Below are positions 1 through 64,000 of a DNA stretch of 64,000 nt, one piece after another. The translations under genes were made by a program, and so were the position numbers. Positions within the stretch are counted from its first letter, which is position 1, and each line of letters opens with the position of its first letter. Under the pieces are notes generated by a model. It did no database searches. It worked only from the letters and a program-made list of their open reading frames with translations, and had not been told where the DNA came from. Source of the DNA: Azolla caroliniana (lineage: Eukaryota > Plantae > Polypodiophyta); NCBI GenBank assembly GCA_043228905.1, contig JBHGNT010000005.1:15934001-15998000 (forward strand), in the 5' to 3' direction.

Positions 1-12
1 CGGCATCTGAGG

Positions 13-2085
13 GTGTTCGGGTGTCTCGCGTACGTGCATGTAGCAAAGGACCGGAGAGGAAAGCTAGATCCAAAGACCCGGCCATGCATATTCCTCGGTT
101 ACGGTGACGATGAGTTCGGCTACCAAGTGTGGGACCCGGTCGACAAGAAGGTATTCCGGAGTCGAGATATTATCTTCATGGAGGACAAGATGCTCGCCGA
201 TTGGGAGTCGGAGAAGAAGATAATGAACTCCGAGTCGACTGGTAAGGATAGACTCTACAATGAGCAGACCCAACCGGCAAGAGACCGGTTAGCACTCGAG
301 GAACCAGCCGGTTACGGTGAGGATACCGAACCGGCAGAAGAAGAAGTAGAGGAAGCTGAGACCGGAACCGGTCAAGACCCCGAATCGGATTCGGATGAAG
401 AGCAAATGGAGGAACCGATTACCGAAGCCCGAAGACGTAGATATCCTCTCAGAGAGAGAAGGGCGCCCCGGAGATTTCCGGATGCAGAGCATGTCCTGCT
501 AACCGATGAGGGGGAGCCGGAAAGCTTCAAAGAAGCGAAGGTTGACACCCACAGCCGAAAATGGTCAAGTGCCATGCAGGATGAGATGGATTCCCTGCAT
601 GAGAACCATACGTACGAATTGGTGGAGCTGCCGAAAGGAAAGCGGGCACTCCGAAACAAGTGGGTATTCAAGTTGAAACCGGGAGATGCCGGCAACCCCC
701 CGAGATACAAAGCCAGGATCGTGGTGAAGGGGTTCCAGCAGAAGAAGGGCGTGGACTTTGACGAAATATTCGGCCCGGTAGTAAAGATGACCTCCATCCG
801 GACGGTGCTGAGTATAGCAGCAAGCATGGATCTCGAGGTAGAGCAGCTGGACGTGAAGACGACATTCCTTCACGGCGACCTCGAAGAGGAGATCTACATG
901 CAGCAACTGGAAGGATTTGTGGAGAAAGGGAAGGAGCACCTGGTATGCCGGTTGAAGAAGAGCCTATACGGACTGAAGCAGGCTCCCCGGCAATGGTATC
1001 GGAAGTTCGACTCCTTCATGACCGATCAAGGGTACCACAAGACGCAGGCCGATCACTGCGTGTTTGTGAAGAAGTTCGAAGGAGGGGACTTCCTGATACT
1101 CCTCCTGTACGTGGATGACATGTTGATCGTCGGACGAGACCAAGGAAAAATACGGATGCTGAAGAAGGCTCTCAACCGGACCTTCTCAATGAAGGACTTG
1201 GGTCCGGCAAGACAGATGTTGGGGATGCACATCATTCGGGACCGGTCAGTGAAGCAACTATGGCTGTCACAGGAGAAGTATGTGACAAAGGTGCTTCACC
1301 GGTTCAACATGTCAGATGCAAAACTGGTCGGATCGACACTTCCGGCAAACTGCAAGTTGTCCGGCAAGCAAAGCCCGAAGACAAAAGGAGAGAAGGCAGA
1401 TATGATGAAGATTCCATATGCCTCTGCCGTCGGGAGCTTGATGTACGCAATGGTTTGTACCCGACCGGACATTGGATACGCAGTCAGAGTGGTGAGCCGG
1501 TTCATGAGTAATCCCGGCAAGGAGCATTGGAACGCGGTCAAGTGGATACTCCGGTATTTGAAGGGCACTTCAAATATGTGTCTCCGATTCGGCACCGGAA
1601 AACCTCAACTGGACGGTTTCACCGATTCGGACATGTCGGCTGATGTGGATACCAGCCGGTCTACATCCGGGTATGTGATGACATATGCAGGGGGAGCTGT
1701 CTCGTGGCAGTCGAGGCTGCAGAAGACGGTTGCATTGTCAACCATAGAGGCGGAGTACATGGCGGCTGTGGAAGCCGGCAAGGAAATATTATGGATGAAG
1801 GACTTCATGGGGGAGCTCGGTATCCGGCAAGAGGAATACCGACTCTACTGCGACAGTGAAAGTGCCATCCACCTTACTAAGAATGCGGCCTACCATTCCC
1901 GGACAAAGCATATCCAGCGGAGGTATCACTGGATCCGGGAAAGGGTAGATGACCAGGAGTTCACATTGGCGAAGATCCACACGGCCGAGAACGGGTCAGA
2001 TATGCTGACCAAAGTGCTGACACCCGACAAGCTGGACGCATGGCGGAAGAGGATCGGGCTGGAAAGACACCCCATGCCGGAGTGA
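13..2085 (+). CDS. Ty1/copia (Tnt1/Tork-like, copy A1) pol C-terminal part: integrase end, reverse transcriptase, RNase H; 5' part outside window
   Basis: Uninterrupted 690-aa ORF with [78 protein letters not shown]. Confidence 0.97.
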   Translation: MFGCLAYVHVAKDRRGKLDPKTRPCIFLGYGDDEFGYQVWDPVDKKVFRSRDIIFMEDKMLADWESEKKIMNSESTGKDRLYNEQTQPARDRLALEEPAGYGEDTEPAEEEVEEAETGTGQDPESDSDEEQMEEPITEARRRRYPLRERRAPRRFPDAEHVLLTDEGEPESFKEAKVDTHSRKWSSAMQDEMDSLHENHTYELVELPKGKRALRNKWVFKLKPGDAGNPPRYKARIVVKGFQQKKGVDFDEIFGPVVKMTSIRTVLSIAASMDLEVEQLDVKTTFLHGDLEEEIYMQQLEGFVEKGKEHLVCRLKKSLYGLKQAPRQWYRKFDSFMTDQGYHKTQADHCVFVKKFEGGDFLILLLYVDDMLIVGRDQGKIRMLKKALNRTFSMKDLGPARQMLGMHIIRDRSVKQLWLSQEKYVTKVLHRFNMSDAKLVGSTLPANCKLSGKQSPKTKGEKADMMKIPYASAVGSLMYAMVCTRPDIGYAVRVVSRFMSNPGKEHWNAVKWILRYLKGTSNMCLRFGTGKPQLDGFTDSDMSADVDTSRSTSGYVMTYAGGAVSWQSRLQKTVALSTIEAEYMAAVEAGKEILWMKDFMGELGIRQEEYRLYCDSESAIHLTKNAAYHSRTKHIQRRYHWIRERVDDQEFTLAKIHTAENGSDMLTKVLTPDKLDAWRKRIGLERHPMPE

Positions 2086-2095
2086 AGGGGGAGTT

Positions 2096-2737
2096 TGTTG
2101 GTAGACAGGTCCCTCCGGATGGGAAGGGAGAAGAACAGTGCCGACGAACAAACTCGGCCGAGGCCTGTCGGCCTCGGCCGAAACGGTATGAACCGAATGG
2201 GGAGAACCCGACTTCGGAGAGTCGGATGGTGTAGGCCCGGTATGAACCGGATGAGGAGTACCCGACTGCGGAGAGCCGGATGGAGCCCATCGAGGCTACA
2301 TTTGTAAATAGCCGAAAAGTCATATTAGTATAAATATGACTTAGGGCAAACTTTTAGTTTTTTTGGGTGTGTAATTGTAGTTTGTGTGATTATTCTTCCT
2401 TGTTGGTGCAAGAAGAAATTAGAGCACGTAACTGTACAGAGAGAGAGAGAGAGAGAGAGATGAGGTCGTTGCCTCTGTTGTAACCGCCGCCTGTGGCGAA
2501 GATCTGAGAGCACGAGGTCGTTGCCTCCGTGATCTCACTGTTGTATATTTCTACATAGCGACAGTTTGCAGCTTGTGGGCTGCCGTGGTTTTTCCCCTAT
2601 TTTGGGGTTTTCCACGTATACCTCCTGTGTACCATTTCTCCTCTTTTGTGTCGCGTTTCATTACCTATTTTTCTGTGTATGTAAAGAATCTCGGTTGTGG
2701 CCGAGCGTCGGACAAAAGGAACGTCAAGTTCTCAACA
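2096..2737 (+). repeat. 3' LTR of copia A1 (TG...CA), preceded by PPT AGTGAAGGGGGAG at 2081-2093
   Basis: Starts TGTTG right after the PPT and ends CAACA; homologous to 46444-47027; a different copia RT begins immediately at 2738. Confidence 0.85.
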
Positions 2738-5522
2738 CATTATACTTTACCTTGTAGATCCATTTGCAGCCGATCGCCTTCTTGTGCGGAGAGTGAGGGA
2801 CAAGATCCCATGTCTTGTTTTTGGAGAGTGCTTGCATCTCCTCATTCATCGCTTCAACCCACCTGGGGTCCTTCGCGGCTTCGGAAAACGTTTCCGGCTC
2901 CTGTATTGTCAGTACCTTCATCATAAAGGTGTAATGGTACGCCATATAATCGTTGTAGCCGAATTGGCTTACGGGGTTCCTTTCACGGGTGGATCGACGG
3001 AGCTTCTCATTCGCGGATATTAAGGCTTTCTTCGCTCCATTTGTCCGGATGTCAAGTCTTTCGAACTCACTATCAAGGGAGTTAGTCAATTCATTGCCGT
3101 TGAAGTGATCATCTTCATACTCTAGCATTTTTGGCTTCCCTTTGTCCAGCTTTGGACTTGGCCGAGATGTGCTTTGATCGCTCGGAGGCTCTTATGGCCC
3201 AATAAGCCTTGTCATAATCGGGCTTTCTTCGAACATGTGCGTGAGCCGATCTTCGACTTCTATCTCTATTTTGGTGGATTCCGGGTTGATCAAAATTGGA
3301 GTCGAAGTTGTCTCTGGTGCATACTAAGATGCGGACTCGTCGAAAACGATGTCTCGACTTACTCGAGATTTTTGAGTTGAGGGGTTATAGCACTTGTACC
3401 CCTTTTGCTCTAGTGAGTATCGTACGAGGATACATTTCTCCAACTTCGGGTCGAGCTTTTGTCGCTTCTCATCAAGGATGTGCACGTACGTAATGGAGCC
3501 AAATATTGGAACATGTGATAGGTTCGGCTTCTTTCCGAAAAACTTCTCATGCGGAGTAAGTTCGTGTGCACCCGATGTCATACACCGATTCATGAGGTAT
3601 ACGCCCGTGTTAGCTGTTTCTACCCAATACAACTTCGGCAGGTGCTTTTCGTTCATCATGGCCCGTGTTACTTCGAGGATGTGCCGATTCTTTCATTTGG
3701 TCACTCCGTTTTGTTGTGGCGTATGTCGACACAAAAACTCTCGCCGAATTCCTTCTTTACGTAGAAAAGCCGAAAATTCGTCGAAGAAGTACTCCTTGCC
3801 TCCATCCGACTGAAGACATCGTACATGTCCGGCTCTCGAAGTTCTCGGAACCATTCTTGATGAGACGTCATATGGTTCGAGGCATCGGAGTCGACGAACC
3901 ATACGTCTTTTGGACTAGATGCACTATTCGAAGTAGAGGCCGATATAGAATTTGCTCCATGTCTCATTACGAACATTCCACCACGATCGTCATAGTTGGA
4001 ATTGGTAGTGTAATTGGTTAGTTGTTGACTAGTGGAAGCCGACTCACGCATCTTCTTTCGACACTCTTCTTCGTGGTGGCCGATTGTGACACAATATCCG
4101 CATTCGATCGAGGTTTGTCCGCTCAGACAGGAATGGTGGCTCCCCCTTCTTCCGAAGGTTCCTCGATGGCCTCTGTCTTGATGCCAAAATTGCGAGTTGT
4201 TTTCGTAAGTCGGGCCTCGTCCACCTCATCCTTGGCCGAATCAGCCTCTTCTTGCACGGCTGCATCCTCTTCCTTCGTCTGAATGCATGTAGAGCATGTG
4301 GCCTTCCGATGCGTTGCTCCTTGTTTGAACATGATTGTCTTCGATCAACAACATGGATTGAAGATCGAAGAAGGATGGCAGATTCTCTCATGCTAGTACA
4401 GCGGTCCGCATTGTGCCGAATCGTGGTGCAAGGCCGCCGAGGCATATTTGCACCATTTCGTCATCCTCCAGATTGACGCTTATCAAGCCGAGTGCATCAC
4501 AAAGCTCCTTGATCTTGAAGGTGTAGCTTGTGATAGACATATCCCGTTCTTGGATGTTGTTCAACTCCTGGCGGAGTTGAAGCTTTCTTGAGGTCGTGTT
4601 GGCGGCGAAAATCTTTCGTAGATTCTCCCACGCTTCCTTCGGCGTCTCGGCTTCTTGAATGTATCCGAGCATGTGGTCGTGAGCACATGTCGCCAAGCAA
4701 TACATCACTCGGCTTGCCACTTGCTCCCATGTTGCGTAGTCGGCGGTCGGGTCGGTTTTATTGTTCTCCTTTGATGTAACCCCAATAGCCTTGGTCGACA
4801 AGGTACTGTTGCATCTTGTACTCCCAAGATGCAAAGTTGTTTTGATCTAGCTTCTCGCTAGGGCGAGCGCTCCCCATTTGAGTAGTCATTGTTGATTAAG
4901 CTTCCTTTCTTCTTTTCCTTCTCTCTCGAACATGAGCTATGTAGTGGTACTACGATAGCGATGAGCCGGTTCTTCTTGAACGTTGGCGTAGACCAAAACA
5001 CACAATTACGATGAGGCCAGTGGGCTAGATCGAGTTACCAAATCGCTCTGATACATGTAAAGAATCGACGGTGATTCTTGTGCAGTGGAATGGATGTTCC
5101 TTATGTGTGTATATGTGTGAGAAAAAAAAAGAGGACAGAAAAGAGAACTCAAGGTAGATAAATGAGAGGAAAATAGAATACTCAAGAAGAAGGTGTATAT
5201 TTCACAAGTAGAATAAGAATTTCAAAATGTAGCATAACAAGGAGTCACAACCGACTTAGTATGAAGTGCGAGGAGGGTGCTTTATATATAGTCACCCTCT
5301 CTCTTTATTAACTAACTACAACAACCACTCTGTCTCTTGGCGAATGTGAAGACTCATAGTCACAGGGAATATGTAACTCATTAGTTATGTGTCATAGAAT
5401 ATGATTCTATGACACATAGTTAATGTGTAGAGAGTAGTGGTGTGACTCTTAACATTTGAGTAATCATAGATTCTCAAAAGGCGTGTTCACACATTGCACT
5501 ATGTTGAGCTTGATTCTCAACA
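2738..5522 (-). mobile_element. Ty1/copia family B copy B1 (decayed): 5' LTR 5056-5522, Met-type PBS 5045-5055, gag, protease, partial integrase, RT start; interrupted by A1
   Basis: Minus-strand fragments [53 protein letters not shown]; LTR matches 13730-14184 and 20176-20574. Confidence 0.93.
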
Positions 5523-6072
5523 ATTCCCAACAACAAATGGGAAAGTATCTCGATGGATTTTATTGTTAGTTTACCTCGTACACAGAGGGGTCATGATGCC
5601 ATTTGGGTTGTTGTTGACAGACAAACAAAATTGGTTAGGTTTATTCCTACCAAAACCATGGTAATCGCTCAACAATTGGCTTATCAATTTGTTGATGAGT
5701 TATTTCATTTTTATGGATTACCGATGGATATTGTTAGTGATCGATATTCCAAGTTTATTAGTGACTTTTGGACTCAAGTCTTTAAGAAACTAGAAACTAC
5801 ATTGAACATGAGTTCCATAGATCATCCTCAGTATGATGGACAAACTGAACGAGTTAATCAAATTATTGAGGACATGCTTCAAGCTTATGTAGCAAAAACT
5901 GCATCTAAGTGGGAGGAATACCTTCCTATCTTAAAATTTACCTATAATAGCTCTAAACAGACATCCATTGGATATAGTCCTTTTATGTTGATGTATGGTT
6001 TTCAACCACGTGCCCCACTCGATGTCACGATTCATCGTGATACATTAGATAGTACACACAATTTTTTGCAAG
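5523..6072 (+). pseudogene. Ty3/gypsy (chromovirus-type, element F) integrase core, left half
   Basis: WESISMDFIVSLPRTQRGHDAIWVVVDR, IVSDRYSKF, HPQYDGQTERVNQ; frame HNFLQ resumes as DMNHML at 39025. Confidence 0.93.
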
Positions 6073-6534
6073 GGGTTGCAACACGCTATGGTGTACAAGA
6101 AAAGTACTGTTTTTGGCCACAAAAAACGCGAGTCCTTTCGATAGTGTTAGTACTAAATAATTGAAAAAAAATTGATTTTGGGGAGTGGGAGTGGGGGGAA
6201 CGCATGAGGAGATGTTCTTTCCATTTTCGGGGCTATTTTCCTCTCACGTGGATTTGAACATGTGTTGTTGCTTCCCTTCAAACCAACTCCTCTCCCTCTA
6301 TTCCTCTATGTTTCTTTGAGCTCTTCATCTCAGATATCCATGTCAGGTTTCGGGTTGTCCTCCCATCTCAGAGTTTTGTTATGCATGTATATAGTTAGAG
6401 TGCGTAAACCCTATCTCAGATATTTGGGTGATTCAACACTAAACATGTTTTAGGGTTTGAGTTGATGATTAAAGATTGATTTGAGGCCTCTTATAACAAC
6501 CATTAGTGACTTCTTCGAGAACAATTTCAGGCTT

Positions 6535-6725
6535 CTTCCACCGATTGCAGTTTTCATCTCGCGGTGATTTGAGGCTTATTCCACCGAGTCGAGGAACCTT
6601 CCACCGAATCGAGGCAGAATATCACACAGATTTGAGGCTCCCTCCACCGATTTGAGGCATATTATCGCTGAAATACGAGGAATCCTCCATCGATTTGAGG
6701 GTTTGTCCAATAATTGGAGGCACAA
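6535..6725. repeat. Subterminal short repeats (TCCACCGA.T(C/T)GAGG-type, about 20/40-bp period)
   Basis: Repeated ttccaccga / ctccaccgatttgagg units near the left TIR. Confidence 0.7.
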
Positions 6726-7099
6726 TACCGCATTCATCTTCATCACTTCTTCCACTCATTTGAAAGTATTCCAATACTTGTTTGAGACTTCAGCGATAAT
6801 TGATTTATTTGGTAAGCACCCCTATTCTTAATCTTGACATTTTCAGAATTCTATAGTCTCATATTTGGAAATCTATTTTTTCATTTTCAATACTAAAATC
6901 TATCATTTTCAGAAATCTGTGAATAAAGAAATGATTATTTGTCATTTTTGAAATGTATTTCTAATGTCCAAAACAAATGATTTCTCACTTTGTAGGCCGC
7001 ATTTATAAACATTTGATTGTGATTTCTTAGTGTAGTCTATATAACATTAACTACTCTCGTAAGACACTTAATTTTTTTGGATAAATCTAGTGACCATGA

Positions 7100-9700
7100 T
7101 AGTCCCCAACGAGAGTGAGTTGTTAAGTAACTCATGTATATCCGAAAGGACCAAGAGATAAGTGGTTCTTCACATAGTCCGTTATTTGGTAGAAATAACG
7201 AAGAGATTTAGTGAGGAGGATCGTAGGGATATTATATGTAGAGTGTTATACCATCAACGTTTGAATGAATACATGGGGAGAATAAAATTTAGGGACCAAT
7301 GTGTTTCAGAAGAGATTGTAGAGTCTATGAAATCATCCCTAGACTTAGTGAAAGGTGTAGAGAGCATAGACAAACTTGCTGCAAAGAGGGCAACCCTAGA
7401 CATGGTTGTTAACGGTGTGAGAAAAAAAAAATAGTGATACTAAAGTTGCCTTTGCCTTGGGTATTCAAAGAAGGAACTTGAGGAAACATCACCGAAATAT
7501 ACACTCAAGCCAATTCAAGTGGGTGGTGTTAGGACGTAGACGACGATGTGATGCCTTGTCTCAAGAGATTATTGAGAAATTGGATTCGTTTTGGGCAAGA
7601 AATACGCGTGTCTCACCAAATAAGAAGGACATGTGTAGACAACGAATAAGTCGGGGTAAGTACCAGATTCACCCTAGACAGTTCTTGGAGATAACTGAGC
7701 TATTCCATTTTTTTATATCAATTCACATTCCATAATTTTTTGTTTTGACCAAGTGTATATTAATGTTTGCTCTATATTGGCTAATGTAGGCTAAATTGTA
7801 CATGAACTTTAAAGACCAACATCCAAGCATCACTGTTGGATTTCGCAAGTTCCAAGGTTTGAAACCATATTATGTTAGAAAATTAAATGAGAGGAATACA
7901 TGTTGTTGTGTGTACCACGTGAAAATGGACATGTTAAGGCGTGGACATGTTGTGTATTGATTTTAAGGGTATACACGGGGAATTATGTGTCTGCACTTGT
8001 GAGGTTTGTAGACCAAATGGGGAGGATAATAGGTGTAATGCACGAAACATGACTTATGCATCCGTTTCTGAGTTATGGAGCTCTTGTGTTTGTGAAAAAG
8101 AACCATCATTTGAGTGGCATCGTCATACATTCTTTAAGAACATGTAAGGTTTGCCTGCTACCATTATTTTGTAGACAGGAGCTTGATGTGGGAAACAGTC
8201 ATATTGTGAAATGGAAATATTTAGATTATGTGACTGAAAATATCGGCAAGCGACTTGTTAGTAAGCGTATCAAGGAAGTATATAATGAGACATGTGCTGC
8301 TACCCTTGTCTTAGAATTTAAGAAACAACTTGGGGAGTTCATTCCACATAACTTTCGGAGTTATTGACAAAATTCACAGTTCAAGGAATGTATTAATAAC
8401 TTACCACTGGGTGTCATGGTATTCGTTTTTTATTTTGCAAAAAACTATACATTTAAAGTCAAAATGAGGTTCAATCAATGCATTGGTACAATGATCAATG
8501 TACAATACTTGTACATATTCGCTAGGTAATTTTTAATCCATATGTTTAGTACTTATAATACAATGTCTAAGGAAGTAATACTTTTGTGCTCATTATTCAC
8601 GTGAATCAGTACTACTTGTTGTAATTCTCCTACTTGTTGGGTTCAAAGTTTACATCTTAATATGGTACTCCCTATTGCATTTGTACTAATTGTTTACACA
8701 CTAATTGTTTTAGTATTCTTGCAAGACAAGTGGGTATTCTCCTATCATGTCCCCTCCAACTTAGTTCTGTTTTCCCTTGTGCATCAATACTATTTTATGT
8801 TTTCAGCTAAATAAAAAACTCTTGATAGAAAACACAGTACTATTCAAACGGATGCATGCATACTAATTATGTTTGTAACAATGTTAAGTGTTCTTGATTG
8901 ATCACATAGTACTATCCTTTCACGTGAATCTGTGCTTATTATCTTTTAATCCATGTAGGTTGTTCTCCATAGACACATTGTACTGTGTTGTGTGTTGTAT
9001 CTGTACTAAATCAATATTTATTGAATGATGTAAAGTACTCGTTGTTTAAAAAATAGTACAGTTGGTTCTTAAGAGTTTATACTAATTATCTTTTAATCCA
9101 TGTTGAGTGCTCTCCATGGACACATTGTACTGTATTGGGTGATGTATTTGTACTAAATCAGTATTAATGGATGTAAAGTACTCGTCATCAACAACATAGT
9201 ACTGTCCAATATTGAAGAGTTTGTACTAATTATCTTTTAATACATGTAGAGTGTCCTCCATGCACATTGTACTATGCTTTGTGTTTTATCCGTACTAAAT
9301 CAATATTAATGGATGTTAAGTACTCTTGGTTGACAACATAGTACTATTTATCTTTTAATCGGTGCAGAGTGTTCTCCATGGATACATTGTACTGTGCTTT
9401 GTTTTGTATTTGTATTAAATCAATATTAATGGATGTATAGTACTCTCGATTGACAACATAGTACTTTCCATTCAAGTAGTCTATACTAATCATCTTTTAC
9501 TTGTTAGTATTCTTGTTCTTCAACATAGTATTGTGCTTCAACGTAATTTTGTACAAATCCATCAGTACTAATTATGTTTCTGTCGGAGTATTGTTACTAA
9601 TGTTTGTTGGAAACCTGGGATATAAAAGCAGGTACTTCTCCCTATTCAACAATTGTATGCAATGGAACTACTTCAGGTCTGGACATGGAAAAGGAGCACC
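7100..9700 (+). pseudogene. Sola2-like DDD transposase, N-terminal and catalytic part (frameshifted, intron-containing)
   Basis: RNTCCCVYH and Cys-rich blocks; YFAKNYTFKV/NEVQSMHWYNDQCTILVHI at 8431-8520 (degenerate DFAENY...QS.HW); WNYFRSGHGKG at 9663-9695. Confidence 0.75.
8930..9500. repeat. Tandem repeat of about 118-147 bp (about 4 units), AGTACT-rich, probably intronic
   Basis: ATCTTTTAAT-type anchor recurs near 8941, 9088, 9232, 9350 and 9492 with CACATTGTACT and AAGTACTC between. Confidence 0.8.
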
Positions 9701-12700
9701 TGGTCACTACGTGTGGATCGTGCGGCGGGGTGCTCATGTAACCATGTTTGCCATTTACATGATAACCATGTTGCCAGCTCCGTCTCCGTCGCCGTCTCGC
9801 TGTCTCGCCGTCTCCGTCGACGCCTCGCCGGCTCCATCTCCGTCGCCATCGTTCGATCTTCCCATTCATTTCTGGATTGTAGCCAGTCATGAGGGAGAGC
9901 TTCATGCCTAGTCATTTGAAGAGCTCCGTTGGTTTGTGTGCATCCAACTCTCCTCGGTCAGCCACTATCTTTCCCACACATCCATATCGGCAAACAACCT
10001 CTTCGAGTAGAAATTTGCAAACTGCTGACGTCGTCTTATTTGTCAAGGCCTGTCCTTCTACTTGATTTGTCAAGTCTTCTCTTGCTAGAGCTAAGTACTT
10101 CATTTATCCCACTCCCATTGGCATCGAGACCAAATCCACCATCCATTTGAAGTGTATGGTGAGCGGGTATGTTGGCCGTAGCTCATCACGATGACGTATA
10201 TTCGAATGTACTTGGCAAATTTCGCATGTGGACACGAAATGGAGTACATCATTGTACATGCTTGGCCACCAATACTTCTCCTTCAACTTTTCGAATGTCG
10301 CCCATGTTCCTCTATGACCTACCCAAGGATTCTCGTGGAATTCGGTCATCAGCGTCACTTGCTCTTCTTTCTTTACCACCACTCGACGTGGCATTCCTGT
10401 CCTTCTTTTTGGGTGTCGCCAAAGGAATCCTAGGAATCCTCCCCTCAAGAAGTATTGGTAAGCTTTCTTCCGGATTCATAGAGCCTCCTCCTTCGTCAAT
10501 GAAGCATCCGTCGTCATTGTTCTTAAGAATCTGCCGATTAGTAACCACTCTCCTTCGTACTCGTCCTCGTTGAAGGTGTGGAGGGTTAGCGTGCCCTTGT
10601 CTTGCGCCAATAGTCGAGCAATCTTGAAGAAGTTGAGGGTGACGTCTTCATCTTCCAAAACCATGTCACCTTCATTCTCAAATCTTGCCGTCACCAGCAT
10701 GTTAGCTATGGTGTTCTTCTTCCCTGCAATGTGGCGGATCTCTAGCCTTAAATACTTGATATAGGCAATCCACCTTAGCATAGCTAGGTCTGGGGTCGCA
10801 CATCCTGAGATCATCCCGAGGATTGGGAGACAATTTGTCTCAATTATCACTTCCGACCCGATCAGGTAATCTTTGTCCGTCTTCACTACCGACACAATAC
10901 CCCAAAGTTCCCTTTTGACTTGGGCGTATCCTCGTTGTCATTCGCTGAGAACCTTTGCTCCAAACCGAATGGCATACTGCGCATTATCTTCTCCTTCTTG
11001 GTTGATGACCCACCCGATTCCGGTTGGGCTCGTATCTACAGTCACATAAATTGGCTTCCCTTCGGTATAGTCGGCCTTTCTTAGTGCTGGAGCTTCAAGA
11101 AGTAGTTTCTTCAATCTTCGCATCGCGTTTGTGTGCTCGTCTCGCCATTCTAACTTCATTCTTTTCTTTAGCAATCCATATAAAGGCCCGACGACATGAA
11201 CGTAGTGCGGAATCCAGATATGATCAAACACGCATGCTCCAATGAACCTTCGAACCTTCGTTTGGTTTACGCATTCTTCTTTCATATCCTGGATCTCATT
11301 CACCTTGGATGGCGAAGGCTTCCGTCTATATGCTCCGCACAAGTGACCTACCACCAAGATCTCTGGTTTCCTGAATGTGAATTTTTCTCCCGAAAATGTC
11401 AAATTCGCATCTTCGAGCCTTTGGAGCACCTTCTCACAATCTTTCATATGATCCACGACGAACTTTCTACACCCTTCCTTATCTTTCGATTCATCTTTCT
11501 CCTCATCTGAACATCGTTTTATCAGAATATCATCCAAGAATGGAATCGTGATGTCCGGTATGCAATCCTTCAAGACCTTGTTCATGGCATTCACCATATG
11601 AGCCACTGAGTTTGTTGCACCTTGAGGCAAGGTACACATCCACACGAGCCCGATCGGAGTCCTTATGGTTGTAATGTCACGATTGTCGATCGCCAATTGG
11701 AATTGGTCGTATCCAAAGTAGAGATCACCAATGGAGTAGATGGACCGCCCCGCAAACGCTTCGGCAAATTCGTCCACGCTCGGACTGATTCCAGCATTCC
11801 AAATTGTCACCTTGTTCACGGGTTGAAGATCTTGGATGAATCACAATGATCCATTCTTCTTCGGCACCGTGAACCACCTATTAGAATAAGGAGCATTTGA
11901 TGGTTCCAGAATTCCCATATTCACCTTCTCCTTTAAGAGCTTGATCAGCTTCGGTAGGTGTGCTCTCGGAACCGGTATTGGTTTCAAATTCCAAGGCACA
12001 TGCGGCATTGTGAAGATCACCATCGACTCTATCGTCCTTGGATCAGCACATCCGATTTCTTGTGGGAAAAATGCGAAAGCCTTCCCATGTCTCTCGAGCA
12101 TGTCACAAAACATTCGCTCCTCTTCAAGGAGGAGGAAATCCTCCCTTCCAACTCGTAGCTTTCCTTTCGTCTCTTCGACGAAGACATGACCTATTGCTTT
12201 TGGATATCTTAAGCTTGGATTATTAGTGACTTCCTTCATCTTTTGCCAGCTATCTTCCAGTAGCGGAACCGCAACTAGCTTGATCTTCCTATCCACCATT
12301 TTATATTTTGTGTTGATGTTAGCTTCCTTCATCTAGACGCTTTGATGATATTCATTGATGATAGCGTACATGTTGATGGAGTTAACCGAAATCACGTGTT
12401 GATCGTGAAGATAGCTCAAGTCCACGACATCCTCGATTTTGATGATGGTGTCATTAAATGAGGCTTCTTCCATAAAATGAGTCACGAACTCTTCTTCTTC
12501 TATTATTTTTTCTTCTTTCAGTATCTTCTCGAAGACTTGTATCTGATGCTTGTCCTTCTTGTCGGGTAGTACTAGTTTACATGTGCCACTAGGTGTGACA
12601 CATGTTGCTTCTCCTCTCAATCCACGCGCTCTACCTTCTTGTGGGGACTTGTGATCGCTTGGACTATTTGTGTCCCATGTTTCAATAGTCCGCTCTAAAA

Positions 12701-14338
12701 ATCGGAGGATTCGCCTCCAAGACTATCTCAAATTCTTTCATGATTAGCTCGCACCGTTAGGAATTGAACAGATCTTTGATTGTCAAGACTCTTGATTCGC
12801 GCAAAAGATGCTCCATTATCGAACACCTTGGTCTCTATCCGGGATGATATGATATATGGTTGACCTAGGATGACAAGATGCGAAGCCGATTCTTGTACGA
12901 AGAAGTATTGATCCATCTCCACATCCCCAATCGTGACTTTAACATTTGGACAAGCTCCGTAGAAGTCTTCTATCGTCTTTGTTGCCGCTCGAATCTTCCA
13001 TCTGTGGTTTGTATTAATTGGCCATCTTCCTTTTTTGTAGAAGTCAGTTGACATGAGGTTGATCTCCGAGCCATGGTCGATCAAGGCTACCATGGTCTCT
13101 TTCTTCTCCCTGATATTCACTGGCGTCTCCGTTGTCGCTCGTGCCCAATGAGGTCGAGTATAGTGGTTGTCCACCATATCCTCATCGACTTCGTCTCTTG
13201 CCATCGTTATGGCATTCACTTTTGCTTTTAGTGGCTTCTCTTCTTCCTCGTCCAATTGTTGCCTCTTTCTCTTCACAAGGTCCACGATCGTGTCATGGAA
13301 CTCCTTCATAATGCCGAGTAATTCCCTCAAGGACAAAGTCATGTGGCTATCAAGTACGCGTTCCTCGAGAATCTTCTTCAGGTATGTCGTATGCTTTATG
13401 TCCGACCTTAGCTTATAGGTAGGCATAGTTCTTGTCTTCCGAGCGGGGTCATCGACACCAACCTTCACGGGCTGAACCGTTTCTTTGACTCGTTTGCTTG
13501 GCTCCCCTTTTCGGCTTGATTCTCATTCCTTCATTTGTAAAGCTCGACTCGTTTCCGCATCTTCCTTCTTTTTCGCGTTCCTTGTTTCATGTCTTTTTGA
13601 TGGGCCTTGCTCTTCTATTCTTTTTCTCTTTTCTTCGACAAACACCTCGTGGTTGTCACACATCACTTCCGCGAGTATGGTGTTGTCATCCACCAGATCC
13701 GACCATCCAGTTATACTTTGTACACTTCGTATTGAGAATCAAGCACAACCTAGTCTAGTGTGTGAACACACCCTTCAGAGTGCAAAAGTCACCACTCTTA
13801 TCTACACATTAACTATGTGTCATAGAATCATATTCTATGACACATAACTAATGCGTTTTCACATTCCCCATGACCCATGAGCTTTGGTAGTTAATGAAGA
13901 GAGAGAGTGACTATATAAAGCACTATCCTCCTACTTTGTAGGTAATGAAGAGAGAGAGTGACTATATAAAGCACTATCCTCCTACTTTGTAATAGGTTGA
14001 TTAATCTCCTTTGTAATATACATCTTCTTGAGTATTCTATTGTTGTTCATATTCATCTATCTTGTGTTTCTCTCTCACTCACACACTCTCTCTCATACAC
14101 ACACACACTCACTCACTCACACACACACACAACACATATCTCTAGTCTATTCCGCTGCACAAGAATCACCATCAATGCTTTACATGGTATCAGAGCGGTT
14201 TGGTAGCTCAATCTAGCCCATTCGCGTGTGTTGTGCTCCACGCCGACGTTCAAGAAGAACAGGCTCATCGCTATCGTAGTGCGACTACATATCTCGTATT
14301 CAAGAGAGAAGAAGAAGGAAGAAATCTACATCGAACAC

Positions 14339-15620
14339 TGTAAAGAATCAGTGGTGATTCTTGTGTAGCGGAATAGACTAGAGATATGTGTTGTGAGTGT
14401 GTGTGTATGAGAGAGAGAGAGAGAGAAATACAAGATAGATAGTTTTAAACAAGAATAGAATACTCAAGACAATGTATATTACAAAGGAGATTAACCGAAC
14501 TTGTTACAAAGTAGGAGGAGAGTGCTTTATATAGTCACTCTCTCTCTTCATTAACTACCGAAGCTCATGGGGAATGTGAAAGCTCATTAGTTATGTGTCA
14601 TAGAATATGATTCTCTGACACATAGTTAATGTGTGGATAAGAGTGGTGACTTTTGACCTTTGAGTGCACACTCTCAAGGGTGTGTTCACACACTAGACTA
14701 GGTTGAGCTTGATTCTCAACACGCCCCCTCAAGCTCAATTGGTTTTGGTCGAGAGGTGTTGCCACAAACTTGCACTCAGTCATCCCGAACTTGTATAACA
14801 AGTTAAGAATGTAGTGCCATTGGGAGATCATAATCTCGGCTGGAGTCCGAATTACCTCAATGCCAAGGAAGTAGTGGAGCTCTTTCATGTCCTTCATCTC
14901 GAATTTGTCGGAAAGGAGGGATTTGACCTTGTTGATGTCAATTAGATGCTCACCTCCAATGACTAGATCATCCACATACAGGATGATGACGATCAGACTT
15001 TCGGAATCGCTTCTTACATAGAGAGAATTGTCGGATTTTGAAATTCGAAAGCCGATTCGATGAAGATATTGTGTTATCTTTGAGTGCCAAGCACGTGGTG
15101 CTTGCTTAAGGCCGTAGAGAGGCTTCTTGAGTTGGCAAATGGATTTTGGATGAATGTTGGATTCGAATCCAGGTGGTTGTACCATGTACACCTCCTCTTC
15201 TAATTCTCCTTGAAGAAAATCGTTCTTGACATCCATCTAGTGGAGGTGCCACCCTTTCGCTGCTACAAGCGCTATCAAGGTTCACACGGTTGTCATCTTT
15301 GCCACCGGGGCAAAGGTCTCTTCATAGTCGACACCCTGTGTTTGTGTGTAGCCCTTTGCTTCGAGTCGAGCTTTGTAGCGGTTGACGGAACTGTCGGCAT
15401 TATACTTCACTTTGTATATCCATCTGCAGTTGATTGCCTTCTTGTGCGGTGAGTGAGGGACGAGATCCCATGTCTCATTCTTGTTGAGAGATTGCATCTC
15501 CTCGTTCATCGCTTCGACCCATTGAGGATCTTTAGCGGTTTCAACAAAGCTTTCTGGTTCTCGAATTGCTGCCACCTTCATCATAAAGGCATAGTGGTAT
15601 GCCATATAGTCGTTGTAGCC
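14339..15620 (-). mobile_element. Inverted copia B fragment: 3' LTR 14339-14721, PPT, truncated RT
   Basis: Full LTR in reverse orientation, CGCCCCCTCAAGCT PPT, RT motifs [11 protein letters not shown] and LYVDDL; RNase H deleted. Confidence 0.9.
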
Positions 15621-15853
15621 ACCGATTCATACACACACACTCACAACACATATCTCTAGTCTATACCGCTGCACGAGAATCACCGCCGATTCTTTACATG
15701 GTATCAGAGCGGTTTGGTAGCTCCATCTAGCCCATCCGCGCGTGTTGAGCTCCACGCCGACGTTCAAGAAGAACCGGCTCATCGCTATCGTAGTGCGACT
15801 ACATAGCTCGTATTCAAGAGAGAAGAAGAATGAAGAAATCTACATCGAACACC

Positions 15854-18800
15854 ATGAATACTCAAATGGGGAGCGCTCTCCCTAGCGAGAAGTTGGACCG
15901 AAACAACTTCACATATTGGGAGTACAAGATGCACCAATACCTTGTCGGCCAAGGCTATTGGGGTTACCTCAAGGGAGCACAAGAAAACTGACCCGACCCG
16001 GAAGACGCCGACTACTCAACATGGGAGGAATCGGCAAGTCGAGTAATGTATTGCTTGGCGACATGTGTTCATGACCACATGATCGGTTACATTCGAGAAG
16101 TCAAGATGCTGAAGGAAGTGTGGGAAAATCTACGAAAGATTTTCGCCGCCAACACGATCGTAAGGAAGCTTCAACTCTGCCAAGAGTTGAACAACATCCA
16201 ACAACGGGACATGTCCATCACAAGCTACACCTTGAGGATCAAGGAGCTTTGTGACTTGCTCAGCTCAATAAGCATCAATGTGGATGATGATGAGATGGTG
16301 CAAATATGCCTCGGCGGCCTTGCACCACGGTTCGGCTCGATGAGAACCGTCATCCTAGCAAGGGAGAATGCTCCCTCTTTCTTTGATCTTCAATCTATGT
16401 TATTGGTGGAAGAGAATCATGTTCGAACAAGGAGCAACGCCTCAGAAGGCCACATGCTCTACATGCATTCGAATGGAGGAAGAGGACGCGGCCGAGCAAG
16501 AGGCCGATTCGGCCAAGGACGAGGTGACGGACGAGGTCCGACTTACGACAACAACTCCCAAATTCGGCAACAAGACGGAAGCCATCGAGGAACCTTCAAA
16601 AGAAGGGGGAGCTTCCATTCCGGTTTGAGTCGACAAAACTCGATCGAATGCGGTTATTGCGGAAAAATCGGCCACCATGAAGAAGAGTGCCGAAAGAAGA
16701 AGCGCAAGTCGGCTTCCACAAGCCGACAACTCACCAATTACGCCACCAACTCCGACTATGAAGATCATGGCGGAATGTTTGTAATGAGACATAGAGAAAA
16801 TCCTATGTTGGCCTCTACTTCAACTAATGCCTCCAATCTGGAAGATGTATGGTTCGTCGATTCCGGTGCTTCGAATCATATGACGTCCCATCAAGAATGG
16901 TTCAAAGACATTCAAGAGCCGGATTGACCCGGTTATGTCGAGACCAGAGACGACACCACTCATCCGATTTGGCATGTCGGCAATGTCCCATTCCGGAAAG
17001 AAGGTGAACAAACTTGCATAAAAAATATCTTACATGTACCCACCATAACGAAGAATTTGGTCTCGGTCAGCCAAATTTGTGGACCAAGGGATGCAAGTTC
17101 GATTCAACCAAGGTGGTTGCTTCATCGAGAAGGAAGGCCGACTCATCACTCGAAGTCGAAGGGCAGGTAGAATGTTTATCCTTGAGTCAAATGAGGTGAA
17201 ATCGGCCATGTACGCAAAGGGCCTCAAATCCGACACCGACATAGAGCTATGGCATAAAAGAATTGGCCATATCAATCTCAACAAACTCAAGGAGATGCAA
17301 TGGAAAGGAGTCGTCATCGGGGTCCCGACCTTCAAAGAGAAAGAGATTGAAGGAGTATTTGAAGCATGCCAATTCTGCAAGCAACATCGGCACCCGTTCC
17401 CGAAGGAGAGGAACGTGAGTAAAGGCCTGTTGGACATAGTAGTCTACTCGGATGTGTGGGGACCGGCACAGACGGCTACGTTCGGAGGATGTCAGTACTA
17501 TGTTACCTTCATCGATGACTTCTCTAGATACACATGGATCTTTCCCATGAGGATGAAGAGCAAAGTGTTTACACACTTCCAAAAATTCAAAAGCGAAGTC
17601 GAAAAGACAACTGGGCGTCATGTATGATGTCTTCGGTCAGACGGAGGAAAGGAATACTTCTCTGATTCATTCACGGCATACCTTCGACAAGAAGGAATTC
17701 AGCGAGAATTCACTTGCCGACACACACCGCAATAAAACGGTGTAGCCGAATGCAAGAATCGGCACATCCTTGAAGTAGCAAGGGCCATGCTAAATGAGAA
17801 GCATATGCCCAAGTCATATTGGGCAGAAGCTGCAAATACCACCGTCTACCTTATGAACTGGTGCATAACATCCACAGTGCATGAGGTCACCCTGCACGAG
17901 AAATTGTATGGGAAGAAGCCGGATCTATCCCATGTAAGGATATTCGGATCCATTGCATACATGCACATTCCCGATGAGAAGCGGAAGAAGCTTGACCCAA
18001 AATCAGAGAAGTACATCCTCGTGGGGTACTCACTGAAGCAAAAGGGGTACAAGTGCTTCAACCCCTCTACTCGGAAGACTTGTTTAAGTCGGGATGTCGT
18101 CTTTGACGAATTGACATCATGGTACAAACCCGAGTCGACTCCTCCCGAACCATCTATGAACGACCTCCACAACACAGAAGACGATGATTAACTAAGGTCA
18201 ATACTCGAAGACAGTTTGATCCCAACCAGATTGAGCGCACCACTAGAGCCTCCGAGCAACCAAAGCACATCTCGGCCAAGTCCAAAGATGGATAAAGGGA
18301 AGGCCAAAATGCCGAAATATGAAGACGATCACATCAACGACAACGAATCGACTCATCCACTCGATAGTGAGTTCAATGGCTTTGATGTGTCTCTTATGAG
18401 GTCACCCGAAGTTGAGAAAGCACTCACATCGGAAAATGAGAAACTCTGTCACTCCACCCGAGAGAAGAATCCGGTTAGCCGATTCGGCTACAACGACTAT
18501 ATGGCATACCACTATGCCTTTATGATGAAGGTGGCAGCAGTTCAAGAACCGGAGAGCTTTGCCGAAGCCGCTAAAGATCCGCGATGGGTTGAAGCGATGA
18601 ACGAGGAGATGCAAGCTCTCGACAAGAATGAGATATGGGATCTCGTTCCTCACTCACCGCACAAAGTTCGACTGCAGATGGATATACAAAGTGAAGTATA
18701 ATGCCGACGGTTCCGTCAACCGCTACAAAGCTCGACTTGTAGCAAAGGGTTGTGCACAAACACTGGGCGTCGACTATGAAGTGACCTTTGGCCCGGTGGC

Positions 18801-20148
18801 AAAGATGACAATAGTGTGAACCGTGATAGCGCTTGCAACAGTGAAAGGATGACACCTCCACCAGATGGATGTCAAGAATGCCTTTCTTCAAGGCGAATTA
18901 GAAGAGGTGTACATGGTACAACCACCCGTCTTCGAAACCAGCATTCATCCGAAAGACTTCTGCCGACTCAAGAAGCCTCTCTATGGCCTTTAGCATGCAC
19001 CACGTTCTTGGCACTCGAAGATAACACAATATCTTCATCGAATCGGTTTCCGAATGTCAAAATCCGACAATTCTCTATATGTAAGAAGCGATTCTGAAAG
19101 TCAGATCATCATCATCCTATACGTGGATGATCTAGTCATTGGAGGTGAGCATCTAGTTGACATCAACAAGGTCAAATCTCTCCTTTCCAACAAATTCGAG
19201 ATGACGGATATGAAAGAGCTCCACTACTTCATTGGCATTGAGGTAATTCGGACTCCAGCCGGGATTATGATCTCCCAACGACACTACATTGTCAACTTGT
19301 TGTACAAGTTGGAGATTACTGAGTGCAAGTCTGTGGCAACACCTCTCGACTGAAACCTCAAACTAGATGTCAATTCTGGCACCACAGAGTGTGAACCGAC
19401 TTAGTACCGACAACTGATCGGTAGCCTTATCTACCTCACGATCACTCGACCAGACTTGAGCTATCCGGTCAGCCTTCTTAGCCAGTTCATGCAAACGCCA
19501 CGAGATATCCATTTGGATTGTGCTAAGAGAGTGCTACGATACGTGAGCGGAACGATGGAATATGACATTCTCTATAAGTTGGCCACGCCAATTTAACTCG
19601 AGCGGTACACAGATGCTAACTGGGCAGGCTACAAAGCCGACTGACGATCAATCTCTGGTTTCTTCTTCTCCCTTGGAAGTGGAGCCATCTCTTGGAGTAG
19701 CAAGAAGCGACCAACCGTCGCTCGTTCGAGCACAGAGGCCGAATATAGGGGTGCAGTGGTGGCTGTATGTGAAGCCGTATGGCTTAAGAGGATATTGAAG
19801 GATTTGGGCGTTCCCATCAAAGATCCAATTTCCCTTTACTGCGACAACATGAGCAATATTTATTTGGCTCGAAACCCGGTGTTCCATGCATGCACGAAGC
19901 ATATCGAAGTGCACTATCACTTTATTCGAGAGCATGTTCAGGTTGGCGATGTCAACCTTCAACATAACACTACGAATCTCCAGACAGTCGACATCTTCAC
20001 CAAAGCCCTAGGAGCCGACAAACTTCGGCCATTCCTATCAGACATTGGATTGACGGTTCCTGTCTTGCCAAGCTTGAGGGGGAGTACAAGCGAAAACCAG
20101 ATACCGTCCAAACCGGATACGAGCCGAAGCGGACATCAACCGAAGTAG
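15854..20148 (+). pseudogene. copia B gag-pol (complete domain order, many stops and frameshifts)
   Basis: MNTQMGSALPSEKLDRNNF start, CGYCGKIGHHEEEC knuckle, WFVDSGASNHM, LWHKRIGH, FIDDFSRY, RT, RNase H ending SLRG. Confidence 0.93.
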
Positions 20149-21759
20149 CCGACCGAAGTAGAGCTTGAGGGGGCGTGTTGAGAATCAAGCTCAACCTAGT
20201 CTAGTGTGTGAACACACCCTTGAGAGTGTGAACTCAAAGATCAAAAGTCACCACTCTTATCTACACATTAACTATGTGTCATAGAATCATATTCTATGAC
20301 ACATTACTAATGTGTTTTCACATTCCCCATGACTCATGACCTTCGGTAGTTAATGAAGAGAGAGAGTGACTATATAAAGCACTCTCCTCCTACTTTGAAA
20401 TAAGTCGATTAATCTCCTTTGTAATATACATCTTCTTGAGTATTCTATTGTTGTTCAAATTCATCTATCTTGTGTTTCTCTCTTACTCACTCTCTCTCTC
20501 TCATACACACACACACACACAACACATATCTCTAGTCTATTCCACTGCACAAGAATCACCATCGATTCTTTACACTTCGATCCGCAAGCTCCACCTCGTT
20601 GGAAGTGACTTTTCCCTTCTTCTCATACTCGAGAGCGGTAGACCAAAACTTTGTTCCCACTTTCACTGCTTCAGTTTTGTCTTTCCCAACTCTTATTCCG
20701 GCCAACGCAGCATAGTGCATCGCATCCACATGAGTTGCCTCGGCATCCTCCATAGCTTTCTTCATCCCCCCTCTTTTGAAATTCACTCGCAGGGGTCTTC
20801 TAGTCTCACTCGAACAGATCATGTTGCCATCCATGTATACGATATTTTGTCGAATGGCATCTCGAAGGCTCGCGCAATCCCTTCTTATGTGGTCCATGCT
20901 ATCGCACCACATGCATCTAAAGGGTTCTTTTCCTTTGGGGCCCCGACGATTCATGTTGACTAGCATGACCATCTCGAACTTCTTCGCTAGTTCTTCGATG
21001 ATGTTTTCATCAATCTTCTTTTCTTCTGGGCTACTTTGTTTAGGTGGCTTAACTACTTTCGGTTGTCTTGTTTTCTCCGTGACAGTTGATCTCACCAAGT
21101 CAGTTTCATCAACCCACTAATGATGCTTGTCGAGCCTATTGCACGCAAGCCCATTTTCTTGGGTATCATCTTCAAGAAGAGTCCCCAATTCTCGTCTATC
21201 CTTCATGTCCACAACTTTCAAGAAGTACAAAGTCTTGTCCTCCTCAAGTAGCACTTGGTCCGTGGCGGGGAGATGAAGAAACATTTGGTTGAACTCGTTG
21301 TACACCCTAGAAGCACTCATCCTCTTATTCTTCTTTTCTATCCACTTCATCAAGGCATGTCGAGTCATCCTCGACAAATATTCCGTTGCGAACTCCGCTA
21401 ATATCGCTTTCTCGAACTCCGACCATGTTGTCTTCCCTTCTTGAAGCTCGATGACGCGCCTTTGGATGTTGTTGGCGACCACTCTCTTGAAACTTGTGAT
21501 ATGACGTGCTTCAGACACATCCCTCTAACTCATCTCCCTTTTGTATGCATCAAGGAACTTCGTAATGTTCCTTCCATCAAATTGACCCTCAAGCTCTAGG
21601 ATATGGTTGACGGTCTTCTCCACGCTCGCATCGTTGTCTCGAGATCTTATCATTTGTTCGATAATTAGCATCATCCTTTCGAACTCTCCCGCTTGATTGC
21701 TTGAGGATGACATCTCCAAGTATCAGTCAATCCTTGACTTGATCCTTCTTACCGCCTCT

Positions 21760-21777
21760 TTCATGTCGGGTTCACCA
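21760..21777 (-). promoter_or_regulatory. PBS complementary to the tRNA-Trp 3' end (element C)
   Basis: TGGTGAACCCGACATGAA, 17/18 match to plant tRNA-Trp ...TTCACGTCGGGTTCA(CCA) as recalled. Confidence 0.8.
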
Positions 21778-22187
21778 CTTAATTATGTTGTGAAGATCCG
21801 TGACTACGTGCGGATCGTGAGGCGGAACCGCCGGGGTCTTGGATTAGAAGGATTCGAAGTTTGCACTAACTTTAGCGAGAAAGTATTTAAGATAGATTGA
21901 AAGAGAGAGATATTGAGATAAGATAGAACGCTTGACTTTAGATTGAGAGACAAGATTAATACATCACAAAAATGGGATAAAGAATTATCTTCCACTTAAT
22001 TTCTTGATTAATACATAGCTGGTTTTTCCTGTCCATGCACTCTTTTATAGATGCCCCAATGCACATGATGCCTGTGAGGGTGCAAGACATGCATGAGAAG
22101 CATGGTTAAACATGATAACCATGTCACTCATTCAATCTCTCATGTATGAGAATTTATATATAAAATGATCAAAGTAAACTTTTTGAA

Positions 22188-22266
22188 GATATGACTTGGC
22201 TTAGTGGTAAGCCTATTGTCTTTCAACTTAAAGGTGCAAGGTTCAAGCCTTGCCCACATCCCTTTT
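22188..22266 (+). promoter_or_regulatory. tRNA-like Pol III cassette inside LTR C (antisense to the element)
   Basis: A box TGGCTTAGTGG 22197, B box GGTTCAAGCC 22240, D-stem GGCTT/AAGCC, T-stem GCAAG/CTTGC, TTTT at 22263-22266. Confidence 0.7.
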
Positions 22267-22789
22267 AAAACACAAAATACTACTAGGCTTTTGGTCTTGT
22301 ATTTACACTGAAAATCTTCAAAACACCATGCACCGCGATCAACCAACCGATCTGCCTGTCTAGTGCCATCTGTCCCGACTGGTTCAATCCAATCCCGGTT
22401 CGATCCTGTGTGTCGCCATCCGGTCCCGGTGTCGGTCGTCGTCGCACTGTCTCCGTCCGGTTCTGGTCGGCCAAAATATTTACAAGTAGTTAGGCCACAC
22501 CCATTCATCCAGTTAGTTTAGCTCAAGTCACCTTGAACATTCTATGATCCACTCATAGACACAAAGTTATAGATTTTGGCCCTGCTTATATACTCCAGGA
22601 TCCTTATTTATCTTGTCTATGTGAGATATCTTGTAGTTTTGTTTTTTCTCTTCTTCTTCGCAAATTTCATAACCACATAACTTGCCACTTAGTTGTCAGT
22701 TTCTTATGTGGTAAAGTGTATTTGAAATCTCTTGAAGACCTCCATCGTTTTGTACCAAGATATTAAACTAGTATCTTCACTATTATTGT

Positions 22790-23537
22790 TTTATTTTGTG
22801 TGTGAAGAACCACACTCGATTTTGTACATTCCATCCAATTTTCACACCGTTGGTGAAAATCTTTACGGCAGCGTTGATGAGGTCGATAGGACTAAATCAT
22901 ATGGTTGTAAAACCGTGAAAGGCACGCGCAACACCCATTGTGTATTAGGGTTTAGCCGGAAGGACACAACACAATTGTTACTCTGTACTTTATCATGCTT
23001 TTGTTCCATGTGTATAGATGAAGCTTGGGATGAATGCATCAACCTATCAATCATGGAGCCCTGGAAGCTACAGAAGCTTGAGCCTGAACAAAAGATGATA
23101 TTGAAGAGGATGCACATTCAAACAATATTGTATACTACAACCAACGTGAAGACTTGGCAGTTTTATTGGAAGATGGAGATAATTTTGCAATGCTGAAATC
23201 TCCTCAGAATGAAGATTTAGAAGACTACTACATTGTGGTGTGCAAGCAAGGGAAGACATTATTGAAAGAAGTGGTGAGGGATGGCTGGGGCAACATGTTC
23301 AACGTTAGTGAGTCTGTAGTGAATGGAACCTATTATGCAAAGTTGCCGCAGTGCAAGAACACATATGCATTACTAAAAGATGCACCCACCGTAATAATCT
23401 ACATTCCTGCCATTATTACGATTGAGTTCAATATGACTCAAGAAAAGCACAAGGTTAAGGGATACAACACTGTCTGCAAGGTCCCCCAAGAGGTTCATGA
23501 GCACATATTGGGGGAGATCTCTCTGTTTAATGCTTGA
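22790..23537 (+). pseudogene. Sola2-like transposase C-terminal part
   Basis: KTVKGTRNTHCV...LSCFCSMC...C motif, then the frameshifted continuation 23154-23537. Confidence 0.65.
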
Positions 23538-23704
23538 AAGTTGGGCCCTATTAATACATTGTAGTTGGCAGCTGAAAAACATCCTCTTGTAGTTCATTTG
23601 ACATTCATATTACTGGGCTGTAGCAGTTTATATAAGACTACTATGTATTAGTGAACATTTGACATTCATATTAGTGGGCTCTTAGTTTATATATATCATA
23701 TTAG

Positions 23705-24175
23705 GCTGTAGCAATACTCATGGTGAACTCCTCCTAGCTGGTGATAGTCACCTCATTCTTAAGACCATCGTGCTCCCCTTCCTGGGTGGTCTTTATTGCC
23801 CTATCCTCATGGGTGATGCTAGTATGCTCGTTCTTAGTACAATCAGGCTCCTGTATGTAGGTTGTGGTAGTACTCATGGTCAACTCCTCCTGGATGGTGG
23901 TTGTCACCTCATTCTTAAAACCACCATGCTCCCCTTCTTGGGTGGTCTTTATCACCCTGTCCTCATGAGTGATGCTAGTATGCTCGTTCTCATTACAATT
24001 AGGCTCCTGTTTGTGGGTTGTAGCAGTACTCATGGTCAACTCCTCCTGTATAGTGGCTGTCATCTCATTCTTAGGACCATCGTGCTCCACTTCTTGGGTG
24101 GTCTTTATTGCCCGGTCCTCATGGGTGATTTTACTTTGCTCGTTCTTAGTACAATCAGGCTTCTCTTCAGTACTA
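23705..24175 (-). repeat. 156-bp (52-aa) in-frame tandem repeat, 3 copies
   Basis: PDCTKNE..ITHEDRAIKTTQE.EHDG.KNE.T.TIQEELTMST repeated three times in ORF 23734-24213. Confidence 0.9.
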
Positions 24176-25194
24176 GTGTGGAAGATGTGCTTCCAGAGTC
24201 CGCCTCTATGCAAATGATAGTCCCAAAATCTGACTCTTCACTTGTGCTCCATATAGTTCCCGATTCGTTTGATTGCAGTTGGGAATTTGACTACTCTTGT
24301 AAACCTAAATAATGGCATCCCAGAGAATATCAGTATCAACTCACATACTCAAAAGTTTGCAAACATACTAGTAACTATAAACATAGGAGGTTAATAACCA
24401 CATTTTTACCTATTGTTACATTGTCATACTATACAATCATAGACAACTCATTGCAAGTGGTAGGGTCAGTCACCTTCTCCACAACATCTAAGCGTTCATC
24501 AGATTTAGGGATGGTGCCAATCGCAGGTTGGGGGTCATTGTCAATAGAACCACTCATAATAGTATCTATATAATGCACCAAAAGCACCACTATAATAGGG
24601 TTGTTATGATCTAAATAATTGTTTTCTTAGAGGCCTTATTGACGTTGTCGTGCCTTTCAGCTCCGGATCGTTGTGTGAGTCGGGTGGGAACCACTGAGGT
24701 TTTGGACTAGGAGAAAGAAGAATACAATATAAGGCTAGTTATGAATAGGTAGAAAGAGAAGTAAGAAATAAAAACTTATGAATCCCACGTGTTTAGTTTA
24801 TTTAATCAATGTTTAGATTGTCAGAAAGAGAATTTTTATGATAAACTCGTGAATCCCACGAATATATTAGATTGATCAGTCCTTGTAAAAAAATCAACAA
24901 CATCATACATTTTTCTCTCCTCCTTATATAAGGATGGAAGAGGCTAAGCATAGCTTCATGCTTTTTCTAAAGTGTTCATGCACACTAAATGTGCATGAGT
25001 TGCTTTTTACACTGCTTTTATTTCCTAAATATAGTGCTCATGCTCGCTAGATGTACACAAGTAATTTTTTATTGGTGTACATTTTTCTTATAAATAAAGT
25101 ATTCACGCATTCTAAAAATGCATGACTTACCTTTTAATAAGCGTAGGCGTAAATAAAGGTCTTATATGTATTAAATCTATATTTAGAACACTTA

Positions 25195-25282
25195 CGATAA
25201 GTTAGTACAATGGTAAGGTTGGGGTTTTTCTACGTTGAGGTATAGGGTTTGAATCCTGCCCTATGCATGTAACAATCTTTTC
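25195..25282 (+). promoter_or_regulatory. tRNA-like A/B-box cassette in D 3' LTR (second copy at 34975-35065)
   Basis: TAGTACAATGG 25203 and GGTTTGAATCC 25246; copy at 34982 and 35025. Confidence 0.6.
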
Positions 25283-26244
25283 TACTATTTATAAATTTGT
25301 TTCTTCATCCGGTGAGAGTCTCTCACCGGCCTTCTTTATCCGGCTTTGGCCGGTTCTGCTTGATCCGGTTCTTACCGGGTCCTCCTTGCTGGTTCCTCCT
25401 TCATCCGGTTCTCACCGGTTCTCCTGATCGGGTCCTCCTTATCGGGTCCTCCTTCATCCGGTTCTCACCGGTTCTCCTTACCGGTTCCTCCTTGTCCCAT
25501 TCGGAGGAACCAAAATGCAATTTTCACATAGTGTGCGAATTACAGTACGACACTCGCCCCCTCCAAACCCACACATCCTCTGGTATATGCCGATGTTCCC
25601 GATGCTCATTATTCGCCTTCATCCGTAGCACTCTCCGATTCTCCCCTTATGTCGACTACGAGTTGAAGTCCACTTTCTTGTTGTCGGCATGTTGCTTCCC
25701 CTATGTCTTCCGGTCTTCCTTCTAGTTGTCGTATCCGGACCGCTAGTAGTTCTTCCCGGCTCATCTCTTCCGTCCACGGTAGCATTGTCCATCTCGCGAT
25801 CGCGGTTTCCGTCGGCATTACCGGTGCTTGTCTGGTCATAAGTTCTGTCGGCATATAACCGGTTACGGAGGTATGCGTCGTCCGATCCTCCCATAGTGCA
25901 TTCGGGAGCATCTGCGGCCAATCCTTCACCCTTCCGTCGCATGCTTTGGCAAGTGCTTTGACGATCGGAGTATGTCCTCATTCGATTTTCCTGTTGGCCT
26001 CCGGATTGTATGTCGTTGTTAGTGTTAACTGAACTCCATGTTTGGTGAAGAATTCCCTAACTTTATCAGAGTCGAGTTCTCCTTGATCCGCAATCACTTG
26101 TCCTACGCACCCGTACTTGCAAAACACCTCCTCCAAAAGAAATTGGCATACCGCTGTCGTAGTGTATTTCGTACACTACGTGAAAAAGTAAAAATAATAT
26201 AACCGATTTAATTACATATAAATAAATAAAATAAGAATATCAAA

Positions 26245-26330
26245 ATATTTATCCCGTGCATAGGGCAAGATTCGAACCTTGTACCTCCATGTAACCAAAC
26301 CTCAACTTTACCATTATGCTACCTTATCTT
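26245..26330 (-). promoter_or_regulatory. tRNA-like A/B-box cassette in D' 5' LTR (second copy at 29005-29090)
   Basis: Minus strand TAGCATAATGG (26321-26311) and GGTTCGAATCT (26278-26268); copy TAGCATAATGG / GGTTCAAATCC at 29081 / 29038. Confidence 0.65.
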
Positions 26331-26910
26331 TAGTGTTCTATAAATAGATTTAATAACTATAAGTGCTTTATTTGCACCTACCTTTATTAAAAGGTAAATC
26401 GTGCATTTTTAGAGTGCGTGAATATTTTATAGAAAAACGCAAGCAACTAAAAAGTGACTCATGCACATCTAGCGTGCATGAGCACTATATTTAGCAAATA
26501 AAAGCAAGGATTAGAAAAGCATCACATGCACATTTAGTGTGCATGAACATATTAGAAAAAAAGCATGTAGCTATGCTTAGTCTCTCCCATCACTACATAA
26601 GGATGGGGAGCACAATGTAATAGGTGTGTGAAATATTTGGGAAATTGGATATATTTCCTAAAACACCAATTAATAAAATATACTCGTGGGATTCACGAAG
26701 TTTAAGATAATCTATCTCTTTCAATCTAAATTCATATTCTTACATAAATATTGATTAATGTAATACTTGTGGGATTCACAAGATTAGCCTCAAATTCTTC
26801 CTCCTCCTAGTCCAAAACCCCGGTGGTTCCCACCCGACTCACGCAACGATCCGGAGCCGAAAGGCACGACACAAGTTGGTGAACCCGACGTGAAGGCGGG
26901 TGGCAAGGAG

Positions 26911-28962
26911 ATGGAGAATCAACAAGAGGCAATGAGCATAACGATGATGATGATGTTCGAGTGGATGCTACAAGAACAACGAGCGATGTCGGAGATGAAG
27001 GCGGCAGTAGAGCGGCTTCTGCGACGAAACGGGGAATTCAACGGTAAGGGTGTGTCACGCTACCTACGTGAATATAAGGCGGAGATGATGCAATATCGGA
27101 TACCGGAAGGATTGCAAGTGATATCCTTTAGTCGGGTGGCCTCGGACGAACTACAAGAGAGAATCCACAAGATACAACAACAAAACTCGACATGGGAGTC
27201 CTTTGAAGAAGCTTTACGGGAGGCATATGACTATGAGAGATGGACGGGACGAGATCGACGAGAATTCGACGAATGGGTGGCGTCGGAGAAGACTCACCGA
27301 AGTGCAACGCAAGCGTTCCTAGAGTTCGAGCATCGTTTTGCTCGACTCTCGGAGCGGGAACGAAGATTGGTGGGAGGAGATAAAGTCTTAATGTTCGTAA
27401 GATCGATCGATCGGAAAGAAAGGATGGACATTGGGATCGAACTCGAAGATGATGACGGTGCGAACGGCCTTACCGAGGATTGGGCTAAAGTCGAAAGGGT
27501 ATGCCGAAGACATGATGAAAGGAAGCTGAGAATCTCGTCAACAACGACATGGCCCATGAAGGATGGTCGATTGAGGAAAAACGATGAAGCCAATATGAAG
27601 GCCGAAATACAACATGATGGTACCACGGGAGAAAGAGTGGAACAAGACACCCACTCGTCTTGTGAAAGAACGATGGCGAAGGATAAGGCCGATAATTCAA
27701 GTGTAGAAGAAGATTTCGGGATACAAGTGCCCGAGACATCGGGTCAAAAAGGGGTAAGCATAATAGATGTTTGCATAATTGATGCAGATAAAGAGTGTGA
27801 AGCGGATGTGATTAAGGAGGTAGCCACAAAAGACGAAATCGAATCGGAGGTGGCTATGGACGAATCAATGGCGGATTGCCATATCGAGACTTCCCCACCA
27901 CTGATTCTAGAGACTCCGGCGGTTGCGTTCGAAAGGCAACGTGAGACCGAAGAGACGGAAGGTGGCGGAGAGAAAACAAAGGTCGAAGTCGATGCATACG
28001 ACGGAGAGATAGCCGAGAATATGGCTATGGGTGAAACAATGGAGGATGATAATACCGAGGATTCCTACCCACTAATTCTAGGGACTTCGGCAGTTGTGTC
28101 CGAGAACCAACGTGAGACCGGAGAGACGGGAGGTGGCAGCAAGAAAGGTAAAGTCGGAAGCCGGTTTGGATGGAAGGTGATCCGGACGGGATTCCGATCC
28201 GAAAGAAAGCCGAACCGGGTAAAAGAGGATTCGACCAAAAGTCGACCCGAAAGAAAGCCGAACCGAAAGGAAGAGAATTCGGCTGAAAGACGACACAAAC
28301 GAAAGCCGAACCGGGCGAATGAGGATTCGGCCGAAAGACGACCCGAAAGAAAGCCGACCCGAAAAGGGGTCGACTCGGTCAAAACCGATCGACTGAGTCT
28401 GACTTGGCCGAACGCGAATATGGATGGAAGCCGACCTAGCCGAAAGCCGATCGGACGAGACCGATCCGGAAAGAAGCTAATCCGACTCAATCGGAGGTTG
28501 GACCGGTCAAGGCTGGTGAAAACGAGGAAAAGAAAGCCAACTGAAACCGAAACCGATAGATCGAAACCGGGCCGGAAGGAGACCGACTCAATCGAAACCG
28601 AACAACCGATTCCGATTCGGCCGAATACGAATCCGATCGGAAGCCGATCAAACCGAAAGTCAATCGGACGAGAGCGATCCGGAAAAAATTCAAGGTTGAT
28701 GAAGACAAGAAAGAGCCCAGTAAAAGACACTACCACGAATGAACAAAGAATATGGTGGATCGGATGGCGACAATGGTTCGGGTGGAAAGAATGGGTCTAC
28801 TCAAAATGGAGAGACAAAGTTGACATAGCGGGACAAACGGAGGATGAAGGGGAGACAACGAGCATCGGCAACTTCGGCACATACCGGAGGATGTGCGGGT
28901 TTGGAGGGGGCGAGTGTCGTAGTGTATTTCGTACACTACGTGAAAAAGTAAAAATAATATAA
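26911..28962 (+). CDS. Intact 683-aa gag-derived protein: gag N-terminal domain, acidic region, Arg/Lys-rich repeats; stop lies inside the 3' LTR
   Basis: MFEWMLQEQ...FNGKGVSRYLREYK matches D gag (MFEWMLQEQ...FNGKDVSRYLRDYK); no stops; no protease, RT or integrase motifs. Confidence 0.85.
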   Translation: MENQQEAMSITMMMMFEWMLQEQRAMSEMKAAVERLLRRNGEFNGKGVSRYLREYKAEMMQYRIPEGLQVISFSRVASDELQERIHKIQQQNSTWESFEEALREAYDYERWTGRDRREFDEWVASEKTHRSATQAFLEFEHRFARLSERERRLVGGDKVLMFVRSIDRKERMDIGIELEDDDGANGLTEDWAKVERVCRRHDERKLRISSTTTWPMKDGRLRKNDEANMKAEIQHDGTTGERVEQDTHSSCERTMAKDKADNSSVEEDFGIQVPETSGQKGVSIIDVCIIDADKECEADVIKEVATKDEIESEVAMDESMADCHIETSPPLILETPAVAFERQRETEETEGGGEKTKVEVDAYDGEIAENMAMGETMEDDNTEDSYPLILGTSAVVSENQRETGETGGGSKKGKVGSRFGWKVIRTGFRSERKPNRVKEDSTKSRPERKPNRKEENSAERRHKRKPNRANEDSAERRPERKPTRKGVDSVKTDRLSLTWPNANMDGSRPSRKPIGRDRSGKKLIRLNRRLDRSRLVKTRKRKPTETETDRSKPGRKETDSIETEQPIPIRPNTNPIGSRSNRKSIGRERSGKNSRLMKTRKSPVKDTTTNEQRIWWIGWRQWFGWKEWVYSKWRDKVDIAGQTEDEGETTSIGNFGTYRRMCGFGGGECRSVFRTLREKVKII

Positions 28963-31900
28963 ACGATTTAATTACATATAAATAAATAAAATAAGAATAT
29001 CAAAATATTTATCACGTGCATAGGGCAGGATTTGAACCCTGTACCTCCACGTAGCCAAACCTCAACTTTACCATTATGCTACCTTATCTTTAGTGTTCTA
29101 CAAGTAGATTTAATAACTATAAGTGCTTTATTTGCGCCTACCTTTATTAAAAGGTAAACCATGCATTTTTAAAGTGCGTGAATATTTTATAGAAAAACGC
29201 AAGCAACTAAAAAGTGACTCATGCACATCTAGCGTGCATGAGCACTATATTTAGCAAATAAAAGCAAGGATTAGAAAAGCATCACATGCACATTTAGTGT
29301 GCATGAACATATTAGAAAAAAAAGCATGTAGCTATGCTTAATCTCTCCCATCACTACATAAGGATGGGGAGCACAATGTAATTGTGTGTGAAATATTTGG
29401 GAAATTGGATATATTTCCTAAAACACCAATTAATAAAATATACTCGTGGGATTCACGAAGTTTAAGATAATCTATCTCTTTCAATCTAAATTCATATTCT
29501 TACATAAATATTGATTAATGTAATACTTGTGGGATTCACAAGGTTTGATCTCTTTTCTCAATCTACTCTAATCTATTCTAAATTATTTCAATTTATTACT
29601 ACGATTTAGATAAACTAAAACAATTATACTTGTGGGATTCACAAGTTTCTATATCTCTTTCTTATAATCTATTCATATTCATAACTAGATTAGCCTCAAA
29701 TTCTTCCTCCTCCTAGTCCAAAACCTCGGTGGTTCCCACCTGACTCACGCAACGATCCGGAGCCGAAAGGCACGACACCGCAGAACATGTTTTCCTTCGT
29801 AGCGCCTGACCTTCTACTTGATTTATGAGATCTTCCCGAGCTAACACCAAGTACTTCTTTTGTCCAATCCCGGTTGGCATGGCGACAATGTTGACCATCC
29901 ATTTGAAGTTGATTCTCGGTGAGAATGTCGGATGTAACTCATCTCGGTGTCGAACTCCGGAGTAGATTTGATACTTCTCGTAGCTTTCTGTGAACTTTGC
30001 TATATCTTTGTACATATTCTTCCACCAATATTTTTGTTTGATTTTCACAAAAGTTGCCCATGTCCCTCGATGTCCAACCCAATCGGATTCGTGAAACTCG
30101 GACATTATCCGGTTTCGTTGCTCTTTCGTCCCGACTACCCGAAGTGGCATGCCATCCGGTGTTTTCGGCTCCCTCCATATTAATCCATTTTTCAAGAAGA
30201 ACTTTTGGACTTGCCTCTTCTTCCTTCAGATCTCGGCTCTCTTCTCTTTGTTGTCCGGTGATTCCTCAATCTCTTGTAGCACCTTACCGATCATCAAGCT
30301 TTCTCCCTCGTATTCTTCTTATCAGAATTCTCGGATTACGTTTACTTGGCATATGTGCTCCAAAGCAAAGTAGTCTTCGGAAACTTCTTCATTATCAGAT
30401 TCGGCTATGTCGTCTCCGAACCGAGCCCTTGATAGCATATCCGCTACCACATTGTCTTTTTCGGAGATGTGTCGTACGTCCGGGTTATGCGACTTAACAT
30501 ATGCAATCCATCTTAGCATAACCACATCCGGTATCGTGCAACACCGCATCATCCCGAGTATCGGAAGACAATGCATTTTGATTTCTACCTCAGCTCCGAT
30601 CAAATAATCTCGATCCGATTTGATTGCCGACACGACTCCCCATAATTCTCTTTTGACTTGTGCATATCCGCATTACCTTTCGTTGAGAATCTTTGCCCTG
30701 AATCGGATCAGATATCGCAACCCATCCGAGTCAGCTTGATTGATGACCCATCCGATCCCGGTTGGACTTGTATCAACCGTTACTATGATTGGTCACTCAT
30801 AGCTCGGATTCTTAAGTGCTTCAACCCTCCGTAGTGTTTTCTTGAGCTTCTTCATGGCTTTGGTGTGTTCCAGTTTCCATTCAAACTTCTTCCCCTTCCG
30901 CAATAAGTGATAGAGTGGGTCCGCAATATGTGCATAGTGCGGAATCCATATGTGAAAAAATGCACAAGCTCCAAGAAACCTTCGGATTTCGGATTGTGAC
31001 TCGCATACTTCTTTCATAGCTTGAATCTCATCGATCTTGGTTGGTGACGGTCTTCGGCCGTAGGGCCCACATAGATTTCCGACTACCAATATTTCTTCTT
31101 GTCCGAATGCCGATTTCTCTCCGGAAAGTGTTAGGTGCACATCTTCTAACTTTATAGCACTTTCTCGCAATCGCGAATATGGTCGACTACAAATTGTCGG
31201 CATCCGTGATCATCCATAGTCTCATCTTTTTCTTCCACTGCGCATCCTTTCATTGGAATGTCATCTAGGAACGACATCGTTATCTCCGGAATGCAATCTC
31301 GAAGCACCTTGTTCATTGCATTCATCATATGTGCGACCGAGTTCGTTGCGCCTTGTGGTAGTGTCCACATACGAACTAATCCTATCGGGGTTTGCATGAT
31401 AGTGATGTCTCGGTTCTCCAAGGCTAGTTGGAATTGGTCATACCCAGAGTATAGGTCTCCGATGGAGTATATCGCGCGTCCGACAAATGCTTCCGCAAAT
31501 TCGTCCACTATTAGACTGACTCCGGAGTTTCGGATCGTGACCTTGTTCACCAGTTGCAAGTCTTGAATAAACCGGAGTGACCCATTCTTCTTCGGAACCG
31601 TAAACCATCGATTTGAGTACGGAGCGTTTGATGACTCTAGAATCGCCATCGCCACCTTCTCCTTGAGCAAGTCGATGATTTTGGGAATATGTGCCCGCGG
31701 CACCGGAATCGGCTTTAGGTTCCATGACACATGGGCAATCGTGAAGATCACCATCGACTCCACTATCTTCGGATCAACGCACCCTATCTCCTTCGATGTG
31801 AATGCAAATGCTTTCCCATGTTGTTCCAACATCCCACAGAATCGTTCTTCTTCATTTTGTAAAAGTAAACCACCTCCACCGATCCGAAGTTTCTTCTGTC

Positions 31901-34900
31901 TCCCGAGACTTCGTTCCTCTTTTGTTCACTATCGGCAAGTAGCGGTCCTGCGGCCGGTTTCACTTTCTTCTCCACGGTCATGTATTTTGTACTTACCATT
32001 GCTTCTTCTTTGCGGAGCGCATCCAGCCCCATTTTCGCAATGATCTCGTACATCTCGACTGATTCCACCGGAACTACCCAGTCTCCCTGGCTATTTTCTT
32101 TTGCAAGCTCTTCAAGCCGTTGTAGCGTGCTCCCATAGAACACTTCTTCGACTACTCCCACGATTTCTTTGTCTTCTTGCATTATTGATGCCAACCGTAA
32201 CTTATCTTCACTTTTCGGTATTCTTTCTTCATTCCTCCGGTTACGGCTGTGTACGTAGATGCCCCATTAGGACCGATTCATACTAGTTTTGCTCCGAGAG
32301 TTTTCTTCCTGTGTGGAGTATCAGGGCTTCTTGGGCTATCACTTCCCCACTTCGCAACAGTCCGCTCTAAAAATCCATCTTTTTTTGGGACAAGAGCTCC
32401 CCCTTGTTCCTTTCATGATTTGCAGGGACAGTTAGGAATTGGACGGATTTCCCTCCGCTTTGACTCCGAATTCTTGCGAAAGCCGCACCACTATCGAGCA
32501 CCTTCATCTCCATCCGTGATGCCGTGATAAAGGGTTGCCCGAGGATCACGGAGTGTGAGACCTCATCTTGCACAAAGAAATTTTGGTCTATCTCCACATC
32601 TCTGATCTTCACCGTCACATCCGGACAAGCCGCAAATAGGTCTTTTGTTGCTTTAGTGGTTGCCCGGATCTTCCATCCATGATTAGTATTAATAGGCCAC
32701 TTCCCCTTCTGGTAGAACTCCTTGGACATCAAGTTGATCTCCGATCCGTGATCAATCAATGCTAGCATAGGCTCTTTGATGTTGCCGATTCGGACCGGAG
32801 TCTCCATAGTTGCACGTGTCCAATGTGGCCTTGTGTAGTGGGAGTTCGGAATTTCGTCCTCCAATTCGGTGTAATTCATTAAAACGGTATTTGCATTCAC
32901 CCTTGCAGCATTTTCCTCCATACTTTGTCTTTTTCTCTTCAGGAGATCCACAAGAAGATCGTGGAACTCCTTCTTCGCTATTCCGAGTAATTCCCGAAGC
33001 GAAAATTCTACCCAACTATTGAGGATTCTCTCCTCGAACACCTTTTTCAAGTCCGGTTGTTGTTCTATGTCCGAGGCGAGCTTGAATGCCAGAATCTTCT
33101 TTTCTTTTCCCTTCCCTCCGGAGTTCCAGCTTTCCGGTGTCTTCGATGGTCCGCCCGCATCATCCGTGCGCCGTCATTTCTCGTCTATATACACTTCATG
33201 CAATTGACATTAGGCGTACACACTATTCTTATCGATGGGGCACTCCCATCCCGTAGCTTCACGAATGCCTTCCGCGGTGCTTCGGACCTCATTGGAGTCG
33301 GTTTTCTCAGGGTTTTCTAGCACATCTGGCCAAAAAGACGCCTTTGCTCCCGATGACTCACCGACACTTATTCCCGCGGTTGTTGCATAATTACCTTTCG
33401 CCGCTATTTCCTCCTCTAGGACCTTCTTCATGCCACCTTTCCGGATGTTTGGTGGGAGTGGCTTCCAAGAGTCCATCGAATGAATCTGATTTCCCTCGTA
33501 GTAGATAAGATCTTGTCGTAACGCCTCCTTGTGCTCGTCGCAATCCCTCCGATCATGTTTGGTATTATCACACCATATACACCGACGGTCCATATACTTG
33601 GAACTTGTGGGACAGTCATCCGACTTCTTCACCATCGCGATTTTTAGATTCTCCATATCCTTCAGTAGCTGCTCCACCATGGTTCCGTCGATTCCCTTCT
33701 CGGTCGTAGTCTCACGAGCCCACAGTTGATGGTCTTCCAGTCTGGATCTTGGTTTCGGAATCGGTTCCGAAACCCTCTTTTCTTCATTAGCAAGCTCTTG
33801 CCCCCTCTTCGTGTATCGCGCGACGATATTCCGCAGGCTTTCCCATGTTTCGGTGAGGCCACTCTTAATGGTCGTATCCTCCAAAAGCACTCCAAGATCT
33901 TTCCGGTCCCGGATGTCCACGACTCTTAGGAACATGATCACTTTGTTCGGTGCGAGGATAACTTGATCAATCTCTCGCAGACAACTTCCCAAACCGACTT
34001 TCGAATGACAAAAACACATCCAGGACCTTCATCCCCTTATCTGGTGTTTCCACCCAATCTTCGAATCCCCTCCTCATTGCCTTGGAGGAGTCCTCAATGG
34101 CGAACGTGGTCTTTAGCGCCTCTTCAAATGCCTCCCATGTCGGATTTTGCTGCCGTATCCCATGGATACTCCCTTGAAGCCCGTCAGTCGCCACCCGATT
34201 GAAGGATGTCACTTGCAGTCCTTCCGAAATCCCGCACTGTAGCATTTCCACCTTGTAATCTCGCAAATACCGCGACACATCTTTCCCATTGAATTGCCTG
34301 TTCCGTTGTACGACCCGCTCTACTACCGCCACATTGTTCTTGTAGCATCCACTCGAACATCGCCCTCATGTTGTTAGCCTCTGGTTAAATTTCCATCTCC
34401 TTGCCACCCGGTTTCACGTCGGGTGTGTCGTGCCTTTCAGCTCCGGATCGTTGCGTGAGTCGGGTGGGAACCATTGAGGTTTTGGACTAGGAGAAAGAAG
34501 AATACAATATAAGGCTAGTTATGAATAGGTAGAAAGAGAAGTAAGAAATAAAAACTTATGAATCCCATGTGTTTAGTGTATTTAACCAATGTCTAGATTG
34601 TAAGAAAGAGAATTTTTATAGTAAAATCGTGAATACCACGAATATATTAGATTGATCAATCCTTGTAAAAAAATCAACGACATCATACATCTTTCTCTCC
34701 TCATATAAGGATGGAAGAGGCTAAGCATAGCTTCATGCTTTTTCTAAAGTATTCATGCACACTAAATGTGCATGAGTTGCTTTTCACACTATGTTTTTAT
34801 TTCCTAAATATAGTGCTCATGCTCGCTAGATGAGCACGAGTAATTTTTTATTGGTGTACATTTTTCTTATAAATAAAGTATTCACACATTCTAAAAATGC

Positions 34901-36009
34901 ATGATTTACCTTTTAATAAGGGTAGGCGTAAATAAAGCTCTTATATATATTAAATCTATATTTAGAACACTTAGGATAAGTTAGTACAATGGTAAGGTTG
35001 GGGTTTGTCTACGTTGAGGTACAGGGTTTGAATCTTGCCCTATGCATGTAACAATCTACTATTTATAAATTTATTTCTTCATTCTGTGAGAGACTCTCAC
35101 CGGCCTTGTTTATCCGGCTCTTGCCGGTTTTGCTTGATCGGTTCTTACCGGGTCTCCTTACCGGGTCCTCCTTCATCCGGTTCTCCTTAGCGGCTCCTCC
35201 TTACTGTTTCCTCCTTCATCCGGTTCTCATCGGTTCTCCTTACCAGGTCCTCCTTACCGGTTCCTCCTTACCGGTTCCTCCTTGTCCCATCCGGAGAAAC
35301 CAAAATGCAATTTTCACGTAGTGTGCGAATTACACTACGACAACGAGTACCCCGGAGTATGATAAATTTTTCTTCATGATCAGACTTTGGACTCATATCT
35401 CCCTCTCCTAAGATCATTTCATCTTCAGATTGTAACAAAAGTACATGATATTAGTCAATGCATTAGGTTGACAACTGTCCAGATAGGTGAGAACATATAT
35501 GACTCACCATTGCATTCAACTTTGCCTTTCTTGCCCTTTCCATACAACTTCCTTGTAGCATTCCTTTTCTTAATGGGCTCTTTTTTAAAGACATCAGGCA
35601 TTCAAGATACACACAAATGAGAAATAAGATTTGAAACCACAATTTGTGTTACCTAGATTGTTGTGATGTTGACCAAAGCTTGGGGAATTTGTTTGCAGAA
35701 GCATATGTTCGACTGCTCCAATGGCCCTTCTCATACATGCATCTTCATCATAAAACTCATAGGTTACTGGTAATGAAGGTCCTTGAACCTTGGAATGTGC
35801 AACAGATACTAAGGGTTTAGGCACAAGAGTTGGTTGTTCCATTACCTTCCCTGGCGTGGAGTTGCTTGACATGACAACATTCATTGCAAGAAATAAAAAA
35901 ACCTTCAACATTAGTACCTTGCTATAAAATATACAATGTAGGTCACATCTTTAGTCCGTTTGAGCGTAATTGATGCACCCACCACCAAGAGCTGCAATAT
36001 TAAATCATC

Positions 36010-36790
36010 AGGCTACACCTAGTTCCCATATTACACAACTAGTACTAATCGTGAACAATGTACTACTCACCTAGTTCCCAAATTACACAACTAGTACTAA
36101 TCGTGAACAATGTACTACTCACCTAGTTCCCAAATTACACAACTAGTACTAATAGTGAACAATGTACTACAAGTATAGTGTGTACTACACTAGTACTGGG
36201 CAAGTTGTAATATAGATTGGACTAACATCTAATCCAACAAATACATCTAAACATCTTCCTACTTTAGTACTAAAGTGGTATTTTGCACACAAGTAATACT
36301 AATCGTGATATGTGTTCTACACACCTTGTTCCCAAATTATATAACTAGTACTAATCGTGAAACATTTTTTACACACCTTGTTCCCAAATTACATAACTAG
36401 TACTAATCGTGAATAATGTACTACACACCTAATTCCCAAATTACACAAATAGTAATAATAGTGAACAATGTACTACAAGTATAGTGTGTACTGCACTAGT
36501 ATTGAGCAAGTTGTAATATAGATTGGACAAACAAATTATCCAACAAATACATCTAAACAACTTTCTTCTTTAGTAGTAAAGTGGTATTTTGCACACAAGT
36601 AATACTAATTGTGATATGTGTTCTACACACCTAATTTCCAAATTACACGAATAGTACTAATTGTTAACAATGTTCTACAGACCATGTTCTCAAATTACAT
36701 AACTAGTACCAATCCTGAACAATGTACTACACACCTTGTTCCCAAAATACTGAAATTATAGTACTAATTGTGGAAAAGTTCCATACAACT
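36010..36790. repeat. About 52-bp tandem repeat with a higher-order ~300-bp duplication, AGTACT-rich
   Basis: CACCTAGTTCCCAAATTACACAACTAGTACTAATCGTGAACAATGTAC repeated; 36160-36330 resembles 36470-36630. Confidence 0.85.
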
Positions 36791-37079
36791 ACCCATACTA
36801 ATTATATATTAAGACTTGAAAACCATTCTTGATTGACATCAGAGTACTACACACCTATCGGGATGTAATGAATGCACTAGTACTAACCCACATAAATAGG
36901 GTTCCACATATTAGTTGTTGGAGAGACACTAATACTAATCCATTGTTTTCCTAATTTGAAATATGAATTGTGTGTGGCCTACACAAGTTCTAAACCAAAT
37001 GTAAATTGACATCATATAATACAAACAATAGAATAGTAGAGCCACATACCGTACAAATGTACTTTTAAACCCCAAGCAT

Positions 37080-38060
37080 ACTACCATTTAGCAACAACTA
37101 TACTTTTACAGTCCATACATGTATTTGTTTTTTCTCAAAATGGTAATTAGCACATAGCACATGATATGTGTGCAAGCACGGTGTAATCACAACATCCATA
37201 GCCTCAAGCTTGAATCTGAGGCCACAAAATATACACCTGGTAGTAAAAATAAATAACTTATAAAGCGAATATCGTGATATAGCTATACTTGTAATGGTAC
37301 TTTCCATACCACGTGGGTGCTCAATTGTAGATGGACCGAGAGTTTCAAAACCTTTCTGTTTTAAATCCTGCATCAATCACGCAAGGTTCTCGGAATGTAG
37401 CTTTAAAGCTGACAACTTATTATCTAGTTTGCAATGTGCACTTCTGCAAGTATCAAGGTCTCTCATTTGTGTTCAACTCTTTCTTCAACTCCTCTTTCAA
37501 CACCTCACTTTTTGAATTTTTGTTTGTCGATGCAATCCATTCGTATGTAGTCTTTATTGAAGAGAATTGCTTTTCTACCTGTATCTCAGCTGATTTAACT
37601 GCTTCCAAATCAGCAAGCAGTGCTTGTATTATTGATCTCATGGATGCTATGCAACTGGCCATCATTTGTTCATGCTTTTCAGTCATTGTGGCCCTAATTT
37701 TTGCAGATTCAACTTGGTGGACAAGTGTCCTAGACGGAATATCGACATGAGAGGTTCCCGATGACTTCAAGCTAGTGTTGGTACTGGAGGACCCTCTATA
37801 ATGTTCTGATCGGAGACAACTAAAATCTTCCCAATCTACGTCGATGCCACCCTAAACTTCACATGCAGATGCACGTGCAAAAATAGTACTCGTCTCATTG
37901 TTACAGATTTGTTTAGTATCATAAACATGTTCATGTATCTTGTCTTCAATAAGTTCATATATTCCTTCTTCAACCCACTTATATGGAATCCTCACCTTGT
38001 ATCGGGATGTGATGACCCCCTGGTTTTTATCAACCACTCTCTTAGCACTTCATAAACTTC
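37080..38060 (-). pseudogene. Accessory gene of the Sola2-like element: unknown domain, coiled coil, RING-like finger
   Basis: KIHEHVYDTKQICNNETSTIFARASACEV*GGIDVDW; helical ALLADLEAVKSAE...LKEELKKEL; CIFCG...PCLHTYHVLC. Confidence 0.65.
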
Positions 38061-38339
38061 AGGTCATGTACAAGCCTCTTCTTGGATAGAGGACAAAAAC
38101 TCATCCATGTCAAACACACACAAAATCAAAATAGTCAGACATGAAACATAGAAAATACGAAAACATACCAGTTGGACATGTAGCATAGAGAATATGAAAA
38201 ATCAAACCCTAAATCGTAAATGCAGCACAGAGAAAAGCTGGAGGTCGTACCAGTTGCAGATGGAACGATGCGAGCCAAGGTCGAGGCAGAGGTACCACAC
38301 CGTGTTGATGTTTTCACCTTGGGAGCACACCAAGCCGAG

Positions 38340-38575
38340 GAAACCACCTACGAGCATACACAGAGTTTAGAGAATGTAGGGAAATAGCAAGAACAACGAG
38401 CATACAGGGGAAACAACAACCGTTGCGTATACAGAGTTCAAAGAACGTAGGGAAACAACAAGAACAACGAGCACAAAGGGGAAACAAGAATCTCTGCATA
38501 TACAAACTTCAGATATCATAGGGAAACAACAAGAACAACGAGCACAAAGGGAATACAGCAAGAACAACGCGGGGA
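38340..38575. repeat. Subterminal repeats GGGAAACAACAAGAACAACGAGCA (about 70-bp period)
   Basis: Unit recurs at about 38380, 38450 and 38520. Confidence 0.75.
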
Positions 38576-38677
38576 TATAGGGAATCAAAGGTGGAGTGAG
38601 AGAGAGAAAGAGAGAGATAGGTAATATGTGCAATTGATAGAAACTTTTTGTCACTGTCCAACCGACAACTATGAGAC

Positions 38678-38717
<40 letters not shown>

Positions 38718-39021
38718 AACAGACTGACCAAGTGACACGTTCGAGATCTTCTCTAGGTTTGCTTTCGTATAACTCTACCTAGGAGAATGAAGTTATAGTT
38801 AATGTATTAAATATAGCCTTGGGACACTTCGATTGTGACCTATAATATCCTTGTACATTCGTATTGAATTTGTTATTTGGATTCGAACCTCATTCAATGG
38901 ATGATGATCCACCATTTTCTGCAGTAATTGTTTTATTTTCAATTTTTTATGTTTATTATCTTCCCCGATTTAGTACTGAATTTTTGGCCAAAAGTTGGTA
39001 CACCGTAGCATGCTTCCACCC

Positions 39022-40050
39022 CAGGACATGAACCACATGTTGCATATTGCCAAAGAAAATGTCAAGACAACTTAAGATTGTGCTCGATTTTATGCGTATC
39101 AAGAGAAATGTCCTCATGCATTTACTATTGGTCAAAAGGTTTTTTTGCGTGTCCCTACTGACTCTACGTCATTGTCTACGGGCAAGTGCGCTAAATTAAC
39201 CCCACGATATTGTGGCCCATTTGAAATCCTTAAGAAATTTGGGTCATCTACTTATCACCTTGCCTTACCTCGTAATGTTGGTATTCATCCTGTTTTTCAC
39301 GTCAATCGTCTAAAACCATTTTTAGGCTCTGGTGATAACACCATCACAATCCAAGATCTTGTAACATTAGAGGATTTTTCTTACAAACTTCATGCTCCTA
39401 AATGAATTCTTGATTCTCGTACTAAACATTTATGTTCTAAAGAGATTTGGCTATTCAAGATCAAATGGATGGATAAACCTATTGATGATGCCACATGGGA
39501 ACACACGCATGCTCTTAAGGCACAATTTCCTCACTTTATATTGCAAGAGTGCAATCTTTTAAAGTAGGGGAGTATGTTATGTACGTATAACGTTGGTGAG
39601 GGTAGGTCACTAATATTTACATTAGTGAAGGGTATGTTCACTAATGTTAAAAAGGGGGCTAATGTGATTGGATAGAAGGAATGATAGGTGCATGCACTAT
39701 CATGATTTTGGCAACCAATGAATGGAGACCCTTTTAGAAAGGCACATCCATTCAAGTGGCCTAGGAAAAGGTATAAATATGAGGCTTAGCTACCATCATA
39801 AGCACATTACGTCGGAAGGTTGTTGTCTTAGACACTAGTGGTGTGGGGTAGGCTTTCATCTCGACAATCGTGTTTATCTCTTCCAAGGTATTAGTCATCC
39901 TAATATCCGGCGGAATGGGACGTCAGTGGTAGGTTGGCTATGTCTAGATCATAGCTCGGGGGGTGGTCGGCTTGAACGGGTTCTTCTATCCAATCTATTT
40001 TCCTTATTTTACTTTACTTTGTTCTATTGATTAGTAATAGACTCTTAACA
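39022..40050 (+). mobile_element. Gypsy F 3' end: integrase GPF/Y module, chromodomain, PPT, 3' LTR 39575-40050
   Basis: KLTPRYCGPFEIL..YHLALP..IHPVFHVNRLK; ILDSRTK...IKWMDKPIDDATWE; AAAGTAGGGGAG then TGTTA...TAACA. Confidence 0.88.
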
Positions 40051-42272
40051 ATGATCTCAATGGGAAGTGATCCTGTCTCAAGGAGAAGGGTGTAGGGCGT
40101 TTGTTTCTTAACTTGTAGAAACTTGGTAAGAAAATGTTTTAGGACATTTTCAAACTCTTTCCAAGTAAATTTAGCAATGCTACCGCCCCATACTTCCACC
40201 CCATAGAGAAGAACCGGTGTCACCAAAGTGTCAAAAAGATACTCCATGATTGCATGTGTTCTCAAATGTATAGTATGCTCGCTTACATACCTCTAAGCGA
40301 TGCGTAGCACATTCATTCCATCTATGATTTGAAGGAACTTAAACGCCAAGATATTTGAAGCTTTTCACACATTGAAGTGGCTCATTGTTGTACATAATGC
40401 ATGGTTTATCTGTTTTTTTTTGGCTCTTCACAAGCATAATCTTTGTTTTAGATCTATTGACACTTAATTTAGTATGCATGCAAATGTTTTACAATGCCTT
40501 CATAAGCTTTTGTGCATCTCCTAAAGTATATGCAAAAAGCACGACATTATCCGCATACAACAAAAGCATAATGACAACATTCCTAGTGGCAAGTTCTTCA
40601 ACACATTCTTCCTTTACAACCTTGGTAACCATTTCATCCAATTCATCAATGCATAGAACAAATGGTGTTGGTGAGAGTGGGCATCCTTTCTTAACACCAA
40701 TAGTACTATTGAAAAAATCTGAAAGTCTATCTCTCATACGCACACAACATATAACCTTTTCATATATTCAGGAAATTGCAAGCATATATTCACTTAGTAC
40801 CTCAAGTTCTTCCATTTACCTCCAAAGATGCTCATGAGGTACCATATCAAAAGCTTTCTTGAAGTCTACAAAGCAACAATATAAACCTTTACCTCTACGA
40901 CGACTTTCCTCCATTAATACTCGAAGGGTGACAAGGTGATCAATGGTGCTATGGTGTTTTCGAAAGCCAGCTTGTCCATAAGCTCTCTTACCTTTTTTTC
41001 AGCCCATACACTTATCTTTGATTCCATTATACATTCAAATAGTTTTGCCATTAACAAGCCAACCATGATGGTTCGATAGTTATTTACATTATTTATATCT
41101 CCACCTTTAGGTAAAGGTTTGATCCAATTTATAATCCAATCATACGGCATACCATGTTGTAATACATCATTAAACGTATCGCTTATCCATACATGTGCTT
41201 CCTTTCCCATCCATTTGAGCATTTTAGCCTTTATACATTGAAGATCGTTTGCCTTTCGAGAGGCCAATTTCTTAAGTCCTAAGCATATCTTCAAATGTAA
41301 AGAAGGGAGACATATGTTACCATAACACATCATCTTTCTGACAAGAGATAACTCATATAAATTCTTACAATGCATAAACAAGTCGTGAAGAGCTAAATCA
41401 CCATAACTCTCAACACGTTTCCCCATTAAATTTCCCCAAAATTTAACACATGCATGTGCTTTCTCTTGCGTTTGGAGAAATTATTGAGTAACTTCCCATA
41501 TTCTTCTCTTTCTTTGAATAAACCTTTAATACTCATGCAAATGCTTTTGGTAATTTTCTTTATCCTTAACTACAACCAAAACCATAAGACACTTTCGAGC
41601 TTCACGACATTCTTTATCAAACCATTTTTTCTTTTCTTGGTGCATTTCCAAGATGTGTGGTTGGTTGAAAAACATTTTTTTTTACATGAGAGAATGGCTT
41701 TCTTAAAAGCTTCCCATTGGCATTCTAGTGTGGCACCATGTTGTATCTTTGTCATTTGTAGCATATCCTCAACCATCTTGGAATACATGGGCATTCACTT
41801 AAGGTTCATGCTCAAGTGCGGTTGTTTATTATCTTCAATGGTCTTCTCAAAATCAAACCTATGCATAGATTTGAGATCAATACATAAAGCCCTATGATTG
41901 GATTCTGGTGTCCATTCACCAAGTGAGAATTTATGTATACGATCCAAAATACCTTCGAAAAGTAGCACATAGTCAATCACACTATTTCCGTTGTGTTTTC
42001 TACATATAAAACCATTAGTGTTGGGCCATAAAGAAACACCATTTGCAATAAGCAATTAAGTACTATTACACATTTGTAGGAGTAGCTTCCCAAATTGGTC
42101 TGGATATTTTTCATCGCTAGAAGAGCGGCTATACATTTGGATATCCTCTTGCACCCTTGAGATACGTGGCATGAAAGATTCTTGTACATCAAGTTGGAAA
42201 CTTCTTGTACGAGCATTCAGGTCACCAAAGACAATAACTTCCCCTTTGGATTTGAAAGAAGCAATATCATCT
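40051..42272 (-). mobile_element. Non-LTR retrotransposon (LINE) ORF2 remnant: APE endonuclease end and RT
   Basis: GDLNART, NSVIDYVL, ESNHRAL, NNYRTIMV, CFVDFRKAFD, GVKKGCPLSP, LLYADN, FKYLG. Confidence 0.9.
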
Positions 42273-42583
42273 TGTTGAGAATCAAGGTCAACCTAGACTA
42301 GAGTGTGAACACACCTTTGAGAATCTATGAGCACTCAAAGATCAAACGTTACCACTACTCTCTACACATTAACTTTGTGTCATAGAATCATATTCTATGA
42401 CACATAGCTAATGAGTTTCCACATTCCCCATGATTGATGAGCTTCAGTAGTTAATGAAGAGAGAGGGTGACTATATAAAGCACCCTTCTCCTACTTTGTA
42501 ATGTGTCGGTTAATCTCCTTTGTAATATACAATTTTCTTGAGTATTCTATTTTCATCTATCTTGTGTTTCTCTCCTCTCCTCT

Positions 42584-42679
<96 letters not shown>

Positions 42680-42680
42680 A
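42273..42680 (+). repeat. Truncated copia B LTR with expanded (CT)n(CA)n tract at about 42587-42677
   Basis: TGTTGAGAATCAAG start and shared GTGTCATAGAATCATATTCTATGACAC palindrome; normal 3' end absent. Confidence 0.88.
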
Positions 42681-42699
42681 CACTAATCTTTAACCTATG

Positions 42700-45600
42700 G
42701 CAGAGCACATGAATCCCTTCCACGGGTTAATACACCAAACCACCTCATTGGAAGTACCTCTCGCGGATGAGGTACTTGCACTACTCCTGCTCAGTTCCGT
42801 CCCGGATAGTTGGGAGACGTTAGTTGTCACATTGGACAACGCCAGGCGGGAAGGAAACAATTGTCCCTAGCAAGAGCAAAGTTGAGCTTGCTAGATGAAG
42901 AAGCGCGTCGGAAAGACAAGGAAGTGATTTCTAACTCCAAAGCACTGATTACCGAATCAGAAGCACGAGGAAAACAGCGGAACCGGAGTCCCCAGAACCG
43001 GGAATAGTCGGGGACGAGGTCAAATTCAAGGGGGGGGGGTACTTGCTTCTATTGTGGGAAGCCAAGGAACTTCCAGAAAAACTGTTGGCATTTCCGGAAA
43101 GAGAAAGGAACCGACAGTGCCAATTTGAAGAAGGGTCTGGACCGGAAAGTCCTGGACCGGAAGGGAACATTAGCGATTGTGACAAGAAAAGAGGAACTGA
43201 TGCTCATCAACGAGGAGAGAGAGTTAAACCTTGTCAATGATGAGACAATGTGGGTTGTCAATTCCAGAGCGTCGTTCGACTTGACACCGGACCGGAAATG
43301 CTACTCATCCTACACAATTGGAGATCACGGTTGTGTTCGGATGGGGAATGGAGGCACCTACCGAATCGTCAGCATAGGAAATGTGTGGTTGACGACATCA
43401 ACCGGGTGCAAGCTACTGTTGAAGGATGTCGGACACGTTCCGAAGGTTCGGTTGAACCTGATATCAGCCGGTCGGCTAGATGATGAAGGGTACATGGGTA
43501 GCATCCGGAGCGGAGTTATGAAATTCAACAAAGGAAGCCTGATTGTGGCTCGGGCCTGGAAGATCAACACATTGAACTTGATGAATGGACGGATATGCCG
43601 GGAAGATATGAATGTAGGATGCGACAGTGCCGGCGAGTTGTGGCACAAGAGACCGTGTCACATGAGCCAGAAGGGGATAAGAAGACTTGCCAAAGATAAC
43701 CTCATTCCGGAGGTGAAAGATGTGCATCTTGAGAAGTTCACCGACTGCTTGGCGGGCAAGCAAAATCGAACCTCCTTCCGGTCAAGACCACTGATGAGAC
43801 GGAATGCACCACTAGAGCTAGTGCATACCGATGAGTGTCAAGTGGACATGAAGTCACATGTCAGATCGCAGTACTTCGTGACGTTCATAGATGACCACAC
43901 CCGGAATCTGTGGGTCTCACCGTTGAAGACGAAGGATTAGGTTTTGTCTGTCGTCAAGGAACTCCAAGCGAGAGTGGAAAGAGAAACCGACCGGAAGTTG
44001 AAAACGGTTCGAGCAGATAATGGAGGAGAGTACCGGGAGCAATTCGAGCAGCACTGTCGATTGAAGGGAATCCGACTCGAATTCACCATGCCGAAGACGC
44101 CAGAACTAAACAGGTTGGCCGAACGGATGAACCAAACCATGATGGAGAGAGTCCGGAGCATGCTGGCACATGCAAAGCTACCCAGGACGTTTTGGGTAGA
44201 GGCGTTGATGACGGCGACGTATATGATAAACAGATCGCCCTCAACACCCTTGGAAGGAGACTCACTGCATAAAGTATGGACCGGTAAAGATGTATCTTAC
44301 CGGCATCTAAAGGTGTTTGGCTATCTTGCATATGTGTATGTCGCAAAGGACAAGAGAGCAAAGTTAGATCCGAAGACCCAGCCATGCATATTCCTTGGAT
44401 ACGACGATGATGAGTTCAGTTACCGGGTGTGGAATCTGGTCGAGAAGAAGGTCTTTTAGAGTCGGGACATAGTCTTCATGGAAGACATGACCATTGCCGA
44501 TTGGGAGTCAGAGAAGAAGGTGATGAACCCCAGATTATCCAATGAAAACCGGCTTGAGGGCATAAGGACTTACCCGGTTGAAAACTGGATGTTAGCCGAT
44601 AACTGGATGAAACTCGACGAACCGGACGGATTCGAACAAGAAACCGAACCGACCGAAGAAGAAGAAGAAGAAGACACTAGAACCTGACAATATCCTAAAT
44701 CAGATTCGGATGAAGAACAAACGGAGGAACCGATAGTCAGAAACCAAGGACGAAGGTACCCTCTCAGAGAGAGAAGAGCCCCCCGGAGATTTCCGGATGC
44801 AGAGCACGTATTGCTAACCGATGAGGGGGGGCCAGAAAGCTTCGAAGAAGCAAAGAAAGACACCCACAACTGCAAGTGGTTGAGTGCCATCCAAGACGAG
44901 ATGGATTCCCTACATGAGAACGACAAATATGAATTGACGGAGCTACCGAAAGGAAAGAGAGCACTCCGAAATAAGTGGGTGTACAAGCTGAAACCGGGAG
45001 ACGCCGGAAATCCACCGAGATACAAGGCCCGTATCGTGGTGAAGGGTTTTCAACAGAAGAAAAGTGTGGATTTCGATGAGATCTTTGCCCTGGTAGTAAA
45101 GATGACATCCATCCGGGCGGTATTGAGCATAACGGCAAGCATGAACCTTGAGGTAGAGAAACTGCACTTCGAGATGGCATTCTTACATGGGGACCTCGAA
45201 GAAGAGATCTACATGCATCAACCGGAAGGATTTGAGAAGAAAGGGAAGGAGCACCTGGTGTGCTGGTTGAAGAAGAGGTTATACGGATTAAAGCAAGCAC
45301 CCTGAAAATGGTACCGGAACTTCAACTCCTTCATGATCGATCAAGGGTACCACAAGACGCAAGCAGACCACTGCGTGTTTGTGAAGAAATTTGACAAAGG
45401 AGAGTTTCTGATAGTGCTCCTGTACGTGGACGACATGTTGATCATCAAACGAGACCATGTCAAGATACGAATGTTGAAGAAGGCCCTAAACCGGACCTTC
45501 TCAATGAAAGACATAGGTTCATCAACCCAAATCTTAGGGATGCACATCATCCGGAACCGGAAGAAGCATCTATTGTGGTTGTCACAAGAAAAGTACGTGG

Positions 45601-47027
45601 CAAAGGTGCTTCAGCAGTTCAACATGTCGGATGCAAAACCAGTCGGATCGACACTCCTGGTAAACTGCAAGCTATCCGGAAAGCAAAGCCCAAAGACAAA
45701 GGCAGAGAAGAGAGACATGATGAAGATACATATGCATCTGTTGTCAGAAGTCTAATGTATGCAATGGTCTGCACCTATCTGGATATTACATATGTTGTCG
45801 GAGTAGTCATCCGGTTCATGAGCAATTCAGGAAGAGAGCACTTGAACACGGTCAAGTGGATACTTCTGTATTTGAAAGGCACCTCGAGTATGTGCCTCCG
45901 GTATGGCTCCAGTAAACTCCAACTTGATGGATTGATGGATTCAGATATGTCAGCAGATGCAAATACCAGTCGGTCTACATCTGGATATGTCATGACTTAT
46001 GTAGGGGGAGCTGTATCATGGCAGTCGAGGCTGTAGAAGTCCGTTGCACTATCAACAACGGAAGTGGAGTATATGGCAACTAAAGAAGTCCATTGCACTA
46101 TTAACAATGGATGGGGAGTATATGGCAAGGAAATAATATGGATGAAGGACTTCATCGGAGATCTAGGGATCCGGCCGGAGGAATTCCGGTCGTACTACAA
46201 CAGTCAAAGTTCCATCCACCTTGCAAAGAATGCAGGCCTACCATTCCTGGACAAAGCACATCCAGCAGAGGTACTACTGGATCCGGGAGAGAGTAGAAGA
46301 TCAAGACTTCGTGCTGACGAAGATCCACACGAAAGAGAACGGATCAGATATGCTGACCAAGGTGCTGTCAGTTGACAAACTGGACACGTGTCGGAAACGG
46401 GCCGGATTAACGAGAAATCCCATGCTGGAGTGAAGGGGAAGTTTGTCGGGAATTCAGTCCCTCCAGATGGGATCTGGAGGAGCCGGATCAGACAAGGTGG
46501 ATGAAGGAACCGAATTCGGAAGGGTTTCGAATGAGACTCGGAAACCGGATCAAGTGAATCTAGATGGATCCGGTGCAAACCGGATCCAAGACCATATGTG
46601 TAAATATGTTTCATAGTGAGCCCATCGAGGTTATATTTGTAGATAGCCCTAAAGTCATATAAGTATAAATATGACTTAGGGCAATCACTTTATGTGTGAG
46701 AGAGGAGAGTATTATTATTGTTGTACAGAGATAAAGAGAGACACAAAACGAGGTTTCTGTTCTAACCGCCGTCTGGCGAAGATCGTGAGCACGAGGTCGT
46801 TACCTCTGTGTTTCCACTTTGAATTTCCTCTCATGTAGTGATAGTTCGGAGTCCGTGGGCTCCCATGGTTTTGTCGATTAGGGTTTCCACCTAAACATCA
46901 TGTGTTCTCTATCGTTGTTTGTGTGTGTACGTGTGTTCATTCCCTACTTCCCATTCCTATGTTTGATTCTCATCAAAGTGATTCCAGACTCGGTTGTGGC
47001 CGAGCAATATTCCACGCTATTCCTACA
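42700..47027 (+). mobile_element. Ty1/copia copy A2 (decayed, 5'-truncated), 3' LTR 46444-47027
   Basis: gag LLLLSSVPDSWETLV, LWHKR..HMS, FIDDHTR, RADNGGEY; RT and RH homologous to A1; PPT GAGTGAAGGGGAAG. Confidence 0.93.
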
Positions 47028-50000
47028 AGAAGTACGTCATTTCCATCAACCATCGATCCAGGAAATTCTTGTCTTCTTTCATCCCAGTTGTTGCAATCCA
47101 CAAATTCTCGGCGTCCGGAAAATTGTGATGTTTGGGTAATGCGCCATTGCCATTATCGATCCTACTTAAATAATCCACGACGACGTGTTGTGTTCCTGGT
47201 CGATGTTGGATGTCAAATTCAAACTCCTACAAGAGCAGCATCCATCTGTCTAGTTTTCCAGTTAAGGACTCTTTCGTGACCAGATATAGTAATGTGGTGT
47301 GGTTCACATGAAACGTGAATTTTCGACCTAATAAATAATGTCGGAATTTATTTATGTTGTAGATCCTTCCTAGAGCTTCGCGCTCCGTCATCGAATAGTT
47401 ATGCTTTGCATTTGATAGTTTGCGGCTCGAATAGTACACCGACCGGTACCAGCTGGGCTTAGTGAGTTGCATAAGTGTGTTGCCTATTGCTATGTCGGAG
47501 GCATCTACAAATACATGGAATGGTTTTGACCAGTCCGAAGCCTGTACCACGGGAGCTTGTGTCAGCATTACTTTTAGTGCGTCGTATGCCTTATCCTCCG
47601 TTCCCGTCCATGTATATGGTGTACAGTGGACCATGGTGTGTAAGGGCATTGCAAAATCCGCCAAAAAGGGAAGCATACGGCTGTGCCAATGGCTTTGCCC
47701 CAAGAAACGACTAAGGGCCTTTGCATTACTGGGGGTTTTTGTTTCGATAATGGCCTTCATTTTGCTAGGATCCACTGCAATACCATCCTTGCTCACGATA
47801 TGCCCAAGAAGGGTTCTGCTTGTGACACCAAATGCGCACGTAGTTGGGTTAAGGCTGAGGTGCAAAGTACGACAGCCTTCCAAACATAGCCTTAGATGAC
47901 CCAAGTGATCCCCTCGTGTCCCATACACCACAAAGTCGTTGAGAAAGACTTGCATGAATGCAAGGATAAAGTCGTCAAAGATCTCCGCAATGGTGCCTTG
48001 GAATGTAGCGGGGGTTGTCTTTAGTCCGAACATAATGAGCACAGCTACAAAAACTCCCCATTCTGTTACAAAAGAGGTCTTCTCTTGGTCCTCCAGGTGC
48101 ATGCGTACCTGGTTATACTCCCTAAATCCATCAAAAAAACTATACATGTCGTGGCTTGCAACTTCGTCTAGTACACTATCCGTAAATGGCACGGGAAATG
48201 CGTCAGTGATGGTGACTACGTTCAATTTACGATAATCGACGCATACCCGTATTTTACCGTTTTTCTTTGGTACGAGCACGATTGGGCTAAGCCATGTTGC
48301 TTGTTTAACTGATCTAATGAGCCCAACTTTTAAGAGCTTGTCAATTTCCTCTTTTACGCGTGGCACGTAGTTTGGGTTCATGCGATAACATCTTTGCTGA
48401 ATGGGTTTAGAATCCGCAGCCAAGTTAATTTTGTGTTGATAGAATTTGGGGTCTAGCCCTTTCATGTCTTCATGCGACCATGCGAAGACATCTTTAAATT
48501 CCAGTAGCAGCTTGGTCATGGCCATTTTTTCACTTGGCATCCGGTCCTTTGCGATCAATAGTAGCCTCGGAGCTTCAACGGACCCTACATTAATATCCCC
48601 CAAAACTGACGTTGTGACCCTTTGCGAGATTTCCATCTTGTGCTCGAATTCCTCACGTGCTCTAGATTGAGGATCTGGATTGTACTCGTCCTCTTTCAGT
48701 GCACTCGTAGGGCCGTACTTACTAGTGGTCTCGAGGAGGTCTATTTTGAACAACAGTATTATCCGTGGATTTGCGGCAAGGTACGCTTTGAGCTCCATAT
48801 CCTCCAACCCTTCCAACATGTTGATTTCTTTTGCGTAAAGTGGCATTATGGCTTTCGTAGGTGTGGATGTCTCCTGCGTAGGTACGCGGACCTTGCCTTG
48901 CCCTCGTCAGAAACTTATGCAGTTGTGCTGCCAATTTTGCTTGATACTACCAAACTGTAGCCATGGTCTGCCCAACAAGATCAGATACGCCCCTGGGGCA
49001 TCCAAAGACAACACAACTGCGGAAATCTCAAAGTTATGCCCACCAACTACAACCCCTAGTTTTCGAATCAACCCTTGTGGTTTGACAGAACCAGTGTCTA
49101 CCATCTGGAGCCAGAATGGGCATGCCTCCCAATCGGTAATGCTGAGGTGGTTACATGTCGCTTTACTAATCACATTTACCCCGGATCCACCGTGGACGAT
49201 GCATCCCGTGATTTCCTGCCCTTGCAATACCACCCTAATCGCTGGGTTGTGGTGATCCACCACTGTTGGGCATGAGCTCGACTCAGTGTAATTAGCTGAA
49301 ATCTCCAGTCCGATGGTGCCTCGTATGTGATTTTCCACGGTCTATCAGAATCATAGAACAAGTCGTAATAACTTGTCCATGGTCAACGAAATTTTGTAGT
49401 CTGCTAGTGCTTGCCATATCGGATCTGGCGTTAATGTCGTGCTTTAATTTGCGCGGTGGTGGTTGCGGAGTCTTGTTGCATTCGTTCCGCATTAGCTTCG
49501 TTGGCTTTCTCCACTCAGGCTTGTGCCACTTTGCGTACTATGTCATCTTGTTTTGTCCACTCCGTGTTTTTTGCCTAACTGCGGGTTGTGACCTACTGGA
49601 CGTACGTCGTGATCGTATTCACAGCTGACCCTTTCCTGTCCTGGGCATTGCTTTGCATATTGGCCTAGCTATTGACCCACAAAACAGTGCACGCAGGACT
49701 CTCCTTTGTCCAAGACCGGAGCTGTGGTCTCTACCAATGTTGTCTGTTATTCTGGGGTTCCCTGAAATTGTTTGTTGTTGCGGGGCTTCTGGCGATACTC
49801 CCGATGATTCTCTTGGCGTTGTTCATCCTCAGAGCTTTCCTCATTATGACGTTGGTTCTGTGATTGGCGAGTATAGTTGTAGGCATGGGGCCCTGCCTGT
49901 TCACCGCGATTATTGGTAGGGTGTTGGTTATCATAGCATCACCCTCCCCAATTATAACGTTCGTTGCTCTGATCCTCCTCTTCTTCCTGCTCCTCTTTGT

Positions 50001-51633
50001 CGGAATAAGGGTCATTATTGCGACGGCGACGATACGGCCTTTTTGTACGCTGAGTCCACTCCGTGTGCCAATATCGCTCTTCCTGTTGGCCTTGGTCATT
50101 GTCGGGGGACTGCCTCTGTGGTTCTATATGGCGAACTACCGGTGTGGGCCTGTTCAACATGTTATACTCGCACTGGTTCACCGTATGCGCTCGCAAATGA
50201 CAGATGGCGTAGTGTATCCGCATGTTACACTCTATGGCAGAGTGCCCTGAGTTCAAACAAATCGTGCATTGAATGGCTTGGTGAAAATGACAGTCTTTGT
50301 CCCTGGGTAATGTGTGTCTTTGCGGCATAGACATTCCATCGTCCTCCTCTTCTAGCTCAAGTTGCAATGCCCGTTCTATGACTGTATTTGTCGTCTAGCC
50401 CGTTAGATTTTGCGTATTTAACATTGTTCAGAGGGGTCGACGTAATGCTGCCAAAAATGTTTCTTTGGCGTCATCCTCCGTCGAACCACGTGTTAGCTAT
50501 CGACGTAAACTTTGGAACCGCAAGTTGAAGTCAACCACATACTCTTGCGGCATCTGTTTGATTGTACAAAACTAACCGATGATCTCACATTGGGGAATAC
50601 TTTGCTGACAGAATCATAAGAAAGAGGATTGGAGTTAGTCAAAGACTACGAATGCCGAGATGTTGAGTTGGGAATGTTAGGGCGCAACTCGCCAATCGAG
50701 GGGTAGTCCAAACTCGGCGATTTTTTATGAATGTGCTTCCATTTTTGGAAGCCGCTGCGACATATGATTCGCGTTCCACACGTTGAGGAATGACTGAACT
50801 TGTCCCTCGACGTCAGTATCTCTGCTGAAATGAGGATATGAGAAAGACATTCTTGTTGATAGACTAGCGTCTAAGGGGGCACTGCCAGCTCAATGTGGGG
50901 TTGTTTGAGTAGTGGTACTTTCACTATATTGGTCTTGTAGAGATGAACCCTCTTGCCTAGTGACGCTATGTGCGGTAAACGTCGATTTGAGCGTATACTT
51001 TGATAGAGAAGGAATGTCGTCGCCAAGGCGTGGTCTTCGCGTTACTCGTTCTTCTATCTTCCAGGTGAAGGACCTGGTTTATGGTCGATCTTGTCGAGTC
51101 GGTTCTCAGTTGCGTCGGCAGCTAGACATCCATTCCCTTCTGCTCGGCTGTGCGGATTCACAAATCACCGGGCGTGCCAAAAGTGTTACCAATTAGCAAC
51201 ACGGTCTACCCTCGGTCCTTTGGGGTAGGCTCAAGGTGATCGTGGTACAGAGAATGGATTCTTGTACTATGCAGAGCTATAATGTATCATAAGGATAGTG
51301 TGTCACTTACTGTCCATGAAGGCAGATCGTGATTGGAGACGGCTACAACCGAGCTCCTTCCCATCGTGCATATACGAACACAAACAACCTTCAGACAATT
51401 ACACTACGTATCGACACAGAGACAAAGATCAGAGAAGATAGTAACTATATTAGAGAACGTATGCTCAAAACTGCGCTAGCTTGTACAATGTTCCTATGCC
51501 CTTTATATACACAGGGCATAGTCGATTACGCTTCCTACGTTACAAGCATTCTTTTAACGCTCCTACTATATTAATATGCTTCTTGTTCTTTTCTTTTTCA
51601 CTTTTCCCACTAGTCCGCTTTTGGCGGACAACA
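47028..51633 (-). mobile_element. Ty3/gypsy element G (Athila/Tat-like RT); 5' LTR about 51184-51633; tRNA-Arg-type PBS 51166-51179
   Basis: 539-aa ORF 47227-48846 with WLSPIVLVPKKNGKIRVCVDYRKLN, FHVFVDASD, YSMTEREAL; protease VHGGSGVN; zinc knuckles; PBS TGGCACGCCCGGTG. Confidence 0.9.
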
Positions 51634-54600
51634 AATATCAACCTCCAGAGCAAAGGTGTTGCCGCACGAGCTCTAGTTTGGGCAAAATCCGAATTTGGCA
51701 CATCTTAGGGTGTTCGGTAGTATTGCATATGTGCATATACCAGACGAGAGACAAATGAAGCTGAATGCGAAGGACGAGAAGTGTATTCTCGTTGGCTATT
51801 TGCACAAGCAAAAGGGGTAGAAGTATTACAACCCTTGGAGAAAGCAAGTGCGGGTAAGCCACAAACATATCGTCTTTGACGAATCAGCGTTGTGGTATTC
51901 CCTTCCGTCTCTGACCCCTAAAGACTTCGAGTTGATTGCCGGAGAGGACACTAATGAGGTTGACTCTTTTAATGAGGAAGATATCAGAACTCTAATAGAG
52001 AGTCTGATCTAATTTCAGCTAAGTGGGCCGAATTGGAGACTGAGTCGGAATGAACAAATGGATAAGGAGCCGACAAGTAGTGGAGACTTGGTCGTGTAGT
52101 CCCCGCGCCAAAAACCGAGGGAAGGCTTATGCGTAAAGAGAAGAGAAAGATGAAAATGCCAGAATATGGCACCGAGGCCGGTGCTTCGGATTGGACTGAA
52201 TCCAACACGGCTAGGAGGAAAGATGGACCTTCAGAGATGAAGTTGGAGTTGGCCAAGACAACCATGAAATCGACGACGCAGAAGTTGCACCAATCAACCT
52301 GCCATAAGAGCCCTGTAATTCGGTACAGGTACAATGATTATATGGTGCATCATTAAGAGCATATGGGAAACGTGGCAGAAGTGAGTGAGCTAGAGAGCTA
52401 CATAGAGGCGGCCAAAGACGCGAATTGGCGTGCCGCTATGGAGGAAGAGATCTGCGCCTTAACAGAAAACGAGACATGGGACCTAGTTGATGCCCCCAAG
52501 GGTATAAAGTTGATCAGATGAAAATGGGTGTACAAGGTAAAGTACAATACCAACGGCTCCGTGAACTGGTACAAGGCCTAACTAGTGGTCAAGGGCTACC
52601 GGCAGCAACACGACATTGATTACGATCAGACATTTGCACCAGTCGCAAAGATGACAACTGTCTGTGTCTTGTTAGTGGTAGTTGCGGCAAAAGCATGGTA
52701 TCTACACCAAATGGATGTCAAGAACGCGTTCCTACAATGAGAGATTGAGGAACAGGTGTATATGGTGCAGCCTCTCGGATTTTAGTCCAGATTGAACATG
52801 TCGGCCATCTACCGACTAAAGAAATCCCTCTATGGACTCAAGCATGCCCTGCATGCTTGGAACGCGAAGATGACGCGGAGGTTGCGTAGGATGGGGTTTG
52901 CTCCGTCGAAGTTGGACTCTTCATTTTTCATCCAGTAGGGTCGAAATGGGCTGGTAAGCATTTTGTTATATGTAGATGAATTAGTCATCATCAGTGCCGA
53001 CCTGGAGGAAATCGGTTGTGTCAAGTCTTAGTTAGCCACGTCATTCGACATGAAGGATCTGGGGGACGTTCATTACTTCCTCAGGATCCAAGTGATCCCC
53101 ACCCAGAAGGCATACTCATTAGTAAACATCAATATGTTTTGAGTATGCTCCTCAAGTTTGGTATGACTGATTGTAAATCTGCCTCGACTACTCTGGATCA
53201 AAACATGAAGCTCCACCAAGGTTCGGGAATCGTGTGTGACACGACACGGTTTCGACAGATTGTCAGAAGCCTCATCTACTTGACCATCACCCGAATGGAC
53301 CTAAGCTATCCAATTGGCTTGATTAGTCAATTTATTTTGTAGCCGACTCTCGAACACCTTCAATGCGCATATAGGATCATGAGATGCGTCAATGACATTA
53401 GGTCGGCTACACAAATGCCAACTAGGTCGGAAATGTTGGTGATCGTCGATCGACTTCTGGATATACTTTCTCCTTGGGAAATGCAGCGATTGTGTTTATC
53501 TTGGGATGGACTTTTGCGGCAAACACAAGGTTTCCCTTTCTGGAACACGTCTCCAAAGGTGTGGTCGGAGAGATGGATTAATGTTTCATCACTCATATGA
53601 CTTATCCTGTTACCTTCCCGAATACATAGATCATATCTGACAATGCATTATACGCATAAGATTAGGAAAATAAGTATAGACGGCAAGTACACAAGATAAA
53701 CAATTTAGAATTATATTATTCGCTCATTACTCACTTGCTAATGCATACAATCCGGATCCTTTATATAGTATCCGGTCTAGGTACAAAACGGTGCATTCAC
53801 CGGTTATCCAAATACAAAACGGTGCGGATCCGATCGGTACATCTATCCGGATCCGTCCCTTCCTAATATATTTTCTCTATTATCTATTATCCGGCCTCCA
53901 GTTCATAGCTCCTGATCATACTCTCTTCCTTGGCAAACGCATGGCATGCCTGTGGGACAATGCATTGCATGTCGAACCCATGAGTCGTTCACCGCATCCT
54001 CCAATAGCTTCGTCGTTGTTTCCGGCAGCACCTTCTCCTGCAGTGCCAGGGCCTCTGTTTTGTCTTTCACTTCCGTGAAGGCTTCCTTAAGTATGTTACG
54101 TTGTCAGTCGCATTCTTTATCGAGATCTTTATGCTCATGGTACAATTTTCCAAAGTCCTCAGTTTTTTTTCTTTGAGGTGCCAGTTTCCTTGTGCTCGCA
54201 ACCAATCATCCATGTCCTTCTCTATTTGGAGTTCTTCTTTCAACTGTTCAATCTTTGTCTCTGCCATCCTCCAGAGCTTGTCCTTGTCTAGCTGAAGTGT
54301 GTCCTTATCCTCTTTCAGTTGGTCCAGGTTCCCTTGCATTCGCTGGAGTCCTTCTTCCATTCTCCTCTTCTTTTCCTCGGCCGATTTCCATTTCTGCTTT
54401 TCCTTTAATGCCGCTTGCACGACCAACTCATCCTACAAGGCTTCAAACTCTTTCTCCCATTCTCTTTCTTTTTCCGTTGTTTTGTTCACAACCGGTTCCT
54501 TCCTTGGACCCTCCTCCGGAATTGTGTCGGGTACCATTAACTCTAGCTCAGTTGTGTTGTCTTGGCCTAAATTTGCCTATATGGCCAATAACTCTTTGGC

Positions 54601-56731
54601 CCATTGCCACTCTTCCTCTAGTGTTTGAATATGGCTCCGAGCCTCCGACAATTGTTCGGTCATCGTTGTTATCTGCTCTATCTGTGTAGGCCCACATATC
54701 CATTCCCCGCGTTCTACTTCCACTTGTGATGCCACCCCGGTGACCTATTGTCCCAACCATTCCAGTAGTTGGCAACAAAATTGTGTTTATCTTGGGTTGG
54801 ACTTTAGCTGCAAACACAAGGTATCCTTTTCCAGAATACGTCCCCAAAGGTGTGGTTGAAGAGATGGATTAACTTTCCTCACTCATATAACTTATCCGGT
54901 TACCTTCCAGAATACATAAATCATATTCGACAATGCATTATACACGTAAGATTAGTAAAATAAGTAGAGACATCAAGTACACAAGATAAAACAATTCAGA
55001 ATTATATTACTTGCTCATTGCTCGCTTGCTAATACATACAATTCAGATTCTTTATATAGGTATCCGGTCTAGGTACAAAATGGTGCATTCACCGGCTATC
55101 CGAATACAAAATTGTGCGGATCCGGATTCGTCGCTTTCTAGTTTATATTTTATCTATTATCTATTATCCAACTTCTAGTTCACACCTCTAGATCATACTC
55201 TTCTTTGGCCAACATATTACACGGAGCAGCAATAAGCCGTCGACAGTAGCACTGTCAAGTACTAAGGCCGAATACCGAAGAGTGGTTGTCACGACATGCG
55301 AAACCATATGGCTCAAGAGGCTCTTGAAGGATCTACGTGTGGAGGTGTCTAAACCGACATTGATATATGGCGACATCCTCAGCAGAATCCAAGTTGAGAA
55401 AAACCCCATTTTCCACGCCCGGACGAACCACATTGAGGTGCACTATCATTTTGTCCGTGAGCGCGTTCTCTCTGGTGAGATGGAACTCACCAAACCTCTC
55501 GGCCTAGAAAAGTTACGGAAATTCTAGGTGCACTTGGCTTGCAACACTTAGACATGTTGAACTTGAGGGGGAGAAGTCGGAAAGCAAGGGCAAGAGGAAG
55601 AGAGATGATGTCCAGAGAGACGAATTGGATGTGGAATTCAATTTTAGAATGGTTGAAGAAGCCATAGATAGATGTAGGGGGAGCGGCCAAAAGAAAGAGC
55701 TAGAGCTAGAGCCAACCAAACAAGGGGGAAGTAGAGCCGAGAAAGCCAAGGTAGGTTGTAGAGCCAACCGACTTGAAGATAAAGGCCAGGACCAAGACAT
55801 GGTCATATGTGGTCAAGGGTTGAAGGAAGACAAATAGGAGATAGCTAATTCGGGCAAGAGTAGGAACATATTAGAGATAGCCGGTTTGATCAAAAGTTAT
55901 ATAATTCGGAAGAGCCAAATGGTGTGAAGGCCAACGGACAACGAGGTTGCCAAAACTAATGCTGAAATGGAGGAATCGACAGGTCAAGGGGCGCCAATGC
56001 CGCAATGGCGAGGGAGCTAACAAGGGCCTGAACAACACACAATCCGACCGAGCAAGTCGAGGTGCACAAACCCATACGAGTCAAGGAGCATTGGACCGCA
56101 GTGGTCGTGGGATGTGGGAGAGGATCACATGTAGAGCACGATCTAGGCGAGAGGATGCTAGGAGGAGTCGGTTGCAAGGACCGGCTAAATCTGACACAAT
56201 GGACTGACCTTAAGTTGAGTTTGAGAGGGAGTGTTGAGCGAGGAGGCTCAGCATGGGCTGGATTGGTTGGATGAACCGGTATGTCAGACCGGAATTGATG
56301 TGGTTTGTCCACTTACCGGACCAGATACCGGATCGCTGAAGAAGCCGGCTACCGGATCTGGATGTGCGATACGGATGTCGGATACGAACCAGATGACAAA
56401 GCAACTGAGGATGTCGTTTGGAACATCATGCATGCCGAGTGGACCTATTTTATTAAATAAGTTCAATGTAGGAAATTAGTGTTAGATGCTCTTAAGTGAG
56501 CATTAAAGTACTGGTAGTAGTTGTGTCAGTCCACTATCAAGGCTTGTATAAAAATGCTCATTGAGCACGGTGTATGTAGAGAGAAATTTTTTCTAATAGA
56601 AGTTTTGTTGTCTGCTTTCCTCTATCTCTCTCACTGAGTATCTCCATTCCCTACGTATACCTAACTGTTGCCTTCCGGATAACGGATTGTGTTCTATGTT
56701 TCGCATAAGCTTCCGCACGTATTCTTTTACA
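51634..56731 (+). mobile_element. Ty1/copia element E (decayed INT end, RT, RH); 3' LTR 56232-56731
   Basis: [43 protein letters not shown]; PPT TTGAGAGGGAG before TGTTG; ends TTACA. Confidence 0.87.
53493..55214 (+). mobile_element. Small LTR element H (1.7 kb): LTRs 53493-53939 and 54784-55214, PBS-like TGGCATGCCTGTGGGAC, antisense coiled-coil ORF
   Basis: Two ~440-bp direct repeats splitting the copia E RNase H motif AAI/.SS; imperfect TSD GATTG/TATTA. Confidence 0.75.
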
Positions 56732-58210
56732 GTGAGTGACAAACTATTGTGTCAAAGCATCGAAGGATGCTTGGGGAAATCTGAAGATCTTCGTCGCAAC
56801 CACCACATCCAGAAAGCTATAGCTTAGAGAGGAGTTGAGCAATGTCCGACAAAGAGACATGTTGGTGGCTGATTACACCTCCAGAATCAAGGAGATTGTA
56901 GGACTCGCTCAAGTCTATCAACGTGATTGTTGAAGAAGATGAGATGGTGCAAGTCTGTCTTGGAAGTTTGGTGCAAAAGTTTGGATCATTCCAAATGGCG
57001 GTCTACATGAGAGAGAATATACCATCCTTTTTCGAGCTGCATTGAATGCTTCTCATTGAAAAGAACCACACATGTGCGTCAATGAGCATGCATGCAGACA
57101 TCAAGATGTTGTACACGAAGTGGGTCAGCCAAATGGTCATGGTGGACAAGGCGGTCGACAGAAGGAGAACCAAAGGCATAATGGACATGCCGCTGACATT
57201 CAAGGCAGTGCTAGAGGCAAGCAAGGGAAGGCCACAACAAATTGTTGGTACTGTGGCCGGAAGCATGCCAATTTAGGCAGAATTGGATCGAGTCGGGCTG
57301 ATGCAGATAGGCGTCACAGATCAGACTTTACTGAAGGCTCAAGGGGAGCCAAAACGAGTCGAATCATATGACAAACCATGTCGAATAGTTCTCGAGCTTG
57401 GAAAAATTAGAATAGTCGAGCGTTGTCAAGACCGGCAACAACAATGTGCACCCCATCAAACACGTGGGTGATGTACCGCTCAGTCATGTCGGATAGATGG
57501 GCCTGATGCAGAACGTGTTGCATGTCCCTTCAATTGTGAAGAACTTGATATCTGTCAAACAAATTGTCAATCAGGGTATACGTGTCTCATTTAATCACCA
57601 TGGCTACTTCATCAAGGATGAGTGCCCGTTGATCGCGTGTGGGCGTAGAGATGGGAGGATGTTTATCCTCGAAACCAATGATGTTGGTGTTGCTATATTT
57701 GTGAAAGGACAAAAGGTCAAATCCAACATTGACCTATAGCACAAGCGGATCAACCACATCAACTATAAGAACCTTCAAGAACTACTGCAGTTCAAACAAG
57801 TAGTTTCTAGACTACCCAAGTTCAGTGCCTCGAAGGCCCAGATATGTGAAACTTGCCAGCTCAGGAAGCAACATAGGCTTCCATTCCCCGATGAGAAGAA
57901 TCGAAGTCGGAATCGCCTCGATCTAATCCACACATATGTATGGGGACTAGTAAGTTGTGTGAGCATGGACAGAAGCCGATAATTCGTCTCCTTCATTGAT
58001 GATTTTAGTTGACACACTTGGGTCTATCGAGAAGAAGAGGGAAGTCTTCTTATGTTTCCAGGATTTAAAGAACCTTGTTGAAAGGGAAACTGAAAAGAAA
58101 GATCAAGTGTCTAAGATCAAATGGCGGAAAGGAATACTTTTCTGGACAGTTGACGAGCTATCTGTAGAAAAAGGGGATCCGAAGGGAGTTCTCCTGCACA
58201 TAAATGCCAG
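56732..58210 (+). pseudogene. Ty1/copia gag-protease-integrase fragment (J), related to family B
   Basis: DAWGNLKIF, EMVQVCLG, CWYCG, NVLHVPSIVKNLISVKQIV, SFIDDFS. Confidence 0.85.
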
Positions 58211-58870
58211 ATCAAAACTATTGTCTCTATCGACTGACACAATGACTCGAACGTCCTACTTTCTAAGTCATTATGTCAAGAAGATTGTGGTTGGAGATAC
58301 GTTGTTTGTCAACACTAATTACTTACTGAAATCTTTGCGTAAACAACGGTGACTTAAAACTTGACTACAATGATTAGAACATAAATTCTGGAATGACTGT
58401 TAGTTATATAATATAATCTGTGTAATAGATAAATGTATCCAAACATCGCCTATTCGGCAAGAACCTACAGTTACACTAATTATCCAATTTTTAACTATTC
58501 TATTTTCTACTTGGCAAAAATATGACATTTGACATCTATCATTTCCCACTTCTCCGACTCTAACTCCTCTTGTCGACCTTTCGGGGAGCCGACCGGCTAA
58601 CACATGGCACACCCGTGGGACAGTGCCTTACACGGTCAAACCCCACACTCAATCTTGGTTGTCCTCTTCGGCCTTGTGAGCTTCTTGCTCATCATCGTTT
58701 GTGCCATTCTCCTCTACTTCATCTGCTTCATCTGCATCATCATCGTCATTTAGGATATCCGGCAGGGTAGGTTATTCTTCATCCTGATCCGCAACGTCGC
58801 CCAGAACTGGTTGACTTTCTTCTTGTTGTGATTGCTCCGTTGTCAGCCTCCGACTCCAGTCTTTGGTTTG
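58211..58870 (+). mobile_element. Probable LTR remnant plus PBS TGGCACACCCGTGGGAC (near 58605), followed by an antisense acidic ORF end (H-like)
   Basis: ...CTAACA-CA-TGGCACACCCGTGGGACA mirrors the H junction ...AAACG-CA-TGGCATGCCTGTGGGACA; left boundary uncertain. Confidence 0.45.
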
Positions 58871-59989
58871 CCTAACTTATGCGTACAGTGTTGCCTGACT
58901 CCCACCCATCAACACTTGGCGTGCCCTACAAGCAACCTCGCTTGAAGAAGAAATCGATGAATCATAGGATACAGAAGTTCCCACCCCATCAAGATCTGTG
59001 ATTAATTCCATTGCAACTAACATGCCTAATGATGGTGATTGTAGAGATGGAAATGGAGACGGTGATGGTGATGATGATGAGGTGGATGACAGTAGGGTAA
59101 AAGTATGCAAGTGGAAACACTATTATAGCTAATTAGGTACTAAAATGGCCACAACTAATTAGCTATTTGTTTAGTTAGTTTTTTGTGGGCAAATCATAAG
59201 GATGGTTTACGAAATTTTATGTTTTATTAGTTAAATACATGTCATTTAAGTTATGAGAATACTCAAATATTTGAACTTTGGTTTTTGACGTAGTGGAACT
59301 TGGGGAATAGTGCCATCATCTAAGGTCAACTTGAATGTCATCAAATTCCTGATAATTTTGAGTTCGAGTTCGAACTCCAAACAGATGGAGTACTCTGAGC
59401 ATGAACGCAAACGAAGCTCCCGCAGTAGCACAAAAATTCTAAGATCGACATTGCACCTTCAAAGCTACAACACACGACCAAGTAGATCTTCGTCCAAGTA
59501 TGTATCAGTTACATATTAAAAAATCTATTTTTTTTCCTTTCTGATAACTGTCTATAACTTTGGTGCCTATTCATCTTTCCCAAAAATTGAATAGGGCGAA
59601 GTCGTTGGAGTCCCAAACAAGGATGTCTCGAAGATCGGGGTGTAGTAGTAGGTGTGTTTTTTATTGACAAAATGGCGTATTATGGTTGATTTCTGCCTTT
59701 AGTGATGATTAGGGTTTGTGTTTTCCTTAAGTGCTTTAGGGTTTTTAATTACAAATTTCAGATTACATGTTTATGGTTACAATTTTCTAATTACAAATTA
59801 GTCATACAAATTGTCATGACAAATTCTGATTAGGGTTTTTGATTTTTTAAGTGGTTGATTTCTGATACATGTTGAAAAGGACAGATTACAAATTTCAAAT
59901 TACTATCTCAAAATGTTGTAATTTTGCACCAAATTCACATTAAAAATTCTGTTTTGGCACCAATTCTGATTACTGATTTTCTATTTCAG

Positions 59990-61250
59990 GTGGCTCATTC
60001 CTCCCTATCCTAGAGTGTTGAATTTCGCAAAATTTTGCGAGACAAAGGAGGACTTTCACAACATATATGGTCTGTCGCTCGAGGGTATTGACCCTGTTGT
60101 TCTAATAGATAGATTGATTAGTGATGTAGACTGGATGTCAGTATATAAAGTGGCTAGAGTGAAAGGCAAGCTCAAGCTCAAGCATGTACGACTACACTTG
60201 TACGACGACTGCATGAGACTACACCAGAAAGTACATCAAGAGATCCCGGTCAACAACGAGTTGTCCGTTTCATTTGCTAGAGCTTTTGCATACGAGTATT
60301 GCAAAACAACGAAGGAATCTTGTGACCCTGAAATGTATAGGGTAGTTGGGCAATTTATGGTGAGGCATCGGTAGAAAGATGTCGGAAGATGGGGAACTTG
60401 CAACAAAAAATGGCAAGATTTTGGAGCATGGCAATTGATGATGCAACTACCGATGATACAGGTGAGGCATTAATTAGCTATATACTAAAAAATGTTCATG
60501 AAGCCTATGAGACATTGGAGTTTTTTAAGGCTAATTTAGAGAAAGCAACATTGGTTGTTGCGATGGAGAGCAAAGTCACTTTGGCAGTTACAACAATCAG
60601 AAATAAGATTCAGGTACCTACTGTTTTGCTAGTATGTAATATGTTATAAATAACTTGTGCATGAAAATGTGCTAGTAAGGCATTATTTGGAACAGGTTGC
60701 TCAATATGAGCTTGAAATTGAGGGGTCGTTGAATCCCCAACGGAAAATTCAATTGTAGATAGAGATCCATGTTCTTTCAATGAACATGGACCTTCTAGGT
60801 GTAAATATTGTCGTTGATTACAATTTGGACAAGCTACAACTAAGTTGATGATTATTGTTTCTTGTTGTTGTATCTTCCTCATTAAGGAATAATCAATTGG
60901 TAAATTTCTCGGTTGCGTTGAAGGAACAATACTCCCGTCAAGAATAGGTAGTTAGTTGCCTTAAGAAGTAGCTACATTTTGTGGAGGGGATGGTAAGGAG
61001 CAGACAAGAATTGGACCTGAACATTCTTGCTCCCTTACCAAATGAAGGAGAACGGGGAAACGATATATTGATTGTTCAAGCATGTTGCATCGCTTGCGGA
61101 TTATGTGTAGAAGACAAATCTGCTACTCTGTTAGTTCACCTACAACCATGTCAGCACACTTACCATATCGTTTGTTTTTCAATATGTCTGTCGGATTGTT
61201 GCATTCTATTTGGGGGATTGAAGTACAACTCTCCTAGATGACTGGAGAAA
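59990..61250 (+). pseudogene. Decayed gene: NNE.S..FARA domain, helical region, RING-like finger (homolog of 37080-38060)
   Basis: Splice acceptor TTTCAG before 59990; LHQKVHQEIPVNNELSVSFARAFAYEY; CIACG...QPCQHTYHIVC. Confidence 0.6.
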
Positions 61251-61419
61251 ACAGGTAAAATTGCTGCTTATGACCATAGTGTAGTTAATTAGTTACATCT
61301 TTCCTAATTAGGTAAAGATGGTTATGGGCAACAACAATACACAAAAATATTCCGCAATACACAAGATTATACACAACAATACACAAGATAATCAATAGAC
61401 AGAATAGTCATTGAAATCC

Positions 61420-61895
61420 AAGAACGAACAATGGCGGTAATCGAGGGTCGAATATTGGCGACAGTGGAGGAGTGAACTCCGTTTGATCTAACAGTTTTGG
61501 CAATCCAAGACCGAACAATGGCGGCAACTAAGTGTAGAATGATGGTAATGGAGGAATGAACTTCGTCAAATCGAACAATGGCAAATGATGCTTGGAACGC
61601 ATAGTGACGACAACTGAGAGTGGAATGGCAGTAGTGGAGACGAAGTTAACTCCGTTGGATCAAAAAGTGATAGCAATATACGACTTTCACAGTAGCAGCA
61701 ATTGAGTGTAGAGTGGCGGCAATGGAGGAGTGAACTTGGTAGATAATGCTTTGACTAAACAGTGGCGGCAACTGAGTGTAGAATGGCGGCAATGGAAGAG
61801 TCAACTCCATCGAATCAAACAGTGACAGATAATACTTGGACTACACAGTGTCAGTAACTGAGTGTAGAATGGCAGCAATGGAAGAGTGGACTCAA
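61420..61895. repeat. About 86-bp degenerate tandem repeat, about 6 copies
   Basis: AACAGTGGCGGCAACTGAGTGTAGAATGGCGGCAATGGAGGAGTGAACTCC-like unit near 61427, 61515, 61600, 61688, 61758 and 61843. Confidence 0.8.
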
Positions 61896-63585
61896 TAGGG
61901 TTTAGCAACAATGGTAGTAATCTATGCCAAAATACTCAACCATAGATGGCCCACGTGATGTGGCAAAAGATCATGCATAATGAACCTAAGAATTCGGTAT
62001 ACAATTTATGGTGCACATATCAATTTATGTTGCACGTTTATGATGCTCATTTATATAATTAAAACTCTCTACTTTTTTCAATGGTAGTTTTTTAAATAGC
62101 TAATTTATCAATAGTAACTTTTTGCAAAAATGACTATTTATCAACGGTAGCTTTTTGCATAGCTAATTAGCTATCTCAAGTAGATAGCTACATGCTTTCA
62201 CCCATTAATGATCATATTGTTGTAGATGGGAAGAATGAAATTAATGGCGATGGTGAGGAGGAGGAGGTTGGGGCGTTGAATATAATGCCATGTAGTCATA
62301 CAATTTCGCGACCTACAAAAGGAGATTCTTCTCACATCAAGCTGTGGGTGGACATGGAAAAAGCCACAGGAGAACTAGAGGATGTTATGCAGCTGCCCAA
62401 TTCCTCCATCATCCCCATAAAGACGATCATGATCTTCAACCTCATAATTTCAACGGGAGCGATCATCAGAATGCCATCCCTGATCTTGGAAGAATTCCTC
62501 AGTATGATGATTCATCCCATCATCATCACGCAGATCATGCTTCTAGTTGTTCAGCTATTGAATCTAATTAGAAGAAGGAATGGAAGGTCTCCATAGCTCA
62601 CACAGATCCCATCCAACCAGTTCATGGATAGTTAATTACCATATCTTCATTGTGTTCTCAACGCCATCCATTACAGCCTGCAACTAAAGATTCTGGGGTT
62701 AAGAAGAAGACCATAGCTCTCACTATGAATTGCGATTGCAGCTACAGGCACGGTGGCCATGGCTATGGCCACGCCTATGATGCTGAAGCTTCCTTCTTCT
62801 GGCTACGAAAATCAGAAACAGGTGAAAGAATGGGACTCTGTTGAAGAAGAAGAAGATGATCGATATCCATAGGAGGACGAAGGTATAGGAACCGTGGCGA
62901 CTTGTTGGCCATGGTAATAGACCTGTGACTCGCTGTCTATGTATTGAAAGCTCGCTCTGTTAGGGTTATGTACAGACGGATATGGAGAGGAGACCGGTTC
63001 TCCAAAGATTTACATTGAAGCCTTCGATCGTTACATCTTGGACATGGATGGTTGTTTGGTTCAACGCAGTGAATGGAAGAAGAACTAGTGCTGAAGCCAG
63101 ACATGGCATCGGAATTAGGGTTGTTATTTCTCTGGATAGAACTTCTTCAACATAGACAGCAAGATTCAACGAATGAATGTGAGAATGAAGTTGCAAAGAA
63201 ATCAATTAATTAGCGAATTAGGGTTATGGTTATGATCTTGGCTCTACCATCTGGTTGCGGAGAATGGAAGGAGAAGCTGCAAAGAAAAGACATTCACTAG
63301 AGATGGAGGGTTAGGGTCAGGATTGAACTAAGGATGAAACAAAAGAAGAAAAGAAAGAAAACAGAAAAGAGAGAAGAAAGGGGGCATAATGAAAATTTCA
63401 AAAACATGAGGGCATACAACCAAGGGCAGATAATCAAATTTCAAAAGCTCAAGGACATCGAAAGAATTCAAAAACTCGAGGGCACGCTATAAATCCCAAT
63501 ATATCAAAGGGCATTGACAAAATTTTATAAACTCGCAACTCACATTAAAATAAAGAAAAACACATACACATACATACAACATCAT

Positions 63586-64000
63586 TGTAAGACCGAAAAA
63601 AGAGCACCGAAGTTTTTATGTTCACGGATGTGCCGACCGATCGAGCGGTTCGTGTCGTTGAAATATAAGTTCGTGTTACGCGTGCTCCGGTCGATGGAGT
63701 TCCGACCAACACGATGGGAGGAGACTAAGGGAATTCCGGTCGATTAAGTTCCGGTCCAAGGACCGTTCTTCGTGTTCATTAAAGACATGTGGGTTCAGCC
63801 GTGCAAGGCACTGTCCCACGGGCGTGGCATAGTGTTATCCGTGGGATTGTAAGTGTATGAGTATATAAGTGGGATGGTACGTGGATAGATAAGTGTAAAG
63901 TCTTTGTATTAAAACTAATGTTGTAAGTGTCCAAGTGTGCATAAGAGTGAGTGTGAGTATATTAATATGTGTAAACACATGCACATTTATGTGAATGTGT
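63586..64000 (+). repeat. Possible start of another LTR (TGTAAGACC...)
   Basis: Abrupt compositional change at TGTAA and TATATAA at 63862; no partner in the window. Confidence 0.3.

What the first reader, a model, noticed from the sequence alone, without database searches (positions are those of the whole stretch)
22188..22266. Antisense tRNA-like Pol III cassette built into the LTRs of tRNA-Trp-primed gypsy families
Seen in all five full LTRs of C, D and D' (A boxes at 22197+, 25203+, 34982+, 26321-, 29081-). Each has an A box (TRGYNNARTGG) and a B box (GGTT(C/T)RA...) exactly 43 nt apart start to start, always antisense to the element and in U3. The C and D LTRs are otherwise poorly alignable and the sequence between the boxes differs. 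The C copy has D- and T-stems, an upstream TATA-rich tract and a TTTT terminator 13 nt after the B box. Established: this is tRNA/SINE promoter geometry; Cassandra TRIMs carry a 5S Pol III module in their LTRs; TFIIIC-bound B boxes can act as chromatin barriers. Inference: a conserved LTR-borne Pol III/TFIIIC module acting as an insulator, an antisense small-RNA source or a tRNA decoy. I do not know of this being described for autonomous plant gypsy elements.
Basis: partly seen in the sequence, partly recalled or inferred. Interest (0 to 1): 0.8.

Follow-up and report, generated by a model that had tools for sequence, protein, structure and literature searches.

The report
Backward tRNA promoter inside retrotransposon LTRs
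Three plant jumping genes in this window carry, in their end repeats and pointing backwards, a decayed tRNA-like stretch whose two promoter boxes stay fixed across copies of one family, so it likely serves as a built-in binding site for the tRNA-gene transcription machinery, a feature so far described only in miniature non-coding elements and, in the copies I could read, in the forward direction.

Summary
Five A-box/B-box pairs, 43 nt apart, lie antisense in the LTRs of elements C, D and D' (0.04 expected by chance). The elements fit the Phygy gypsy clade (tRNA-Trp PBS, 4-bp NCGN TSD). The module is a decayed tRNA or SINE head. It is not a working tRNA and not the primer.

Conservation is mixed. 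Among C-family contigs from three organisms, 0 of 22 box positions vary against 8 of 32 between the boxes (p=0.016), and subfamilies keep the boxes while flanks differ. Against that: the boxes are no better kept than the downstream flank (p=0.55); D versus D' shows no excess; a D-like relative has a ruined B box; two C-like relatives lack the module; the TATA tract is private to this copy; terminators vary.

Best reading: a captured Pol III promoter, likely kept in some families as a cis-acting TFIIIC site (0.45). A neutral passenger is close behind (0.35). There are no expression or binding data. The nearest known kind is Helenus/Cassandra TRIMs. This scan has noted Helenus-type cases and one backward tRNA relic in other genomes, but not this module. 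New variant of a known kind.

The parts
22190..22266 (+). tRNA-like module in the 5' LTR of element C: A box 22197-22207, B box 22240-22250, D-arm and T-arm hairpins, TTTT at 22263-22266
   Evidence: family variation
21786..22971 (-). 5' LTR of element C (1186 bp, TG...CA), TATA-like motif near 22049 on the element strand
   Evidence: the 3' boundary at 21786 is confirmed by loose ends of 60-70 contigs per run
21760..21777 (-). tRNA-Trp-type primer-binding site of C
   Evidence: the Trp label is recalled and agrees with the Phygy row
20575..21759 (-). gag region of C, first part (broken by stops)
9700..13731 (-). continuation of C beyond a nested copia block: DUF4100, RT, RNase H, integrase-side similarity to D', and a short LTR remnant near 9700-9900 that lacks the module
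   Evidence: contiguity with L072
34426..35342 (-). 5' LTR of element D' (917 bp)
34975..35045 (+). tRNA-like module in the D' 5' LTR: A box 34982, B box 35025
24646..25552 (-). 3' LTR of D', preceded by a polypurine tract; LTR pair 94.1% identical; 4-bp TSD ACGT/ACGA
25196..25266 (+). tRNA-like module in the D' 3' LTR: A box 25203, B box 25246; contains an internal T5
29782..34425 (-). main part of the gag-pol region of D' (DUF4100, RT; broken by stops and frameshifts)
26155..26871 (+). 5' LTR of element D, nested in D'; 4-bp TSD CCGC; PBS at 26877-26894
26258..26328 (-). tRNA-like module in the D 5' LTR: A box 26321, B box 26278
26872..28914 (+). internal region of D: one 681-codon stop-free gag-like frame, no pol
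28915..29777 (+). 3' LTR of D (863 bp); LTR pair 97.6% identical over aligned columns
29017..29088 (-). tRNA-like module in the D 3' LTR: A box 29081, B box 29038; weak Rfam tRNA match over the whole model (14.2 bits, E 1.7)

Best explanation
The LTRs of these Phygy-type gypsy elements carry a decayed tRNA-like stretch, pointing away from the element, that was likely captured from a tRNA or SINE head and is likely kept in some families as a binding site for TFIIIC, the factor that starts Pol III transcription. Shown: the boxes, their tRNA spacing, the antisense position inside LTRs, the loss of the cloverleaf, and fixed boxes around a drifting spacer in family C. Inferred: capture into U3 and copying to both LTRs by normal reverse transcription. 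Inferred and untested: TFIIIC (with or without Pol III) binds about 140 nt (C) or 270 nt (D) upstream of the element's TATA-like motif and would keep the LTR promoter open or shield it from neighbouring heterochromatin, with the DNA site mattering more than any RNA made. The module is optional for the clade: relatives have lost it, let it decay, or never had it.
For: Five A+B pairs at 43 nt against 0.04 by chance. Rfam tRNA alignments put the boxes at the model's D- and T-loop positions. In C-family contigs of run X1, 0 of 22 box positions are polymorphic at 7% or more against 8 of 32 interbox positions (Fisher p=0.016). No box position is listed as variable in any of the 4 runs (3 organisms, 3 studies). 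A second LTR subfamily shares the stretch from the upstream flank to the core of the B box and then diverges (loose ends at 22246 in 11, 25, 9 and 15 contigs), and others diverge just upstream of the A box (3, 8 and 9 contigs). In the third organism the depth over the module is 3-5 times that of the downstream flank. C and D' share only about 30% gag identity and have unalignable U3 flanks, yet keep both boxes and the spacing. The cloverleaf is lost (1-2 of 5 anticodon-stem pairs against 5 of 5 in 27 of 27 real tRNAs) and terminators vary, which fits a DNA site better than an RNA product. Kojima 2024 reports the same pattern in Helenus: boxes kept, tRNA not functional.
Against: Within C the boxes are no better kept than the 50 nt downstream (3 of 50 polymorphic, p=0.55). 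Laying contigs needs 80% likeness, so copies with damaged boxes may be missed, and depth falls off near the stretch ends. D versus D': module 83% identical, 29% of LTR windows are as good or better, boxes 17 of 22 against spacer 28 of 32. D-like relative L052: module 57%, B box 5 of 11, against flanks 33 of 45 and 21 of 29. C-like relatives L072 (intact LTR of about 710 bp) and L094 (LTR of about 110 bp) have no module. Both D' copies have a T in place of the usually invariant C of the B box. The upstream TATA tract is private to the window copy. Other parts of the C LTR attract 10-25 times more depth than the module. No RNA, ChIP or chromatin data were available. The barrier role of TFIIIC is recalled from yeast and mammalian work, not from a call.
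Confidence: 0.45

Rival explanations
1. Neutral passenger. A tRNA-derived SINE head or tRNA pseudogene fell into U3 of an ancestral LTR (or twice, or moved between families by template switching) and is simply copied with the LTR while it decays. It does nothing.
For: No excess conservation in D versus D'; the module is less conserved than its flanks in L052; absent in L072 and L094; non-consensus B box in both D' LTRs and an internal T5 in one; boxes equal to the downstream flank in C. Kojima notes that 'not a few LTRs' in Repbase contain tRNA-like sequence. D has a T-rich tail-like run after the module.
Against: Invariant boxes around a polymorphic spacer in C across three organisms. Subfamilies keep the boxes while the flanks differ. 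Both boxes and exact spacing persist in families with about 30% gag identity and unalignable U3. No flanking TSD above chance.
Confidence: 0.35
2. RNA-level tRNA docking site. In the element's genomic RNA the module reads as the complement of a tRNA in the 3' U3, so it would pair with a packaged tRNA and help minus-strand transfer, dimer formation or packaging.
For: The antisense orientation in U3 is what this needs. A precedent exists in HIV-1, where a tRNA-Lys3-gene-like sequence in U3-R promotes minus-strand transfer (seen only as a reference title and one review sentence). The bipartite PBS of Ty3 is recalled. D and T loops are the parts that tRNAs share.
Against: The module does not match the primer's 3' end as read from the window's own PBS (5-7 of 15), so it is not a copy of the primer gene. 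The anticodon-arm spacer drifts freely, whereas pairing with one tRNA should hold it. The host tRNA set was not available to test.
Confidence: 0.12
3. Source of a short antisense Pol III RNA (about 75-85 nt) that acts as a tRNA decoy or guides silencing or anti-silencing of the family.
For: The C copy folds into D and T arms (z -2.69) and has a T4 at +74; D copies have a T4 at +84. A five-pair T-arm hairpin in a shifted register is present in all five copies.
Against: D and D' copies fold no better than shuffles (z -0.81 to +0.19). D' 3' has a T5 inside the module and D' 5' has no T4 until +154. No anticodon stem forms. The paired change in the T arm between the two D LTRs is a G-to-A plus C-to-T at CHG sites, which methylation decay explains.
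Confidence: 0.08

Closest known systems
Helenus (TRIMp3; Kojima 2024, PMC10886601; read parts 1-4 of 6, passages, and supplement hits)
   Same: [quoted passage not shown]
   Different: Helenus elements are non-coding TRIMs of 311-1263 bp. In the three LTR sequences seen in the supplement hit (read by eye) the tRNA part reads in the sense direction, fitting Pol III transcription of the element. The only plant case is in Selaginella (120-bp LTR, 5-bp TSD). Here the module is antisense, in LTRs of 0.7-1.2 kb of gag- or gag-pol-coding elements with a Trp PBS and 4-bp TSD, so it cannot transcribe the element. Kojima argues that autonomous partners must use Pol II and followed up only TRIMs under 1000 bp.
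Cassandra and Ajax TRIMs (5S-derived Pol III promoter in the LTR; Kojima 2024; Maiwald et al., bioRxiv 10.1101/2023.07.14.548913, passages)
   Same: A Pol III internal promoter module carried in LTRs, with relatives that lack it.
   Different: 5S-type (box A, IE, box C) promoter that drives the element's own RNA; non-coding; Met PBS in Cassandra.
Phygy clade of non-chromovirus Ty3/gypsy (Neumann et al. 2019, PMC6317226; passages and one supplement row)
   Same: tRNA-Trp PBS (81% of 186 elements), 4-bp NCGN TSD (100%), coding region filling the internal part.
   Different: No LTR-borne tRNA-like module is mentioned in the passages read. The clade was defined from Physcomitrella patens; membership here rests on PBS and TSD, not on a tree with reference Phygy proteins.
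tRNA-Lys3-gene-like sequence in HIV-1 U3-R (Piekna-Przybylska et al. 2010; seen only as a reference title and one review sentence)
   Same: A tRNA-gene-like sequence in U3 of an autonomous retroelement.
   Different: There it matches the primer tRNA and acts at the RNA level. Here it does not match the primer's 3' end.
tRNA-derived SINEs (SINE2)
   Same: A and B boxes at tRNA spacing with a decayed cloverleaf.
   Different: No own TSD above chance, no body, and no free copies seen; it moves with the LTR.

Membership tests
Helenus (TRIMp3) | tRNA-derived sequence with boxes A and B inside the LTRs | tested here: met
Helenus (TRIMp3) | Non-coding TRIM, about 0.3-1.3 kb in all | tested here: not met
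   C and D' carry gag-pol, D a 681-codon gag-like frame; LTRs are 717-1186 bp
Helenus (TRIMp3) | Promoter oriented to transcribe the element (sense) | tested here: not met
   All five modules are antisense; Helenus sense orientation read by eye from three LTRs
Helenus (TRIMp3) | Pol III transcription from the module | not testable with these tools
   No stranded RNA or ChIP data were available
Phygy (non-chromovirus Ty3/gypsy) | tRNA-Trp PBS | tested here: met
   PBS in C and D, partly deleted in D'; the identity of the tRNA is recalled and agrees
Phygy (non-chromovirus Ty3/gypsy) | 4-bp NCGN target-site duplication | tested here: met
   D: CCGC/CCGC; D': ACGT/ACGA, one mismatch; C cannot be tested (one intact LTR)
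Phygy (non-chromovirus Ty3/gypsy) | RT/RH/INT fall in the Phygy clade on a tree with reference elements | not tested
   No named Phygy proteins were held; named RT relatives are from Adiantum and Riccia at 46-65%
Functional tRNA gene | Cloverleaf with paired acceptor, anticodon and T stems; score over the Rfam threshold | tested here: not met
   ARAGORN 0; Rfam 11.6 and 14.2 bits against threshold 29; 1-2 of 5 anticodon-stem pairs
Free tRNA-derived SINE | Own TSD and tail | tested here: inconclusive
   Longest flanking direct repeats 6-8 nt, not above shuffles; T-rich run after the D module
Free tRNA-derived SINE | Copies outside LTRs | tested here: inconclusive
   None in the window; C-type contigs that diverge after the B box still carry the upstream LTR flank; the D type and the whole genome were not searched
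Self-priming or primer-gene copy | Module 3' end complementary to the element's PBS | tested here: not met
   5-7 of 15 matches

The most novel reading that the evidence does not exclude
A lineage of protein-coding plant gypsy elements has domesticated a tRNA-type Pol III promoter that points outward from its own Pol II promoter, so that every LTR and solo LTR carries a TFIIIC-bound barrier against silencing. The module is swapped, kept or dropped between families as a U3 cassette, and hundreds of such sites would pattern chromatin in the host genome.
Probability: 0.28. Interest if true: 0.75.

Novelty: new variant of a known kind. Interest (0 to 1): 0.47.

Why it matters
Small-RNA promoters in LTRs are described for miniature non-coding elements, where they drive the element's own RNA. 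An antisense module in long, coding elements cannot do that, so if it is under selection it needs another purpose. A TFIIIC barrier built into an LTR would be a route by which plant retrotransposons resist silencing, and a high-copy source of insulator-like sites. It would be testable in bryophytes by ChIP and LTR reporters. If it is only a passenger, it still warns that tRNA-like hits in such genomes can come from LTRs.

Tried and rejected
No whole genome is held for this window, so a genome-wide LTR alignment and a free-SINE search could not be made.

Detection as a tRNA: ARAGORN found 0 genes and Rfam found 0 matches at E<=1 on the whole window; only short-stretch scans gave weak tRNA hits.

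Searches for relatives: the PBS pattern gave 0 loci in viral contigs and 16 in genome contigs, none Phygy-like. In metagenome contigs (4 of 64 parts scanned) 3 of 120 loci were Phygy-like and 117 were dropped as unrelated. RT against viral contigs gave none. A module pattern there gave 1 locus with no tRNA by ARAGORN, not followed further.

Expression: no RNA holder listed among the runs; this says nothing on expression.

Common origin of the C and D modules: a first null with 4 tRNAs was too small (5 pairs). The larger null (27 prokaryotic tRNAs, 323 pairs) leaves the spacer match of 14-15 of 26 unremarkable (p 0.29-0.38), so a single origin is not shown by identity. No plant tRNA set was available, so the source tRNA is unidentified.

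Rejected: a working tRNA gene, a self-primer, a conserved TATA or terminator cassette, and compensatory change in the T arm as proof of selection.

Literature: ten searches found no report of an antisense tRNA-like module in LTRs of coding plant gypsy elements. The library lacks most subscription papers and Repbase, and a P. patens TE paper had 0 hits for 'tRNA' or 'SINE'.

Full report
Observation. A scan for the A box TRGYNNARTGG found 7 sites in the window. A relaxed scan returns the same five only. ARAGORN finds no tRNA and Rfam finds nothing on the whole window. On 151-base stretches the tRNA model gives 11.6 bits for C and 14.2 bits for D against a threshold of 29, with the boxes at the D- and T-loop positions. 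So the feature is real and tRNA-shaped, but heavily decayed.

The elements. C lies on the minus strand with a 1186-bp LTR at 21786-22971 and a PBS at 21777. Its gag runs to 20575, is interrupted by a copia block flanked by a 5-bp duplication, and resumes at 13731 with DUF4100, RT and RNase H. Its 3' end is a short LTR remnant without the module. D' is a decayed gag-pol element with LTRs at 34426-35342 and 24646-25552 (94.1% identical). D is a gag-only element nested in D', with LTRs at 26155-26871 and 28915-29777 (97.6% identical). The target-site duplications are CCGC/CCGC and ACGT/ACGA. The Phygy clade has 4-bp NCGN duplications in 100% and a tRNA-Trp PBS in 81% of 186 elements (Neumann 2019, supplement row). 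Named RT relatives come from Adiantum and Riccia; closer ones are unnamed. A seed-free plant, perhaps a moss, is the likely host; this is inference. TATA-like motifs lie about 140 nt (C) and 270 nt (D) downstream on the element strand, so U3 is a reasonable but unmapped placement.

What the module is not. It is not a working tRNA: 1-2 of 5 anticodon-stem pairs form, against 5 of 5 in 27 of 27 real tRNAs. It is not the primer or a copy of the primer gene: it matches the 3' end implied by the window's PBS at only 5-7 of 15 places. It has no flanking duplication above chance. Only the C copy folds better than shuffles. Terminators vary: T4 at +74 in C, +84 in D, a T5 inside one D' copy, none until +154 in the other. 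The TATA tract before the C copy is private, since about 95% of laid depth has other letters at 22157 and 22160 (40 of 183 difference rows were shown).

Conservation in family C. Contigs of four runs (three organisms, three studies; 114-255 contigs laid per run) were laid on 22160-22310 (all 21 difference rows shown). In run X1, 0 of 22 box positions are polymorphic, against 8 of 32 between the boxes (p=0.016) and 3 of 50 downstream (p=0.55); two further sites where nearly all depth differs from the window copy were left out as private. All eight lie in 22212-22230. No box position appears in the table for any run. Many contigs stop aligning at 22246, inside the tail of the B box (11, 25, 9 and 15 contigs), and continue with another sequence; the six listed pieces that stop there begin at 22160-22163, so they carry the upstream LTR flank and are an LTR subfamily, not a free SINE. 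Other contigs diverge just before the A box (3, 8 and 9). This is the pattern expected if the boxes are selected. Two cautions apply: the 80% threshold favours copies with intact boxes, and contig depth is not copy number. In the full-LTR laying, the U5 end and 22114-22159 draw 10-25 times the depth of the module, so the module is not the most widely shared part of the LTR.

Conservation in D and beyond. D versus D': the module is 83% identical, 29% of LTR windows do as well, and boxes (17 of 22) are no better than spacer (28 of 32). A metagenome scan gave 120 loci, of which 3 are Phygy-like. L052, a D-like element, has the module at the homologous place but decayed: 57% identity, B box 5 of 11, below its flanks (33 of 45 and 21 of 29). 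L072 and L094, both closer to C than D' is in gag (48-62% and up to 78% against about 30%), have no module. These are single copies, and L052 may be a dead one. The module is therefore optional in the clade.

One origin or two. C and D are colinear without gaps, with 17-19 of 32 interbox matches against 8 in shuffles. But unrelated tRNAs match each other about as well (14-15 of 26 against a mean of 12.7). One shared oddity favours a common source: all five copies pair 5 of 5 in a T stem shifted by one base and only 3 of 5 in the normal register, a pattern seen in 0 of 27 real tRNAs. The flanks of C and D are unrelated (14-15 of 45 upstream). One old capture with losses, or transfer of a U3 piece between families, both fit; I cannot separate them.

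Mechanism. Because the module points away from the element, Pol III cannot use it to make the element's RNA, as proposed for Helenus and shown for Cassandra. What is kept in C is the pair of boxes and their spacing, not the RNA fold or the terminator. I therefore favour a DNA site for TFIIIC that would hold the nearby LTR promoter open or block the spread of heterochromatin (0.45). The barrier role of TFIIIC is recalled, and binding here is untested. A neutral passenger is nearly as likely (0.35). Pairing of the element RNA with a packaged tRNA (0.12) has a precedent in HIV-1 U3-R, which I saw only as a reference title and one review sentence. A functional antisense RNA is least likely (0.08).

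Comparison with what is known. Kojima 2024 (PMC10886601; parts 1-4 of 6, passages and supplement hits) describes Helenus: non-coding TRIMs with tRNA-derived boxes in their LTRs, with one plant case in Selaginella. He notes that 'not a few' Repbase LTRs contain tRNA-like sequence but followed only TRIMs. The present case works like Helenus in carrying tRNA-derived boxes in LTRs, but fails membership on coding capacity, size and orientation. Passages of the Cassandra preprint and a 2026 sugar-beet paper mention only non-autonomous carriers. Ten literature searches found no report for coding plant gypsy elements; subscription papers and Repbase were not searchable, and supplements of the bioRxiv preprint could not be seen. 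Earlier notes of this scan hold nothing on this module by place or sequence and list several Helenus-type cases plus one backward tRNA relic in a fungal element; these are unchecked notes.

Verdict. A real, non-random feature and a new variant of a known kind. Selection on the boxes is supported in one family and contradicted in another lineage, and function is untested. Interest 0.47.

Noticed in passing
window 13732-20574: A block of nested copia elements and LTRs sits inside element C, flanked by a 5-bp duplication (CTTCG). The copia LTRs end in CT/CA microsatellites, and related LTRs occur near 5100-5500 and 42300-42700.
   Followed up: partly
window 26872-28914: Element D has no pol but keeps one stop-free 681-codon gag-like frame over its whole internal region, with a repetitive charged tail and no Pfam hit. 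It resembles a gag-only non-autonomous element.
   Followed up: partly
L094 1-582: A Phygy-derived miniature element with an LTR of about 110 bp, a Trp-type PBS, a short gag fragment and a tandem arrangement; no module.
   Followed up: partly
L072 (minus strand, about 230-940): A C-like element whose LTR is preceded by a polypurine tract and followed by a PBS, that is a tandem sharing one LTR; its U3 is unrelated to that of C.
   Followed up: partly
window 22114-22159 and 21786-21930: These parts of the C LTR draw 10-25 times more contig depth than the module, so they are shared by many more LTR families; 22114-22159 may be a conserved promoter element.
   Followed up: no
window 35963-36772, 23702-24169, 8933-9470, 61497-61896: Tandem-like repeat arrays with units of about 52, 156, 145 and 86 nt.
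   Followed up: no
window 35120-35290 and 25320-25500: The 5' part of the D' LTR holds a GC-rich array of short repeats that D lacks; C has a different GC-rich stretch at 22340-22470.
   Followed up: no
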